Source of the DNA: a candidate division WOR-3 bacterium
GTDB lineage: Bacteria > Hydrothermota > Tepidihabitantia > SM23-42
Direction of reading: 5' to 3'
Length of the DNA: 64,000 bases
NCBI GenBank assembly: GCA_027026255.1
Contig: JALVOT010000004.1
Location: 39,061-103,060, forward strand
A program made the position numbers and the translations under genes. This document shows, piece after piece, positions 1-64,000 of this stretch (within the stretch, counting starts at the first letter, position 1; each line of letters begins with the position of its first letter). The notes under the pieces are model-generated. The model ran no database searches, was not told where the DNA came from, and saw only the letters and a list, made by a program, of their open reading frames with translations.

Positions 1-1
1 G

Positions 2-241
2 AAATCTGGTTTATTCCCTTCAATCCGTGAATATCGTAATTTCTACGGCTTAACCAGAGAAAGGATTAAAAAGATAAAACCGCATGGTGTGATTATGCAT
101 CCCGGACCGACAAACCGGGGAATTGAAATTGACCCTGAGGTTGCCGATGGGAATAAATCACTCATTCTCAGACAGGTTAAGAATGGTGTAGCATTAAGAA
201 TGGCGGTTCTATTTATCCATGCAGGAGGAAAGATTGAATAG
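2..241 (+). CDS. pyrB: Aspartate carbamoyltransferase catalytic subunit, C-terminal fragment (5' end lies outside the window)
   Basis: Frame-2 translation reads ...[56 protein letters not shown], matching the ATCase C-terminal HPxP/R-G-E motif region. Stop is at 239-241. It lies directly upstream of pyrC and overlaps it by 23 nt. Confidence 0.75.
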
Positions 242-1526
242 AATATTGATTAAAGGCGGCAGGGTAATTGACCCCGGGACAAATCGTGACGGCCGGTTTG
301 ATATTCTGATCACCGAAAATAAGATTACTCAGATTGACAAAAAGATAACCCCGAAAGGGGCAAAGGTAATCGATGCCCGGGGTCTAATCATTACCCCGGG
401 ATTTATCGACCTCCATTGCCATCTGCGCGACCCGGGGCGTCCAGATAAAGAGACCGTAGAATCCGGTTCCCGGGCCGGGATTGCTGGCGGCTTTACAACC
501 CTCTGCTGTATGCCCAATACCGAGCCGGTCATTGATAATGAAGGCATTGTCAATTATATTATAAAAGAAGCATCACGGGTAGGATTGTGTCGGGTATTAC
601 CCATTGCAGCAATAACCAAAAAAAGGCAGGGAAAGGAGATTACTGAATTCGGTGAATTAATCAAGGCCGGGGCAAAAGGATTTTCTGATGATGGAGATAC
701 TGTTGCCAATGCCAATGTCTTAAGACATGCATTGGAATATTCAAAGATATTTAATGTTCCCATATTTGAACATCCGATTGATAATAATCTTGCCCAGGAT
801 GGAGTAATGAATGAAGGATTTTCATCAACCCGGTTGGGTCTTAAAGGAGCACCAACGATTGCTGAGGATGTCATCGTCGCCCGCGACCTATTGTTAGCAA
901 AATTTACTGGAGCAAGGCTGCACCTTTGCCATATTTCATCAAAGGGTGCAGTTGAGTTGATAAAAAAGGCAAAACAGGAAGGAGTTCACATAACCTGTGA
1001 AACCTGTCCCCATTATTTTTATTTCAATGACGAGGTTCTGGAGACATTTGACACCAATTATAAGGTCAATCCGCCCTTACGCAGTGAAGAGGACAGGAAG
1101 GCGATTATTGAGGGCCTGCGCGACGGCACGATTGATTGCATCGCAACCGACCATGCCCCACATACCCGGGCTGAAAAGGAATTGGAGTTTACCCGGGCGC
1201 CATCGGGGATGATCGGTCTGGAAACCGCACTTTCTTTATGTATTATGGAGCTGATCAATCATCATCAATTCAGCTGGCTTGAACTTATAAAAAAACTGAC
1301 CCTTAATCCAGCCCGAATTCTTAATGAAAAACTGGGTGTACTTCAACCCGGGTTACCTGCAGATATAGCGATGATTGATCCAGAAAAGAGATGGCGCTAT
1401 ACCGAGAACAGGATTCAATCGCGCTCTAAAAATAGTCCACTCTTGAACCGGGAATTAAAGGGTAAGGTGGTCGGATTGATTGTTAAGGGAGATATAAAAT
1501 ATCTTCCCGGAAATAAAGATGTTTGA
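219..1526 (+). CDS. pyrC: Dihydroorotase
   Basis: 435 aa. The [10 protein letters not shown] metal-binding motif and overall cyclic-amidohydrolase pattern (HxH...K...H...H...D) are present. pyrB-pyrC synteny supports the call. Confidence 0.9.
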
Positions 1527-2037
1527 AAGGACAAACAACCGTGGTAAGAGTACCTTACCGGATTGGCTCAGCAGTGGACAGGACCTTTTTGGCACAATCC
1601 AGATTATAAAAGGGAAGAAGATTGATGTAGGCTATCTGGAGATCGATTCAGAATTTAAATTTAGCAAAACATTTAACTACCCCATTATCTTTATAATCAA
1701 AAGTTCCAATTCAGATATTGAGGCGGATGCAATCGCCTTTAAGATTGATGAAGATAAAGGCAAAACCGAACGGGCAATTGAGGAAAGTATCATTGCTCCG
1801 CATGTCTGTAATATCCTGCGCCGGGAAGATTTTCTTAAATTCTTTGCCGAGGTAGTGGAGAAGGATATCGATTTCGCCCTTTATATAAACAAAACACCGG
1901 AAAAATTTAAAGACCTGAAAATTTATCAATTGAACGAAAATCAGAAGATTGTATTTAATGAACGACTGATCCTCGCCATTAGCGAAATCCTTGACCGGCA
2001 AAAAAAGAATGCTGATTCATCCCGGGGATTAAACTAA
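1519..2037 (+). CDS. Hypothetical protein
   Basis: 172-aa ORF overlapping the pyrC stop by 8 nt, suggesting translational coupling. No recognisable motif. Confidence 0.4.
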   Translation: MFERTNNRGKSTLPDWLSSGQDLFGTIQIIKGKKIDVGYLEIDSEFKFSKTFNYPIIFIIKSSNSDIEADAIAFKIDEDKGKTERAIEESIIAPHVCNILRREDFLKFFAEVVEKDIDFALYINKTPEKFKDLKIYQLNENQKIVFNERLILAISEILDRQKKNADSSRGLN

Positions 2038-3039
2038 ATCCACCCCGAAATCTCCCTTTACCACCTCACCGATAACAATCGGCTTTATCGGACGAAACTG
2101 TTTTATATCTTTCTTATCAATGATACAAACCATTCCGATACCCATATTAAAAACCCGATACATCTCATTTTCTGGAACCTTACCCAGTTTCTGAATCAAA
2201 GAAAAAATTGGCAGGGGTTTCCAGGCATTTTTATGAATTATTACTGAACATTTCCCGGGAAGGATTCTTTTGATATTATCATAGAATCCTCCTCCAGTAA
2301 TGTGGGCAAGACCTTTTATATATTCCATCCTCGGCTCAAGCATCTTTCGATACGAGCGATGAACCTTTAACAACTCTGCGCCAATGGTGCATTTCAATTC
2401 GGGTACATAAGTAGAGAAGCCGTAATTTCTGAATAATATCTTACGTGCCAAGGAATAGCCATTGGTATGGAGGCCTGAGGATTTTAATCCCAGAACAATA
2501 TCACCGGGCCTGATTTTTGAACCGTCGATATAATTACTTTTTTTGACTATACCGACGATGAATCCGACAAGGTCATATACACCCGCAGGATAAAACCTTG
2601 TGAGTTGAGCGGTTTCACCTCCAACCAGCACAATCTTCTCTTTTTTACAGGCCTTTACCACGCCGGAAACAGCCTGGGTTAGAACCCGGGGCTCGAGTTT
2701 TGAGAATCCGATATAATCCATAAAAAAGGCTGGCTGGGCACCGGTGGTAAGGATATCATTTACACAATGGTTTACTAAATCGATACCCACGGTATTATGT
2801 TTATCAAGGGCACAGGCAACAAGGATCTTGGTCCCCACCGAATCACAGCTGCTGATCAAATAATGCTCTTTCCAGGCATAGATGCCGCCAAACAGGCCAA
2901 AGACCGCGCCGCTACTGCCTTTAAATGTGGAGGTCACCTTCTTGCCTATACTTTTTTTAACCTGATTTAAAAAATTGATATCAACTCCGGCTTCCTTATA
3001 AAGCATATCCAATTTTAACCAATTTATCTGCAATTGCAA
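2029..3039 (-). CDS. purM: Phosphoribosylformylglycinamidine cyclo-ligase (AIR synthetase)
   Basis: 336 aa. N-terminal YKEAGVDI and DSVGTKILVA AIR-synthase-family motifs, with the PurM C-terminal domain. Confidence 0.9.
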   Translation of the reverse strand: MQLQINWLKLDMLYKEAGVDINFLNQVKKSIGKKVTSTFKGSSGAVFGLFGGIYAWKEHYLISSCDSVGTKILVACALDKHNTVGIDLVNHCVNDILTTGAQPAFFMDYIGFSKLEPRVLTQAVSGVVKACKKEKIVLVGGETAQLTRFYPAGVYDLVGFIVGIVKKSNYIDGSKIRPGDIVLGLKSSGLHTNGYSLARKILFRNYGFSTYVPELKCTIGAELLKVHRSYRKMLEPRMEYIKGLAHITGGGFYDNIKRILPGKCSVIIHKNAWKPLPIFSLIQKLGKVPENEMYRVFNMGIGMVCIIDKKDIKQFRPIKPIVIGEVVKGDFGVDLV

Positions 3040-3320
3040 GTATTTTTTATCGGCTCTGACGAGTCAATTTGTAAAATTTTCTATATTTATCCGGGAAACT
3101 GTTGATAAAATGATTTTTCCGAGGAGGATAATCAAAATGTCTGCCCTGCCATTTATAATTGATACCCTCTCGCAAATATCAAAAATCCCTTCGTTCGCAT
3201 ACGACCCATCCAATACCATTTTTGTGAAATTAAAAAACCATTATTTCAAAAAACTTCCTGATTCAGTTGAAGAGAAAAAAGTCACAGCACCTTTTAGAAA
3301 ATCGGGCAAAAGTCGAAAAG

Positions 3321-5546
3321 TTACCGCAGTCCCTGGGCCTTAATTTCCGCAGGGATAAAATCTCTTAGTGCTTTCCGATTCAAAATCCTTTTGACATCGG
3401 CCCGGTTTTTGTGTATCAAACACTGTTCGAGAAATTCCTGAAGTCCATTTTCTAAACGATTTATAACCGCCTGCCTCATCTGCTCAGACCAGGGATCATA
3501 CATATGTTCAAATGGTCTGGCGCGAAATAGTTTGAATGCAGACATATATTTTTTGCAGACATAACACCATTCACCAGAATTCATTAATGCCTTTGCCTGG
3601 ACTAAGTTGAGTTCAAAATCCTTATAATCGGTGGTGAAATAAACCCCCTTATTTATCAATAGTTTATTGACCTGGTTATGGGATACTACAAAAAGATGGC
3701 TTGGCAGATGCATTCTTTTCTTGAGCCTTACCAGCAGATGCGAAAGCTGGCTTGAAGGATTTTTACTTTTAGGCCAAAAGTTTTTATAGAGCTGATCAAC
3801 GAAGATTGATTTCCCGGGTTCACCCACCCTGAGTGCAAGATGAATGAGAAATGCCTTTTCCTTGGGAGTCAATAAAACTCTAAAATATTTATGATTGCGA
3901 TAGATAATCATCTTCCCGAGAAATTTTATCTGATAGACCGGAATTTCACGCATAAAAATTGGTAGTCGCAATAACCTTTTGGAAACTCCGGGGTTCTGTT
4001 TCTTTGTAAGTATACCTGTAATAAGTTCTGGGAAAAAAACAATGACCCGTTCAAAAAATCCCATCAAACCTTTCTTCTTTGCATAATTCAAGGCTTTATT
4101 AAAATCTTTTATCTTTAATGATGTCTGGGCACTTCTAAGAAGAGATATTAAATATAATACAGGAAGTCTAATTGAACCAACATCCGTCTTTCCTAAAAGA
4201 GATTCAATCGTTGCCCGATGTTTCATCATATGATATTTTTTAAGAAAGACCAGACTCTCCTGCAGTAAAACTTGCGCTCTCTTTTCATTTCCCAATGCCT
4301 GCTCAATAACTGCCAAACAGAAATTTGCCATATAAATGTAATTACGGAATTGTATTTTTTTTGATTTTTCAAGACACTCTTTAAGATAGAAAACCGCTTT
4401 TTCCAAACTTCCCAGGCCCAGGTTAAGAAGCGCCTTAATCAAAAGATAAAGGGTATAATCCTCACTATCCGATGCTATATTTGACCTATTTTTAAGAAAA
4501 TTCTGTGCTTTTTTGTATTCACCGCCGAGAACCAAAACAAGCGCTATCCTCAAACAGAGGTCTATATCATAATCTTCCTTTTCAAGCTCTAATGCCTTAT
4601 TGTAATATTTTAATGCCTCTCCATAATCAGTAATAAATGTCATTAAATCACCAACCATTATGTATGTATTTGGATGTCTTAGAGAGGTAAGTAATCTTCT
4701 GCACTTTCTTGCACAGACAATTGCATTCTCCACATCCAGAAGTTCTGCACTGGCTGCCCCACTTAAAAATGTCAATGCCATATTTAACGCCGGCTCTCTT
4801 ATATTTTTCACCCGTTTCCTCAACAATCTATTTAACTGTAGCTCTTTTTTCGGCATACGCAGCCAGTGAAGAGCGAGAAGTTCAATAATACCTGCCCAAA
4901 CCGAAGAATATAAAAAGCCGCTTTTCTCAAACATCTTTCTCAAACGTCTTGCCTTCTGGTAAACAACCACTTTGAAAGTTTCCATAAACTCCGCATCAAG
5001 TTTATCCAATCTTCGCCGTAGAGACAGATAACGTTCGGGAATCTTCTTCAGAATATCTGAATATTCAATAGGAAAAGCAGGTAGTTTATTCAAAATTTCT
5101 GCAGCATTTTTCAGGGTTTTATGATCAGAGTTCTTTAAAAGAATAAATTTTACCTTTTCAATAATCTCTTTTGACTCCGGAGTTGAATTCGCCATCGGTG
5201 AAAAAATATTTTCTAAAGGATGATTAATCAAACCGTATCGTTTCCATATAGAATGAATCCCTTTTAATGAAATTTTTATATTTTGTTTTTTTAAAATTTC
5301 TTTTGTCTGCCTGAGGGTAAGCCAGGGTCTATTCTCTTTTAAAAACATAACCCTTTCTTCTATATCCACACCAAATCGATTCCAGGGTTTATGATATGAA
5401 TATTTTAAATTATTATATCTCTTCACGAATCGCCATAATGTCACATGGGATATATTAAATCTCTCAGCCGTCCTTCTTAAAGAACCATCTTCAGCATAAG
5501 CTGAAATCGCCTCCGTCTCTATTTCTGTATTCTCTTTTCGCCTCAT
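3321..5546 (-). CDS. Large multidomain transcriptional regulator: N-terminal HTH, central TPR-like repeats, then an OmpR-type winged helix and a BTAD-like domain
   Basis: 741 aa. N-terminus RRTAERFNISHVTLWRFVKRY is an HTH of the transposase/IS630-like type. The middle has TPR-like repeats (e.g. EALKYYNKALELEKEDYDIDLCL). Residues about 560-640, LTPKEKAFLIHLALRVGEPGKSIFVDQLYKNFWPKSKNPSSQLSHLLVRLKKRM, fit the OmpR/PhoB trans_reg_C pattern. A BTAD-like helical segment follows. The gene is divergent from the duplicated phosphatase genes. Confidence 0.6.
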   Translation of the reverse strand: MRRKENTEIETEAISAYAEDGSLRRTAERFNISHVTLWRFVKRYNNLKYSYHKPWNRFGVDIEERVMFLKENRPWLTLRQTKEILKKQNIKISLKGIHSIWKRYGLINHPLENIFSPMANSTPESKEIIEKVKFILLKNSDHKTLKNAAEILNKLPAFPIEYSDILKKIPERYLSLRRRLDKLDAEFMETFKVVVYQKARRLRKMFEKSGFLYSSVWAGIIELLALHWLRMPKKELQLNRLLRKRVKNIREPALNMALTFLSGAASAELLDVENAIVCARKCRRLLTSLRHPNTYIMVGDLMTFITDYGEALKYYNKALELEKEDYDIDLCLRIALVLVLGGEYKKAQNFLKNRSNIASDSEDYTLYLLIKALLNLGLGSLEKAVFYLKECLEKSKKIQFRNYIYMANFCLAVIEQALGNEKRAQVLLQESLVFLKKYHMMKHRATIESLLGKTDVGSIRLPVLYLISLLRSAQTSLKIKDFNKALNYAKKKGLMGFFERVIVFFPELITGILTKKQNPGVSKRLLRLPIFMREIPVYQIKFLGKMIIYRNHKYFRVLLTPKEKAFLIHLALRVGEPGKSIFVDQLYKNFWPKSKNPSSQLSHLLVRLKKRMHLPSHLFVVSHNQVNKLLINKGVYFTTDYKDFELNLVQAKALMNSGEWCYVCKKYMSAFKLFRARPFEHMYDPWSEQMRQAVINRLENGLQEFLEQCLIHKNRADVKRILNRKALRDFIPAEIKAQGLR

Positions 5547-5560
5547 AAGAGATTATAACC

Positions 5561-5580
5561 ATTGTCAAAACATTGTCAAG
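5561..5580. promoter_or_regulatory. Direct repeat ATTGTCAA-N3-ATTGTCAA in the divergent regulator/phosphatase control region (candidate operator)
   Basis: ATTGTCAAAACATTGTCAAG sits 15 nt upstream of the regulator start codon (minus strand). The repeat half-sites are 11 bp apart centre to centre. The same sequence is preserved in the duplicated control region at 8641-8660. Confidence 0.3.
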
Positions 5581-5849
5581 CATTTGTTTCAATTCGTGGA
5601 AAAAATTGAATATAAATTGATGGATAATGCGACACCATTTAAATATTGCCGCAACTATATGAAAAATAAAGGAAAAATTTTGACTGCACCGCCTCAACTT
5701 AACATCGTTTCAACTAATATTATTTTACAATTGATACCAATCCCTGACCAGATTGGTAAAGAAACAGCGTATGGGTGGGTAAAGCAGGACGGTGAATTTT
5801 TTAATGATGTGAAACAAACTAAATCCTTTAAAAGAAAGTGAGGTGAAAA

Positions 5850-8228
5850 ATGAAAAAAGGATTAATACAAGTATGGCTCCTGGGGTTTATATTAACAGGG
5901 TGTCTATATGGGGCTATTAACACCGGACCCTACCTGACTCCAGGGGATAATCCCAAGACCTCTGTCTGGGTTAACTGGAATACCACCAACGCAGCCCAGA
6001 GCAGAGTTGCTTATGGAACCAGTTCTTCTGCACTAAACGACACTGCAAGCAGTTCAGGAACAACTGAATTCCATCATGTATTACTGGATAATCTCAATCC
6101 AGGAACAGTATACTACTACAAAGTTCTCCCCAGTGGCGATGTCAAACATTTCCGAACTTTTCCCAATAGTGCTGACAGCTTCAACTTCATTGCTTTTGGC
6201 GATACCCGTGATGGTGATAATCCCCACCAGCAGATAATGAATCGAATGTGGGATTATGATTTTGTGCTTGTTACCCATTCTGGAGATTTAGTAGGTAGGG
6301 GCAATAGGTGGTCGGATTGGACCACATTCTTTGATATCGAAGATACTGTAATCAGCTATAAGCAGTTTTTACCAGCGGTGGGTAATCATGAATACCCCTA
6401 CACACAATTTGACAGTCTTTTCAAACTCCCTGAGGGAAATAATAACAACTACTATTCATTAGATTATGGAAACGCCCATTTTGTAGTCCTTAATACTCAG
6501 AGCGATATCTCGGCTGAGAGTACCTGGCTTGTAAACGACCTTCAGGCAGCAAATAACAATCCGAATATTGTCTGGAAATTTGCAAATTTTCACCGTCCAC
6601 CTTATTCGTCAGGTCCACACGGAAGTGCTTCGGATATAAGAGCAAAATGGTGTCCGGTATTAGAAGAATATGGAGTGGATATTGTTTTTAATGGTCATGA
6701 CCACGACTATGAGCGAAGTATTGATATCAATGGAACAGTCTATATTGTAACCGGTGGTGGTGGTGCACCCCTTTATAATCCGGACTCAAACTGGTGGACA
6801 GCACATGTAGAAGGCACTTATCATTTTTGTTTGATTGAAATAAGAGACGATGATCTGCTTTTGAAAGCAATCAAACGGGACGGCACTGTATTCGACACTC
6901 TGAGATTGCATAAAGCGGCACATGAACCCTGGATTACAATCACCAATACTGATATTAATGATCCATCTCCTGGTGGAAATGGCAATAACCAATTAGAACC
7001 AGGGGAAACAGCCAACCTTCTAATAACCCTGAAAAACCAGGGTGGTGTCCAAGCAACAAATACTAATGGGCTATTACGCACCAGTGATCCTTATATCACA
7101 ATAAATGATTCAACTACAACGTTCGGTAATATAGCACCTGATTCCCAGAAAACAAATAACGCGGATCCATTTAACATTACAGCATCAGATTCAACCCCAA
7201 CGGGTCATACAGTTCAATTTGAACTTATTGTTACTGCTAATGATTATAATGATACCCTTAACTTTGATATTATGGTCGGCACCAAAGATTATTATGTCTG
7301 GAACCCTGACCCTACTCCATCACCAGGACAGCAAATTGATTCAATCCTGACTGCCCTGGGATATTCTGGTGATTACGGCACATCTCTGGCATCAGATTTA
7401 ACCAAATACAAATCTGTCTTTGTATGCGTTGGAGTATACAGCAACAGTTACATGATAAGAGAGAACAGTCCTGAAGCATCAGCCCTTGCAGATTATCTCC
7501 AGAATCAGCACGGCAGGATGTATTTAGAGGGTGCTGATGTCTGGTACTGGGACCCAAACCATGGTGGTTATAATTTTAATCCGTTATTTGCCATTAATCC
7601 GACTGACGAAGGTACTAACGATATGGGTCCGGTGGTTGGCCAGTCTGGGAGATTTACTGCGGGAATGAACTTCAACTATAATGGTGAGAATAATTATATG
7701 GATCATATCTCACCTACGGGTAATGGATTTTTAATCTTTGTTGACGGTGATAATAATTATGATTGTGGTGTTGCGCATGATGCAGGGGATTATAGGACGG
7801 TTGGGACTTCATTTGAGTTAGGTGGTCTGGTGGATGGGTCTCCACCTTCAACCCGTGCTGCGCTGTTGGATTCGATAATGCATTTCTTTGGAATCTCTAT
7901 CAATCCAGGGGTTAAAGAGCAAAAAGACCTTTCAATGAAACCAGCAAAAACCCAGCTGACCCAACTCTATCCCAACCCGACAAACAGCAAAACTACGATT
8001 AAATTCCAGATTAACCATAATACTCCATTATCATTAAAAATCTATGATGCCATGGGTCGTCTGGTGCGAACGATAATAGACTCTCCCGACTGTAAACCAG
8101 GTTACTACACAGTCAAATGGGAAGGCAATGATAATAGAGGTAGAAAGGTATCAAACGGTATCTACTTCTTATCTTTCCAGACTGATACTCACAAAACACT
8201 ACGTAAGGTAATAGTCATAAAAAGGTAA
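5850..8228 (+). CDS. Secreted calcineurin-like metallophosphatase (purple acid phosphatase family) with a T9SS C-terminal sorting domain
   Basis: 792 aa. Signal peptide MKKGLIQVWLLGFILTGC. PAP N-terminal FN3-like domain (VAYGTSSSAL...GTVYYYKV). Metallophosphatase motifs GDTRDGDN, GNHE, GHDHDYER. The C-terminal roughly 80 aa (LYPNPTNSKTTIKF...NGIYFLSF...KVIVIKR) match the Por/T9SS C-terminal-domain pattern. Confidence 0.8.
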   Translation: MKKGLIQVWLLGFILTGCLYGAINTGPYLTPGDNPKTSVWVNWNTTNAAQSRVAYGTSSSALNDTASSSGTTEFHHVLLDNLNPGTVYYYKVLPSGDVKHFRTFPNSADSFNFIAFGDTRDGDNPHQQIMNRMWDYDFVLVTHSGDLVGRGNRWSDWTTFFDIEDTVISYKQFLPAVGNHEYPYTQFDSLFKLPEGNNNNYYSLDYGNAHFVVLNTQSDISAESTWLVNDLQAANNNPNIVWKFANFHRPPYSSGPHGSASDIRAKWCPVLEEYGVDIVFNGHDHDYERSIDINGTVYIVTGGGGAPLYNPDSNWWTAHVEGTYHFCLIEIRDDDLLLKAIKRDGTVFDTLRLHKAAHEPWITITNTDINDPSPGGNGNNQLEPGETANLLITLKNQGGVQATNTNGLLRTSDPYITINDSTTTFGNIAPDSQKTNNADPFNITASDSTPTGHTVQFELIVTANDYNDTLNFDIMVGTKDYYVWNPDPTPSPGQQIDSILTALGYSGDYGTSLASDLTKYKSVFVCVGVYSNSYMIRENSPEASALADYLQNQHGRMYLEGADVWYWDPNHGGYNFNPLFAINPTDEGTNDMGPVVGQSGRFTAGMNFNYNGENNYMDHISPTGNGFLIFVDGDNNYDCGVAHDAGDYRTVGTSFELGGLVDGSPPSTRAALLDSIMHFFGISINPGVKEQKDLSMKPAKTQLTQLYPNPTNSKTTIKFQINHNTPLSLKIYDAMGRLVRTIIDSPDCKPGYYTVKWEGNDNRGRKVSNGIYFLSFQTDTHKTLRKVIVIKR

Positions 8229-8240
8229 CAGCCATTATTA

Positions 8241-8285
8241 CTTAATACAGTCTGCGGGGCATTTTGCCCTGCAGACTGTATTAAG
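8241..8285. terminator. Long near-perfect hairpin (about 21-bp stem) downstream of phosphatase gene 1
   Basis: CTTAATACAGTCTGCGGGGCA-TTT-TGCCCTGCAGACTGTATTAAG. There is no U-tract on the plus strand. It could be a terminator, an RNA-processing site or a protein-binding palindrome. Confidence 0.4.
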
Positions 8286-8482
8286 TGGAATCACTCTCAT
8301 TCTTCGTAACCACAAAAATAGTTTCCTATCCATCCGGCATTATGGTTCTGTCTTCAAAAGTAACAACTCCCTGACCTCCAAATGTTACCCTCATTATTTG
8401 ATTTTTAAGTGTATAGACATATACCTTACAGGGACGCTGCATTGCATATCTCTGTTCAATAATAATCCGAGTGATTTCGTCA

Positions 8483-8626
8483 CCTTTTAATGAAATTTTT
8501 ATCTTTTGTTTTTTAAAATTTCTTTTGTCTGCCTGAGAATAAGCCAGGGCCTATTCTCTTTTAAAAACATAACCCTTTCTTCTATATCCACACCAAATCG
8601 ATTCCAGGGTTTATGATATGAATATT
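8483..8626 (-). pseudogene. Relic fragment of the HTH-TPR regulator gene carried along in the tandem duplication (lacks start codon and first about 47 codons)
   Basis: Positions 8483-8626 are about 95% identical to 5260-5405, i.e. codons about 48-95 of the 3321..5546 regulator on the minus strand. The segment corresponding to 5406-5546, which includes the ATG, is deleted in this copy. Homology then resumes in the shared control region (8627 onward matches 5547 onward). Confidence 0.5.
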
Positions 8627-8640
8627 AAGAGATTATAACC

Positions 8641-8660
8641 ATTGTCAAAACATTGTCAAG
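8641..8660. promoter_or_regulatory. Second copy of the ATTGTCAA-N3-ATTGTCAA direct repeat, upstream of phosphatase paralog 2
   Basis: Identical 20-mer to 5561-5580, inside the duplicated control region. Confidence 0.3.
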
Positions 8661-8925
8661 CATTTGTTTCAATTCGTGGAAAAAATTGAATATAAATTGA
8701 TGGATAATGCAACACCATCTAAATATTGCCGCAACTATATGAAAAATAAAGGAAAAATTTTGACTGCATCACCTCAGCTTAACATTATTTTAACTATTAA
8801 TTATATAATTAATACCAATTCTCGACCAGATTGGTAAAGAAACAGCGTATGGGTGGGTAAAGCAGGACGGTGAATTTTTTAATGATGTGAAACAAGTTAA
8901 ATCCTTTAAGAAAGTGAGGTGAAAA

Positions 8926-11502
8926 ATGAAAAAAGGATTAATACAAGTATGGCTCCTGGGGTTTATATTAACAGGGTATCTATATGGAGGTATTAACACC
9001 GGACCCTACCTGACTCCAGGAAGTAATCCCAGGACCTCTGTCTGGGTTAACTGGAATACCAATAACGCAGCCCAGAGCAGAGTCGCTTATGGAACCAGTT
9101 CTTCTGCACTAAACGACACTGCAAGCAGTTCAGGAACAACTGAATTTCATCATGTATTACTGGATAATCTCAATCCAGGAACAGTATACTACTACAAAGT
9201 TCTCCCCAGCGGCAATGTCAAATATTTCCGAACTTTTCCCAATAGTGCTGACAGCTTCAACTTCATTGCTTTTGGCGATACCCGTGATGGTGATAATCCC
9301 CACGAGCAGATAATGAATCGAATGTGGAGTTATGATTTTGTGCTTGTTACCCATTCTGGAGATTTGGTAGGTAGTGGCAGCAGCTGGTCAGATTGGACCA
9401 CATTCTTTAATATCGAAGATACTGTAATCAGCTATAAGCAGTTTTTACCAGCGGTGGGTAATCATGAATCCCCCTTTACACAATTTGACAGTCTTTTCAA
9501 ACTCCCTGAGGGGAGTAATAACAACTACTATTCATTAGATTATGGAAACGCCCATTTTGTAGTCCTCAATACTGAGATGAATTCGAGCGGTATCTCGGCT
9601 GAGAGTACCTGGCTTGTAAACGACCTTCAGGCAGCAAATAACAATTCGAATATTGTCTGGAAATTTGCAAATTTTCACCGTCCACCTTATTCATCAGGTC
9701 CACACGGAAGTGCTTCGGATATAAGAGCAAAATGGTGTCCGGTATTAGAAGAATATGGAGTGGATATTGTTTTTAATGGTCATGACCACCTCTATGAGCG
9801 AAGTATTGATATCAATGGAACAGTCTATATTGTAACCGGTGGTGGTGGTGCACCCCTTTATAATGGAGACTCAAGCTGGTGGACAGCATATTCAGAAGGC
9901 ACTTATCATTTTTGTTTGATTGAAATAAGAGATGATGATCTGCTTTTGAAAGCAATCAAACGGGACGGCACTGTATTTGACACCCTGAGATTGCATAAAC
10001 CAATACATGAACCCTGGATAAAGGCACTCAGCTATAATATTACTGATCCTCCACAAGGTGGAAATGGTAATGGTATATTAGAACCTGGTGAGACCGGGAA
10101 AATGGTGGTAAACATAAAAAATATTGGTGGTGCAGGTGCCTATAATACAACCGGGACCTTGGTATCCTATGATAACTATGTTACAGTGCAGAATACAACC
10201 TATAACTTTGGTGACCTGGCTCCGGGTGATACCACATCGAATTCAGGCAGTCCGTTTTCACTCGTGGTTCACGATTTAACCCCTCAGGGACATGGTGCAA
10301 AGATTGGGTTAGTGCTCCATGCGGATGGTAAAAATGATACCGTAGACTTTGATGATACACTATACTATACAATTACAATCGGCACTCCCCCAGACCCCAC
10401 AATCATCTTTGGAGACGACTTTGAATACAGTGGTGGAGTTGATAGTTTTCCACATTACTGGAATGCAACTGGAAACTGGGCGCGCTCAACCCAGAATTCC
10501 CATTCTTCAAGCCATTCTGCATATAGTGGTGCACCTCTTGATAATGCAACAACCTTAACCATGAAAAATGGAGTTGACCTGACCCCATTCAGTGACCCCC
10601 GACTCAGTTTCTGGCACCGTTATGATTTTGCTTCAGCAATGTTTATGGATGGCTGTGCAGTTCAGATCTCTACTAACGGCGGTTCTTCCTGGGGAGACCT
10701 CTGGACCTTTAACTGGAATAACGGTGAAACCATTCCCTGGACTGAATTTGCCCTGCCTCTTTCTTCCTATATCAGCAACAATGTCAAGGTTAGATTTATG
10801 ATTGACGCCAATACAATGTTCCAGGACCGTACTGATTGGTTCATCGATGATTTTATGTTATTTACTCCAACCGACAATGAGCCGCCTTATTTTACAAATA
10901 CTACGGTCTGGCCGGATACTAATTATACTGGCCCATTTCCTGTGCAGTCAAAGATTACCGATAAAAGTGGTGTCGACCAGGCAAAACTCTATTATCGGGT
11001 TAATTCAGGTTCCTGGCAGGAACTGACAATGTCAGCGGGGAGCAATAATATCTATTCAGCAAGCATTCCTGCCCAGTCCTCGGGTGATAAGATTGACTAT
11101 TATTTATGGGCCCGGGATAAGTGGCTTACTCCGAATGCGGGATGTGACCCGATTGGTGCACCGGATCGTGGATATTACTCATTCAATCTGAAGATCGGAA
11201 TCAATGAAGGTCAGGCGGGCAGAATTCAGTTTATGCCGATAATCACCAATCCTACGCGGGGTCCGGTAAAGATCAGATTCAGCATTCCGGAGAAGAATAA
11301 GGTCAATCTGGCAGTCTATGATGTAACCGGCAGAAAGGTGAAAACAATATTCAATAAAAAAATAGCCCCTGGTGAATATCAGATAACCTGGAATCGTCTT
11401 GATGAAAAACATAGGCAGATTTCTACAGGCATCTACTTCTTGAAGTTTTCTGTTCCCGATGCAAAGTATGAAAAGATAGAGAAGGTTGTTCTTTTGAAAT
11501 AG
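8926..11502 (+). CDS. Secreted calcineurin-like metallophosphatase paralog with a divergent MAM/galactose-binding-like middle region and a T9SS C-terminal sorting domain
   Basis: 858 aa. The first about 345 aa are near-identical to the 5850..8228 product and carry the same metallophosphatase motifs. It then diverges (..CAVQISTNGGSSWGDLW..). The C-terminus GPVKIRFSIPEKNKVNLAVYDVTGRKV...GIYFLKFS...KVVLLK is T9SS C-terminal-domain-like. Confidence 0.8.
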   Translation: MKKGLIQVWLLGFILTGYLYGGINTGPYLTPGSNPRTSVWVNWNTNNAAQSRVAYGTSSSALNDTASSSGTTEFHHVLLDNLNPGTVYYYKVLPSGNVKYFRTFPNSADSFNFIAFGDTRDGDNPHEQIMNRMWSYDFVLVTHSGDLVGSGSSWSDWTTFFNIEDTVISYKQFLPAVGNHESPFTQFDSLFKLPEGSNNNYYSLDYGNAHFVVLNTEMNSSGISAESTWLVNDLQAANNNSNIVWKFANFHRPPYSSGPHGSASDIRAKWCPVLEEYGVDIVFNGHDHLYERSIDINGTVYIVTGGGGAPLYNGDSSWWTAYSEGTYHFCLIEIRDDDLLLKAIKRDGTVFDTLRLHKPIHEPWIKALSYNITDPPQGGNGNGILEPGETGKMVVNIKNIGGAGAYNTTGTLVSYDNYVTVQNTTYNFGDLAPGDTTSNSGSPFSLVVHDLTPQGHGAKIGLVLHADGKNDTVDFDDTLYYTITIGTPPDPTIIFGDDFEYSGGVDSFPHYWNATGNWARSTQNSHSSSHSAYSGAPLDNATTLTMKNGVDLTPFSDPRLSFWHRYDFASAMFMDGCAVQISTNGGSSWGDLWTFNWNNGETIPWTEFALPLSSYISNNVKVRFMIDANTMFQDRTDWFIDDFMLFTPTDNEPPYFTNTTVWPDTNYTGPFPVQSKITDKSGVDQAKLYYRVNSGSWQELTMSAGSNNIYSASIPAQSSGDKIDYYLWARDKWLTPNAGCDPIGAPDRGYYSFNLKIGINEGQAGRIQFMPIITNPTRGPVKIRFSIPEKNKVNLAVYDVTGRKVKTIFNKKIAPGEYQITWNRLDEKHRQISTGIYFLKFSVPDAKYEKIEKVVLLK

Positions 11503-11535
11503 ACATCCTTACACAAAACTACTCTCCGTTCTAAA

Positions 11536-11570
11536 GGAGGGGGCAGGCATCTGCCTCCTCCTTTTTTATT
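11536..11570 (+). terminator. Rho-independent terminator after phosphatase paralog 2
   Basis: GGAGGGGGCAGGCATCTGCCTCCTCC hairpin followed by TTTTTTATT. Confidence 0.6.
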
Positions 11571-11630
11571 AACATCCCGGTTCCCCGGACACAGCCTTGA
11601 CTTATCCACCTTTATTAGTTATTATTTAGA

Positions 11631-12554
11631 ATGAAATTTGTCGGTCTTGATGTCGGAGGAACATTTATAAAATCGGCGCTGGTTATCAACGGCAGGGTTA
11701 AAAAATTTCAGGTTATTCCGAGTCTGGCAAGCAAGGGACCGGAATACTCAATCAATCAGATAATCAGAGCAATTGATGTTTTGGTTAAAGACACTCAGGG
11801 GATTGGGATTGGTATCGCCGGGATTACCGATGCCCGGGCGGGTGTGGTAAAGACATCACCAAATTTAAAGGGCTGGGATGATATCCCTCTGGCAGCAACC
11901 TTAAAACAAAGATTCAAAAAACCGGTGAAGATTATCAATGATGTAGATGCAATCTGCCTTGGTGAATGGTATTACGGGCGAGCCCGTGGATACAGGAATG
12001 TCTTCTTATTCACGGTTGGCACCGGGGTCGGTGGTGCAGTAATTTGTGAAGGAAAATTGGTTCTTGGTGCCAATGGTTTTGCTGGAGAGCTGGGCCATAC
12101 TGTCATAAATTTTAACGGACCGAAATGCTCCTGCGGAAATCACGGATGTCTGGAAAGATATGTTGGGGCGCGATATATTATACGCTACGCCAGAAGGTTA
12201 TTAAAAAAGCATCCCAGTCGATTGTCTCAGTATAAAAAACTTACTCCGGCAATCATCGCCCGGGAAGCAAAAAATGGTGATAGCGTAGCCAAGGATGTCT
12301 TCACCCGGGTCGGCTTCTATCTCGGGGTGGGGATAACAAATATTATCGCCCTGTTTGACCCGGAATTGATTATCATATCAGGTGGAATCTCAAGGGCAGG
12401 AAAGGTATTATTTGACCCGATAAGAAAGACGGTTCGACAAAAACTCCTGGGTGAGCAATACCGTAACTACAGGATTGTGGCTTCAGCCCTGGGTGATTAT
12501 GCCGGGATCATGGGTGCTGCTTTACTATTTAATAAAAGGATTTGCCCGGACTGA
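11631..12554 (+). CDS. ROK-family sugar kinase (glucokinase-like)
   Basis: 307 aa. N-terminal GLDVGGT ATPase motif and the ROK zinc motif CSCGNHGCLE. Confidence 0.75.
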   Translation: MKFVGLDVGGTFIKSALVINGRVKKFQVIPSLASKGPEYSINQIIRAIDVLVKDTQGIGIGIAGITDARAGVVKTSPNLKGWDDIPLAATLKQRFKKPVKIINDVDAICLGEWYYGRARGYRNVFLFTVGTGVGGAVICEGKLVLGANGFAGELGHTVINFNGPKCSCGNHGCLERYVGARYIIRYARRLLKKHPSRLSQYKKLTPAIIAREAKNGDSVAKDVFTRVGFYLGVGITNIIALFDPELIIISGGISRAGKVLFDPIRKTVRQKLLGEQYRNYRIVASALGDYAGIMGAALLFNKRICPD

Positions 12555-12567
12555 GCCGGGCAAATCC
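12538..12567. terminator. Bidirectional 12-bp-stem hairpin between the convergent ROK kinase and hsp20 genes
   Basis: GGATTTGCCCGG-ACTGAG-CCGGGCAAATCC. A T-rich tract follows on the minus strand, where it would act as the hsp20 terminator. Confidence 0.45.
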
Positions 12568-12588
12568 TGGGTGGATGATTAGGAGGTA

Positions 12589-13029
12589 TTATTTCACTTC
12601 AACTTCAATCTCTTTGGGTTTAAGAATCTCAGGTTTTGTCAGGGTTATCGTAAGCACACCGTCTTTATAGTTCGCCTTCACCTTATTCGGTTCAATATCC
12701 GATGGAAGAGTAATTGCCCGCTGGAATTTGCCGTAGGTGCGTTCGATCCTGTGGTATGTTTTATTGTTAGTCTCCTTCTCCCGCTTCTTCTCGCCGGAGA
12801 TGGTCAGCAGATTTCCCCTTACCGAGACCTTGATATCCTCTTTTTTCAGACCCGGTACTTCAGTCTTTACGATAATATTTTCATCATCTTCTTCAATATC
12901 AAGTACCGGTCTGAAGAAATCGTCGTTCCATTTTGGATATTCAAAGAAATCTTTGAATAACTGCCCCATATCATCCACCATATCGGCTAAATCTGTAAAT
13001 GGTCTCCAGGTTGTTAATGTCTTACCCAT
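12589..13029 (-). CDS. Small heat shock protein, Hsp20/alpha-crystallin family
   Basis: 146 aa. ACD signature: VKTEVPGLKKEDIKVSV...LTISGEKK...GKFQRAITLP...YKDGVLTITLTK. Confidence 0.85.
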   Translation of the reverse strand: MGKTLTTWRPFTDLADMVDDMGQLFKDFFEYPKWNDDFFRPVLDIEEDDENIIVKTEVPGLKKEDIKVSVRGNLLTISGEKKREKETNNKTYHRIERTYGKFQRAITLPSDIEPNKVKANYKDGVLTITLTKPEILKPKEIEVEVK

Positions 13030-13128
13030 ATTACATCACCTCCTTTCTTCCCCTTTTGCCATTTAGACAATTTTTTTTGCTAATAGTTTATTGATTTTTT
13101 CCTCTTTTGAAGGCTGAAAATCAGGCAG

Positions 13129-13156
13129 TTGACAGTACCCGATAATTAGATATAAT
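13129..13156 (+). promoter_or_regulatory. Sigma-70-like promoter (TTGACA-16-TATAAT) upstream of the RnfB-like gene
   Basis: TTGACA at 13129-13134 and TATAAT at 13151-13156, with a 16-nt spacer. The ATG is at 13165. Confidence 0.45.
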
Positions 13157-13164
13157 AGAACCCT

Positions 13165-14181
13165 ATGCAGATTACCGCACTACTCAAATCGATTCTTGGC
13201 CTGGGCGGACTGAGTCTGGTCTTTGGAGTTATCCTTGCTCTTGCCTTCAAAAAACTCGCCGTGAAGATGAGCGAAATTGAACTGGGGATTCGGGAGATTT
13301 TACCCGGGGCGAACTGTGGTGCCTGTGGTTTTCCCGGGTGTGATGCCTATGCCCATGCCCTGGCTGAAAAGACCGGCAGGACACCGCCCAATCTCTGCAC
13401 CGTGGGTGGCTCGAATACTGCAAAGAAGATTGGTGAAATTTTGGGAGTTGAGGTTGCAGAGATGGAACCGATGATCAGTGTGCTTCGATGCAAAGGCGGT
13501 AAAGAGGAATCAGCAGAAAAGTTCGACTATATCGGACCGGGCGATTGCCGCAGTAATTATATTCTACTGGGTGGAAACAAGGCCTGTAATTATGGTTGTC
13601 TTGGAGGAGGCCATTGTGTTACGGTCTGTCCATTCAGGGCAATTCGGATGGGTGAAAACCATCTTCCCATAATTGACCCGGATAAATGCACCGGCTGTGG
13701 CATCTGTGTCAGGGAGTGCCCGCGTCAGGTGCTTGAACTCATTCCCCGCTCCCAGTTAATCTATCTCGCCTGTAAGTCCCTTGATAAAGGTAAGGATGTT
13801 AAACAGGTCTGCAAGGTGGGCTGTATAGGCTGCACCCTCTGTGTAAAGGTTTGTCCTTATGAAGGTGCAATTGAGATGAAGGGAAACCTGCCCCGGATGG
13901 ACTATGAAAAGTGCACATCCTGTGGTATCTGTTTTAATAAGTGTCCGGCAAAATCATTTATTGACCGTGCTCCAGCCCGACCTTATGCAATCATATCACC
14001 TCAGTGCAACGGCTGCGGCGAATGTGTTAAGGTCTGCCAGTTCAAGGCGATTGAAGGTGAACCCGGCAAAAGGCATACCGTAATAAAGGATAAATGTATC
14101 GGGTGCGGCAGATGTTTTGAAGTCTGTCCGATTAAGGTTATTACAATGGCCGGTGCACTCGGTTATGCTGAGGCCGCATAG
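13165..14181 (+). CDS. RnfB-like polyferredoxin (electron transport complex subunit B family) with multiple 4Fe-4S motifs
   Basis: 338 aa. N-terminal membrane anchor plus the CGACGFPGCDAYAHAL RnfB-type cluster region. Five CxxCxxCxxxCP-type motifs follow. No other rnf genes are adjacent. Confidence 0.7.
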   Translation: MQITALLKSILGLGGLSLVFGVILALAFKKLAVKMSEIELGIREILPGANCGACGFPGCDAYAHALAEKTGRTPPNLCTVGGSNTAKKIGEILGVEVAEMEPMISVLRCKGGKEESAEKFDYIGPGDCRSNYILLGGNKACNYGCLGGGHCVTVCPFRAIRMGENHLPIIDPDKCTGCGICVRECPRQVLELIPRSQLIYLACKSLDKGKDVKQVCKVGCIGCTLCVKVCPYEGAIEMKGNLPRMDYEKCTSCGICFNKCPAKSFIDRAPARPYAIISPQCNGCGECVKVCQFKAIEGEPGKRHTVIKDKCIGCGRCFEVCPIKVITMAGALGYAEAA

Positions 14182-14222
14182 TTGTCGGATTCCAGAAGTT
14201 TTTTATTGATTACACAAAACAG

Positions 14223-15032
14223 ATGAAGTTGTTCTATGCCCGGGCATCATTAGAAGACGCCCGGATTGTCGTATGTGGACTACCGGTTGATAAAACATCT
14301 TCATTTTTACCCGGAACAAAATTTGGTCCAATGTACATAAGATACTGCACTGAAAACATTGAATCATTTTCCCCATATCAGGAAAATGACCTTCAAAAAT
14401 TAAAAATCTGTGACCTTGAAGACTTGAAACTTGAAGACCAGGACTGGTATGCGGAAACCAGAAAGTTTGTTGAGAAGCATTTTAATCCTGATAAAAAATT
14501 TATCTTTCTCGGCGGCGAGCATACGATTACCCTGCCCATAATCGAAGTTTTAAGAAAATACTACAAAAAATTTTCTATTATCCATCTTGACGCACATGCC
14601 GACTTAAGGGATGAGTATCTGGGTAATAAAATCTGCCATGCTACAGTTATGCGCCGGGCCGGAGATATAATCGGTTTAGAAAATATCTACCAATTCGGTA
14701 TCCGCTCCGGAACCGGGCAGGAATTTAAATTGCATAAAAATTTATATAAATTTGAGGTATATCAACCTTTACGGAAAATCATTGATAAAATCCCCGGGCC
14801 TGTATATCTAAGCATTGATGTTGATGTTGTCAATCCTGCAGTGCTGCCTGCAGTTTCCACCCCGGCATCCGGGGGTATATCATTTCAGGAGATGATTGAT
14901 TCTATTCTGTTATTTAAGAATAGAGAAATCATATCTCTGGATATTGTCGAATTTAATCCCCTGGCTGGAAACCCCTATGCCTCAGGAACCGCGGTGGCGG
15001 AGATTTTACGGGAGCTTATTCTTATTCTGTAA
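14223..15032 (+). CDS. speB: Agmatinase/arginase-family ureohydrolase
   Basis: 269 aa. Ureohydrolase Mn-binding motifs GGEHTIT, HLDAHADL and SIDVDVVNPA. Confidence 0.75.
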   Translation: MKLFYARASLEDARIVVCGLPVDKTSSFLPGTKFGPMYIRYCTENIESFSPYQENDLQKLKICDLEDLKLEDQDWYAETRKFVEKHFNPDKKFIFLGGEHTITLPIIEVLRKYYKKFSIIHLDAHADLRDEYLGNKICHATVMRRAGDIIGLENIYQFGIRSGTGQEFKLHKNLYKFEVYQPLRKIIDKIPGPVYLSIDVDVVNPAVLPAVSTPASGGISFQEMIDSILLFKNREIISLDIVEFNPLAGNPYASGTAVAEILRELILIL

Positions 15033-15047
15033 AAGACGGCCTCACTT

Positions 15048-15250
15048 GGGGTCAAATCTTCACAATTCACAATTGATAGAGCCGAATATTTGTTTGATTT
15101 TGTTTCGGTTTAACATACGTTCTGATGACGAGGTTATATTGCGGCGTTGTTTCAAGATATTTTATCAGTATAATGGTATTACCAACTTACGATTGGTGAG
15201 TTAATAGTATGTCACATATATAAACTTGTGAATTGTGAAGATTTGACCCC
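15048..15250. mobile_element. MITE-like element, family B, copy 1 (203 bp, 25-bp perfect terminal inverted repeats)
   Basis: Left end GGGGTCAAATCTTCACAATTCACAA at 15048-15072. Right end TTGTGAATTGTGAAGATTTGACCCC at 15226-15250. The internal sequence is the reverse complement of the internal sequence of the copy at 60666-60866. It has no ORF. Confidence 0.6.
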
Positions 15251-15421
15251 AAATACGGGTGTTTGCGATCGGTGTATGTATGTCAGAAAAAGATAGAGAG
15301 GGCAAAGGTTGGGTTGAATGAGGTTTTGATAAGGCCGGAAGGTTTTTCTGCTGGTGTCTATTTTGTGCGTTTTAAGGCGGGTAATTATCAGGCAGTTAAA
15401 AAGGTGGTGCTTGTAAGATAG
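15251..15421 (+). pseudogene. 3' remnant of a T9SS C-terminal-domain cargo gene, truncated at the MITE-B boundary
   Basis: Frame translation ...VYVCQKKIERAKVGLNEVLIRPEGFSAGVYFVRFKAGNYQAVKKVVLVR* carries the terminal SGVYF-x-R-x-KAG...KKVVL pattern of Por/T9SS sorting domains. The frame is closed by a TGA inside the MITE's inverted repeat, so there is no start codon or upstream body. Confidence 0.4.
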
Positions 15422-15481
15422 AAAGTCCTGAGGGTATAGAAAACTGTTTTGAAGATATCTTAAATATTTCTATTTAATTCA

Positions 15482-15509
15482 TTGACATTACAGATGAATT
15501 TATTATAAT
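15482..15509 (+). promoter_or_regulatory. Sigma-70-like promoter (TTGACA-16-TATAAT) immediately upstream of the alpha/beta-hydrolase gene
   Basis: TTGACA at 15482-15487 and TATAAT at 15504-15509. The annotated GTG start at 15516 is only 7 nt downstream. That implies either a leaderless transcript or a later true start codon. Confidence 0.4.
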
Positions 15510-15515
15510 TTAAAT

Positions 15516-18032
15516 GTGGAACTTCTATTTATCTTAATCATCTTCAGTAATTCCCATTTCCTGCCCACAATATCTGACACGATAGTCATTGACCGCTGGT
15601 CCTATTTAGGACCATTCTCGATTGGACCGCGAGAAGGGATAACCGGATTTGATAAAGAAATCCTTTATAATAAAAATTTTTCTCCATCAATGGAAAAAGT
15701 ATATCCCGGTCTGTTGATGCCGGGTGGAGATATCCGGTGGAAACAGCTACAGACCGATAAAGAAGAAGTCAAACTTGCATACAATGAGGTTGAATGGGAT
15801 TCTATCCAGGATTATTATGGTATCCCGGGCATAATATGTGCTACATATTTCTATGGAGAATTTTCTACTCAGAAGCATTGCCGTGCCTTAGTATACGCAA
15901 AGGGTATCGGTTCATTTATGCTTAATGGCCGACGCTATTTAGGGGACCTGTATCGTCAGAAAAATTTTATGGTGCCGGTGGTTCTGCATAAGGGCAAGAA
16001 TAGAATCATCATCAAGGATACCGGCTTTAAAGAACACAATTTTCGATTCAGATTGGTTCCGGTAGCGCAGCCGATATTGATTTTAAAGAATAACATAACC
16101 AAACCCGATTTTATAAGGAATGGGGAAAAACAGTATTGGCTTGGTATACCCATTTTGAATACTACATCAAAAAGGCTATACAATATAAAAATAGAACTGA
16201 ATGGCGAGGCGATTTCAGAGACAGAAAAGACCATTAAAAGTATCGTCCCATTATCAGTCATCAAATTGCCGATTATGATTGAAAAAAATAATAATATTTT
16301 GCAAGGTGAGACTACAGATATTAATATCACTCTTAAATGGAATGATTATACAATTAAAGATAAGATTCAAATTGCGATAAAGGATATGGGTGATATTCAG
16401 ATAAAAACATTCCGCTCTAAGATTGACAATTCCTGCCAGTATTATGCACTGCGTGTTCCAGCCCGGTTTAACAGAGATTCATCTTACGGTCTGATTATGA
16501 CCTGCCATGGTGCCGGGGTAAGAGCCGGGAACATGGTCAAATCATATACCCGGAAAGATTGGGCATTTATCGCGGCACCCACCAATCGGGGAAGATTTGG
16601 TTTTGACTGGCAGGACTGGGGAATGCTCGATTTCTTTGAGGTGCTCGAGGATGTAAAGGCCCGTTTTAAAATTGACCCAAATCGAATCTATTTAACCGGC
16701 CATTCAATGGGTGGCCATGGGGTCTGGCATATCGGCCTTTCCTTTCCGGATCGGTTCTCCGTAATTGCGCCATCAGCGGGGTGGACTTCATTTCGACTCT
16801 ATATCCCCTGGTTTCTTCAGAAGGCGGAACTCTTCGGCGATCCCGGGTTATTAAAAATTCGGGATATGGCATTGGTGCAGGACAACCCTTTAATCCTCTT
16901 AGAGAATGGTTATAATCTATCCATATACATTCTTCAGGGTGGTGTAGATAACAATGTTCCCCCTATTCAGGCGAGATTCTTCAACAAGTATCTCAGTGAT
17001 TTTCACAGAAACTTTATCTACAAGGAGATTGAAGGAAAAGGACACTGGTGGGATATCGATTCTACACCCGGGATTGATTGTGTGGACCAAAAGGAACTGA
17101 TGGATTTTCTGAAATCATCCCGGCGTACCCCCTATCCCAAAAGGATTGTATTCAAGACGGCGGATATTGACTATTCCAATGCCGCCTACTGGATAAGGAT
17201 TGACCAACTTGAACATCTATATCGTATTGCCCGGGTGGATATTCAGGTAAAAAAGAAAAATTTTATAGAGGCGGAACTGAATAATATCCATAGTTTTACC
17301 GTATTCCTGAATGACCGGATTGTTTCCCCGGGAAATGTAATGTTTAAGATTAACGGACGGAAAATCAAGTATTTGTATCGTGCTAAATGTGAAATTGGTT
17401 TTATCAAAGAAGAAAAAGGCTTTGTTATCAATAAAGAAAAAAACAAGGGGCTGCATAAGAAAAAAGGGCTGTATGGTCCGATAAAAAAGGCATACTTCAC
17501 TCCATTTATTCTTATTTATGGAACAATTGGAGATTCTTCGTCAACTGAAGAGAATCTTGCCCAGGCACGCTGGCAATCATATCTCTGGTATTATCGGGGT
17601 AATGGATTTGTTGAAATCATTCCGGATACTGAAGTTACCGATCAAATTATCAAAGACTACAATCTGATTCTCTTCGGAAATACAGAAACAAATTTTATCT
17701 TAAAGTGGATCAATTATCAACTGCCCATTCATATGGGTGAAGAGTATATCGTCTTTGATAATAAAAAGTTAAAGGACAAAAATCTTGTATTTGTAGAGGT
17801 CTATCCCAACCCCTTAAACCCCCGACATCTGGTTCTGGTCTATTCACCAATCTCCAGGCCGGCAGAAAAATTTATGGGTATATTCTCACCACTCTATTCA
17901 GGTTCGGGTTTGCCCGACTATATTATCTATGATGAATCGGTTTTAAAATATGGCCGGGCTGGAGTAAAGGCCCTGGGATTTTTTGATAAAGACTGGAAAT
18001 TCAATCCCCATTCAGGGTTTATCTCTGATTAG
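15516..18032 (+). CDS. Large alpha/beta-hydrolase-fold protein (putative esterase/peptidase with a GHSMGG nucleophile elbow)
   Basis: 838 aa. LTGHSMGGHGVWHIG is a G-x-S-x-G serine hydrolase motif inside a predicted alpha/beta fold. The N-terminal about 250 aa and C-terminal about 300 aa have no recognisable motif. The start codon is uncertain. Confidence 0.6.
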   Translation: MELLFILIIFSNSHFLPTISDTIVIDRWSYLGPFSIGPREGITGFDKEILYNKNFSPSMEKVYPGLLMPGGDIRWKQLQTDKEEVKLAYNEVEWDSIQDYYGIPGIICATYFYGEFSTQKHCRALVYAKGIGSFMLNGRRYLGDLYRQKNFMVPVVLHKGKNRIIIKDTGFKEHNFRFRLVPVAQPILILKNNITKPDFIRNGEKQYWLGIPILNTTSKRLYNIKIELNGEAISETEKTIKSIVPLSVIKLPIMIEKNNNILQGETTDINITLKWNDYTIKDKIQIAIKDMGDIQIKTFRSKIDNSCQYYALRVPARFNRDSSYGLIMTCHGAGVRAGNMVKSYTRKDWAFIAAPTNRGRFGFDWQDWGMLDFFEVLEDVKARFKIDPNRIYLTGHSMGGHGVWHIGLSFPDRFSVIAPSAGWTSFRLYIPWFLQKAELFGDPGLLKIRDMALVQDNPLILLENGYNLSIYILQGGVDNNVPPIQARFFNKYLSDFHRNFIYKEIEGKGHWWDIDSTPGIDCVDQKELMDFLKSSRRTPYPKRIVFKTADIDYSNAAYWIRIDQLEHLYRIARVDIQVKKKNFIEAELNNIHSFTVFLNDRIVSPGNVMFKINGRKIKYLYRAKCEIGFIKEEKGFVINKEKNKGLHKKKGLYGPIKKAYFTPFILIYGTIGDSSSTEENLAQARWQSYLWYYRGNGFVEIIPDTEVTDQIIKDYNLILFGNTETNFILKWINYQLPIHMGEEYIVFDNKKLKDKNLVFVEVYPNPLNPRHLVLVYSPISRPAEKFMGIFSPLYSGSGLPDYIIYDESVLKYGRAGVKALGFFDKDWKFNPHSGFISD

Positions 18033-18435
18033 ATAAAATATAATACATATCCACTTTTTGTCCCGGTTTTTTGTAAACTATGTTATAATATAGCCGGGGG
18101 GCGTCTCGCCCCGAGGCAGGGCGCCTGGCGAGTATGCAACGAGTTGAGAATGACAAACCTCCAGCGGGCGGCGGGAACGCCGCCCACGCTGAAAAAAATG
18201 GAAACGCCGCCCGCACTGAAAAAAAATGGAAACGCCGCCCACGCTGAAAAAAATTGAACCGGACGAAAATAGCAGAGAAATTTTTCAAATGACCAATAAA
18301 ATAATATAAAAAAAGTAAAACGAAGTTGTTGAGTATTTTTCGTCTTAGTTTAATGATTTCAGGGAAGTTTATTCTGTCCGGAATACCGTTGCAATTAATC
18401 CAGGAGGCATAATGAAAAAAGTGGAGAGGAATCAG
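18024..18435. mobile_element. MITE-like element, family A, copy 1 (about 410 bp), between the hydrolase gene and fhs
   Basis: The right terminal inverted repeat AAAAAGTGGAGAGGAATCAG at 18416-18435 is the exact reverse complement of the left repeat CTGATTCCTCTCCACTTTTT seen intact in copies 2 and 3. Here the left repeat is split: CTGATT at 18024-18029, a 19-nt insert, then TCCACTTTTT at 18049-18058. The interior shares about 90% identity with 33939-34247. It contains the GGGGCGTCTCGCCCC hairpin, a GC hairpin capped by a GGAA tetraloop (18162-18191), and a 27-bp tandem repeat. Confidence 0.55.
18176..18258. repeat. Tandem 27/28-bp repeat (AACGCCGCCCRCRCTGAAAAAAATGGA) x3 inside MITE-A copy 1
   Basis: Three head-to-tail units with no spacers, so it is not a CRISPR array. 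Copy 2 carries 2 units and copy 3 carries 1 unit. Confidence 0.5.
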
Positions 18436-18483
18436 AAAACTAATATCTTGACATCGTTTGATATTAATCTATAATCAGTCATT

Positions 18484-20154
18484 ATGAAGACAGATTTGGA
18501 GATTGCCCAGGAAGCAAAATTATTACCAGTAACTGAATTGGCCCGGCAATTAAATATTCCTGAAGACTTTGTTATCCCCTGTGGTCGATACAAGGCGAAA
18601 ATTTCATTAAGGGTTTTTAATCAAATCAGGGCACGAAATAGAAAAAGATTAATTCTGGTTACCGCAATGACACCAACCCCAAGGGGTGAGGGAAAGACTA
18701 CGGTCTCAATCGGTCTGAGTATGGCATTGAACCGAATCGGTAAGTCATCCATTGTTGCCCTGCGTGAGCCCTCCCTGGGCCCGGTCTTCGGGATTAAAGG
18801 CGGCGCTGCCGGCGGTGGATATTCCCAGGTGTTGCCTATGGAGGATATAAATCTCCATTTTACCGGTGATATCCATGCGGTTGGTTCGGCCCATAACCTG
18901 CTGGCGACAGTCCTTGATAACCATATCCATTTTGGTAATAAACTTAATGTTGATGAACGCGAAATCGTCTTTACGCGGGTTATGGATATGAACGACCGCA
19001 GCCTGCGCAATATCGTTGTTGGGCTGGGCGGTAAGAAGAACGGTCCGGCACGGGAAGATAGTTTTATGATTACTGCCGCGAGCGAGGTGATGGCGATTCT
19101 GGCATTATCAGAATCGCCCGATGAACTGAAAGAACGTCTTGATAAAATCTTTGTTGCCTATGATATGGCAGGCGGTCCGGTATTTGCAAAGAACTTTGGT
19201 ATTACCGGAGCAATGGCGGTGCTTTTAAAAGATGCAATTAAACCGAACCTTGTTCAGACCATCGAACACACCCCGGCATTTATCCATTGTGGTCCTTTTG
19301 CCAATATCGCCCACGGCACCTGTAGTGTAGTATCCATAAAACTGGCACAAAGATTATGCGATTATACTGTGGTTGAGGCGGGCTTTGGTTCAGACCTGGG
19401 GGCGGAAAAATTTGTTGATATTGTATGTCGTAATGCCCGGCTTCAGGTCGATGCCGCTGTGGTGGTGGCAACAATCAGGGCATTGAAGGTGCATGGAGGC
19501 GCGCCCAGGGATGATTCTGGAAATTCCCTCGGTTATATAGAAAAGGGAATTGATAATTTAGAGAAACATATTGAAAATATGAAAAAATTTAATATCCCGA
19601 TAGTCATCGCCCTGAATATTTTTAAAGACGACGGCGAGGATGAGATAAAGTTCGTCCAGGACTATTTTTCTTCAAAAAATATTCTGCTTGCCCCGGTTGA
19701 GGTTTTTGAAAAGGGCTCAGCCGGTGCTGCAGAACTTGCAAAGTTTGTTGTTGAAGCGGCAGAAAAAAGAGAAGAGTCCGTTATCCGCCAAATCTATGAA
19801 CTTGATGATTCGATTGAAAAAAAGATTGAAAAAGTAGCATTTGAAATATACGGTGCAGAAAGGGTTGTCTATACCCCGGGTGCAGAAAAATCTATCAGGC
19901 GGATAAATAAACTGGGGCTGGATAAGTTGCCAATCTGCATTGCCAAAACATACAGCTCTCTTTCTGATAATCCCAAACTTCTGGGTCGACCAAGAAATTT
20001 TAAAATTACAATCCGGGGAATAAATATCTCATCCGGGGCAGGATTTCTCGTGCCCTTAACCCGTGAGGTAATGCTGATGCCCGGTTTACCCCGACAACCC
20101 AATGCAGTAAACATCGGATTTGACAGCAACGGCAGGATTATGGGTTTGTTTTAA
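18484..20154 (+). CDS. fhs: Formate--tetrahydrofolate ligase
   Basis: 556 aa. Near-canonical FTHFS N-terminus MKTDLEIAQEAKLLPVTELARQL, the P-loop TPTPRGEGKTT, and conservation throughout. Confidence 0.9.
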   Translation: MKTDLEIAQEAKLLPVTELARQLNIPEDFVIPCGRYKAKISLRVFNQIRARNRKRLILVTAMTPTPRGEGKTTVSIGLSMALNRIGKSSIVALREPSLGPVFGIKGGAAGGGYSQVLPMEDINLHFTGDIHAVGSAHNLLATVLDNHIHFGNKLNVDEREIVFTRVMDMNDRSLRNIVVGLGGKKNGPAREDSFMITAASEVMAILALSESPDELKERLDKIFVAYDMAGGPVFAKNFGITGAMAVLLKDAIKPNLVQTIEHTPAFIHCGPFANIAHGTCSVVSIKLAQRLCDYTVVEAGFGSDLGAEKFVDIVCRNARLQVDAAVVVATIRALKVHGGAPRDDSGNSLGYIEKGIDNLEKHIENMKKFNIPIVIALNIFKDDGEDEIKFVQDYFSSKNILLAPVEVFEKGSAGAAELAKFVVEAAEKREESVIRQIYELDDSIEKKIEKVAFEIYGAERVVYTPGAEKSIRRINKLGLDKLPICIAKTYSSLSDNPKLLGRPRNFKITIRGINISSGAGFLVPLTREVMLMPGLPRQPNAVNIGFDSNGRIMGLF

Positions 20155-20217
20155 AATAATTTTTGCTGATTTATAATAAATTATTGACCCCTTTGAAAAT
20201 TTATATAGAATTGAGGT

Positions 20218-20916
20218 ATGAAGGTCTTTGTCGGTACTTCAGGATGGTATTATGAATGGAACCACGATCACAGTCTGGATTGGTATATAAAAAATTCCAA
20301 TCTTAACGCCATTGAGTTGAACGCATCATTCTATAGATTCCCATTTCCCAATTCGGTAAAGTCCTGGGCGGAAAAGGGTGAAAGTCTGCATTGGGTAATA
20401 AAGGTGAATCGGCTGATTACCCATCAATTTAGATTTACCGTCCGGGCACTAAATACCTGGGAGAAATTCCAGCGGTTATTTTCTCCGCTCGATTTATTAA
20501 TTGATTACTATCTTTTTCAATTACCACCGAACTTTTCTGCCGAAAAAAGAGAGCGCCTTGAGGAATTTATAAAAAAGGCCGATTCAATAAATAGGTTTGC
20601 CTTAGAACCGAGAAACGAAACCTGGTTTAAGGAAGAAATAATTGATTGGGCACGGAGACAGGGCATTACCTGGGTCTCAATTGATGCACCCCGGTTCAGT
20701 CAAAAAATTTACCGAACAACAAAAACTGTCTATCTTCGGATTCACGGCCGAACGGCCTGGTATCGGCACAACTATTCAAAAAGCGAATTAACCGAGATTG
20801 CCCGCCGAATTTTAGAGGAAACTCCCGACCGTATCTATATCTTCTTCAATAATAATCACCATATGCTGGAGAATGCACAGATGATGATGCAGATTCTTAA
20901 GAAACCGGAGCAGTAA
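20218..20916 (+). CDS. DUF72 (YecE/UPF0759) family protein
   Basis: 232 aa. VGTSGWYYEWNHD...YRFPFP motif pattern of DUF72. Confidence 0.7.
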   Translation: MKVFVGTSGWYYEWNHDHSLDWYIKNSNLNAIELNASFYRFPFPNSVKSWAEKGESLHWVIKVNRLITHQFRFTVRALNTWEKFQRLFSPLDLLIDYYLFQLPPNFSAEKRERLEEFIKKADSINRFALEPRNETWFKEEIIDWARRQGITWVSIDAPRFSQKIYRTTKTVYLRIHGRTAWYRHNYSKSELTEIARRILEETPDRIYIFFNNNHHMLENAQMMMQILKKPEQ

Positions 20917-21881
20917 TGCCGGCAAACCTTCCGCCCCAGTATTTTGAAATAGAAAAGAAATATCGGGAAGCAAAGGAATTAAGAGAGAAACTTGTCTATC
21001 TTCAGCAATTACTTGCGGCTGTGCCCAAGCATAAAGGAACTGAAAAACTTCAGGCTGAACTCAAGACCAAGATGTCAAAGTTGAGGGAGCAGATAAAGAA
21101 GAGGAAAAGGTCAGCCGGTTCAGGAGGCTCCTGGTTTCAGGTGGAAAAACAGGGGGCGGGACAGGTGGTAATTATGGGTCTGCCCAATTCAGGAAAATCA
21201 ACCTTGCTCAATACCCTGACAAACGCCCATGCCGAAGTCGGCATATATCCCTTCACAACCAATCTGCCCAAGGTCGGGATGCTTGAATATGAGGATATAA
21301 AGATTCAGATTGTTGATACACCGCCTTTGCATCCGGAGGCACCGGCCTGGTTATTCGGACTCTATAGAAACAGTGACTTATTGCTTGTCGTGCTCGACTG
21401 CCGCAGTGACTTGCCGGCTGATTTTCAGAAGATAAATGAGCTGATAAATGGGCATAATATCTTTCTTAAGAAAGGTGAATTCGGAGATATCAAGGATGCA
21501 ATAATTGTCCTTAATAAAATCGAAACCGAAGGCAGTCAGGAACATATCAACTCTTTTATCAAAAAGTATCAATCTGATTATAAAATTTTTCCAAATCCGG
21601 TAAATGAATCTTCACAACTTTTGATTTTGAAAAGGACAATATTTGAAGCGTTGAATATTATCAGGATTTACACCAAAAAGATTGGTAAACCGATTGTCAA
21701 GGAAGACCCGGTGGTCTTTAAAAATGGAACCACGGTTATTGAAGCCGCAGAATATATCCATAAAGACTTCAAGAAAAACTTGAAATTTGCCCGGCTCTGG
21801 AATGAGTCAGGATATAACGGTCAAAGGGTGGAAAAAAATTATACGCTGGCCGACGGTGATGTGATTGAGTTTCATATCTGA
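20916..21881 (+). CDS. Obg/DRG-like GTP-binding protein with a C-terminal TGS-like domain
   Basis: 321 aa. G1 motif GLPNSGKST, G2 FTT, G3 DTPP. The start overlaps the upstream stop (TAATG). Confidence 0.7.
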   Translation: MPANLPPQYFEIEKKYREAKELREKLVYLQQLLAAVPKHKGTEKLQAELKTKMSKLREQIKKRKRSAGSGGSWFQVEKQGAGQVVIMGLPNSGKSTLLNTLTNAHAEVGIYPFTTNLPKVGMLEYEDIKIQIVDTPPLHPEAPAWLFGLYRNSDLLLVVLDCRSDLPADFQKINELINGHNIFLKKGEFGDIKDAIIVLNKIETEGSQEHINSFIKKYQSDYKIFPNPVNESSQLLILKRTIFEALNIIRIYTKKIGKPIVKEDPVVFKNGTTVIEAAEYIHKDFKKNLKFARLWNESGYNGQRVEKNYTLADGDVIEFHI

Positions 21882-22824
21882 ATTTGATATGTCAGAAATC
21901 GGTGAAGAAAAAATTATTGATTATATAAAAAAGAGATTTCCGAAGAGAAATAAAGAAATCTCAAAGGGAATCGGTGATGATGCTGCAGTTTTAAAAAACG
22001 GTTTGATAATATCGACCGATTCTTTTTACGAACATATCCATTTTAAATTTAAATATTTTGATATGTATGCCGTAGGCTATCATTGTCTCAGCGCAAGTCT
22101 ATCTGACCTGGCAGCAATGGGGGCACGGCCGATTGCGGCTTTAATTTCGCTGTGTCTTACTCAAAGGATTATGACCCCGGACATCAAGGAGTTATACCGG
22201 GGGTTTCAAACTCTGGTCCAGAGATTTAATTTTGATATCGCCGGCGGCGATATCGTGCAGGGTCCGGGCTTCGGCCTGACAATTACGGTTATTGGCCAGG
22301 CAAAAAAACCGATGATGCGGTCAGGTGCGCGACCGGGACAAAATCTATATATCACAAACTTTCTTGGTCTGGCTGAAACCGGCAGGATTGTCTTGGACCA
22401 GGGGCTGACCAAAAAAAGATATCCTGACAGCGTAAACAAACATCTGTTTCCCGAACCCAATTTCAAGGATGCCCGAATAATCAAAAAATTCGCCACCGGA
22501 TGTATTGATACATCCGATGGTCTTTCTACTGATGCCCATCATCTTGCTAAAGAGAGTAAGGTGAAGATTGTGCTTGAAGGCACCCATATCCCTATCCATC
22601 CTGAGGTCGGCATGCTGTGTGCCCTGAAAAAAATTGAACCAATAGATTTTATCCTTTCTGCAGGTGAAGATTTTGAACTCCTCTTTACTGCCGATGACCT
22701 ACCGAAAAGATTAAAATTAAAGATATTCAGGATTGGTCGGATTGAAAAGGGAAAAGGGGTCTGGCTATCTTATCAGAATAAGATTACACCCATTGAACAA
22801 TCCGGATACGACCATCTCTCTTGA
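21865..22824 (+). CDS. thiL: Thiamine-monophosphate kinase
   Basis: 319 aa. AIR-synthase-related fold with GIGDDAAVL and the DxSDGL pattern. The true start may be the internal Met at about 21889. Confidence 0.7.
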   Translation: MSFISEFDMSEIGEEKIIDYIKKRFPKRNKEISKGIGDDAAVLKNGLIISTDSFYEHIHFKFKYFDMYAVGYHCLSASLSDLAAMGARPIAALISLCLTQRIMTPDIKELYRGFQTLVQRFNFDIAGGDIVQGPGFGLTITVIGQAKKPMMRSGARPGQNLYITNFLGLAETGRIVLDQGLTKKRYPDSVNKHLFPEPNFKDARIIKKFATGCIDTSDGLSTDAHHLAKESKVKIVLEGTHIPIHPEVGMLCALKKIEPIDFILSAGEDFELLFTADDLPKRLKLKIFRIGRIEKGKGVWLSYQNKITPIEQSGYDHLS

Positions 22825-22951
22825 AAATCAAAAAACCGGGATTTCCCGGAGAATTTACACCGAACAAATCAGACGGCATTAATCAGTAAAACCTGTGCTG
22901 GATATAATTGTATCATCTTGACTCAAATTACATTTTGGTTATTATTAAAGG

Positions 22952-23965
22952 ATGAAAAAGAAAAATGTCTTTAGCGGAATTCAACCGTCGGGGCGACTTC
23001 ACATCGGTAATTATGTGGGTGCAATGCGTAATATGATTGACCTGCAGGATGAATATTTTTGTATCTACGGGATTGTTGATTACCATGCAATGACAGTCCG
23101 CTTTGACCCCGAAGAGATGACAAAGAGCATCTTTAACTGCACCATCGACTATCTTGCGGCTGGTATTGACCCGGAGAAGAGTATCCTTATGCTTCAATCA
23201 ACCGTATCTGAACATACTGAACTGGCCTGGGTTCTAAATACCATCACCCCGATCGCCTGGCTTACCCGGGTTCCTACATTTAAAGAAAAACAGCAGGATA
23301 ATCCCAATTATCTTAATATGGGTCTGCTCGATTATCCGGTGCTGATGGCTGCAGATATCATTCTTTACAAGGCTGAAGTTGTTCCTGTGGGTGAGGACCA
23401 ATTACCGCATTTAGAATTGACCCGGGAGATTGTGCGGCGTTTTAACTCTTATTTTGGTGAAACATTTCCCGAACCCAAAGAAAAACTTGGTGCGGTGAAA
23501 AAAATTCTTGGTCTGGACGGTGTTAATAAGATGAGCAAAAGTCTTGATAACTGCATTTATCTCGACGAAACAAAAGAAGAAATCTGGAAAAAACTTTCCA
23601 CTGCGGTTACCGATACAAGACGAAAACGGCGCGCTGACCCGGGTAATCCTGAAGACTGTAATATCTTTACCATGCACAAGGCGTTTTCAAAGAAAGAGGA
23701 TATTGATTATTGTGCCCGGGAATGTCGGCATGCCGGTATCGGCTGTCTGGATTGTAAAAAGATTCTCCTTGATAATATAGTTGCAGAGCTTAAACCAATT
23801 CAGGCGCGAAGACAGGAACTTCTAAAGAAAAAAGATTATATTTATGAGGTTTTACACGACGGTACAATCCGGGCTAAAAAGATTGCCCACAAGACAATGG
23901 ATGAAGTTTACGAAAGGATCGGTATCAAGCTCTATCATAATGCAGGCCAGAATAAACTGTCTTGA
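22952..23965 (+). CDS. trpS: Tryptophan--tRNA ligase
   Basis: 337 aa. Class I HIGH-like GIQPSGRLHIGNY and KMSKS (VNKMSKSLDN) motifs. Length and pattern fit TrpRS. Confidence 0.9.
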   Translation: MKKKNVFSGIQPSGRLHIGNYVGAMRNMIDLQDEYFCIYGIVDYHAMTVRFDPEEMTKSIFNCTIDYLAAGIDPEKSILMLQSTVSEHTELAWVLNTITPIAWLTRVPTFKEKQQDNPNYLNMGLLDYPVLMAADIILYKAEVVPVGEDQLPHLELTREIVRRFNSYFGETFPEPKEKLGAVKKILGLDGVNKMSKSLDNCIYLDETKEEIWKKLSTAVTDTRRKRRADPGNPEDCNIFTMHKAFSKKEDIDYCARECRHAGIGCLDCKKILLDNIVAELKPIQARRQELLKKKDYIYEVLHDGTIRAKKIAHKTMDEVYERIGIKLYHNAGQNKLS

Positions 23966-24038
23966 AAGACAGAGCAATGTGATTATAATGATTAATAATT
24001 TATGCAGAATATTTACAAAATAAGGAAAACTATAAAAA

Positions 24039-24926
24039 TTGAAAAATAAAACTTATTCTGTTTTTGACCTCCATTGTGATACACCAATAAATATTTACCA
24101 AAAAAAATTCGCTCATATTAAACCTGAATACTTATCTACGCAGCATTATCTTGGTGCGGTCTTCGCCCATTTTATCCATCCCGAAAGAAAATTTCCGTTT
24201 GTCGGTGCCGTCAAACTTTTATCGTCAACAATCCATTATATTGAAAAAAGTAAAAACCTCCGGGTGATAAGGTCGCCCGGTGAGATAGACAAGCACAAAA
24301 CCAATATCATTCTGGGAGTTGAAGGAGGGCATATCTTTGACAACACAATCAAGCAGATAGAGGTATTATATGATTTAGGGGTGAGGGTCTTCACGATTAC
24401 CTGGAACAATTCAAATAAACTTGCCGGTTCGGCGCTGGATAATGATAAAAAAGGGTTAACAAAAAAAGGGAGGTCTTTTGTCAAAAAAATGGGGGATCTT
24501 GGAATTGTTATTGATCTTTCCCATGCCTCAACAAGAACCGCCCTTGATGTCTGCGAAATAGCCGAAAATGGGGTAATCGCATCTCATTCCTGTGTGCGGG
24601 ATTTGAACCCATCATATTTGAGGAATATCGACGACCGCGCAATCAAGGCGGTTGCAGAATGCGGTGGTGTGGTGGGAATAAATTTTTCCCGATATCATCT
24701 GGGTAAACATTCAGTGTTTGAACATATCGATTATTTAGTTAACAAATTCGGTATTGATATTGCCGCCATCGGCAGCGATTTTGATGGGATTAATGATCCG
24801 GTGATACCGGACCCCTCAGGGATAGAACAACTTGCTGAAGCGCTTTCTGGAAACGGCTATAAAATATCGGATATTAAAAAGATTTTTTACGGTAATTTTT
24901 TAAGGGTCTTTTCGGAAATTAAATAA
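24039..24926 (+). CDS. Membrane dipeptidase (peptidase family M19)
   Basis: 295 aa. Starts at a TTG codon. VFDLHCDTP zinc-binding motif and M19 pattern throughout. Confidence 0.8.
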   Translation: MKNKTYSVFDLHCDTPINIYQKKFAHIKPEYLSTQHYLGAVFAHFIHPERKFPFVGAVKLLSSTIHYIEKSKNLRVIRSPGEIDKHKTNIILGVEGGHIFDNTIKQIEVLYDLGVRVFTITWNNSNKLAGSALDNDKKGLTKKGRSFVKKMGDLGIVIDLSHASTRTALDVCEIAENGVIASHSCVRDLNPSYLRNIDDRAIKAVAECGGVVGINFSRYHLGKHSVFEHIDYLVNKFGIDIAAIGSDFDGINDPVIPDPSGIEQLAEALSGNGYKISDIKKIFYGNFLRVFSEIK

Positions 24927-24929
24927 AAA

Positions 24930-25002
24930 TGGAGGTGAGCGGATTCGAACCGCTGACCTGTGCGTTGCAAACGCACTGCTCTCCCAACTGAGCTACACCC
25001 CC
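24930..25002 (-). tRNA. tRNA-Ala (anticodon TGC)
   Basis: Reverse complement reads GGGGGTGTAGCTCAGTTGGGAGAGC...TTGCAA anticodon loop...GGTTCGAATCC. It has the G3:U70 Ala identity pair. No CCA is encoded. Confidence 0.85.
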
Positions 25003-25028
25003 AAAATTTTTATCCCAAACAGGTATCT

Positions 25029-25910
25029 TTAAAACCGACCGAAATCTAAGTCGATTCCAGCCCCACTGATAAATGTAAGGTCCTTATTAAAAAACCTGTC
25101 TTGATTTAACTTAAAATCGATATGGAATTCCCGAATTCTAAATCCGATACCTGCTTCAATATGCCATTGCGGTGTTTCAAAGCTGTTAACGAAATTTTCA
25201 TTAAACCCAAGGAGTAAAACAAATCTGCGGTTCAGGGGTAAATCCAGACCCGCATAGAAATGGGTGGAATCATTTTCGATGTCGCCCCGACAAAAATCAT
25301 ATTCATAGGCGATAAAGACAAATCCTTCATTAAGAATAAAGCGCTGAAGCATCAAACCAATCTGATGGTGCTGATAATCAAAGGGCGCTTTATAATAGTG
25401 TAATCTGTAGCGCGGAATAACTGTATAATCATCCATCTGTTTGAAGAAGCGGAGATTGAGATTATACCACTCATCATCAGCCTGCCCATTAATCAAAAAT
25501 GAAAGATCAAACCCCCGATTGAAGAATCGTCGGCCGATACTGAATCCATATTGAAGATGGTCTTTAACCGGAACAAATAAAGCCCCGAATCTGAACCTGA
25601 AGAATCTGACACCATAACCGATTGTAAATTCATTATTACCCCTATCAGGTTTCTGCCAGATGCCCAGACATCCATAGCGCGGCACCGGAGCGATTGTAAT
25701 TCCAAAGGCACTGGTGGAGCCGGTTATATCACCATAGAGTTGATTCTGGTATATGGGCAGCTGTTCAGGATAGAGCGCGGTATTGACAATATCATCAATA
25801 TAATCTCCGACAGCAAGGACCTCCATTCGGGTATTATTCGCCCATAATAGCGAGATGCCTATAAACCCGATAATTAGAGTTATCTTTTTCATAGTCTGAT
25901 TATATTCCAC
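25029..25910 (-). CDS. Hypothetical secreted protein, probably an outer-membrane beta-barrel
   Basis: 293 aa. Signal peptide MKKITLIIGFIGISLLWA. Alternating amphipathic pattern, Gly/aromatic-rich, C-terminal Phe. Confidence 0.45.
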   Translation of the reverse strand: MEYNQTMKKITLIIGFIGISLLWANNTRMEVLAVGDYIDDIVNTALYPEQLPIYQNQLYGDITGSTSAFGITIAPVPRYGCLGIWQKPDRGNNEFTIGYGVRFFRFRFGALFVPVKDHLQYGFSIGRRFFNRGFDLSFLINGQADDEWYNLNLRFFKQMDDYTVIPRYRLHYYKAPFDYQHHQIGLMLQRFILNEGFVFIAYEYDFCRGDIENDSTHFYAGLDLPLNRRFVLLLGFNENFVNSFETPQWHIEAGIGFRIREFHIDFKLNQDRFFNKDLTFISGAGIDLDFGRF

Positions 25911-25976
25911 ACCGGCAAAAAGTCAATAAGAATTTATGACCCATTGACCTGACACAGAGATTGGTTATAATACATT

Positions 25977-26831
25977 ATGAAGCGGTTAATTATTTTACTC
26001 TTTATCATCGCCGTCATTTATGCAGATCGGGGAATGATACCGATAATGTCCGGGGTTCAGATATATGAACCCATCCAGAGGGCAATGATTGCCTGGAACG
26101 GTGATGAGGAGATTCTTCTTTTGACTACCGATTTAAGGGCATCAGATACCAGTAAGGTTTTAGAAATTCTCCCCCTTCCTTCAGAACCGACAGTAAAGAA
26201 AGGAGAGTTTAAGACCCTGGAAAAGGCGATTCAATTGATAAATCGAAAGACCCACAGGGTAATCGCCCGGGGTGAAAAAGGGATACCCCTACCCGGCGGG
26301 GAATTGAGGTTTCACAAAAAGATCGGCAGTCATAACATTTCGGTGATTCATCTGATTAATGCTGAAAAATTTATTGAATGGGTTGAAGATTATTTAAAGA
26401 AAGCTGGTTATGAAAAGATTGAGATTTCTGATAAGATGAAAAACCTGGTCGGACAATACATAAAAGACGGTTTTGAATGGTTTGTCTTTGATATTATCTC
26501 TTTACAGAAAGAACTCCAGTCCCGTGTCCCGATCCAGTATCAATTTAAGACAAAAAATCTATTCTTCCCTTTAAGGATAACAAACACCAATTCAGGTAAT
26601 ACAACAATCAGACTTTTAATCCTGACCCCACGACTTTTGAGCAGATTCCCGGGTTTACCAGTTAAAAACATTAAACTTGTCCATCGGCCGATAACCATTG
26701 ATGACAAAGAACTTGAAGAATTGAATAAAGATATGTTTTATCTGCTTAAGAATTATAAAAAATTAAAACTCAGAATCTGGAGAATTTCTGCACCCCTTGA
26801 ATCGTTTGCTCAGGATCTGATTGCCCGATAA
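25977..26831 (+). CDS. Hypothetical secreted protein
   Basis: 284 aa with an N-terminal signal peptide MKRLIILLFIIAVIYA. No recognisable motif. Confidence 0.4.
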   Translation: MKRLIILLFIIAVIYADRGMIPIMSGVQIYEPIQRAMIAWNGDEEILLLTTDLRASDTSKVLEILPLPSEPTVKKGEFKTLEKAIQLINRKTHRVIARGEKGIPLPGGELRFHKKIGSHNISVIHLINAEKFIEWVEDYLKKAGYEKIEISDKMKNLVGQYIKDGFEWFVFDIISLQKELQSRVPIQYQFKTKNLFFPLRITNTNSGNTTIRLLILTPRLLSRFPGLPVKNIKLVHRPITIDDKELEELNKDMFYLLKNYKKLKLRIWRISAPLESFAQDLIAR

Positions 26832-26843
26832 TTATCTACTCAG

Positions 26844-26917
26844 GGTGAGTGAGGGGACTTGAACCCCCAACCATTGGAGCCACAGTCCAATGCTCTGCCA
26901 GTTGAGCTACACTCACC
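26844..26917 (-). tRNA. tRNA-His (anticodon GTG)
   Basis: Reverse complement reads GGTGAGTGTAGCTCAACTGGCAGAGC...anticodon loop CTGTGGC...GGGGGTTCAAGTCCCC. G-1 is encoded. Confidence 0.8.
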
Positions 26918-26922
26918 ATAAA

Positions 26923-26994
26923 TACCCCGCACAGGACTTGAACCTGCAACCCACGGATTAAGAATCCGTTGCTCTACCATTGAGCTAGCGGGGC
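26923..26994 (-). tRNA. tRNA-Lys (anticodon CTT)
   Basis: Reverse complement reads GCCCCGCTAGCTCAATGGTAGAGC AACGGA-TTCTTAA-TCCGT ...GGTTCAAGTCC. Confidence 0.8.
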
Positions 26995-27007
26995 AATTTT
27001 ATTAGTC

Positions 27008-27081
27008 CGCGCCTGGAGGGAATCGAACCCCCAACCTACGGATTAGAAATCCGTTGCTCTATCCTGTTGAGCTACAGGCGC
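27008..27081 (-). tRNA. tRNA-Arg (anticodon TCT)
   Basis: Reverse complement reads GCGCCTGTAGCTCAACAGGATAGAGC AACGGA-TTTCTAA-TCCGT ...GGTTCGATTCC. Confidence 0.8.
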
Positions 27082-27171
27082 CCGCATCCGATAAAAATGG
27101 TTTATTCAGAACCAGATGATTATACCCGGTTAATTTCAATTGTCAATTAGAAATTAAATACAAATTAAAAT

Positions 27172-27696
27172 TTAATCGGCAGTGATTTTTATCGCCGACT
27201 TGTATCCATCGACATTCACATAAAATATTTCAACCTTTGCGACGCGATTGTGCATCCATACAATAACCGAACCTTCCAGTCGTTTTCGCGTAAATCGGGG
27301 TCTGATACGTTCATAGGAAAATCGTCGGCGAGGCGTAATAAAAATTGCTGGTCGGCGTAATCTCCGGGGAATCCTTCGCCAGTTTAAAACTGCCTTACTG
27401 CGCGAAAGGGGATTTTTATGGCCGAAAACATTATCGTACCTCCCTTTCTCCCAGATTTTTTCCAGTTGATGATTAAGATATTTTGGGTTGTATCTCCGTT
27501 TCCATCTATGTTTAACATCAAAATTGGGCAGGTAATAAAAAAGGTCGGTCGAGAGATTATGCACCATCGCTTTTAGACTTGCTTCATCAGCCCTTTTTTT
27601 TGCACTTACAAGATTAACTGTTGCGATTGAACTTAATATTGATATTATTACAAGCACTACCAGCATTTCAACCATTGAAAATCCTTCAGTCTTCAT
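27172..27696 (-). CDS. Prepilin-type (type IV pilin/pseudopilin) protein with N-terminal cleavage/methylation motif
   Basis: 174 aa. KTEGFSMVEMLVVLVIISIL is the class III signal G|FS(M)xE followed by a hydrophobic helix. The C-terminal half is unusually Arg/Lys-rich. Its start overlaps the upstream gene by 4 nt. Confidence 0.65.
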   Translation of the reverse strand: MKTEGFSMVEMLVVLVIISILSSIATVNLVSAKKRADEASLKAMVHNLSTDLFYYLPNFDVKHRWKRRYNPKYLNHQLEKIWEKGRYDNVFGHKNPLSRSKAVLNWRRIPRRLRRPAIFITPRRRFSYERIRPRFTRKRLEGSVIVWMHNRVAKVEIFYVNVDGYKSAIKITAD

Positions 27697-28199
27697 TTTA
27701 TCACCTCCGCCAGGGAATCTTTTAACGATATTTTTAATTGTTTAAAACCATGTTTTTCAGGATTCGGACAGAAAATAATCGTATCATTACCACTAATTTC
27801 GATTTTATATGCCAATCCACTAACCGGACAAACAAATGTATCACCGGGTGATTCACCTTTTTTTAACAATTCTTTAATTTCCTCGAGATTCGCCATACAA
27901 AGCACCGCATCTTTATCCACAGTCGGTTCCTTAAATGTCTCTTCTTTAAAAATAAATAATCTTGAAAGAATAAATAAATTGTATGCAATAATACCAATAC
28001 ATACAGCAAGTATTAACCATTTAAAGATTGAAGGAAAACGGTGCTTCCTGGATTTTGCCGGGGTGACAGTGGCATCAGGCGCTTTTTCCATTTTTTCTTC
28101 TGCCATTTCTATCTGACACCTGGAACAGTAATCTCCGGAATGTTCTTCGTCAAATAACTGGCCACATCTGAGACATCTTTTTTTTGTATTTTCACTCAT
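27693..28199 (-). CDS. Zinc-ribbon single-pass membrane protein (hypothetical, operon partner of the ATPase)
   Basis: 168 aa. N-terminal CLRCG...CSRCQ zinc ribbon, one TM helix (FKWLILAVCIGIIAYNLFIL), and an extracytoplasmic domain with CPVSG...FCPNPEKHG. It overlaps the ATPase gene by 8 nt. Confidence 0.45.
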   Translation of the reverse strand: MSENTKKRCLRCGQLFDEEHSGDYCSRCQIEMAEEKMEKAPDATVTPAKSRKHRFPSIFKWLILAVCIGIIAYNLFILSRLFIFKEETFKEPTVDKDAVLCMANLEEIKELLKKGESPGDTFVCPVSGLAYKIEISGNDTIIFCPNPEKHGFKQLKISLKDSLAEVIK

Positions 28200-30759
28200 T
28201 ATTACCTCCCTTCCCGAGTAATCTGGATATCTTTAAAAGTAGTAATTGCTTTTTTATCGGCTTTTTGATATAGTCTACAGCGCCAAGTTCTAATCCCTTA
28301 ATCTCATCTTCTGCCTCGGTTCTTGCCGTTAAAAATACAACCGGAACATCTATACCTTTTTGCTTAATAATCTCTAAGAGTTTAAACCCATCAAGATTCG
28401 GCATATTGACATCCGATATAACCAGGTCGAATTTTTTACTGCCAATTTGCATAAGGGCATCAACTCCATCCTCAACATAGGTGATATCATAGTTATTCTT
28501 CTTTAATATCTGCTTCAACAATAGTCCAATCTCCGGGTCATCATCAACGATAAGGATTGAGGGAGCCGTTGTTTTTTCTTCTTTTGCAGCCTTTTTTGAT
28601 TCTTCTTTTTTTAATGAAACAGACTTCATATCTTCAGCCAGAACAGCCTTGTAAACATCTTCCGGACTGAATATCAGGTTTTGCACCTTCTCAACCGCAT
28701 GATTACTGATTAAATAGTGTCCTTTTTTTCGAATTAATTCTCTTATTTCCGCAATGGGTGTGCCCTGTCGAACCATTTCGGTAATTTCGTAGTCGAATTT
28801 CAAGATTTCATAAATTCCTTCACGTCCTTTATAACCGCTATTATTACAGCGTGGACAACCCACGGGTTTTGCAACCTTTGTAATTTCTTTATCAACAAAT
28901 GGCCGCAGTATCTTCAAATCATAGTCCGAAGGTTCGGTTATCTTTTTGCAGAAGGGACAGAGTTTTTTTACCAGACGTTGGGCGATGATACAAATAAGTG
29001 CTTCCGCCATTACCTCCCGCGTAATACCGAGTCTTTCAAGACGGAATATTGCGGTCGTTGTATTTGAAGTATGGAGAGTAGAAATTGTTAGGTGACCGGT
29101 GCTTGAAAAATTCATAGCCATTTTTGCCGAATATTGGTCCCTGATTTCACCGAGGAAAATTATATCCGGGTCCTGACGCACAACAGATTTTAACAACGCC
29201 TCAAATGTTACTCCCGCCTTTTCATTTACCTGTTGTTGATTGGCAAACGGGATGCGGTATTCTACAGGGTCTTCAATTGAAACAAGACTGCGTGATCTGC
29301 AATCAACCTGGGAAAGAAGACTGTAAATCGTAGTAGTTTTACCGGAACCGGTTGGTCCGACGATAAGAATTAAGCCATGGCTGCGGTTAATAATATCAAG
29401 TAAGATTTCCACCTGTTCGGATGTCATCCCGAGTTCTCCAAGAGATTTTGGCTTTGCATGGGGTTCCAACAATCTGATAATAAGACTCTCCCCTTCCGGA
29501 GTGGATGTCGTCGCAAGTCGCAGTTTGAATATCCTTTTGTTAATAACCGCCTCCAATGTGCCGTCTTGAGGTCGTCTCTTTTCTGTAATATCCATATCGG
29601 CTAAAACCTTTAATCTATTTATCAACATCAAACCTGTTCTCTTTTTTAAAGTAAACATTTCGTGCATATCACCATCGACACGGAATCGCACAACCGTTTC
29701 ATTTTTTTTGGGCTCGATGTGAATATCACTTGCCCTTTCGGAAACAGCGGTAATCAAAATATTATTGGCGATATGCATTACTGGATATTTCGTGATGTCA
29801 GCCGTACTTAAGTCAGTTTTAATTGTTTTTGTCGCTTCAATACCGCTTGTTTTATCCGGGTCGCTACGGACGGCCACTTCTGCAATCTCCTCCGCGGTTT
29901 CATCAGACATACCTGACCTGAGAAAAGCATCAATAACCTCAGGACTTGTGATTTTTAAACAGGGTCTGTTTTCAGCACTGCTCCCTAATCTGGTTAAAAG
30001 ATCCACCAATTCAACATCGAAAGGATTACAAATAATATAACAGATTTTGTCTTTCTCATCTATCACCGGAAGAACATAATTCGCCCGGCAGAAGGCAGGA
30101 GGCAAAACATCCAATTCTATTAAATTATGGTCTATATAACTTATAAAGGGAAGATGCGTGAAATCAGCAAGATATTGAGCTAATTGTTTAGTCGTAATAT
30201 CAATTTTCTTACAGATGGAATAAATATTATGGATTGAAGCCTTTCCCACCAGATACTGCTGATTATCATCAAGCTTCAACTGATTAATAAGAAATTTCTT
30301 AAATTTAACAAAATCCGGAATTTCTGATTTAATCTCCCTGCTCGGCTTGCGCTCTTCTATTTTCTGCCACCGGCTTTTTGTTTTTATATAGGAATCAATT
30401 TTTTTAATCAGCTCTTCCCGATTTATTGGTTTAATCAGATAATCGACACCCCCGGAAGAAAAAATCCTTTCCCTGTTCTGTTCCTGGTCAAATGCCGTTA
30501 TAAAAATTACCGGGATGTAAGCGAAATGCTGGTCTGCCTGTAATTTTCTACATACCTCATAACCATTCATACCGGGCATTGATACATCGAGGAGTATTAA
30601 ATCCGGTTTACTGTTTTTTAGAATTGTGAATGTTTCCAGACCATCTGCAGCAGAAATTACATCATAACCATTTTTCCTTAAAATATGTTCAATTAAATTT
30701 CGCGTATCCGGGTCATCATCAACAACCATTATTAGAGGCGGTGAATTATTCATATACAA
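28192..30759 (-). CDS. GspE/PilB-family type II secretion / type IV pilus ATPase flanked by N-terminal and C-terminal response-regulator receiver domains (REC-GspE_N-ATPase-REC)
   Basis: 855 aa. N-terminal REC is VVDDDPD...LILLDVSMPGMNG...VIFITA...YLIKP, with all conserved Asp/Thr/Lys positions present. The middle has a GSPII_E N-terminal-like domain and the ATPase core: Walker A GPTGSGKTTT, Asp/His boxes, and the tetracysteine CPFCK...CPRC. C-terminal REC is ILIVDDDPE...DLVISDVNMPNLDG...VVFLTA...YIKKP. Confidence 0.8.
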   Translation of the reverse strand: MYMNNSPPLIMVVDDDPDTRNLIEHILRKNGYDVISAADGLETFTILKNSKPDLILLDVSMPGMNGYEVCRKLQADQHFAYIPVIFITAFDQEQNRERIFSSGGVDYLIKPINREELIKKIDSYIKTKSRWQKIEERKPSREIKSEIPDFVKFKKFLINQLKLDDNQQYLVGKASIHNIYSICKKIDITTKQLAQYLADFTHLPFISYIDHNLIELDVLPPAFCRANYVLPVIDEKDKICYIICNPFDVELVDLLTRLGSSAENRPCLKITSPEVIDAFLRSGMSDETAEEIAEVAVRSDPDKTSGIEATKTIKTDLSTADITKYPVMHIANNILITAVSERASDIHIEPKKNETVVRFRVDGDMHEMFTLKKRTGLMLINRLKVLADMDITEKRRPQDGTLEAVINKRIFKLRLATTSTPEGESLIIRLLEPHAKPKSLGELGMTSEQVEILLDIINRSHGLILIVGPTGSGKTTTIYSLLSQVDCRSRSLVSIEDPVEYRIPFANQQQVNEKAGVTFEALLKSVVRQDPDIIFLGEIRDQYSAKMAMNFSSTGHLTISTLHTSNTTTAIFRLERLGITREVMAEALICIIAQRLVKKLCPFCKKITEPSDYDLKILRPFVDKEITKVAKPVGCPRCNNSGYKGREGIYEILKFDYEITEMVRQGTPIAEIRELIRKKGHYLISNHAVEKVQNLIFSPEDVYKAVLAEDMKSVSLKKEESKKAAKEEKTTAPSILIVDDDPEIGLLLKQILKKNNYDITYVEDGVDALMQIGSKKFDLVISDVNMPNLDGFKLLEIIKQKGIDVPVVFLTARTEAEDEIKGLELGAVDYIKKPIKKQLLLLKISRLLGKGGNNE

Positions 30760-31063
30760 TCTGCAGCCTATCCAAATAATTTTTCAGTTCTTCAAGCATA
30801 CTTATAATCTGCTCAGCATTTCTATCTTTGGCAGCAAGTTCAATGGTTTTTCCTATTTCAGTGATTTTTTCAAATCCGTATCCCCCTCCAGAACCTTTCA
30901 TACCATGTCCGAGTCGTTCAATTATAACATATTCACCATTTTGAAGCGCCGAACGTATAGTCTCTATATCTGTATATCTCTTTTCAATATAACCAGGAAT
31001 TAATTCTTTCAGGTCGGCATCGATGTGAACAACAATTTTTTCTTCATCTGCCATTCTTATCAC
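30746..31063 (-). CDS. Stand-alone histidine phosphotransfer (Hpt) domain protein
   Basis: 105 aa. LGHGMKGSGGGYGF matches the HxxKG...G phosphohistidine helix signature of Hpt domains. It overlaps the kinase gene upstream by 20 nt and the ATPase gene downstream by 14 nt. Confidence 0.7.
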   Translation of the reverse strand: MIRMADEEKIVVHIDADLKELIPGYIEKRYTDIETIRSALQNGEYVIIERLGHGMKGSGGGYGFEKITEIGKTIELAAKDRNAEQIISMLEELKNYLDRLQIVYE

Positions 31064-33536
31064 CTCCTATAAATTTTGCTATCTCATTCAATAAAACTTT
31101 TTTCTTGATTGGCTTGGTAAGATGGGCGTCACATCCTGCTTTAATGCTTTTTTCCATCTCTTCTTTCAATGCATAGGCAGAAAGGGCAATAATCGGTGTA
31201 TGCCCTGTTCCATTCTCTTTTTCAAATTTACGTATTTCTTTTGTTGCAGTATATCCATCCATTACCGGCATCTGCACATCCATAAGCACCAAATCGTATG
31301 ATTTCTGCTTAAACTTTTCTACTGCTATAGCACCGTTTTCTGCAAAATCAAGATTAATAGGCATTCCTTTCAGGTATGCCTTAATCAAAAAACGATTGTC
31401 TTCAGTATCTTCAACCACAAGTAAATTTGATGATTTTTTAATCCGGGGAGCGGAAGCAGATGTCGACGGCTGCATTGTTTTAAATACCACAACCTTACCC
31501 AGGGCAAGTTCAATTGCTCTTTTTAAATCGTTCTTTTTAATAGGTTTAACTAAATAACTCGCAATATTCATTTCCTGACAGCGCTGAATATCACCCTTTC
31601 TCCGATCTGAAGTGAGCATCATTATCGTCGTAGTCTTTAACTCAGGATATTTTTTTATTTCACGCGCAACATCAAATCCACCCATTCCAGGCATCCGGCA
31701 ATCAAGAATAACAAAATCATAATTCTCCGATTTTTTACTGGCACGCAATAAAGAGGCAATCGCCTTTTCACCACTTTCAGCTTCACTTACAGAGACGCCC
31801 CAATTCGATAAAATATCTTTCAGTATAAGTCGATTTGTTGCATTATCATCAACCACCAGAGCCTTCATACCTTTAAGATTAACCTCTGACAGCACCTCAG
31901 GCTCTTTTACCTTCGGCGCAATCTGAAATTGAGCCGTGAAATAGAATGTACTCCCTTTGTTCACCTCACTTTCAACCCAGATTCTGCCTTCCATTAATTC
32001 AACAAGTTGCTTTGAGATTGCCAGGCCGAGTCCGGTGCCGCCATATTTTCTTGTGTGAGAAGAATCTGCCTGGGTAAAACTTTCAAATATCTTATCCTTT
32101 GTATCGTTGGGAATACCAATTCCGGTATCTCTGACGGCAAACTTAATAATTACAGTATTCCCCTCTGTCATCTCTTTTTTTACCTCTACAACAACCTCTC
32201 CCTGTTCGGTAAATTTAATTGCGTTTCCCACTAAATTTACCAGAATCTGTCGGAGTCTAACCGGGTCTCCAATTAAATGTGTCGGGACATCCGGGGTGAT
32301 ATGGCATGCCAGCTCCAGATTTTTCTTATGGGCGCGTATCGCCATTATCTCACAGGTGCGGTCCAGAAGGTCATTCAAATCAAATTCAATCTTTTCGAGT
32401 TCTATCTGTCCGGCTTCAATCTTCGATATATCAAGAATGTCGTTAATAATATTCAAAAGATTTTCGCCGGCATTCTTAAATATCTGCACATAGTATCGCT
32501 GTTCATCATTGAGTGGAGTCTCGGCGAGCAATTCAGCCATACCAACAATTGCATTCATCGGTGTTCTTATTTCATGACTCATACTGGCAAGAAATTCTGA
32601 TTTTGATTTTGAAGCAAGAAGGGCTTGTTGACGCGCCTTTATCAACTCATCTTCCATCTTTTTTCTTTCCGTAATATCGTGGAATATCGCCCGGGTAGTA
32701 TAAAATTTGCCGTCTTTGAATCGTGCATTTACATTCCCCTCCACAAAAATCTGCTTGCCATTCTTGCTTACAAATATAGTTTCCACATTGTCCATTCTTT
32801 CTCCCTGCAAAACGCGCTGGAAGACCTGTCGACAATGTTTACGATGTTTAGGATGTATAATATCAAAGATACATATTTCTTTAGCCTCTTCCCTTGTATA
32901 TCCCAGCACTTCTGACCATCTTTTGTTCACATAAATAAACTTACCCTCGGCATCAACTATCTGTATTAAATCGGTCGCATTTTCGAATAAATCGCGATAC
33001 CTTTCTTCACTTTCAACGAGTGATTCTTGAATCTCTTTTCTCCGGGAAATTTCCTGCTCAAGTTCTTTCCTGGTCAATTGCAATTCTTGATTTCTCTTTT
33101 TAAAGATTTCCGTAATGCGGGCCGCATCCTGAAGTGAAATTTTTGCCTCTTCCTCAGACATCAAAAAATCAGCCAGTTTATCAGTCATCGTCACCTCGGG
33201 GAATGCCAGTAACAGAAATCCCGATTCTATTTTCAGCCATCGGCCGCGCAAAAGAATTTTTTTATCATTGACCTTAAAGACTACATTACAGGTAGTATTG
33301 ATTAACTCCGGCAATTTGTGAAAAGGCAGTTCCTTTTTCTCGATATATATTTTGAGAACTTCCTTAATATTTTTTCCGGGGATATACTTATGGTATCTGA
33401 GAAAAGAGTTGCTTGCCCACACCACAGAAAATTGTCGGTCAACCTCCAGGATAAAAGGGACAAGAAAAGAAAGCGATGAAAGTTCGATTTCAACTTTTCT
33501 GTCTTGCTTCATAAAAATTTTCCCTCCATTATGCAA
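31044..33536 (-). CDS. Soluble hybrid sensor histidine kinase (N-terminal domain of unknown function, coiled coil, PAS, HisKA, HATPase_c, REC, REC)
   Basis: 830 aa. PAS ([30 protein letters not shown]), H-box [11 protein letters not shown], and G-boxes DTGIGIP / [11 protein letters not shown]. Two receivers follow: [11 protein letters not shown]...[11 protein letters not shown]...LTS...YLVKP and [11 protein letters not shown]...[11 protein letters not shown]...LSA...HLTKP. No TM segment is evident. Confidence 0.85.
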
Positions 33537-33832
33537 TCCGGGTCATTTTTACTTATAGCGGTTTTTCCGACCGATTCAAAATGTGTCCTGTAATATTTCC
33601 TTAAAGTGTTGTAGTTCATAAACTTACCATATTTAATCATTACTCTGTCTATCGGTTTTTTTGTCACCTTGACGACGGCATTAATTAAATCTACCCCTAT
33701 CTTATCCGAACAATCAAGGCCTCTTGCAAAGAAACCTTCTTTGCAACCACCCGGTTCACAAATCGCTTCACCAGATTCTATCTTTATCATCTCTTCAATA
33801 CCCTCATCAATGTTCCCTTTCATAATATTCAC
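33509..33832 (-). CDS. Hypothetical small Cys-containing protein, first gene of the phosphorelay operon
   Basis: 107 aa. Contains CEPGGCKEGFFARGLDCSDK. Its 3' end overlaps the kinase start by 28 nt. No recognisable motif. Confidence 0.35.
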   Translation of the reverse strand: MNIMKGNIDEGIEEMIKIESGEAICEPGGCKEGFFARGLDCSDKIGVDLINAVVKVTKKPIDRVMIKYGKFMNYNTLRKYYRTHFESVGKTAISKNDPDCIMEGKFL

Positions 33833-33938
33833 CTTCTTTTTTCAACTATTTTTATTCCCTGGTTCAATTAAATAACATTTTTTAAAATATTATAGCAAAT
33901 TATAATAAAAATTTTGCTTTTGTCAAGGTAAGTCTTTC

Positions 33939-34247
33939 CTGATTCCTCTCCACTTTTTGTCTCGGTTTTTTGTAAACTATGTTACAATATAGCCGGGGGG
34001 CGTCTCGCTCCGAGGCGGGGACGCCGCCCGCGCTGAGAAAAATGGAAACACCGCCCGCCCTAAAAAAAATTGAACCGGGCGAAAATAGCAGAGAAATTTT
34101 TCAAATGACCAGTAAAATAATATAAAAAAGTAAAACGAAGTTGTTGAGTATTTTTCGTCTTATTTTACTAATCTCAAAGAAGTTTATTCTGTTCAGAATA
34201 CCGTTGCAATTAATCCGGGAGGCATAATGAAAAAAGTGGAGAGGAGT
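33939..34247. mobile_element. MITE-like element, family A, copy 2 (309 bp)
   Basis: Intact left terminal inverted repeat CTGATTCCTCTCCACTTTTT at 33939-33958. Right end AAAAAGTGGAGAGGA at 34231-34245. It shares about 90% identity with copy 1 but carries an internal deletion of about 65 bp (the GGAA-capped hairpin region) and only 2 tandem-repeat units. Confidence 0.55.
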
Positions 34248-34455
34248 CAAAAGTCTTTCTTCAAAAAACATCCTGCACAGGCAGTTTCTGAATTCCCTGT
34301 GTTTTATCCCGGAGAAAAATCTCAAATATGTATTATTATCTCATTCTATACACCTGTAATGAATTTCTGATTGTGCTGTATCGGGATTTAATCATATTTT
34401 GTGGAAATAAAAAAGGGACGGGCATAACCCGTCCCTTTAATTATTCTAATCAGTG

Positions 34456-35232
34456 TTATTTTGTTACCAGCCAGCGCAGACCGGCAATTCTTTGATAGGC
34501 GACTGTAATACTTACCGTAGAACCGTTGATGCTTTCGATCTTTAATTTACCAAAATGGTCATTATCTTTATCCCAGCCATCATGGTCCTGGTCCATAAAC
34601 AGGTAGTATACCGCATTTGATGCAAGGGTGGTAACCGTGCTATAATTACCCGGAGCATCAGCAATAGCGACGCTATCAAAATCGGTAACTTTAGCATCCA
34701 ACCCCATATTCTTTTCATCATTGTAGACCGGACTATATGCATTTGGGGAGGCTAATGTCATTGTCTGATAATTTTTGTCGTCAAAGACATAGTCGATATC
34801 AGGATTTGCGTCTTTTGCTGAAATCCCATAGGCTGTGCCACTTGAGTTGAACGCCAGACCACTGGGATGGGTGGTATCTGGATCATTTAGTCCGTACACG
34901 GTGAGATTTTTTGTAGTAACCGGTGTGCAATCAATTGGTTCGGTTGAACTTTCATTATCACCGGCATAGGCAGAAACTCCATAGGTTGCTGCCGGCTGGG
35001 TTGCGTCATAGGTGGTTACTGACGGGTCATCGATTGTATCAATAACAACTCCATCAGCATAGATATAATAACCATCGGCATCAGAAATCTCTATCCAGCT
35101 TATTCTTAAAGTTGCACCATTATCAGTTACAGTATAGGTCACTGATGGGGTTTCAAGTGTTACTTCCCCTTCACAACCCACCAGGATTAAAAGGGCTGCT
35201 ATGGAAACTGTTAAGGTTAATAGTCTCTTCAT
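34456..35232 (-). CDS. Hypothetical lipoprotein
   Basis: 258 aa. Lipoprotein signal MKRLLTLTVSIAALLILVGC. Thr/Asp-rich, probably beta-rich, extracytoplasmic. Confidence 0.5.
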   Translation of the reverse strand: MKRLLTLTVSIAALLILVGCEGEVTLETPSVTYTVTDNGATLRISWIEISDADGYYIYADGVVIDTIDDPSVTTYDATQPAATYGVSAYAGDNESSTEPIDCTPVTTKNLTVYGLNDPDTTHPSGLAFNSSGTAYGISAKDANPDIDYVFDDKNYQTMTLASPNAYSPVYNDEKNMGLDAKVTDFDSVAIADAPGNYSTVTTLASNAVYYLFMDQDHDGWDKDNDHFGKLKIESINGSTVSITVAYQRIAGLRWLVTK

Positions 35233-35249
35233 AATTTCCTCCTTAAGGT

Positions 35250-35528
35250 TTATCCTTTTTCAGGTGGTTTTATGGTGCGTCTGCCCTTTGCAGGTGCCGG
35301 CGCCCTGGTTCCACCGCGTTTATGAAATTTCCCAATATGGGCATTGTATAGTGTGGTCAGTGAATCAAGTGCAGTCTGAATATTATCCACCTTTGATTGG
35401 AGCGTCTGAATCTGCGTCTTTAAAGAATCCAGCTGCGTCTGAGTTACACCACCCGCTTGTTCTGGTGGCTGACAGCCGACTATCGTCAACGCAAAGACGA
35501 TAATCAGGAATGTAGCTATCTTCTTCAT
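35250..35528 (-). CDS. Small coiled-coil lipoprotein (Lpp-like)
   Basis: 92 aa. Lipobox TIVGC, heptad-like LDSLKTQIQTLQSKVDNIQTALDSL, and a basic C-terminal tail. Confidence 0.5.
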   Translation of the reverse strand: MKKIATFLIIVFALTIVGCQPPEQAGGVTQTQLDSLKTQIQTLQSKVDNIQTALDSLTTLYNAHIGKFHKRGGTRAPAPAKGRRTIKPPEKG

Positions 35529-35554
35529 ATTTCCTCCTTTTTAAGAAAACCTTA

Positions 35555-35628
<74 letters not shown>

Positions 35629-35669
35629 CACTTAATTTTAATTATGCAATTATACCTATTCATAGTCAT

Positions 35670-37124
35670 TTGTCAACCCTGTATTTCAGTTCCAGGGATG
35701 GAATTCGCATTATTGACATTCAAAAAGAATTCTGTATAATTATGACGATGGAGGAAAAAACCCTGAAAAAGGGGGTAAAATCTGAATCCTTCCTGACGCC
35801 TGAGCAGATAGTTGCCCATCTTGATCGCTATATCATCGGACAGACTGAGGCAAAAAAGGCAGTGGCAATTGCATTACGGAACCGCTGGCGCAGGCAGCAG
35901 GTTAAGGGAAGGATAAAAGAAGAAATTTACCCCAACAATATCATTCTTATTGGTCCCACTGGAGTTGGAAAGACCGAGATCGCCCGACGTCTGGCAAGGA
36001 TTGCCCATGCCCCATTTATTAAGGTTGAAGCCTCGCGTTTTACTGAAGTCGGATATGTGGGCAGGGATGTTGAATCGATGGTGCGCGACCTTGTCGAGAT
36101 ATCAGTCAATATGGTGCGTCAGGAAAAAACCCTGCTCGTAGCAGAAAAGGCAAAACAGTATGCCGAAGAGCGAATCCTGGATATACTGCTTCCGCCAGCA
36201 CCCCAATCAATCGGGGGGTCTAAAATAACGGAGACCACAGAGACCAATAAAACAACCAAAGAGAAAATGCGTAATTTACTCCATCAGGGCAAACTCGACA
36301 ATCGCATTGTGGAATTAGAGGTCGCCCGCCAATCTATGCCCTTCATCGAAATATTCAGCCAGACCGGGATTGAAGAGTTAAGCGTTGCCTTAGAAGAGGC
36401 ATTTGGGGGAAGATTTCCCAAACGAAAAAAGAAACGGAAGATGCCGGTTAAAGAGGCATTAAGGTATCTGCAGAATGAAGAGGCGGAAAAACTGATTGAT
36501 ATGGATGAGGTGATAAATGAGGCGCGTAAACGTGCCGCATTATCCGGCATAATATTTATTGATGAAATTGACAAAATTGCCGGCACCGGAGCAACGAGTG
36601 GACCTGATGTCTCAAGGGAAGGTGTCCAGAGGGACCTTTTACCCATTGTTGAAGGGTCAAATGTTATGACCAAATACGGTATGATAAAAACAAATCATAT
36701 TCTTTTTATTGCCGCCGGTGCCTTTCATAACAAAAAACCCTCGGATTTAATCCCGGAATTACAGGGCCGATTTCCCATTCGGGTTGAGCTCTTTTCTTTA
36801 AGTAAAGAAGATTTTAAAAGAATCCTGGTTGAGCCGGAAAACTCATTAATAAAACAGTATATCGCACTACTGGAAACCGAGGGCGTAAAACTTGAATTTA
36901 CCAGGGATGCGATTACCAAGATTGCTGAGATTGCAGCCCGGGTGAATGAATCAACCGAGAATATCGGAGCACGTCGACTCCATACAGTAATGACGAAACT
37001 CTTAGAAGAACTTCTATATAGTGCACCCAGTATTACCAGAAAAATCAAGATTACAAGTCGGTATGTAAATCAAAAATTGGCTGATATCGTTAAAGATGTT
37101 GATGTTTCCCGTTATATCCTGTAA
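35670..37124 (+). CDS. hslU: ATP-dependent protease ATPase subunit HslU
   Basis: 484 aa. [34 protein letters not shown], Walker [16 protein letters not shown], and [11 protein letters not shown]. The real start is probably the internal Met at about 35742. No hslV is adjacent. Confidence 0.85.
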
Positions 37125-37145
37125 AACATTTTTTGATGATAACCT

Positions 37146-37559
37146 TTGATATCCAGCAAAAAAATGGAATTTAAAAATCTACTACTTCTGTTAACCGATG
37201 ATACCGATGAGGAGATAATCAGTCCCTGTATTCAGTTCTGCAAAATATTCCGCTGCAGACTCTTCGTCCTCTTTATTATGGAACCATTTAGAATTTCCCG
37301 ACTGGCCAGTCTTACCCATAAAAAGACGAATGAATTACATAAGACCATTGAAGAACAGGGCTGGAAATTATTATACTTGGTTGAGGATGAAGCAACAGAA
37401 AATGATATAAGAACCTCACTTCACCATGAAGAAGGTAATATGATAAAATTGATTAAAAATTTTGTTGAGAATTATACAATCGATGCCTTGATTTTGAGAA
37501 AAAAAGAGGCGACAAAGAAGGTCTTTGTCGCCTCTCCAGTTATGGTCATTGGATTATAA
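37146..37559 (+). CDS. Hypothetical protein
   Basis: 137-aa ORF with no motif. Its position between hslU and ptsN suggests co-transcription. Confidence 0.35.
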   Translation: MISSKKMEFKNLLLLLTDDTDEEIISPCIQFCKIFRCRLFVLFIMEPFRISRLASLTHKKTNELHKTIEEQGWKLLYLVEDEATENDIRTSLHHEEGNMIKLIKNFVENYTIDALILRKKEATKKVFVASPVMVIGL

Positions 37560-37568
37560 GGAGGTCTA

Positions 37569-38030
37569 ATGCAATTAAGAATTTCAGATTACCTTAAACC
37601 CGAGGTAATTATGATGCAATTGAAGCAGCAGGAAAAGATTGCCGTGCTTAAGGAACTTGCCGAATATTTAGTGGAAAATAAACTTGTTAAGGACGGAGAT
37701 GAATTTATCAATGCCTTAGCAAAAAGAGAGAATCTTGAATCAACCGGTATCGGTAATGGTATTGCAATCCCCCATGCCCGGACCAATGCGGTTGATAATC
37801 TGATTCTGGCATTTGCCCGTTCACCTGAAGGAGTTGATTTTTCGGCAATTGATGGCAAACCCTCACACCTTATCTTTCTTATTGCTTCACCCGAACATAA
37901 AAAATCCGAATATATAATGGCATTAGCCAAACTATCCCGACTTCTGCGCCGGGAAGCGGTTCGTAAGATGTTGATGGATGCACAAAGTCCTGAAGAAATT
38001 TTGAAGATTATTCAGGAAAACGAAGATTGA
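37569..38030 (+). CDS. ptsN: PTS EIIA type-2 (fructose/nitrogen regulatory PtsN-like) protein
   Basis: 153 aa. The PTS_EIIA_2 pattern LESTGIGNGIAIPHAR contains the phosphorylatable His. Confidence 0.75.
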   Translation: MQLRISDYLKPEVIMMQLKQQEKIAVLKELAEYLVENKLVKDGDEFINALAKRENLESTGIGNGIAIPHARTNAVDNLILAFARSPEGVDFSAIDGKPSHLIFLIASPEHKKSEYIMALAKLSRLLRREAVRKMLMDAQSPEEILKIIQENED

Positions 38031-39283
38031 TGAAAAGTATCATTAAGTATTTTTTTCTTATTTTTTTCATTTTCCTGCCCCTTTTTGCCGATAAGATTCT
38101 CATCCCGATGGACCTCACCCAGACCGATCACCTTCGTGCCTATGGTATAGCATACCATGCCCTGCAGAGAAAGATTGATGTTGAATGGTTATTGAATTAT
38201 CGCGGTGGTTCATTTATGATGGACTTTCACAGCGATATTGAAAAGGAATGTGCCTTCAAGGGTGTAACCTGGGAAATCGTGCCGGGCGATAAGGTGATTG
38301 ATATATACAAAACGATTGAAAAGAATAATATGGAGACCGTCCTTCTGGAAAAGGCGCCGAAGATTGCCGTTTATATCCCGGAAAATTTTGAACCCTGGGA
38401 TGACGCCGTCACCCTGGCTCTGGAATATGCAGAGATACCATACGACCAGGTCTGGGATGATGATGTCCTGGCTGGCAGGCTGTACAAATATGATTGGCTC
38501 CATCTTCATCATGAAGATTTTACCGGAAGGTTCGGTAAGTGGTATAGTTATTATCACAATACTGATTGGTATAAAGAGAGTGTGCGTATAAACAGAGCTA
38601 TGGCGGAGAAATTGGGTTTTAAAAAAGTCTCGAAGATGAAACTCGCCGTGGCACAGGCGATCAAGGATTACATAAAAAAAGGCGGATTTGTCTTTTCTAT
38701 GTGCTCAGCCTGTGATACATATGAAATTGCATTAGCCGCGCAAAATACCGATATCTGTGTAAATGTCTTTGATGGTGACCGCTCTGATCCGCAGGCGAAT
38801 CGAAAACTTGACTATTCTGAGTGCTTGGCATTTAGAAACTTTCAGGTTGTGCTCAATCCATTTCAGCACGCACACTCAAATATTGATGTCAATAAGACGG
38901 CATATCAGCGCGGTCCGAATACCTATTTTTCTCTGTTCGACTTTTCGGCAAAATTTGACCCTGTCCCCTGTATGCTGGTGCAGGACCATACAGGTATCGT
39001 AAAGGAATTTTTAGGTCAGTGCACCGGATTTAGAAGGGAATTTGTGAAACCATCGGTTGTAATCCTGGGTGAGGTCAAAGGCACTGAAGAGATAAAATAT
39101 CTGCACGGGAATTACGGTAAAGGCACCTTCACCTATCTTGGAGGTCATGACCCTGAGGATTATCAACATTTTATAAATGATCCCCCCACTGATTTGAGTC
39201 TCCATAAAAATTCACCCGGCTACCGTTTGATACTCAATAATGTATTATTCCCGGCCGCACGCAAGAAGGAGTTAAAGACATAA
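38027..39283 (+). CDS. Hypothetical secreted protein (possibly a class-I glutamine-amidotransferase-like / ThuA-like fold)
   Basis: 418 aa. Signal peptide MMKSIIKYFFLIFFIFLPLFA. GGFVFSMCSA resembles a nucleophile-elbow Cys of GATase1-like folds. This call is weak. Confidence 0.4.
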   Translation: MMKSIIKYFFLIFFIFLPLFADKILIPMDLTQTDHLRAYGIAYHALQRKIDVEWLLNYRGGSFMMDFHSDIEKECAFKGVTWEIVPGDKVIDIYKTIEKNNMETVLLEKAPKIAVYIPENFEPWDDAVTLALEYAEIPYDQVWDDDVLAGRLYKYDWLHLHHEDFTGRFGKWYSYYHNTDWYKESVRINRAMAEKLGFKKVSKMKLAVAQAIKDYIKKGGFVFSMCSACDTYEIALAAQNTDICVNVFDGDRSDPQANRKLDYSECLAFRNFQVVLNPFQHAHSNIDVNKTAYQRGPNTYFSLFDFSAKFDPVPCMLVQDHTGIVKEFLGQCTGFRREFVKPSVVILGEVKGTEEIKYLHGNYGKGTFTYLGGHDPEDYQHFINDPPTDLSLHKNSPGYRLILNNVLFPAARKKELKT

Positions 39284-39369
39284 AGCAGAAAAAATTTCTC
39301 TTTTCAACCCGAAAATTAGAAGACAGACTTGAACTGCATTATAAAAATCTTAAAGCCAAAGAACTGGAT

Positions 39370-39801
39370 TTGAATACAAATCGGGCACAGGGGTTTAAAA
39401 AAATTGACGCCCGGATAAAACTAAAAAGAATGACAGACAGCATCTCAACACAATTTCTGGTAAATTTTACTGCGGTGTTAATCTGTGTCCGCTGCTTGGA
39501 AAAATTTGAAAAAGAATTTTCGGGTGAACTTCACCTTAATTATATTGAAGGCTGCGACCCATTTTTGAAAAATGAACATGTAGAATTGAAATCTACAGAT
39601 GCCGATAATGTCTTCTATTACGGTAATGAAATTGATTTGAATATCGGTATCAGGGAGGCGGTTATCTTATCACTCCCGATTGCCCCGATCTGTCACAGCG
39701 ACTGCCCGGGACTCTGCCCAATCTGTGGAAAAAATCTAAAAAAAGGACGATGTAATTGTAAGCCGGAAAAGATAGGATTGTTTACGCCGAAGAACAGATG
39801 A
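39370..39801 (+). CDS. yceD: YceD/DUF177 family protein (23S rRNA accumulation protein)
   Basis: 143 aa. Characteristic C-terminal CPGLCPICGKNLKKGRCNC and internal CVRCLE Cys pairs. Confidence 0.65.
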   Translation: MNTNRAQGFKKIDARIKLKRMTDSISTQFLVNFTAVLICVRCLEKFEKEFSGELHLNYIEGCDPFLKNEHVELKSTDADNVFYYGNEIDLNIGIREAVILSLPIAPICHSDCPGLCPICGKNLKKGRCNCKPEKIGLFTPKNR

Positions 39802-41192
39802 TTCTCCTTTACATTTTCACCATCTTATCTTTAAATAACCCCTTAGACCAACCTGAGCTGAAATCTGCCCATTATGGAATCTATATCCTCAACCTTGAAA
39901 ATGATAGCGTCATCTACGGATATAATAGTAATAAACTCTTTATGCCGGCATCCAATCTTAAACTGCTGACCAGTGCAGCGGGACTATATTTTCTTGGCTC
40001 TGATTATCAATTCAAGACGCGGCTCGCAATTAAAGGAAAAATCATAAATAATAAGCTATATGGCGACATTGTCATCATCGGTGGAGGCGATGCTGATTTT
40101 AGCCTTGATAATCTTGAACAGTTTATTACAACCATAAAAAGAATGAAGATTAAAGATATATCCGGGGATATTGTGATTGTGGATGACTGCTTCACTCCGG
40201 AAAGACTGCCAATCGGCTGGGCCTGGCATTACCTTGATGCCCGATACGCCCCGGAGATTTCTTCAATCTGTTTAAATCGGAATGTTGTTAATGTAACCAT
40301 CAAAGCGACAACCCTTAATAATTATGCCCGGGTCACGATTACACCCGAAACAAAGTATGTAAAGTTGATAAATCGAATCAAAACTGCGGCGGGAAAGGAT
40401 AGCGTGATTATTTATCGAAAGCCTGAGGCAAATATTATATTCGTTGATGGGCTTATTGGCCGGGGACATCAAAGAAACATCGATATTGCCGTAAAGGACC
40501 CGGCAATGTTTTTTGGTACATATTTTAAAGAACGATTAATCCGGGAAAAGATTAAAGTTGAAGGTCAAATTATGAGAAAGGATGGATATTCATATTTTAA
40601 TATTGATACAACCTATCAGATTATTGACTCGGTTTTATCCCAACCGCTCATTGAAATTCTCCATAAGATGGATACCGAGAGTGTAAATCTCTATGCCGAG
40701 GCACTGGTAAAATCGCTCGGTGCAGTTTATTATCAGAACGGCAGTTTTGAATCGGGATTGAAGATGCTGAAAAATCTGCTTGTGCGCTGCGGTGTTGATA
40801 CCGCCAATGTTTCTCTCTGGGATGGTTCAGGGCTTTCGCGTCACAACCTATTATCACCCTATCAACTTGTTCTTCTCCTCCGTTACATCTACCATTCACG
40901 CATATTCGATGACTTCTATAACCTGCTTCCGCAGCCCGGTGAGGGAACATTAGAATACCGATTCAAAAATTTCAGCGGTTCACTCCGGGCGAAGACCGGC
41001 ACCCTTTATGCGGTATCTGCCTTGAGCGGCTATTTTAAGATTGATACAACCCGATACGGTTTTTCAATAATCTTCAATCACTTTACCTGCCCCAATAAAG
41101 TGATTCGACAGATTGAACAGAAAATTTTAAGCGCGGTGGTTAATTATTTAAAAAAGAAGAAAAAAAATGACAAAGCCCGGGCGTTCAAATGA
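39798..41192 (+). CDS. dacB: D-alanyl-D-alanine carboxypeptidase/endopeptidase (PBP4, peptidase S13)
   Basis: 464 aa. SxxK active site in LFMPASNLKLLTSAAGL and overall S13 pattern. It lies downstream of yceD and overlaps it by 4 nt. Confidence 0.75.
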   Translation: MILLYIFTILSLNNPLDQPELKSAHYGIYILNLENDSVIYGYNSNKLFMPASNLKLLTSAAGLYFLGSDYQFKTRLAIKGKIINNKLYGDIVIIGGGDADFSLDNLEQFITTIKRMKIKDISGDIVIVDDCFTPERLPIGWAWHYLDARYAPEISSICLNRNVVNVTIKATTLNNYARVTITPETKYVKLINRIKTAAGKDSVIIYRKPEANIIFVDGLIGRGHQRNIDIAVKDPAMFFGTYFKERLIREKIKVEGQIMRKDGYSYFNIDTTYQIIDSVLSQPLIEILHKMDTESVNLYAEALVKSLGAVYYQNGSFESGLKMLKNLLVRCGVDTANVSLWDGSGLSRHNLLSPYQLVLLLRYIYHSRIFDDFYNLLPQPGEGTLEYRFKNFSGSLRAKTGTLYAVSALSGYFKIDTTRYGFSIIFNHFTCPNKVIRQIEQKILSAVVNYLKKKKKNDKARAFK

Positions 41193-41473
41193 AAAAATCG
41201 CTCTTTAAAAAGAGACAGCTTATTCCCAGAAGGGAATATCCCCGACCCCTGCGTTATGTGGGAGTCGGTATTATTATAATGGTTGTGATAATATTGTTGT
41301 TTTATAAAATATTTTTTCATTAAGGACATCGACCCTTCGCAGACTTCAGTCTGTTTCAGTCAATCTCAACAATCCGATTAACCCCCTGAAGAAGTGCAGA
41401 TTCTGGCGTCTTTTTCCATCAGCTTTCTACGGACAAAAAACAGTTATGAAAAAGGTGTCATTACTGAAATAGA

Positions 41474-42811
41474 CTATCTGACTACCGCACGGACCAATCG
41501 CTTATGCCGGCAGGGTCTATTACTGATTGAAAAAATCTGTCTTAACTCTTTTTTAATTATTAATGCCTTAGTCTTTTCATCGGTAATAATTTTAACCAAA
41601 CATTCTCCTTTCTTTACAAAATCGCCGATCTTTTTAAAAACCTGAAATCCACAGCCGGGGTCAATTGCATCCTCTTTATGGATTCTTCCTCCACCCAATT
41701 TTGTAAGGAGCATACCAAGCTGAAAATTATCAATTTTTTTGATATAACCGGAATTATCAGCCCGAAACTTTATCTGATAACGGCCCCGGGGCAGATGTGT
41801 ATAGTCATCAATTATCCTGATATCACCCCCCTGATACTGAATCAGCTCCTGGAATTTTTTCAGTGCTGAACCGGATTTGATCTTCTCTTTTAAAAACCTT
41901 TTCCCTTTTTTTATTCCGGCAAGTTTAAGCATCTGGGTGCCGAGGGTATAGGTAAGTTCCATTAAATCATCAGGACCCCGGCCTTTTAATGCCTCAATCG
42001 CCTCAATAACCTCTAAGGAATTTCCAATATAATCGCCTAAGGGGTTATCCATATCTGACAATACTGCAATAACCCTGGTGCCGGCCTGGTTGCCGAGATA
42101 GATCATCAGTCTGGCAAGTTTTTTTGCCCTTTTGAATTCCTGCATAAAGGCACCGCTGCCGATTTTCACATCAAGGACCAGACCGTCCAGATCCTCAGCC
42201 AATTTCTTGGATATTATACTGGCGGCAATCAGAGGTATGGATTCGACCGTTGCAGTGACATCGCGGAGCGCATAAATCTTTCTATCGGCTGGGGCAAGTT
42301 CCGGGGTCTGGCCGGCCATTGCAATACCGATTTTTTTCAATTGCCGTTTAAACTGCCGAATACCAAGGTCGGTCCGAAATCCAGGAATCGCTGATAATTT
42401 ATCAAGGGTTCCTCCGGTATGACCCAGACCGCGGCCCGAAATCATTGGAACACATATCCCGCAGCTGGCGACAAGGGGCGCAAGCACAAGCGAGACCTTA
42501 TCCCCAACTCCACCGGTGGAATGTTTGTCAATCTTCGGTTTATTAATATCTTTGAGATTAAAAACCTTTCCTGAGTGCAGCATCGCTTCCATAAAATCTT
42601 TTGTCTCTTCAAAATCAAATCCCTGAAAATAGACCGCCATCAAAAATGCGGCAAATTGATAATCCGGAATCTCGCCATCTTTGTAACCCCGGATAAGATA
42701 ATCTATCTCTGCATGCGTCAGTTTTTCCCCATTTCTCTTTTTGCGAATAAGTAAAACCGGATTCATCCTGCTATTCAAATCTCTTTGTATCCAATCCCAA
42801 TGTCTGTTCAA
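41474..42811 (-). CDS. Thymidine / pyrimidine-nucleoside phosphorylase
   Basis: 445 aa. DKHSTGGVGDKVSL phosphate-binding motif and the glycosyl transferase family 3 pattern. Confidence 0.85.
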   Translation of the reverse strand: MNRHWDWIQRDLNSRMNPVLLIRKKRNGEKLTHAEIDYLIRGYKDGEIPDYQFAAFLMAVYFQGFDFEETKDFMEAMLHSGKVFNLKDINKPKIDKHSTGGVGDKVSLVLAPLVASCGICVPMISGRGLGHTGGTLDKLSAIPGFRTDLGIRQFKRQLKKIGIAMAGQTPELAPADRKIYALRDVTATVESIPLIAASIISKKLAEDLDGLVLDVKIGSGAFMQEFKRAKKLARLMIYLGNQAGTRVIAVLSDMDNPLGDYIGNSLEVIEAIEALKGRGPDDLMELTYTLGTQMLKLAGIKKGKRFLKEKIKSGSALKKFQELIQYQGGDIRIIDDYTHLPRGRYQIKFRADNSGYIKKIDNFQLGMLLTKLGGGRIHKEDAIDPGCGFQVFKKIGDFVKKGECLVKIITDEKTKALIIKKELRQIFSISNRPCRHKRLVRAVVR

Positions 42812-43418
42812 CTTTTTTTAACCTTTTGCAGGAAGCGCATCTGCCGCACATCCTTTTATCACCGAGATAACAGGAGTAGATAAACTGCAGTGGGGCTTGA
42901 TACCTTAATCCAATCTTATATATTTCAAGTTTTGAATAACGGGTGAGATAACTTACTACTTTTGTCCTGGTAAGGGTGCTATATCTTAATGTCTTATTGA
43001 TTGCATCTATAAATTGAGGGCGATTATCAGGAAATTCCCGGGCCTCTTCCTGATTGAATCCGGTGACAATCAGTTCTGCACCATAGTATTCGGCAAAACA
43101 GGCGGCGATATTTATAAAGAGGGCATTCCGATTTGGCACCCAGAGATTCTTCAATCTATTAAAATACCTGAAGTTCTTTATCTTTTGATTACGGAGCAGG
43201 GTCAGGCCTTTAAATTCTTTAAAAAAATTTAATTTTACCACCTTATGTTTCATCCCGAGAATCCGTGAAATCTTTTTTGAGGCGAGAATCTCCATCCTTG
43301 CAGCACGCTGGCCATAATCAAAGGTAAGGGAAAATAGCGGTTTGGTCCTTTTTTTGGCGACGGCTGCACTGACCGTTGAATCGAGTCCTCCGGAAAGGAG
43401 TATAATACTCTTCTTCAT
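42771..43418 (-). CDS. queC: 7-cyano-7-deazaguanine synthase
   Basis: 215 aa. PP-loop SGGLDSTV and C-terminal zinc motif CGRCASC. Confidence 0.85.
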   Translation of the reverse strand: MKKSIILLSGGLDSTVSAAVAKKRTKPLFSLTFDYGQRAARMEILASKKISRILGMKHKVVKLNFFKEFKGLTLLRNQKIKNFRYFNRLKNLWVPNRNALFINIAACFAEYYGAELIVTGFNQEEAREFPDNRPQFIDAINKTLRYSTLTRTKVVSYLTRYSKLEIYKIGLRYQAPLQFIYSCYLGDKRMCGRCASCKRLKKVEQTLGLDTKRFE

Positions 43419-43780
43419 AAATCTTCTGGTCTATATGTTACTGAATAATCATTACCTTCCCAGACCGTGATGGAATATAACCCCTTAAAATATTTTTTAA
43501 TCTCATTGTATATATAGATTGCAATCCATTCGGCTGTAGTATTATATTTTTTGAAGAATTGAAGTGTGTTCAGATTATTATGGTCCAGGGTTTTAAGGGT
43601 CTTATCAAGAATTTTTTTTATCTTACGGAAGTCCTGTGCCATACCGAGTTTATTGAGTTTTTTTAATCTTATCCTGATTTCGACCCGATAGGTATGACCA
43701 TGAAGCCCGGCACAATCTCCAGGATATCCCTTAACCTGGTGTGCTGCAGAAAATGTTGATTGGACCGATAATTCAAACAT
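43415..43780 (-). CDS. queD: 6-carboxy-5,6,7,8-tetrahydropterin synthase
   Basis: 121 aa. CAGLHGHTYRVEI zinc/His motif of the PTPS/QueD family. Confidence 0.8.
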   Translation of the reverse strand: MFELSVQSTFSAAHQVKGYPGDCAGLHGHTYRVEIRIRLKKLNKLGMAQDFRKIKKILDKTLKTLDHNNLNTLQFFKKYNTTAEWIAIYIYNEIKKYFKGLYSITVWEGNDYSVTYRPEDL

Positions 43781-44312
43781 CCCCGCTCCTTAAGGTTCTT
43801 TCTTTTAATATCTCTCTCGCCCGGGTAAAGAATTTTCTGCTCCCTTCTGCTTGATAATCTGGATAGGTCCATTTTAATGGTTGAAACATTCCGTCCTGAT
43901 AGATCAATGTCACCTCAGCAAAAATCCCTTTATTTAAATAGATGCGATGGGAATAATTCTTTGTTGAGGCAAGGATGAGGTTATTTAAAGAGATGATTCC
44001 GGGATCGATATTAACCCTTCTTCCTCCGGTTTCATTCAGATACTCCTTTTCCAACTCATTTGTCTTCAATTTTATTTCTACAATCTCATCGGGCCGAATC
44101 AATTTTTCAAATACATACCACTGCCTTAGAAGGGTCTGGCCCATCTCTTTATTATAGTATTTTGTATGATTAAAATTGATAACCGGTGAAACAAGAACCT
44201 CTTCACCCAAAAATTTTTCTAATCTTTTGATGACCGGGATAATATCAAAATCTTTGTGGTATATTAATCCGGTAATAGGCAGGACATAAGGTGGTGATTT
44301 AACCGCGCCCAT
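43773..44312 (-). CDS. Hypothetical protein, possibly DUF4416 family, in the que cluster
   Basis: 179 aa. NIDPG...LILAS.KNYSHRIYL...GIFAEVTL...WTYPDY pattern. The family assignment is from memory and is tentative. Confidence 0.4.
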   Translation of the reverse strand: MGAVKSPPYVLPITGLIYHKDFDIIPVIKRLEKFLGEEVLVSPVINFNHTKYYNKEMGQTLLRQWYVFEKLIRPDEIVEIKLKTNELEKEYLNETGGRRVNIDPGIISLNNLILASTKNYSHRIYLNKGIFAEVTLIYQDGMFQPLKWTYPDYQAEGSRKFFTRAREILKERTLRSGDV

Positions 44313-44946
44313 TGCATACCCTCAGACAGACCCCGCAGATATACTGCCCAATGCCTCTGATTTTCGAGAACTCTTTCAATTTCTCCAGACACCTTTTCAG
44401 GTCAAGTCCATTTTCTGTAATCGCCTGAGCCGGGCATACTTCAATACACTTTTTGCAGTCTCCACAGCTCTGTTCAATTCGGGTATCCGGTTCAAATTCA
44501 AGGTCGGTAAGAACCGATGCATAGCGCACCCGGGCGCCGTATTGAGGATGGATCACCAATCCGTTCTTGCCGATAAAGCCCAGGCCCGCCTCACGGGCAA
44601 GAAGCTTATGAGGCAGATGACCCCTTTGATTCTCCCAATCTACGGTCTGGGACGCCGGAATTGCAATCGCCTTTTTCTTCTTTTCGGTGATAAAACGGAC
44701 TAAGTGGAATGCGGTTTGATCAAGAAGCCAGTTTACTGTTTTATAATGATGCTTATAAATTAAAGTAGGTCGGTCGATAACGGTATTAAGCACCGCCCCT
44801 GATAAAGGATAACCAAACACAATTGCCCCGGGAAATTCTTCAGTAATCTCGGCTATGCCCAACCCTCTGGGGATATCAGTAAATCCTACAATATCAACCC
44901 CATATCCTGAAAGGAATGATTTAATTTCACTCTTTATCTTTGACAT
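44299..44946 (-). CDS. 4Fe-4S ferredoxin-domain protein (possibly queuosine-pathway related)
   Basis: The C-terminus has CGDCKKCIEVCP and CGVCLRVC clusters. The ORF track extends to 45039, but that overlaps scpB by 112 nt. A start at Met32 (44946) or Met23 (44973) is more plausible. Confidence 0.5.
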   Translation of the reverse strand: MSKIKSEIKSFLSGYGVDIVGFTDIPRGLGIAEITEEFPGAIVFGYPLSGAVLNTVIDRPTLIYKHHYKTVNWLLDQTAFHLVRFITEKKKKAIAIPASQTVDWENQRGHLPHKLLAREAGLGFIGKNGLVIHPQYGARVRYASVLTDLEFEPDTRIEQSCGDCKKCIEVCPAQAITENGLDLKRCLEKLKEFSKIRGIGQYICGVCLRVCNGRG

Positions 44947-45559
44947 TTTCAGCCTCAGTCTCCTGTGGTCCATCCCTCTTAACCTGAGCTTCACTCTCAA
45001 TCCCCTTTTCCGCAAAATCCTCTTCCCGGGGAAGTTCACTCAAATTCTTAATTCCAAAGTATCTCAAAAATTCCTTGGTTGTAGCATATTTTATAGGTCT
45101 TCCTGGAACCTGTAATCGACCGCAGGTTCTTATGAGCCCCTTCTGCAAAAGGCTCTCCAGGATCCAGGAGGAATCTACACCCCGGGCCTTTTCAATCTCG
45201 GGCCGGGTGATAGGTTGATGATAGGCAATAATCGCCAGGGTTTCAAGTGCTGCCCGGGAAAGACGCTCCCGGCGTTTTTGTAGAAGACCAACCCATTCTG
45301 CAAATTCCGGCAGGGTATAGATTTGATAACCCCCGGCAACCTCCTTTATCTCAAATGCCCGATTCGTTTCTTTATATTCATTATTTAATGCTTCAATATA
45401 ATGCACAATTTCAGACTGGGGAATTTTTAGAATTTCGGCGATCTTTTTCAAAGGCAGGGGTTCATTTGTGGCAATCATCAGGGCTTCAATAATCCTCTGG
45501 GCATCAGGCTGGACTGACGCCTTCTCGTTATCTAAATTCTCAGCAAAGTTATCATTCAT
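44927..45559 (-). CDS. scpB: Segregation and condensation protein B
   Basis: 210 aa. Tandem winged-helix pattern IIEALMIATNEPL...GGYQIYT...RPEIEKARG. Confidence 0.75.
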   Translation of the reverse strand: MNDNFAENLDNEKASVQPDAQRIIEALMIATNEPLPLKKIAEILKIPQSEIVHYIEALNNEYKETNRAFEIKEVAGGYQIYTLPEFAEWVGLLQKRRERLSRAALETLAIIAYHQPITRPEIEKARGVDSSWILESLLQKGLIRTCGRLQVPGRPIKYATTKEFLRYFGIKNLSELPREEDFAEKGIESEAQVKRDGPQETEAENVKDKE

Positions 45560-46721
45560 AATCTCGGTATAAGGTAATTAAACTATTAACAATTTTATCC
45601 CAATTAAAGCGTTCGTCAACCGTCTTCTTTGCATTCCTTGCCATTATCTGATATCGGGATTTATCCTGAATAAGTTCTTCTATCGCCCGGGCAAGGGATG
45701 CCACATCACCGGGTGGAACAAGCAGACCGTTAAACTTATGTTTGACAATATCGGTGATCCCGCCGACCTCTGACGCAATTACCGGTTTTGCATAGGACAT
45801 CGCTTCAAGCAATACTACACCAAGACCTTCAGTATCTCCCTTCTTATCATAGACTGCAGGGAGCACCAAGAAACTACAATCTTTATAATATCGGCTCAAT
45901 TGATCATCCGATACCCTGCCTGGAAAGATTACCCTATTATTGATACCGAGTTCCCGGGCGATATCTTCCAATCCTTTCCTTTCCGGACCATCACCGATAA
46001 TAACAAGTCGATGGGTAATCTTCTCCTTAATTTTATCAAATGCCTTAATTAGATATTTAACCCCTTTCCTTTCCACCAGTCTGCCGACAAAGATAATTTG
46101 CCCTTTATCCTGAGAAGCGACATCGGTCTCGGTTACTGCACTGCTGAAGGGAATGATATGAACCTTTTTATGGACAATATTTTGCAGTTCTTTTGCAGTA
46201 TGCATTGATATTGCAGTAATTACATCTGATTTATTGAGCAATAATGAAAAAGGCCCGGTCAAAAAACCCAGTTTCCTTTTAAGAAAACGTATCTCAGCAC
46301 CATAAAATGATGAAAAGAGTCTTGTCCTGCCGAATCTCTTTGCCAGAACCCCGAATATGATATGGGGAAATGGCCAGTGAATATGGACAATCTCAAATTT
46401 CTCGATTCTCACCAATCTTATAATCGCCCGGGCACCAGCAATCAGATAGGCGATGGTCAAAAAAATATTATGTAGCCCCCTGCTCACCCGATCTGCAGCA
46501 GTCTCCTCATGGGTTAACCGCTCAAAGCGCTTAAAAAAATAGCGGAACCGATATATTTTCGTGCCGTCTAATTCCTGAAATCCAAGGCCCTTATATGCTG
46601 AAGTGAAGACTGAGACATCAATCCCCTTCTCTCTTAATCTATTTATGAGTTGAACCAACCAGGGTGTAATTACATCACCCCTATAACGGGGATAGGCGGT
46701 AACGACGAACAACACCTTCAT
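45552..46721 (-). CDS. Glycosyltransferase family 4
   Basis: 389 aa. GT4 C-terminal E-x7-E region EAMSYAKPVIASEVGGITDIV. Confidence 0.75.
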   Translation of the reverse strand: MKVLFVVTAYPRYRGDVITPWLVQLINRLREKGIDVSVFTSAYKGLGFQELDGTKIYRFRYFFKRFERLTHEETAADRVSRGLHNIFLTIAYLIAGARAIIRLVRIEKFEIVHIHWPFPHIIFGVLAKRFGRTRLFSSFYGAEIRFLKRKLGFLTGPFSLLLNKSDVITAISMHTAKELQNIVHKKVHIIPFSSAVTETDVASQDKGQIIFVGRLVERKGVKYLIKAFDKIKEKITHRLVIIGDGPERKGLEDIARELGINNRVIFPGRVSDDQLSRYYKDCSFLVLPAVYDKKGDTEGLGVVLLEAMSYAKPVIASEVGGITDIVKHKFNGLLVPPGDVASLARAIEELIQDKSRYQIMARNAKKTVDERFNWDKIVNSLITLYRDYE

Positions 46722-47446
46722 CTTTTAAAACGCCATTTCAGTATATTCCAGACCGCCTGGATGCCGTCTTTAATACCAATCTTCTTGCCCTTTTTTCTCC
46801 CCCGATACTGAATCGGAACCTCGAATATTTTTATCCCCTGACGCAGAAGCTTACAGGTAATCTCAGGCTCAATCTCAAACCTTGAAGAGATAAGATTCAA
46901 TGTTCTTAAAAGTTCTGTCTGGATTACTTTATAACAGGTCTCCATATCGGTGATGTGGCTATGATAAACCAGGTTTGTCAACATCGTCAGAATACGATTG
47001 GCATAATAACTCTTTTTTAAAAATTCACCTTTACCAAGAATCCTTGAGCCGTAAACTACCATCGCCTTACCTTCAATAATAGGTCTTAAAAGTTCAGGAT
47101 ATTGTTCAGGCGAATATTCAAGGTCGGCATCCTGGATAATAATATAATCACCCCGGGCGAGATTAATTCCGGAACGAATTGCTGCACCCTTACCCAGATT
47201 ACAGGGGTGAAATACCTTTTTTATGCCCTTTCTCTTCTCTAAATATTGTCTGGTTCCGTCACGGGAAAAGTCGTCCACAACAATTATTTCTTTATCGATA
47301 TCGACCGCTTCTACTGCATTGATGATTTTTTCAATATTCTGGTTTTCATTGAAAACCGGCATAATGACTGAAACCTTCACAATTAGATTATACAAAAAAT
47401 TTGATGGTTGTAAAGAAAGCTGAAAAGGGGTCGTTAACATTGACAA
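46718..47446 (-). CDS. Glycosyltransferase family 2 (polyprenyl-phosphate sugar transferase-like)
   Basis: 242 aa. VSVIMPVFNE...VVDDFSRDGT...DADL motifs (DxD). Confidence 0.75.
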   Translation of the reverse strand: MSMLTTPFQLSLQPSNFLYNLIVKVSVIMPVFNENQNIEKIINAVEAVDIDKEIIVVDDFSRDGTRQYLEKRKGIKKVFHPCNLGKGAAIRSGINLARGDYIIIQDADLEYSPEQYPELLRPIIEGKAMVVYGSRILGKGEFLKKSYYANRILTMLTNLVYHSHITDMETCYKVIQTELLRTLNLISSRFEIEPEITCKLLRQGIKIFEVPIQYRGRKKGKKIGIKDGIQAVWNILKWRFKR

Positions 47447-47505
47447 TCAGGGAAAATTTATTATACTCTATATACAGCTAAGGTATATCGAAAGAAGGAG
47501 GTTTT

Positions 47506-49884
47506 ATGAAAAGGGCACGCGAGTTAAAACCCGCGGAATTGCGTTGGCAATGCAATCCAAAATTACTAAAATTCAGGTATATCAAGGATGTTGAGGCCTG
47601 TGAATGGATTATTGGTCAGCCCCGGGCTATTGAGGCAATAAAATTAGGGCTCAGGGTTAAATATCCTGGCTACAATATCTTCATTACCGGACCGGTTGGA
47701 ACCGGCCGAACAACAACAATCACCCGTCTGCTTGAAGAATTTAAGGTCAAGAGTAAATTAAAGGACCTTTTATATGTCAATAACTTCAAGAATCCTGATA
47801 TGCCCCGATTGATTGAATTACCTGGGGGCAGCGGTAAAAAATTCCAGGTTGCAATGGATAAACTGGTGGATGGGTTGAAGGCACATATCCCGGAAATATT
47901 CCAGAGTGAAGAGTATCAGAATCGAAGAAAGAGAATTCTGGATAAGTATGGTCAACAGCATCAAACCCTTCTAAACCATTTTGAAAAAGAGGTTGAAAAC
48001 CAGGGCTTCAAACTTGTGCAGATTCAGATGGGACCGTTTGTCCGACCGGCAATTCTGCCCATTATTAATGGAAAACCGAGAAATCAGGAGGAGATTGAAA
48101 ATTTAATCAAAGAAGGCAAACTGACAAAGCAGGAATTTGAAAAGATTAAGAAAAAAATCCGTGATTTAGAAGCTGATATGGCAAAGATATATACTCAGGT
48201 TCGGGAAATCCAGGAATCGGCGAATGAAGAACTGGAAAAGTTGAATGAATGGATGGTCAAACCTGTTGTTACCCATCTGATCAACGACTTAAAGAAAAAA
48301 TTTCCTGAGCCCAGGGCCCAGCAGTATCTTGATGATGTGCTTGATGCCATTATAAAAAATCTTGGACGGTTTCTGAAAAAAGATACAAAGGATGAATTCC
48401 GCGAATTTAAGGTAAATGTCATTGTTGACAATTCAGAAACCGATGGTGCACCGGTAATCTTTGAAACCACCCCTTCCTACAAAAATCTCTTCGGCACTAT
48501 TGAACGCCGTCCGGTAGGACCGGGTGTCTATGCAAGTGATTTTCTCAATATCAAGGCGGGTTCCCTGCTTCGTGCTAATGGTGGATATCTTGTGCTGAAT
48601 GCACTTGACGCCCTGAGTGAACCCGGGGTATGGCAAACCCTGAAACGGACCCTGCGTAATGGTCTCATTGACATTCAATCATTTGACCCCTTCTATATTT
48701 TAACTACTACTGCAATGAAGCCGGAACCGATTACGATCAATGTCAAGGTTGTAATGATCGGTTCTCATTGGCTGTACTATTTACTCTTTTATAAAGATGA
48801 AGATTTTAAAAAGATTTTCAAGGTAAAGGCAGATTTTGATACGGTGATGGAGAATAATACTCAGAATATTAATCAATATGCTTCCTTCATAAAATCGATC
48901 TGTGAGCGGGAATCCCTGTGTCCGCTGAGCAAGGAAGCCGTCGCCGATGTGATTGAATACAGCGTAAGGATTGCAGGAACCAAGGATAAACTTTCAACCC
49001 GATTTAATGTAATCGCTGATCTGGTGCGTGAAGCTGATTACCAGGCGCGACAGAGGAATAAAAAACAGATTGGCCCCATCGAGGTTGAAAAGGCGATTGA
49101 ATCAAGACGAAGAAGATTGAATATGATTGAGGACAAGATTCAGGAGATGATGGAAAAGAATATCCTGATGATCAGCACCAGGGGTAAGGCGGTCGGTCAG
49201 TTGAATGGACTTTCGGTCTATCAGGTGAGCGGATATGCTTTTGGCAGACCGATCAGGATAACTGCCAAGACTGCAATGGGCCGGGCCGGCATTATCAATA
49301 TTGAGCGTGAGGCAAATCTTGGAGGCAGAACATACAATAAGGGTGTTCTGATTCTGAGCGGATTTTTAAAATCCCGCTATGCCCAGAACCAGCCGATGTC
49401 TATTGATGCAACCCTGGGATTTGAGCAGTCATACAGTGAGGTGGATGGAGATTCTGCATCCAGTGCCGAAGTCTATGCAATCCTCTCTTCTTTATCCGGG
49501 GTGCCTTTGAATCAGGAGATTGCAGTCACCGGTTCGGTCAATCAGAATGGAGAGATTCAGGCGATCGGTGGAGTGAATGAAAAGATTGAAGGGTTTTATG
49601 AAGTCTGCAAGGCAAAGGGGCTGACCGGTAAACAGGGCGTTATCATTCCTGAAGCCAATGTTTCCAATCTGATGCTTAAACAGGAGATTGTTGATATGGT
49701 TGCCAAAGGTAAATTCCATATTTATGCGGTGAAGACGATTGACCAGGGCATTGAGATACTGACCGGTATGAAGGCAGGAAAACGAACCAGGACAGGCTTT
49801 GAAAAGGGCAGTATAAATTATCTTGTGGAAAAGAAACTGCAGGAATACGCATCAAAGATGAAAGGTTTTGCCCGGACAAAATAG
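47506..49884 (+). CDS. Lon-like ATP-dependent protease (LonB/LonC-type: AAA+ with large insertion plus S16 proteolytic domain)
   Basis: 792 aa. Walker A ITGPVGTGRTTT. The C-terminal S16 domain has the DGDSASSAEVYAILSSLSG Ser region and a downstream Lys. Confidence 0.75.
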   Translation: MKRARELKPAELRWQCNPKLLKFRYIKDVEACEWIIGQPRAIEAIKLGLRVKYPGYNIFITGPVGTGRTTTITRLLEEFKVKSKLKDLLYVNNFKNPDMPRLIELPGGSGKKFQVAMDKLVDGLKAHIPEIFQSEEYQNRRKRILDKYGQQHQTLLNHFEKEVENQGFKLVQIQMGPFVRPAILPIINGKPRNQEEIENLIKEGKLTKQEFEKIKKKIRDLEADMAKIYTQVREIQESANEELEKLNEWMVKPVVTHLINDLKKKFPEPRAQQYLDDVLDAIIKNLGRFLKKDTKDEFREFKVNVIVDNSETDGAPVIFETTPSYKNLFGTIERRPVGPGVYASDFLNIKAGSLLRANGGYLVLNALDALSEPGVWQTLKRTLRNGLIDIQSFDPFYILTTTAMKPEPITINVKVVMIGSHWLYYLLFYKDEDFKKIFKVKADFDTVMENNTQNINQYASFIKSICERESLCPLSKEAVADVIEYSVRIAGTKDKLSTRFNVIADLVREADYQARQRNKKQIGPIEVEKAIESRRRRLNMIEDKIQEMMEKNILMISTRGKAVGQLNGLSVYQVSGYAFGRPIRITAKTAMGRAGIINIEREANLGGRTYNKGVLILSGFLKSRYAQNQPMSIDATLGFEQSYSEVDGDSASSAEVYAILSSLSGVPLNQEIAVTGSVNQNGEIQAIGGVNEKIEGFYEVCKAKGLTGKQGVIIPEANVSNLMLKQEIVDMVAKGKFHIYAVKTIDQGIEILTGMKAGKRTRTGFEKGSINYLVEKKLQEYASKMKGFARTK

Positions 49885-49953
49885 TTTATAATTTGTGGAA
49901 TGAATAAGCCCGGGGGCGTCCCGCCCCGAGCCGTTTCGCCCGGACAAAATTGT

Positions 49954-51084
49954 TTATAATTTCCCGGGAATTTTATCTTTTACCCTGCGGAAAAAGATAA
50001 ATATCAATATTGTAGAAGCCAAATAACAGGCACTGGTGCTGAAAAAGGGGATTGTATAAGAAAGGTGTTCAATAAGGTAGCCCCCAATACTTGCGCTCAC
50101 CCCCCAGCCTGCGGTCCAGGCAATGACAAGCAGTGCATTGGTAAAGGGCTGCTCATCAGGCGTGACCGATTCCATTGCAAAGTTTGTGAAGAGGGGTTGT
50201 GCCATATTCATTAAGGCGGCTCGAATAAAGAATGCACCTACCGAAAGAGAAATATTCCTGGAGATACCCAGGATAATAAGAAACGGTATACTGAATAATT
50301 GTGAGAATACTACAGTTTTAATTTTACCAATCCGCTCGGCGATTACCGGGGCGACAAGTAAACCGGTTATCATTAATAACTGCTGACCGCTGTAAAAGAT
50401 ACCAATCAACCGGGTTGGGGTATGGAAGATATCCTTAAAATAGAGATTCAAAAAAGGGATACTCAGTCCCGCACCGACACCAACAACGAGATTGGGTAGA
50501 AATAGTCTTAGAATAAGTCTGCGGGAATGAATCTTAAATTTCTGAATTTTACCGGCGGGTTTTTCCTTAATCAAAAAATATGGGATTATGGCGACAAGCA
50601 CCAGACATCCAAATATATAGAGGGTCCAGCGATATGAGATGACAGTTGGAATATCTGTTTTTTTGATTATCCCGGGCAGAAATCCAGCCAGAAGATTACC
50701 GATAATTCCGGCAATGAGCATCAGGGCAAACTGCATACTGAAAAGATACGGCCTTTCCTTTGGGGTGCTGTTGCGCATAAAAAAGGGTGCGGCTGAGACC
50801 CGGAAAAAGACTGCAGCGAGACCTGCAGAAAAACCCGCGCCGAGGATTAAGTGGTATTGTGTTACAGAAACCTGCATAAGATATGAAAATGTAGCTATTG
50901 GTGTAGCAATCAGGAGAATCCTTTTTATGGAAAATCTTCGGATGATTATTGAGGCAGGCAGTGCCATCACAAATGTCCCTAAGGTGGTTGCAGAGATGAT
51001 ATTACCAATTCTGCCTTCAGGAAAGTTTAGGGATTTGAGATAGAGGTTGAACAGAAGCATAAAGCCGGAAAAACCCATTCCCAT
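49954..51084 (-). CDS. MFS transporter
   Basis: 376 aa, about 12 predicted TM helices, MFS-like loop motifs. Confidence 0.7.
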   Translation of the reverse strand: MGMGFSGFMLLFNLYLKSLNFPEGRIGNIISATTLGTFVMALPASIIIRRFSIKRILLIATPIATFSYLMQVSVTQYHLILGAGFSAGLAAVFFRVSAAPFFMRNSTPKERPYLFSMQFALMLIAGIIGNLLAGFLPGIIKKTDIPTVISYRWTLYIFGCLVLVAIIPYFLIKEKPAGKIQKFKIHSRRLILRLFLPNLVVGVGAGLSIPFLNLYFKDIFHTPTRLIGIFYSGQQLLMITGLLVAPVIAERIGKIKTVVFSQLFSIPFLIILGISRNISLSVGAFFIRAALMNMAQPLFTNFAMESVTPDEQPFTNALLVIAWTAGWGVSASIGGYLIEHLSYTIPFFSTSACYLASTILIFIFFRRVKDKIPGKL

Positions 51085-51185
51085 AAAGAATGTCCCGAAT
51101 AGAAAGAGTCGGGCATTCCTGGTAAAAAGGCTCAGGTTATCAAGATACCCGGCGATCCCTTTTTTTACTACAATTTTGTGGCTTT

Positions 51186-51962
51186 TTATTGAGATAATTT
51201 CTTTTTAACTATCTCGGCAACCTTTTTGCCGGATAATAGCATACCGCCAAAGATTGGTCCCATTCTCGGACCGCCAAATACTGCATTGGCTGCCATTCCG
51301 CAGACATAAAGATTGGGATAGACCTCCCTTGTATTTTCCAGGGTCAGTTTTTCTGCAATCTCAGCCCACATTGAATGTTCACCTGAAATTTTACCATCCG
51401 GGGTAAGGAGTTTACCACCGCTTTTACGCTCCACAATATGGGCAATTTCACAGGGATGGCCTGTCGCATCGATTACTGTTTTGCATCGGAATGAGAGCGG
51501 GTCGATATGCAGTTTTGCCATCTCAACACTGGACCAGTTTATCACCACACCGCTGACCACATCCTTATGTATTATCACATCCTCAATTGTAATGAGATTG
51601 AAAATTTTCAATCCGGCCTTGAGTGCCTTATCCACAAGACAGGCGGTTGCCTCCAAGGAATGAGCGACATAGTATCCGGATTTATATTTTTCATACTGGA
51701 TGCCGAATTCATCAAGAATTTCTTTACCTTCATCCTGAACAACAATGCGGTTGAACATCATCCCGCCCCCGGGCATTCCACCCCCGGGTTTCAGGCCCCT
51801 TTCAAAGAGGACGGTCTTGAATCCTTCTCGGGCAAGATAATAACCCGCACATAATCCCGAAGGCCCCGCCCCGCCGATGATTACATCGCTCTCCACTACA
51901 TCATTTAATTCCTTAAGATAGGATTCAATGATGGCGTGGGAAATTACCGTCTCTTCAATCAT
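51186..51962 (-). CDS. thi4: Thiazole synthase, Thi4 family (sulfide-dependent archaeal/bacterial type)
   Basis: 258 aa. FAD dinucleotide motif GAGPSGL and [12 protein letters not shown]. Confidence 0.8.
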
Positions 51963-52459
51963 GGGAAAATCCCGAATCGTGCACCGAATGAACCCCGGAA
52001 TGTCACCTGAGTACTGCCGTTACCTGAAATAATGATACCGGGTTCGATAAAGAGTTTACCACTCTGACTCATCGGATAATAAAATCCCATCCCGGCACGA
52101 ATTGTAAATAAATTCAGCGTATTCATATTCTCCTGATTTATTATATAAAAACCAAATCCGGTATGGATATAGGGCGAAACTCCACGCATTGGAATATAGA
52201 TAAGGGCATCCAATGAACTCTGATAATTAAAATTGAAGATTACACTGCCAAAACGGATTTCGGTAAAATCGATCCTCAAGCCAAGATTTCTGATCGGATT
52301 GAACACCAGATCCGCACCCAGGCCAAATTCCACATCGTTACCGATATAGAGTGAACCCTTGGGTCCAATCTCAAATAAGGATGTCCGGCTTCTATGAATG
52401 CCTGCCTGGGCGGAGATTATCAGACCACTCAATAGAATCAGCATAGCAATTCTTCTCAT
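51959..52459 (-). CDS. Hypothetical small outer-membrane beta-barrel-like protein
   Basis: 166 aa. Signal peptide [19 protein letters not shown] and amphipathic beta-strand pattern. Confidence 0.4.
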
Positions 52460-52483
52460 TTAAAACCTCCTTGTTAGTTTATT

Positions 52484-52734
52484 CTAACTAAATAATTGAA
52501 AATTTCAAGGGGGTAATCAGCTGATTCCTCTCCACTTTTTGTCCCGGTTTTTTGTAAACTATGTTACAATATAGCCGGGGGGCGTCTCGCCCCGAGACAG
52601 AGCGCCTGGCGAGCTGCAGGAGTTTCTGAAACGAGTTAAGAATGACAAACCTCCAGCGGGCGGCGGGGACGCCGCCCGCGCTGGTAAATTGAAAATTTCA
52701 AGGGGGTAATCAGAAAGGCAGGGAAGACGTATTT
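52484..52734. mobile_element. MITE-like element, family A, copy 3 (truncated; flanked by two copies of a 27-bp degenerate right-end-like repeat)
   Basis: Left terminal inverted repeat CTGATTCCTCTCCACTTTTT at 52511-52530. The shared core runs through the GGGGCGTCTCGCCCC hairpin and the GGGA-capped GC hairpin, then stops after one repeat unit. AATTGAAAATTTCAAGGGGGTAATCAG occurs at 52484-52510 and again at 52708-52734. Both end in AATCAG like the canonical right repeat. Confidence 0.5.
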
Positions 52735-52849
52735 TGGTTAATTTGTCCAATGTCGAGATTTGACCCTCAATCTATATATTATTGACACATCCCTTTTGCT
52801 GGATAATATCTTTTATGATTAAAGAATTAACTAAAAAACCGGCTGCCCT

Positions 52850-54721
52850 ATGACGAAACAGACAGTTATAAATCTTATAATCGGTATTGTCGCATATCTG
52901 ATCGCCCTCTTCCTCAATCTGCAATTTGAGGTGCGGTTTTTTATATTTCTTCTGAGTTATTTTATCATTGCCCGGGATATAGTTTTAAATGCCGCACGCA
53001 ATGTCGTGCGCGGTCGGGTCTTTGACGAAAATTTTCTCTTGACTGTAGCCACTGTCGGGGCATTTGCAATCGGACAGTTTCCTGAAGCGGTGGCGGTGAT
53101 GCTGTTCTTTAAGATTGGAGAACTTCTTCAAGAGGCAGCCCTGGAGCATTCCCGCCGCTCCATTGAATCACTTCTCAGGATCCGGCCGGACTATGCAAAT
53201 CTCAAGGTTAAAGATACGATAAAAAGGGTCGACCCCAATAACATCAATCCGGGAGATATAATTGTAGTAAAACCCGGGGAAAAGGTTCCGCTTGACGGAA
53301 TTGTGCAGGATGGGGTATCTCTGGTAGATACCTCAACATTGACCGGTGAATCTGTGCCGAGAAAGATTGGGCCGGGCGACCGGATACTTTCCGGAATGAT
53401 TAATCGTTCTGGACTTTTGACGGTTCAGACGACAAAGAGGTTTTCCGAGTCAACGGTATCCAGAATTTTAGACCTTGTTGAAAATGCCCGTATCAAAAAG
53501 GCGCCGACTGAAAAGTTTATTACAAAATTTGCAAAATACTACACCCCGGCGGTTGTGATTGGGGCGGTTCTCCTTGCCACGGTGCCGGTTCTACTGTACA
53601 ATATCCCGGCGTTCAAACCCCTGTTTCACCACCCCGAAACATTTTCAGAATGGATCTATAAGGCGCTTATATTTCTCGTCATCTCCTGCCCCTGTGCCCT
53701 GGTGATTTCTATCCCCTTAGGATTTTTCGGAGGCATCGGTTCTGCATCAAGACGGGGAATCCTGGTGAAGGGGTCAAACTATTTAGAAGGGTTGAATAAT
53801 CTCCACACCATAGTCTGGGATAAGACCGGGACCCTGACTAAGGGTGTTTTCCGGGTTACAAAGATTGTTTCGGTCGGCAATCTTTCCCGGGACGAACTTT
53901 TAAGACTTGCTGCTGAGGCTGAGGTCCATTCCAATCACCCGATTGCCCAATCGATAATTGAATCATATAATAAAGAGATTGATGAAAAGAGGATTGAGAG
54001 TTACGAGGAGATTTCGGGTTTTGGTATAAAGGCAAGGGTAGAAGGACATAATATTATGATTGGAAGTGATAAATTACTGCATAAAGAGAATATTGAACAT
54101 AATACCTGTAATGTCGAGGGCACGGTTGTCCATATTGCAGTTGACCGGAAATATGAAGGTTATATCATTATCGCCGATGAGATAAAGGCAGACGCCCTTG
54201 AGTCGATTCAGCAGCTTAAGGCACTTGGTATCAGGCGTCAGATTATATTCACTGGAGATAGTCAGGATGTAGCAAAGGCAGTTGCAGGAAGATTAGACTT
54301 AGAAGAATATTTTTCTGAACTGCTCCCCCAGGATAAGGTGGCAAAGATCGAGGAATTGATAAAAAGGAAAAAAAGCCAGAAAGAGCTTATCGCCTTTGTG
54401 GGTGATGGAATTAATGATGCCCCGGTATTGATTCGTTCTGATATCGGCATTGCAATGGGCGCCCTGGGTTCAGATGCCGCCATTGAAGCCGCTGATATTG
54501 TGCTTATGACCGATGAGTTGAAGAGACTGCCCGAGGCGGTAAAGATCGCCCGGAAAACGCGCAACATCGTCGGTCAGAATATCGGTTTCGCCCTCGGGAT
54601 AAAAGGGATATTTCTCATCATCGGTGCTGCGGGAATGGCAACGATGTGGGAAGCCGTATTTGCCGATGCCGGTGTGGCATTACTGGCGATATTAAATTCC
54701 GCCAGGATTTTGAGATATTAA
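52850..54721 (+). CDS. Heavy-metal translocating P1B-type ATPase (no N-terminal HMA domain)
   Basis: 623 aa. CPC TM motif (SCPCALVIS), DKTGTLT phosphorylation site, HP motif (SNHPIA), and hinge GDGINDAP. Confidence 0.85.
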   Translation: MTKQTVINLIIGIVAYLIALFLNLQFEVRFFIFLLSYFIIARDIVLNAARNVVRGRVFDENFLLTVATVGAFAIGQFPEAVAVMLFFKIGELLQEAALEHSRRSIESLLRIRPDYANLKVKDTIKRVDPNNINPGDIIVVKPGEKVPLDGIVQDGVSLVDTSTLTGESVPRKIGPGDRILSGMINRSGLLTVQTTKRFSESTVSRILDLVENARIKKAPTEKFITKFAKYYTPAVVIGAVLLATVPVLLYNIPAFKPLFHHPETFSEWIYKALIFLVISCPCALVISIPLGFFGGIGSASRRGILVKGSNYLEGLNNLHTIVWDKTGTLTKGVFRVTKIVSVGNLSRDELLRLAAEAEVHSNHPIAQSIIESYNKEIDEKRIESYEEISGFGIKARVEGHNIMIGSDKLLHKENIEHNTCNVEGTVVHIAVDRKYEGYIIIADEIKADALESIQQLKALGIRRQIIFTGDSQDVAKAVAGRLDLEEYFSELLPQDKVAKIEELIKRKKSQKELIAFVGDGINDAPVLIRSDIGIAMGALGSDAAIEAADIVLMTDELKRLPEAVKIARKTRNIVGQNIGFALGIKGIFLIIGAAGMATMWEAVFADAGVALLAILNSARILRY

Positions 54722-56238
54722 TTTTTCGATTTTTGAATTTTCAATAGATAGAACTCGGGTCGGGATGTCTTATAAACAACCTTATATTGACTGATGGTTT
54801 CCTGAAGCACTGGTGCAAGATATCGCCTTGTGGTCTGGGTCCAATAAAAGTTATCATAGATAATGTAATCACAATCATCTATTGCAGATTTTATCTTCTG
54901 GTGGTCCCGGGTAAATGGATAGAGCAGGGATTTATGCCGGGATAAGATGTAGACAAATTCAGGTTTTCTTGCCATTATAACCTTATCCTCAGGAATCTGC
55001 TTCTTTATCCATTCAATTACCTTAAAATAATTTTTCCAGTCCCGGGTATAGCCTGCATATCTGTCGCCTTTAAGGTATTCAATATTATTAGCTGCGGTTT
55101 CAGTAATCTCTGGAATTAGATGGATAATATTTAAGAGGATAAAAATGCCGAGCAGAAAATGAAGCAGATATCGAGAGTGAATTCGATTTGCCAAATCTTT
55201 TAATCCAAAAAAGAAATAGATGATTATGATGGGCAGAATCGGCAGCAGGAATCGGTCTGATGACCAGACCACAGGCCAGCCCAGAAGCACAATTATTGCC
55301 CAGATAAAATATAATTCAAGTATGGTTAATTTTTTCAAATGCGTAAGAAAGCCGAAAAGGCTTATCCCGGTGAAAAATAGCCCGAATATGGTTAACAAAA
55401 ATTTGGTGCGGAGTAAGGGTATCAGGGTCTGTGGTAATATTGTAAATGCATAGAATATAAGGTTGTTCCAGACCCGAATAATCAAATCGGTGAATGTTAC
55501 ACTACCCAATTCCGGTTGATAGGGGTTTCTGGCAAAGAGTTGTGTAAGATAACCATTCCTCTCTGCAATGCTCATATTCCTGATCTGCCAGGGAATGAAG
55601 ATGGCGCCGAATATAATCAGAAAAACGACTAATTCTCGATATCTCTTTTTTATGAGAAGATAGATAATAATTCCGATGATTAAGGATATCCCGGCGGTTC
55701 TTATAAAGAAGGCATAGACCGCAAATACGGAGGCAAAAAGATATAGATTTTTCTTCTCGCGTTCGGCTTTTAATATAAAGAATATTGCTGCCAGGGAGAA
55801 AAACAGAAAGGGTATTTCTGACAGAATCCAGTGGTTATAAACGATAAAGATGGGGACGGAAATATAAAAGGGGATGATAAATATCTTCTCTTTTTCAAAA
55901 AGATATTCGATGATGCGATTGAAAAAGAAGAATGCCCCCAGTCCGAGCAGTACGATTATGAGTTTGAGAAGAATAATATTTTTTGATATAAAAAACGGCA
56001 GGGATAAAATCAGGGGAAATCCGAATGGATACTGGGTATGAGCAGGTTCATCCGGAAGATGGATATTCTTATAACCCCTGCCTGAAATAATGGATTGGGC
56101 AAGGGTTATATAGACTGCATTATCTCCACCGGTGAAAAGTTTCGGGTCAAAGAGCAATAGAGATAAAACAAGATAGATTAATAAAAAGATTAATCGTATT
56201 TGTCGATCATTGATATTTTTAATGCCCTTTTTTTTCAT
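54718..56238 (-). CDS. Polytopic membrane glycosyltransferase, GT39/GT83 (ArnT/PMT)-like
   Basis: 506 aa, at least 10 TM helices. N-terminal periplasmic-loop acidic motif region (LFDPKLFTGGDNAVY). It lies adjacent to the lpt/LpxL cluster. Confidence 0.5.
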   Translation of the reverse strand: MKKKGIKNINDRQIRLIFLLIYLVLSLLLFDPKLFTGGDNAVYITLAQSIISGRGYKNIHLPDEPAHTQYPFGFPLILSLPFFISKNIILLKLIIVLLGLGAFFFFNRIIEYLFEKEKIFIIPFYISVPIFIVYNHWILSEIPFLFFSLAAIFFILKAEREKKNLYLFASVFAVYAFFIRTAGISLIIGIIIYLLIKKRYRELVVFLIIFGAIFIPWQIRNMSIAERNGYLTQLFARNPYQPELGSVTFTDLIIRVWNNLIFYAFTILPQTLIPLLRTKFLLTIFGLFFTGISLFGFLTHLKKLTILELYFIWAIIVLLGWPVVWSSDRFLLPILPIIIIYFFFGLKDLANRIHSRYLLHFLLGIFILLNIIHLIPEITETAANNIEYLKGDRYAGYTRDWKNYFKVIEWIKKQIPEDKVIMARKPEFVYILSRHKSLLYPFTRDHQKIKSAIDDCDYIIYDNFYWTQTTRRYLAPVLQETISQYKVVYKTSRPEFYLLKIQKSKN

Positions 56239-56954
56239 TATATTCTGAAATTGGCCCCTAAATAGATTTCCCTTGCCTTTTTATCGTTTATCAGAGTCTG
56301 GGCATCACCGGAAAGGATTACCCTTGCTTCATAAATAAGGTATGCACGGTCGGTAATTTCGAGTGTTTCACGGACATTATGGTCTGAGATCAATATTCCG
56401 ATATTCCTCTTTTTTAAGTTGAGAATCAATTCCTGAAGTTCGGCCCGGGCAATAGGGTCGATTCCGGTAAACGGCTCATCCAGAAGCAAAATTTTTGGAC
56501 TGCTTATCAATGCCCGGGCGATCTCTAATCTTCTACGCTCACCTCCGGAAAGGGTATATGCCGGCTGTTTTCTTATCTTTTGAAGTTTGAAATCGTCTAA
56601 GAATTTTTCAATTTTTTGCCGCGCCTCTTTTTTGTTGACGCCGAGGATTTCATAAATAGCAATCAGATTCTCCTCCACCTTCAATTTTTTAAAGACACTG
56701 GGTTCCTGGCAGAGGAACGAGATACCCAATCGTGCCCTTTGATACATCGGTAGTTTTGTGATAATCTTATCATCCAGAATAACATCGCCCTTATCGGGTC
56801 TTAAAAGTCCGACAATCATATTAAAGGTGGTTGTCTTACCCGCACCATTGGGCCCGAGCAGACCGATGATTTCACCCCGGTTAATTTCCAGATTTACATC
56901 CTCCACAACCCTTCTCTTACCAAAGGCCTTTGTTAAATTTTTAGTCGCCAGCAT
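56238..56954 (-). CDS. lptB: LPS export ABC transporter ATP-binding protein
   Basis: 238 aa. Walker A GPNGAGKTT, signature LSGGERRR, Walker B LLLDEP. It follows LptA/LptC-like genes. Confidence 0.85.
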   Translation of the reverse strand: MLATKNLTKAFGKRRVVEDVNLEINRGEIIGLLGPNGAGKTTTFNMIVGLLRPDKGDVILDDKIITKLPMYQRARLGISFLCQEPSVFKKLKVEENLIAIYEILGVNKKEARQKIEKFLDDFKLQKIRKQPAYTLSGGERRRLEIARALISSPKILLLDEPFTGIDPIARAELQELILNLKKRNIGILISDHNVRETLEITDRAYLIYEARVILSGDAQTLINDKKAREIYLGANFRI

Positions 56955-57834
56955 CTTCGGATTTTTTCTTTAATGTCAAAACCCCATGGGGTGAACCCTT
57001 CACCTCGATTATTGACGCCTTGCCGTTTTTGAATCTTATGGTAATACTTTCGCCTTCCACAATATTCTTTGAGCCTGCCTCATTATAGTAGCGGGACCTG
57101 CCGTCTTCAACCTCAAAATAGTCAAGTTTTTTATGGAAAAGTTTAAACCGGCCTCTAACTCCTTTAAGGAAATTATCCTTTTCAGTTACGACTGGATTAA
57201 TCATCGCGCCGATCTCTCTTTTAAGAAAATAAGAAAATGTATCACACGAAATCGTAATACTGTCGATATTCGCAAACACAGAATCATATCCATAAAAGAG
57301 ACTGCTGTCTGCCACAATATGAAACGCCCGGGCCGAAACAAAAATCGGTGGAGCATTTTCTCTCAGGACCTCAAGATGGGGATTTTCATTTAGGTAGCCG
57401 GTATCATCCCTTAGATTATAATATCCATAAGCACCATATGCCTTTAAATTATTTTTTTTGTCATTAATTATTACATTGGAAAACATTTCAACAATCTCTT
57501 GTTGTCCATCATAGAAAAGGGAATCTGCGGTTATTGTTTTATCCCCTTTTTCCAACATCACATCTTTGTTTAAATAACCAGTCTTTTTTTTAAAATAATA
57601 AAGGGCGTTCCGGGCACTAATCCTGGCATTTACCTCAATGATTTTTACATCACCCTTTAACCTCACCCAGGCCTCGGCTTCATTCATTACTGCCTCATTG
57701 CACCTGATTTCAACCCTGTCATTTTCTATTACAACATTTTTTATCAGGTGAATAAGACGGGTATTTCCTTGTTTTATTATTGCCACCTTATCAGCAGAAA
57801 ATGGCGTAAGATATACTAAAAAAATTAAAAACAT
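56941..57834 (-). CDS. lptA: LptA/OstA-like periplasmic protein
   Basis: 297 aa. Repetitive OstA-N-like beta-jellyroll pattern. Its position between the LptC-like and lptB genes supports the call. Confidence 0.45.
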   Translation of the reverse strand: MFLIFLVYLTPFSADKVAIIKQGNTRLIHLIKNVVIENDRVEIRCNEAVMNEAEAWVRLKGDVKIIEVNARISARNALYYFKKKTGYLNKDVMLEKGDKTITADSLFYDGQQEIVEMFSNVIINDKKNNLKAYGAYGYYNLRDDTGYLNENPHLEVLRENAPPIFVSARAFHIVADSSLFYGYDSVFANIDSITISCDTFSYFLKREIGAMINPVVTEKDNFLKGVRGRFKLFHKKLDYFEVEDGRSRYYNEAGSKNIVEGESITIRFKNGKASIIEVKGSPHGVLTLKKKSEDAGD

Positions 57835-58367
57835 TATCGATTGATGTTCGGTAATTCAATTGGTGAAATGCCTTTTGTTGAACCGATGATTTCAATCTTT
57901 TTCAATCCGGGGTCGGTCTTCAAGCCCTCACCTTCAATGACCGTGCCGTCCTTTTTTACAATCCTAATGTGGTCATTGGTCAGGATTCGGGCTGAATCAT
58001 TATTCCAGAAAAGCGATTTTGTAAATAGTTTTGTAGAATCGTCTGTATAGACCGTAACCGAATCCAGTGCCTGAATATTATGGGATTTTGTGTCCAGCAC
58101 ACCACGGGGTGCATTAAGCAGAGAAAATACCGCTTCATTTTCATCATAAAATTTTATCTTTATGGTATCCACTTTTATTATTTTATCAAAGACCCTGGCC
58201 CGGGCGGCATTCAGGGTCCATAACTTCTTACCCTGTTTGGTCTCGGTGATTGAGAAATTTTCTAATATGATGCTGGGAAATTGTTGGGGCAGCTTCTCTT
58301 CAATATCTTTTTCTCGACATCCACTAAACAAAAAAAATATTGCTGTCAGGAACAAAAGATACTTCAT
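57834..58367 (-). CDS. lptC: LptC-like lipoprotein
   Basis: 177 aa. Lipobox LFSGC. The size and lptC-lptA-lptB gene order support the call. Confidence 0.4.
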   Translation of the reverse strand: MKYLLFLTAIFFLFSGCREKDIEEKLPQQFPSIILENFSITETKQGKKLWTLNAARARVFDKIIKVDTIKIKFYDENEAVFSLLNAPRGVLDTKSHNIQALDSVTVYTDDSTKLFTKSLFWNNDSARILTNDHIRIVKKDGTVIEGEGLKTDPGLKKIEIIGSTKGISPIELPNINR

Positions 58368-58996
58368 CCCTGCCTCGACCTGTAGAACCAGAGATAGTGA
58401 AGGGGATACCGGGTAATAATCTGATTGAGGTCGGCACCGATTTCCAGTATACCGCGATTATGCTTTTGATATGCGGCAAAGGGAATTAAAGGGACATTGC
58501 ATAACCCTGCCAATCTCTTAATCTTTTCAAACTTTGCATAAAATGTATTACCGTCGATCAAAACTCCAAAGATACCACCGGACTTTATAAATTCAACAAT
58601 CCTGAAAACATCATCAGGATAGAATATTTTAACCCCTTTATTTGAACGGAATCTCTTCAGTAAATAATCGAGTATCCTTCCCCGGAGTCCCTGGTCCTTA
58701 TAGGTGTTAACAAGAATACCAAGTCGGAAACCGAGCTGACTCAGTCTTCGCGGCATCAATTCCCAGACCCCGAAATGGAAGGAGTAGAGTATCCCACCCC
58801 GGGATAAAACATCCAGGTTGCCCCTGACCTTGAGGTCTTTTTTAGAAAGCATAAAATAGAGATTTCGGGCAACTTGATATAGATTGGGTATCGCATTATT
58901 ACCGATTCTTTTTTTTATATAACGCCGGCGCTCTGGACAAAGCCAGTATAGGCCGAAAACCAGGATTAATATAAATCCCTGGGTTATGACACTCAT
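58364..58996 (-). CDS. Lipid A biosynthesis acyltransferase-like (LpxL/HtrB, LPLAT superfamily), short form
   Basis: 210 aa. N-terminal TM helix and the HFGVWE H-x4-E-type acyltransferase motif. Confidence 0.55.
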   Translation of the reverse strand: MSVITQGFILILVFGLYWLCPERRRYIKKRIGNNAIPNLYQVARNLYFMLSKKDLKVRGNLDVLSRGGILYSFHFGVWELMPRRLSQLGFRLGILVNTYKDQGLRGRILDYLLKRFRSNKGVKIFYPDDVFRIVEFIKSGGIFGVLIDGNTFYAKFEKIKRLAGLCNVPLIPFAAYQKHNRGILEIGADLNQIITRYPLHYLWFYRSRQG

Positions 58997-60636
58997 TAAG
59001 AGCCTTTTAAAGATACACTGATAAAGTGATAAAAGACCGGGTTTGGTGACAGGGGTCTTGATGTGAACTCGGGATGGAACTGGGTTCCCAAAAAGAATGG
59101 CAGGCCGCCAACCTCGGCAATTTCCATTAATTTACCATTGGGAGAATGTCCGGAAAATATGAATCCCTTTTCACTGAGGGTGTTGATATATTTTGGGTTG
59201 ACCTCATAACGATGTCGGTGTCTTTCCACTATCTGATCTCTGCCATAAATCTTTCGCGCCAGGGTTTTTGGTTCCAGTTTGCAGGGCCAGTTACCAAGTC
59301 TCATTGTGCCGCCCATATTCTTTATCTTTTTCTGCTCTGGTAAAAGATCAATTACCGGATATGGGGTATGATCATCAAATTCTGTAGAGTTCGCCTTTTT
59401 CATACCACAAACATTCCGGGCATATTCAATCACCATACACTGCATTCCCAGACAGATTCCCAAAAATGGTTTTTTCATCTCCCGGGCATATTTTATCACC
59501 TTTATCTTTCCCTCAACACCCCTCATCCCAAATCCGCCAGGGATCAAAATACCATCTGCATAGGCAAGGGCATTACCCAGTTTTATATCATCTTCCATCC
59601 TTTCGGTGTCAATCCATTTTAATTTCAGCCTTGCATCATTGGCAACTGCGGCATGATAGAGCGCCTCAATAATACTCTTATAGGAATCCCTCAACTCAAC
59701 ATATTTGCCGCAGATTGCAATCTCCACACTCTTTGATGGGGATTTTGCCCTTTCCACAAATAACCGCCACTCCTCTAAATCAGGCTCCCTCACATCAAGG
59801 TTTAAGTTTTTAATGATTAACTGATCCAGTTTCTGACGATGAAAGATCAAAGGAATTTCATAGATACATTCAACATCAATCGCATCAATTACTGCCTCCT
59901 GCGGGATATTACAAAACAGGGAAATCTTTTTTCTCTCATCTGAAGTGAGCCAGGAATCACTGCGGCATAAGAGGATATCAGGTTGAATACCAATTGCCCT
60001 CAATTCTCTAACCGAATGCTGGGTAGGTTTGGTCTTAAATTCACGGGCGGCCTTTATATATGGAACAAGGGTGAGATGAATATAGAGGGTATTTTCCTTA
60101 CCATAATCAAGCCTCATCTGTCTTACCGCCTCAAGAAATGGTTGACCTTCAATATCACCCACGGTTCCGCCGATTTCCGCAATTACAACATCAACATGAT
60201 TTTGATCGGCGAGTTTTGTAATCCGTGATTTTATTTCATCGGTTATATGGGGGACAACCTGAACGGTCTTCCCCAGATACTCACCCTTTCTTTCTTTATT
60301 GATAACTGAATAATAGATCTGCCCGGTGGTAATATTGTTATCCCTGGTCAGGGAGCCATTCAGGAAGCGCTCATAATGGCCAAGGTCTAAATCACATTCT
60401 GCACCGTCTGCAGTCACAAATACTTCCCCATGCTGATACGGATTCATTGTCCCCGGGTCAACATTAATATAGGGATCAATCTTCTGTAGGGTCACCTTGA
60501 GTCCATAGGATTTCAGTAGCAGACCAATTGAGGCGGTTGCTACCCCTTTACCCAGAGAAGAAACAACTCCGCCGGTAACGAAAATATATTTTGTCTCCAT
60601 GCATTTTAAGTATAGTGAAAAAATTATTAATGTCAA
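58996..60636 (-). CDS. pyrG: CTP synthase
   Basis: 546 aa. KYIFVTGGVVSSLGKG P-loop and a C-terminal GATase domain with GICLGMQ. The true start is probably the internal METKYIF. Confidence 0.9.
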   Translation of the reverse strand: MTLIIFSLYLKCMETKYIFVTGGVVSSLGKGVATASIGLLLKSYGLKVTLQKIDPYINVDPGTMNPYQHGEVFVTADGAECDLDLGHYERFLNGSLTRDNNITTGQIYYSVINKERKGEYLGKTVQVVPHITDEIKSRITKLADQNHVDVVIAEIGGTVGDIEGQPFLEAVRQMRLDYGKENTLYIHLTLVPYIKAAREFKTKPTQHSVRELRAIGIQPDILLCRSDSWLTSDERKKISLFCNIPQEAVIDAIDVECIYEIPLIFHRQKLDQLIIKNLNLDVREPDLEEWRLFVERAKSPSKSVEIAICGKYVELRDSYKSIIEALYHAAVANDARLKLKWIDTERMEDDIKLGNALAYADGILIPGGFGMRGVEGKIKVIKYAREMKKPFLGICLGMQCMVIEYARNVCGMKKANSTEFDDHTPYPVIDLLPEQKKIKNMGGTMRLGNWPCKLEPKTLARKIYGRDQIVERHRHRYEVNPKYINTLSEKGFIFSGHSPNGKLMEIAEVGGLPFFLGTQFHPEFTSRPLSPNPVFYHFISVSLKGS

Positions 60637-60665
60637 CCGTATTCAAAGCCGCGGCAAATGCAAAT

Positions 60666-60866
60666 GGGGTCAAATCTTCACAATTCACAAGTTTATATAT
60701 GTGGCATACTATTATTTCACCAATCGTAAGTTGGTAATACCATTATACTGATAAAATATTTTGCAACGATTTCGCGTATAATCCCGTTATCAGAACGTAT
60801 GTCAAACTGAAACAGAACAAACAAATAATCGATTTCATCAATTGTGAATTGTGAAGATTTGACCCC
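60666..60866. mobile_element. MITE-like element, family B, copy 2 (201 bp), inverted relative to copy 1
   Basis: Identical 25-bp terminal inverted repeats GGGGTCAAATCTTCACAATTCACAA at 60666-60690 and the reverse complement at 60842-60866. The interior is about 85% identical to the reverse complement of 15073-15225. It sits in the intergenic region between pyrG and the sigma-54 regulator. Confidence 0.6.
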
Positions 60867-60882
60867 GGAAGATTCGGAATAC

Positions 60883-62199
60883 TCACTTTATATCATATTC
60901 TTTTATCTTCGCCCTGAGGGTGTTGCGGTGGATGCCAAGAATCTTTGCTGCCTCGGATAGATTCCACCCGGTCTTTTCTAAAATCTTTTTAATATGGACC
61001 TTCTCCATCTCAGCAAGTGAACCGGATTCTTCTTCAGTATGCCATTCAAGGGGAATCTCTTTTATTGTAATATAGTCTCCCGGGCAGAGGACAACCGCAC
61101 GCTCTATTACATTCTCCAGCTCTCTGATATTCCCGGGCCAATCATAACGAACCAGTCTCTTAAGGGCGTCAGGGGTGATACCCTTAATCTCTTTATGACT
61201 GCGCTGAGAGAATTTTTTTAAGAAGTATTCAGCAAGGACTGGAATATCCTCACGCCTCTGGCGCAGCGGTGGAATATTGATATTGATTACATTGAGACGA
61301 TAATAAAGGTCTTCACGAAACTTTCCCCGGGCAATCTTCTTTTTTAAATCCTGATTCGTTGCACTGATAAGCCGAACATTTACCTTTATGGGGGTATTGG
61401 AACCGAGCCTTTCAAATGTGAATTCCTGTAATACCCTTAACAACTTCACCTGGGTGCTCAGGGGCAGGTCGCCAATCTCATCAAGAAACAGGGTGCCCTG
61501 ATGGGCGAGTTCAAATTTGCCGTAGCGCCTTTTTTCCGCTCCGGTAAAGGCACCCTTCTCATAACCAAAGAGTTCACTCTCAAGCAGGGTCTCGGGCAGT
61601 GCGGCACAGGAGATAGGAACAAATTGACGGTCCTTTCTTGGACTCATTTGATGAATTAATCTTGCAATCATCTCCTTACCGGTTCCTGATTCACCAAGGA
61701 TTAAAACCGCAGCATCAGATTTTGCAACACGATTTACAATCTTGAGTATCTCTTTCATCTTTTTACTCTGAGCAATAAATGAATCAGTCGGAAAGATTTC
61801 TTTTATTTCATCCCTTAAAAGATTTAATTCCTGATGAAGCCCCTTCTCTTCATTGATACGGGCAATAATAATTTCCAATTCATCAAGATTGATCGGTTTA
61901 TTAAGATAATCATAAGCACCGATTTTCATCGCCTGAACCGCTGATTCGACGGTTCCGTAACCGGTCAGGATTATAAAATATGTCATTGGGTCAATCTTTT
62001 TCATTTGTGCCATTGTTTCCACACCATCAAGTTCGGGCATCTTCAGGTCGAGTATCACCAGGTCAAATGTGTTATGTTTGTTTAACTCAATCGCATCCCT
62101 GCCTGACCCTGCGGTCTTTACACTATGCCCCTGTTTTTGTAAAAATCCTGCTAAGAGATTGCGCTGGGCTGGTTCGTCATCGACAACCAGGATGTTCAT
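60883..62199 (-). CDS. Sigma-54-dependent response regulator (NtrC family: REC, AAA+, HTH)
   Basis: 438 aa. REC ILVVDDEP...LVILDLKMPELDG. AAA+ GESGTGKE with the GAFTGA sigma-54 contact motif. C-terminal Fis-type HTH. Confidence 0.85.
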   Translation of the reverse strand: MNILVVDDEPAQRNLLAGFLQKQGHSVKTAGSGRDAIELNKHNTFDLVILDLKMPELDGVETMAQMKKIDPMTYFIILTGYGTVESAVQAMKIGAYDYLNKPINLDELEIIIARINEEKGLHQELNLLRDEIKEIFPTDSFIAQSKKMKEILKIVNRVAKSDAAVLILGESGTGKEMIARLIHQMSPRKDRQFVPISCAALPETLLESELFGYEKGAFTGAEKRRYGKFELAHQGTLFLDEIGDLPLSTQVKLLRVLQEFTFERLGSNTPIKVNVRLISATNQDLKKKIARGKFREDLYYRLNVININIPPLRQRREDIPVLAEYFLKKFSQRSHKEIKGITPDALKRLVRYDWPGNIRELENVIERAVVLCPGDYITIKEIPLEWHTEEESGSLAEMEKVHIKKILEKTGWNLSEAAKILGIHRNTLRAKIKEYDIK

Positions 62200-62203
62200 A
62201 GAA

Positions 62204-63364
62204 TCAAATCAATTCTTTACTGCGCATATCTTTGCATAAACTGTAGCCACCAAGGAGTAATACTCCGCTGCCCAGAATAGTTACAATAATTTTGATGATA
62301 AATCCCAATACCGGAATGAGGTATAAAAGGGTAAGAACTATGACCCCGACGATGAATGAAAGATACAGGGAGATATCACCTTCCTTTTTAAAAAGTTGAA
62401 TAATTTTCTCACCCAGCACAAGGGCGACAAAGATTGAGGCAAGATAGAGGAGCACGGTATAGAAATATATTCCGAATAGGGCGAATGGATAGCCGATTAA
62501 AGTAACAAGAAGAATGATTATTACTACCGGGATGACAATAATACCGAGAAATCCCCAGCCCAATGATACCCAGGGTCTGGAAATGCATATATCCATAATG
62601 CGTCGGGGGAATCTTTTGGAAAACGTAATGAGCACAATCCCGACAATAATCATAGCGATGAAGGTAATTGTCTTAAACAGGGAAATAAAAAAACCTAAGG
62701 CCGGCGCCAATTTCTTTAAGAATTCACCCTTTGTCTTTTTTGTCTCTTTTATAACTTTCTGTTGACCGCTAACCGCTGCCCCGGATTCAATTACTGGTCT
62801 TTTATCACCCCGCACAATAAGGTCGCCGTTAACCCGGGCATCTTTTTCAATCTTAACCTCATCCGATTTGATATTTATGGTTCCACTCCTGCCGGACATA
62901 AGAAACCTTCCGCTACTCCCTTTTATGGTTCCGGTGATCTCGCCCAGAATATTCACCTCGCCGCCGTAGCAGCGAAGGTCCTTCTTTATCCAGGCATCCC
63001 TGGTAATCAGAAGGTTTCCCCCAAAGAGCATAACATTCTTTTCGGCGGTTGCGGATATTGTGATATCACCGGCTCCTGCCCAGACTGAATTTACCATAGG
63101 CGATGATATTTTTACCTGAGATGCACCACAGAATATGGTTCCTTTAACATCACCACTCACTTCAATCTTCTGGGCAAAGGCATAAAGGTCTCCATTGACC
63201 TTACCGTGAATAATGACGGTTCTGCCCAGGGCAATAAGGTCATCATCAATCACCTGTTCTCTGGTTAATTCTATGGTATTTCCCTTTTTAACGACGATTC
63301 CATAAGCCGGTGCAACAATCGAGAACAATATAATAATGCTCAAAAGCAGTTTAAAGTATTTCAT
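62204..63364 (-). CDS. Hypothetical membrane-anchored protein with bactofilin-like (polymer-forming, beta-helical) repeats
   Basis: 386 aa. N-terminal signal/TM. A repetitive G-x-V/I-x-G hydrophobic ladder (GDVKGTIFCGASQVKISS...GEVNILGEITGTIKG...) resembles a bactofilin/DUF583 beta-helix. C-terminal multi-TM region. Confidence 0.4.
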   Translation of the reverse strand: MKYFKLLLSIIILFSIVAPAYGIVVKKGNTIELTREQVIDDDLIALGRTVIIHGKVNGDLYAFAQKIEVSGDVKGTIFCGASQVKISSPMVNSVWAGAGDITISATAEKNVMLFGGNLLITRDAWIKKDLRCYGGEVNILGEITGTIKGSSGRFLMSGRSGTINIKSDEVKIEKDARVNGDLIVRGDKRPVIESGAAVSGQQKVIKETKKTKGEFLKKLAPALGFFISLFKTITFIAMIIVGIVLITFSKRFPRRIMDICISRPWVSLGWGFLGIIVIPVVIIILLVTLIGYPFALFGIYFYTVLLYLASIFVALVLGEKIIQLFKKEGDISLYLSFIVGVIVLTLLYLIPVLGFIIKIIVTILGSGVLLLGGYSLCKDMRSKELI

Positions 63365-63428
63365 CTGGCCTCCTTTTTAATAACTTCTACTATGTATTAC
63401 GAAATCGAGTAAAAAAAGTTTCAAATTT

Positions 63429-64000
63429 TTAAGTGGGTTCCAGTTTTATATGGAGTTCTTTCAGTTGTTCGGGCTCAACAAAGTCAGGGATTCCTTCTAA
63501 GAGCCCCTGTGCCTGGGTGGTCTTGGGAAAGGCAATCACCTCCCGGATTGAATTGAGCCCGGCCAGAAGCATTACAATTCTATCGATACCCGGGGCGATA
63601 CCGCCATGGGGTGGAGCACCAAAATCGAGTGCCTGTAAGAGCATTGTATATTTATCTGCATCTATTCCCGCAATCGAAAAAAGTTTCTCCTGTAATTCCC
63701 GTTTATGATTTCTGATACTGCCGGATGCAAGTTCGTTGCCATTACATACCAGGTCATACAGTCTGCCTTTTACCTGAAGAGGGTCTTTATCAAGATAAGG
63801 GATATCCTCTTTTTTGGGCTGGGTGAATATATGATGGCTGGCAATAATTCTCCCGGTCTTTGGTTCTTTTTCAAACAGGGGAAAGTCATAGACCCATAAA
63901 AACTTAAATCCTTCAGATATAAGATTCAATTTCTGGGCGAATTCATTTCTTAACCGACCCAGGAAATAGAGGATATCACGCTTTCCCGCCATCACCACCA
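63429..64000 (-). CDS. aspS: Aspartate--tRNA ligase, C-terminal part (gene continues beyond the window end)
   Basis: Class II aaRS motif 3 region FGAPPHGGIAPGIDRIVMLL and the bacterial AspRS insertion-domain pattern. The ORF is open to the window edge. Confidence 0.8.
   Translation of the reverse strand, partial: VVMAGKRDILYFLGRLRNEFAQKLNLISEGFKFLWVYDFPLFEKEPKTGRIIASHHIFTQPKKEDIPYLDKDPLQVKGRLYDLVCNGNELASGSIRNHKRELQEKLFSIAGIDADKYTMLLQALDFGAPPHGGIAPGIDRIVMLLAGLNSIREVIAFPKTTQAQGLLEGIPDFVEPEQLKELHIKLEPT

Follow-up and report, generated by a model that had tools for sequence, protein, structure and literature searches.

We observed an operon of six open reading frames with overlapping start and stop codons on the minus strand of the window, by which we mean the whole 64-kb stretch of DNA analysed here. 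The operon lies behind a consensus promoter and encodes, in order, an H-NOX remnant, a hybrid histidine kinase, an Hpt protein, an ATPase, a zinc-ribbon/transmembrane (TM)/pilin-fold protein and a prepilin. The ATPase gene corresponds to an open reading frame of 855 codons at 28192..30759. The initial annotation had given these coordinates without a strand; read on the plus strand, the interval showed only stop codons on translation, and the gene was thus assigned to the minus strand. Its likely start is the ATG at 30753, resulting in a product of 853 aa plus the stop codon (28192..30753). We consider this start likelier because the family consensus opens at that Met and because it overlaps the stop codon of the Hpt gene. 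The features of the locus are:

33899..33926, minus strand: sigma-70-type promoter-like site, TTGACA-16-TATAAT, 12/12 matches (sequence scan)
33509..33823, minus strand: H-NOX remnant, 104 aa from ATG 33823 (Pfam HNOB, 28.9 bits; alignment to WOR-3 H-NOX)
31044..33512, minus strand: hybrid histidine kinase with HNOBA-like N-terminus, PAS, HisKA, HATPase_c and two receivers (Pfam; CheY alignment)
30746..31063, minus strand: stand-alone Hpt, 102-105 aa, His in HGMKGSGGGYG (Pfam Hpt, 30.8 bits; cutoff 24.6)
28192..30753, minus strand: protein of 853 aa with REC, helical arm and N1E-like domain, GspE-PilB ATPase and REC
30397..30732, minus strand: N-terminal receiver REC1, residues 8-119 of 853 (Pfam; CheY alignment; conservation; model pLDDT about 80-92)
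29917..30318, minus strand: four-helix arm (146-199) and N1E-like domain, a weak Pfam MshEN match (Pfam; consensus; model)
28675..29787, minus strand: ATPase core, N2E and CTE (Pfam T2SSE, 369 bits; PDB sequence matches; Foldseek; motif conservation)
28213..28560, minus strand: C-terminal receiver REC2, residues 732-847 of 853 (Pfam; CheY alignment; conservation; model)
27693..28199, minus strand: partner protein, 168 aa, zinc ribbon/TM/pilin-fold
27172..27696, minus strand: prepilin-like protein, 174 aa (N_methyl, 27.0 bits against 21.2; TIGR02532, 28.6 bits against 16.3)

The promoter-like site is located about 75 nt upstream of the first operon gene, and a terminator-like hairpin at 34412-34438 closes the gene upstream of the operon. 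The H-NOX remnant matches positions 9-92 of the 163 in the Pfam HNOB profile. Global alignment with an intact 180-aa WOR-3 H-NOX revealed a 72-residue in-frame internal deletion, which removes the heme-binding half with the proximal His and the YxSxR motif. That an H-NOX-kinase fusion had been split by a frameshift or by pseudogene formation was rejected, since the deletion is single, clean and in frame and the stop codon of the remnant overlaps the kinase start as ATGA. The N-terminus of the kinase shares 32% identity with its HNOBA-positive counterpart in a WOR-3 kinase, and both kinase receivers keep the acceptor Asp in the alignment to CheY.

Downstream of the ATPase, the 168-aa partner has its zinc ribbon (CxxC...CxxC) in the cytoplasm and a pilin-fold domain (CPxSGxxY...CPNPxxH) in the periplasm, with a single transmembrane helix between them; a prepilin cleavage motif is absent. 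A single-sequence search with this protein recovered only itself; its homologues were reached via a profile built from homologues taken from the loci. The prepilin-like protein carries a class III signal (EG/FSMVEML) and a very basic C-terminal half, and shares 55% identity with its WOR-3 equivalent.

Domain anatomy of the ATPase

The initial annotation had described a GspE/PilB ATPase capped by two intact receivers, and both Pfam and the alignment to CheY showed this anatomy to be correct. All motifs that it quoted are present in the translation (LILLDVSMPG, IFITA, YLIKP, GPTGSGKTTT, CPFCK...CPRC, DLVISDVNMP, VVFLTA and YIKKP). The domain order is REC, a degenerate helical arm with an N1E-like domain, a GspE/PilB ATPase core with tetracysteine, and REC. 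In the Pfam profile check Response_reg (PF00072, twice), MshEN and T2SSE were all matched, far beyond chance. In 855-aa numbering, the two Response_reg matches (4.1e-62, 207.7 bits) begin with a copy at 10-121, T2SSE (PF00437) spans 325-695 (1.9e-110, 369.4 bits against a cutoff of 24.9), and MshEN is a weak match at 209-281 (2.4e-7) that covers the N1E-like part only.

Alignment to E. coli CheY placed D12, D13, D57, T87 and K109 in register in both receivers, together with the aromatic Y106. In 853-aa numbering the key residues are D12, D13, D56, T86 and K108 in REC1 and D737, D738, D781, T809 and K831 in REC2, with D56 and D781 as the phospho-acceptors. Among the matches listed, these positions are conserved in nearly all of 120 relatives, both in REC1 (D 117, D 116, D 120, T/S 120, K 120) and in REC2 (E/D 120, D 119, D 118, T/S 120, K 120).

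The ATPase core contains a Walker A motif (GPTGSGKT), an Asp box (SIEDPVEY), a Walker B motif (DPDIIFLGEIRD), a His box and the CPFC...CPRC tetracysteine. Among the matches listed, Walker A/B and the Asp and His boxes hardly vary across 120 relatives, and the four Cys are present in all 120. PDB sequence matches of the core were to GspE, PilB and PilF (252-283 bits), and Foldseek superposed it on PilF/PilB/GspE with a target TM-score of 0.8-0.89, the upper value applying to Thermus thermophilus PilF and Geobacter PilB. Profile score, motifs and superposition together mark it as an intact ATPase of the extension type. It has in common with GspE/PilB extension ATPases the N2E and CTE core, Walker A/B, the Asp and His boxes, the tetracysteine, the N1E-like domain and the flexible linker. 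In contrast to them, it carries a receiver at each terminus, lacks the c-di-GMP-binding MshEN_N motifs and has phosphorelay genes beside it in place of platform or alignment genes.

By NCBI equivalog scores, the protein is a separate subfamily outside the GspE/PilB orthologues in NCBI's sense: it falls below the cutoffs for GspE (TIGR02533, 408 against 630.25), PilB (TIGR02538, 378.5 against 675.65) and TfpB (365.5 against 850). A PilT/PilU retraction ATPase was rejected as well (TIGR01420, 150.8 against 319.1), PilT structures matching at 20-24% identity.

The predicted structure places the N1E-like domain at 219-279, followed by a disordered linker and then N2E and CTE. In the model, a long helix (697-719) and a disordered linker (712-728) lead up to REC2. 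The pTM of the monomer model is 0.51, a value at which receiver packing and docking are not readable from it. We also rejected c-di-GMP sensing by the N-domain: the tandem 24-residue motif RLGxx(L/V/I)(L/V/I)xxG(L/V/I)(L/V/I)xxxxLxxxLxxQ, as defined for MshEN in PMC5013675 and PMC10333796, occurs in 0 of 120 family members among the matches listed.

Distribution and gene order of the family

The same architecture was found in at least 120 clusters at 90% identity, with 97-100% coverage, and about three dozen 50%-identity representatives look full-length. It is spread over about eight phylum-level labels, all from metagenomes (MAGs), and among them are Desulfobacterota, WOR-3, Omnitrophota and Fermentibacterota. 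The relatives bear names given by annotation pipelines only, such as 'response regulator', 'PilB' or 'TadA'. The arrangement had been described as uncharacterised. This held with respect to experiments, as no study of a receiver-fused PilB/GspE was found in the full-text literature, but had to be amended with respect to distribution: the dual-receiver architecture is uncharacterised yet widespread. The 2016 MshEN catalogue (Wang et al., PMC5013675, Suppl. Table 4) gives REC-MshEN-T2SSE only, without experiments. A protein of this kind, Gmet_3473 of Geobacter metallireducens, shares with the window protein the N-terminal receiver before a GspE/PilB-type ATPase, whereas the second, C-terminal receiver is an addition of the window protein, and the dual form is not in that catalogue. 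The catalogue also treats the N-domain as a c-di-GMP receptor, for which the motif is missing here.

A genome-collection scan yielded about 21 true full-length relatives in 80 loci, the low fraction being due to the back-translated pattern MPGMNGYE, which is a generic receiver motif. In most of the 21 full-length loci, and in all six Pfam-annotated relatives, the genes follow the order hybrid kinase, Hpt, ATPase, with Hpt directly upstream of the ATPase as in the window. This order is conserved across phyla and holds despite differing kinase sensor domains (H-NOX/HNOBA, PAS, CHASE-GAF-PAS and dCache-HAMP). This conserved kinase-Hpt-ATPase operon, which the initial annotation had missed, is the strongest evidence for function.

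Fusions of Hpt further support its link with the ATPase, the kinase and the membrane protein. It is fused to the kinase in Fermentibacterota loci, to the zinc-ribbon/TM protein in five relatives (P0129, P0131, P0133, L001 and L084), and to the ATPase in one variant (P0138), where Hpt (143-216) stands in front of REC (227-338). Two of these loci (L001 and L084) carry a soluble Hpt in addition to the one in the membrane protein, and so have two Hpt domains. Of the three P-numbered membrane proteins with an Hpt fusion, two (P0129 and P0133) have Asn in place of the phosphorylatable His, as does the L084 copy. In several lineages the two pilin-like neighbours are missing downstream.

We searched the 64-kb window, and the 10 kb around the gene in six relatives, for platform (PilC/GspF), PilM/N/O, secretin and prepilin peptidase genes and found none. 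Two gene clusters on the minus strand of the window, at 41-47 kb and at 56-64 kb, were rejected as pilus or T2SS machinery, as they proved to consist of queuosine, glycosyltransferase, ScpB, CTP synthase, Lpt and NtrC-type genes. With no machinery nearby, the presumed filament role rests on homology and the two pilin-like neighbours. The missing machinery, together with the scores below the GspE and PilB cutoffs, would agree with the output of a signalling pathway acting on another substrate, or with an assembly or gene-fusion artefact. We regard either as highly improbable. All extension-ATPase motifs are retained, including the zinc tetracysteine, and a prepilin and a pilin-fold protein are co-transcribed with the ATPase. 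A chimeric or misassembled open reading frame was rejected on the basis of at least 120 independent clusters at 97-100% coverage and an identical protein on two contigs.

Proposed phosphorelay control of a putative filament motor

In our view, these observations are best explained by direct gating of an extension-type type IV filament motor through a multistep phosphorelay, with a probability of about 60%. The ATPase would be a hexameric GspE/PilB-class motor serving a type IV filament system. Phosphorylation would act on this motor directly, in place of c-di-GMP or a separate adaptor protein, and the motor would be the terminal acceptor of the phosphorelay encoded in the same operon. The phosphoryl group would pass from the kinase His to a receiver Asp on the kinase, then to the Hpt His, and finally to Asp56 and/or Asp781 of the ATPase. 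We infer the phosphotransfer itself from genomic linkage to the kinase and Hpt; one receiver or both may be the target. REC1 is placed on the N-terminal regulatory arm, the site of the c-di-GMP sensor in MshE-type ATPases, and REC2 hangs from the C-terminal domain on the long helix. Phosphorylation may alter receiver-receiver or receiver-core contacts, which would control ring assembly, closure and cycling, and with them the timing of prepilin polymerisation. As to the sign of regulation, our preference is for activation, or for a release from autoinhibition. A probable role of the zinc-ribbon/TM/pilin-fold protein is to hold either the motor or the relay at the membrane.

The presence of two receivers also allows for a division of labour, in which one signals to the motor and the other serves as a phosphate sink or competitor, or is served by a second donor (AND/OR gate). 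The last variant corresponds to the two-input control suggested in the initial annotation, which also raised a putative clamping of the hexamer. Sequence searches assigned the receivers to different subfamilies, REC1 being PleD/RpaA-like and REC2 PmrA/PhoP/RstA-like. In addition, single-receiver families of both kinds exist (REC-MshEN-T2SSE in P0166, P0173 and P0192; MshEN-T2SSE-REC in P0172, P0234 and P0240), which argues that each receiver can work alone. The kinase itself has two receivers, the loci with two Hpt domains could supply a second donor, and sink or antagonist receivers are established for PixH and proposed for PilH. However, there is just one Hpt and one kinase in the window, the second donor is often dead because of the His-to-Asn replacement described above, and both quintets are equally conserved, which does not distinguish their roles. 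We consider this division of labour rather unlikely.

Alternatively, phosphorylation could recruit the motor to its machine or to the cell pole, or release it from there, for instance by way of the zinc-ribbon membrane protein. Polar recruitment of PilB accounts for at least part of the action of PilG/PilH and PixG, and the N-terminal arm of GspE is the GspL docking site, as in PDB 4pht, which was among the matches here. The adjacent, conserved bitopic partner with its cytoplasmic zinc ribbon, which has an Hpt-like domain in relatives, points in the same direction. Yet this partner gene is absent in several lineages, and docking is compatible with catalytic gating rather than exclusive of it. 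As the explanation in its own right, localisation seems to us quite improbable.

The proposed gating has a parallel in NtrC, NtrC1 and DctD, in which a receiver is fused to a ring ATPase and phosphorylation controls ring assembly or activity. These proteins are AAA+ sigma-54 activators with one receiver and a transcriptional output, unrelated to the RecA-like PilT/GspE superfamily, and their likeness to the window ATPase is an analogy only, with no membership implied. Among pilus systems, receivers act on the extension motor in trans in PixG/PixH, in DrdR and in PilG/PilH of Pseudomonas, a coupling of receiver phosphorylation to the motor that the window protein would share. Phosphorylated PixG of Synechocystis binds PilB1 (PMC11181946), and the tandem-receiver protein DrdR of Xanthomonas binds both PilB and PilT, whose ATPase activity it raises (PMC13507683). 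According to a 2024 review, an interaction of PilG/PilH with PilB had not been reported. These regulators are separate polypeptides with CheA-type kinases, while here the linkage is covalent and the donors would be a hybrid kinase and Hpt. One receiver of DrdR is a pseudo-receiver, in contrast to the window protein, where both are canonical.

PilG/PilH, PixG and DrdR are known to influence PilB. For the contact and mechanism by which two-component signals reach type IV pilus motors, the covalent receiver-motor fusion could become a 'Rosetta stone': biochemistry and cryo-EM on it could reveal how a phosphorylated receiver changes a hexamer of the PilB type. Direct phosphorylation would also join c-di-GMP (MshEN) and adaptors (PilZ/FimX) as a route of motor gating.

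A more far-reaching reading takes the operon as a self-contained, phosphorylation-gated minimal type IV filament module. The zinc-ribbon/TM/pilin-fold protein may then replace the usual adaptor or platform contact and couple the motor to its dedicated pilin, and the two receivers may integrate the soluble Hpt and the membrane-anchored Hpt still fused to the pilin-fold protein in some relatives. The result may be a pilus-motor logic gate, ancestrally driven by an NO/O2-sensing H-NOX. Taken as a whole, including the two-input gate, we consider this reading unlikely. As for its sensory side, the nearest relative, a WOR-3 locus (L082), combines Hpt with an intact H-NOX gene and a kinase whose N-terminus is HNOBA, and in this it resembles NO-responsive phosphorelays of the H-NOX/HnoK type. 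The window differs from those in its H-NOX, which is without the heme-binding half, and in its output, which is a pilus-type ATPase where those have c-di-GMP enzymes or transcription factors. Members of the family abound in anaerobic, uncultured lineages, in which attachment, syntrophy and electron transfer are processes that involve pili.

A receiver at each end of an extension-type ATPase

We identified an 855-codon ORF at 28192..30759 on the minus strand; a plus-strand reading of this interval was ruled out, as its translation is full of stops. The minus-strand translation contains all of the motifs quoted in the initial annotation. The third codon is an ATG at which the family consensus starts and which overlaps the stop codon of the upstream gene, so the product is most likely an 853-aa protein starting at 30753. 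Pfam detected two Response_reg domains (E 4.1e-62), T2SSE at residues 325-695 (E 1.9e-110) and a weak MshEN match at residues 209-281, and the ATPase fits the definitions of both the T2SSE ATPase family and CheY-like receivers. Both terminal domains, REC1 and REC2, had been described as intact receivers, and alignment to E. coli CheY bore this out: Asp12, Asp13, Asp57, Thr87 and Lys109 are in register in each, as is the aromatic residue 106.

In a sequence search of solved structures, the core matched V. cholerae GspE/EpsE, M. xanthus PilB, T. thermophilus PilF and Geobacter PilB (252-283 bits), REC1 matched PleD/RpaA/MtrA-type receivers and REC2 matched PmrA/PhoP/RstA-type receivers. The best NCBIfam families were GspE (408 bits) and PilB (378 bits), well below the equivalog cutoffs for orthology (630 and 676, respectively), and the PilT score was far below its cutoff. 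Because the protein is nearest to GspE and PilB yet under their cutoffs, and far under that of PilT, its sequence places it in a subfamily of its own among extension-type ATPases. We modelled the monomer with AlphaFold2 using 82 sequences (mean pLDDT 79.8); the pTM of 0.51 is low and inter-domain packing is therefore not readable from the model.

Domains predicted in the AlphaFold2 model of the ATPase
Residues 7-134: REC1
Residues 148-199: four-helix arm
Residues 219-279: N1E-like alpha/beta domain
Residues 282-322: disordered linker
Residues 324-430: N2E
Residues 445-695: C-terminal ATPase domain with zinc module
Residues 697-719: long helix
Residues 712-728: disordered linker before REC2
Residues 732-847: REC2

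The modelled core aligned to crystal and cryo-EM structures of PilF, PilB and GspE with target TM-scores of at most 0.89. None of the solved structures matched in the fold search carries a receiver fused to a GspE/PilB-type core.

Conservation of the doubly capped family

A word-indexed search returned at least 120 clusters sharing the T2SSE plus Response_reg content of the query, with 97-100% query coverage, 49-58% identity and lengths of 829-891 aa. Alignment of the 120 listed relatives showed the REC1 quintet retained in 116-120 and the REC2 quintet in 118-120 (first acidic position Glu or Asp). The Lys-Pro pair is invariant in both receivers, and the Walker A Lys, Walker B/Glu, Asp box, His box and all four Cys are fully or almost fully conserved. 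Given this conservation of key residues, both receivers appear to be kept as phospho-acceptors and the ATPase as an enzyme. A rival reading is that the receivers divide roles, either as signal and sink or between two donors. MshEN is defined by a 24-residue c-di-GMP-binding motif (PMC5013675, PMC10333796), which was found in 0/120 listed relatives, and the window ATPase does not qualify as an MshEN c-di-GMP receptor.

Among the 50%-identity representatives of an exhaustive library, 15 top matches aligned as one stretch across both receivers, and roughly three dozen proteins have the full-length size. Receiver fusions of GspE/PilB-type ATPases vary, with N-terminal only, C-terminal only, three C-terminal and Hpt-REC-...-REC forms. 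By Pfam, these include REC-MshEN-T2SSE (P0166, P0173, P0192), MshEN-T2SSE-REC (P0172, P0234, P0240), MshEN-T2SSE with three receivers (P0197) and an Hpt fused directly ahead of REC1 (P0138).

The initial annotation regarded dual receiver capping as uncharacterised. This holds for experiment, as we found no study of a receiver-fused GspE/PilB of any form in the full-text literature, but the family is widespread and already named by pipelines: the only names in the 120 listed clusters are 'response regulator', 'PilB', 'GspE...' and 'Flp pilus assembly complex ATPase component TadA'. REC-MshEN-T2SSE was listed in 2016 as an uncharacterised architecture, e.g. Gmet_3473, and the doubly capped REC-T2SSE-REC form is absent from that list (PMC5013675). 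A 2024 review of PilB regulation covers trans regulators only.

A probable phosphorelay operon and its proposed output

Six ORFs run in the same direction, each start codon overlapping the stop codon before it, and the fourth encodes the ATPase. A perfect TTGACA-16-TATAAT site lies upstream (33926-33899), and the upstream boundary is a strong terminator hairpin that belongs to the gene before the operon.

Genes of the operon
33509-33823 (-): H-NOX remnant, 104 aa
31044-33512 (-): hybrid histidine kinase, PAS + HisKA + HATPase_c + two receivers
(-): Hpt protein, about 102 aa, HxxKG histidine (Pfam and translation)
Start most likely 30753 (-): receiver-capped ATPase
27693-28199 (-): 168-aa partner protein, CxxC...CxxC zinc ribbon + one transmembrane helix + Cys-rich external domain
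27172-27696 (-): prepilin, 174 aa, class III signal G|FSMVE

Pfam and CheY alignment showed that the acceptor residues are intact in both kinase receivers. Compared with an intact 180-aa WOR-3 H-NOX (L082:6984-7523), the remnant has lost 72 residues, including the heme-ligating His and YxSxR motif, through a clean in-frame internal deletion; both ends still align, and the Shine-Dalgarno sequence and the ATGA overlap with the kinase are retained. Within kinase residues 1-290, the N-terminus is 32% identical to that of the WOR-3 kinase, itself an HNOBA match (31.7 bits). In addition, a PAS domain (residues 178-290) is present in the window kinase and absent from the WOR-3 kinase, and this PAS may be a sensor replacement accompanying heme-domain loss.

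Full-length relatives occur at about 21 loci in species-representative genomes, all MAGs, labelled Syntrophorhabdaceae, other Desulfobacterota, Chloroflexota/Dehalococcoidia, Omnitrophota, Nitrospirales, Gemmatimonadetes, Fermentibacterota, Elusimicrobia and Planctomycetia. A hybrid kinase and Hpt lie directly upstream of the ATPase in most of them, fused into one protein in the Fermentibacterota loci. The kinase-Hpt-ATPase order also holds in 6/6 further relatives with precomputed Pfam labels, whose kinase sensors differ (H-NOX partner, CHASE-GAF-PAS, dCache-HAMP, dCache-PAS-GAF, REC-PAS). The nearest relative (58% identity), from a candidate division WOR-3 MAG, shares the gene order.

The conserved kinase/Hpt/ATPase linkage, the Hpt fusions, the intact acceptor sites and a receiver in the place of the c-di-GMP sensor suggest a His-Asp-His-Asp relay that would terminate on the motor ATPase itself. 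By analogy with receivers that act on PilB in trans, phosphorylation would gate ring assembly, ring cycling or docking, and most likely in the positive sense: PixG~P binds PilB1 (PMC11181946), and DrdR binds PilB/PilT and stimulates ATPase activity (PMC13507683). Alternatively, the receivers might steer localisation, not catalysis. The receiver-AAA+ activators NtrC1 and DctD provide a further analogy for a receiver-controlled ATPase. The nearest relatives of REC2 among solved structures are OmpR/PhoB-family receivers; since these dimerise when phosphorylated, it is conceivable that the C-terminal receivers pair around the ring.

Pilin-like partners and neighbouring genes

Downstream of the ATPase, a zinc-ribbon/TM gene and then a GFT(L/I)IEL prepilin recur at L002, L006, L014, L019, L020, L082, L086 and L087; L008 and L084 have both genes in a different order. 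Platform, PilM/N/O, secretin and peptidase genes were found neither in the 64-kb window nor in the relatives' flanks inspected, and an unlikely rival reading gives the ATPase a non-filament function. The C-terminal half of the window prepilin is extremely basic (RRLRRPAIFITPRRRFSYERIRPRFTRKR) and without Cys. This unusual protein also occurs in the nearest WOR-3 relative, at 55% identity, which is more conservation than is usual among pilins.

Profile searching identified 13 relatives of the partner protein, three with an N-terminal Hpt domain; Asn takes the place of the Hpt His in two of these three and in the L084 copy (Hpt-fused relatives: P0129, P0131, P0133; L084:7969-8787; L001:1017-1823). 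The zinc-ribbon/TM/pilin-fold proteins have no family annotation. Their periplasmic motif, CPxSGxxY...CP, recurs in the globular part of adjoining prepilins (L084, L086, L087). The partner is a pilin-fold protein that stays permanently anchored in the membrane, with its zinc ribbon in the cytoplasm, and it could therefore plausibly tether the motor or relay there.

The nearest relative is WOR-3, and both Lpt proteins and T9SS-type sorting domains are encoded in the window; we infer that the source is a diderm of WOR-3 or an allied lineage. Two large paralogues (5850-8228 (+) and 8926-11502 (+)) with purple-acid-phosphatase N and metallophosphoesterase domains both carry a T9SS C-terminal sorting domain as well. 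Neither Pfam nor NCBIfam gave a family for a 258-aa lipoprotein-like ORF (34456-35232 (-); signal peptide ending ...LVGC), after which comes a terminator with a 12-bp stem (34412-34438). Directly downstream of the operon lies a tRNA-Arg(tct), tRNA-Lys(ctt) and tRNA-His(gtg) cluster (27008-27146 and 26843-26995 (-)) with a separate promoter that matches the sigma-70 consensus at 12/12 positions (27146-27119). An NtrC-type REC/sigma-54 activator/HTH_8 regulator (60883-62199 (-)) adjoins a 386-aa protein that matches bactofilin weakly (62204-63364 (-)), and 47506-49884 (+) encodes a 792-aa LonB/LonC-like AAA protease with LonB AAA, LonC helical and Lon_C domains.
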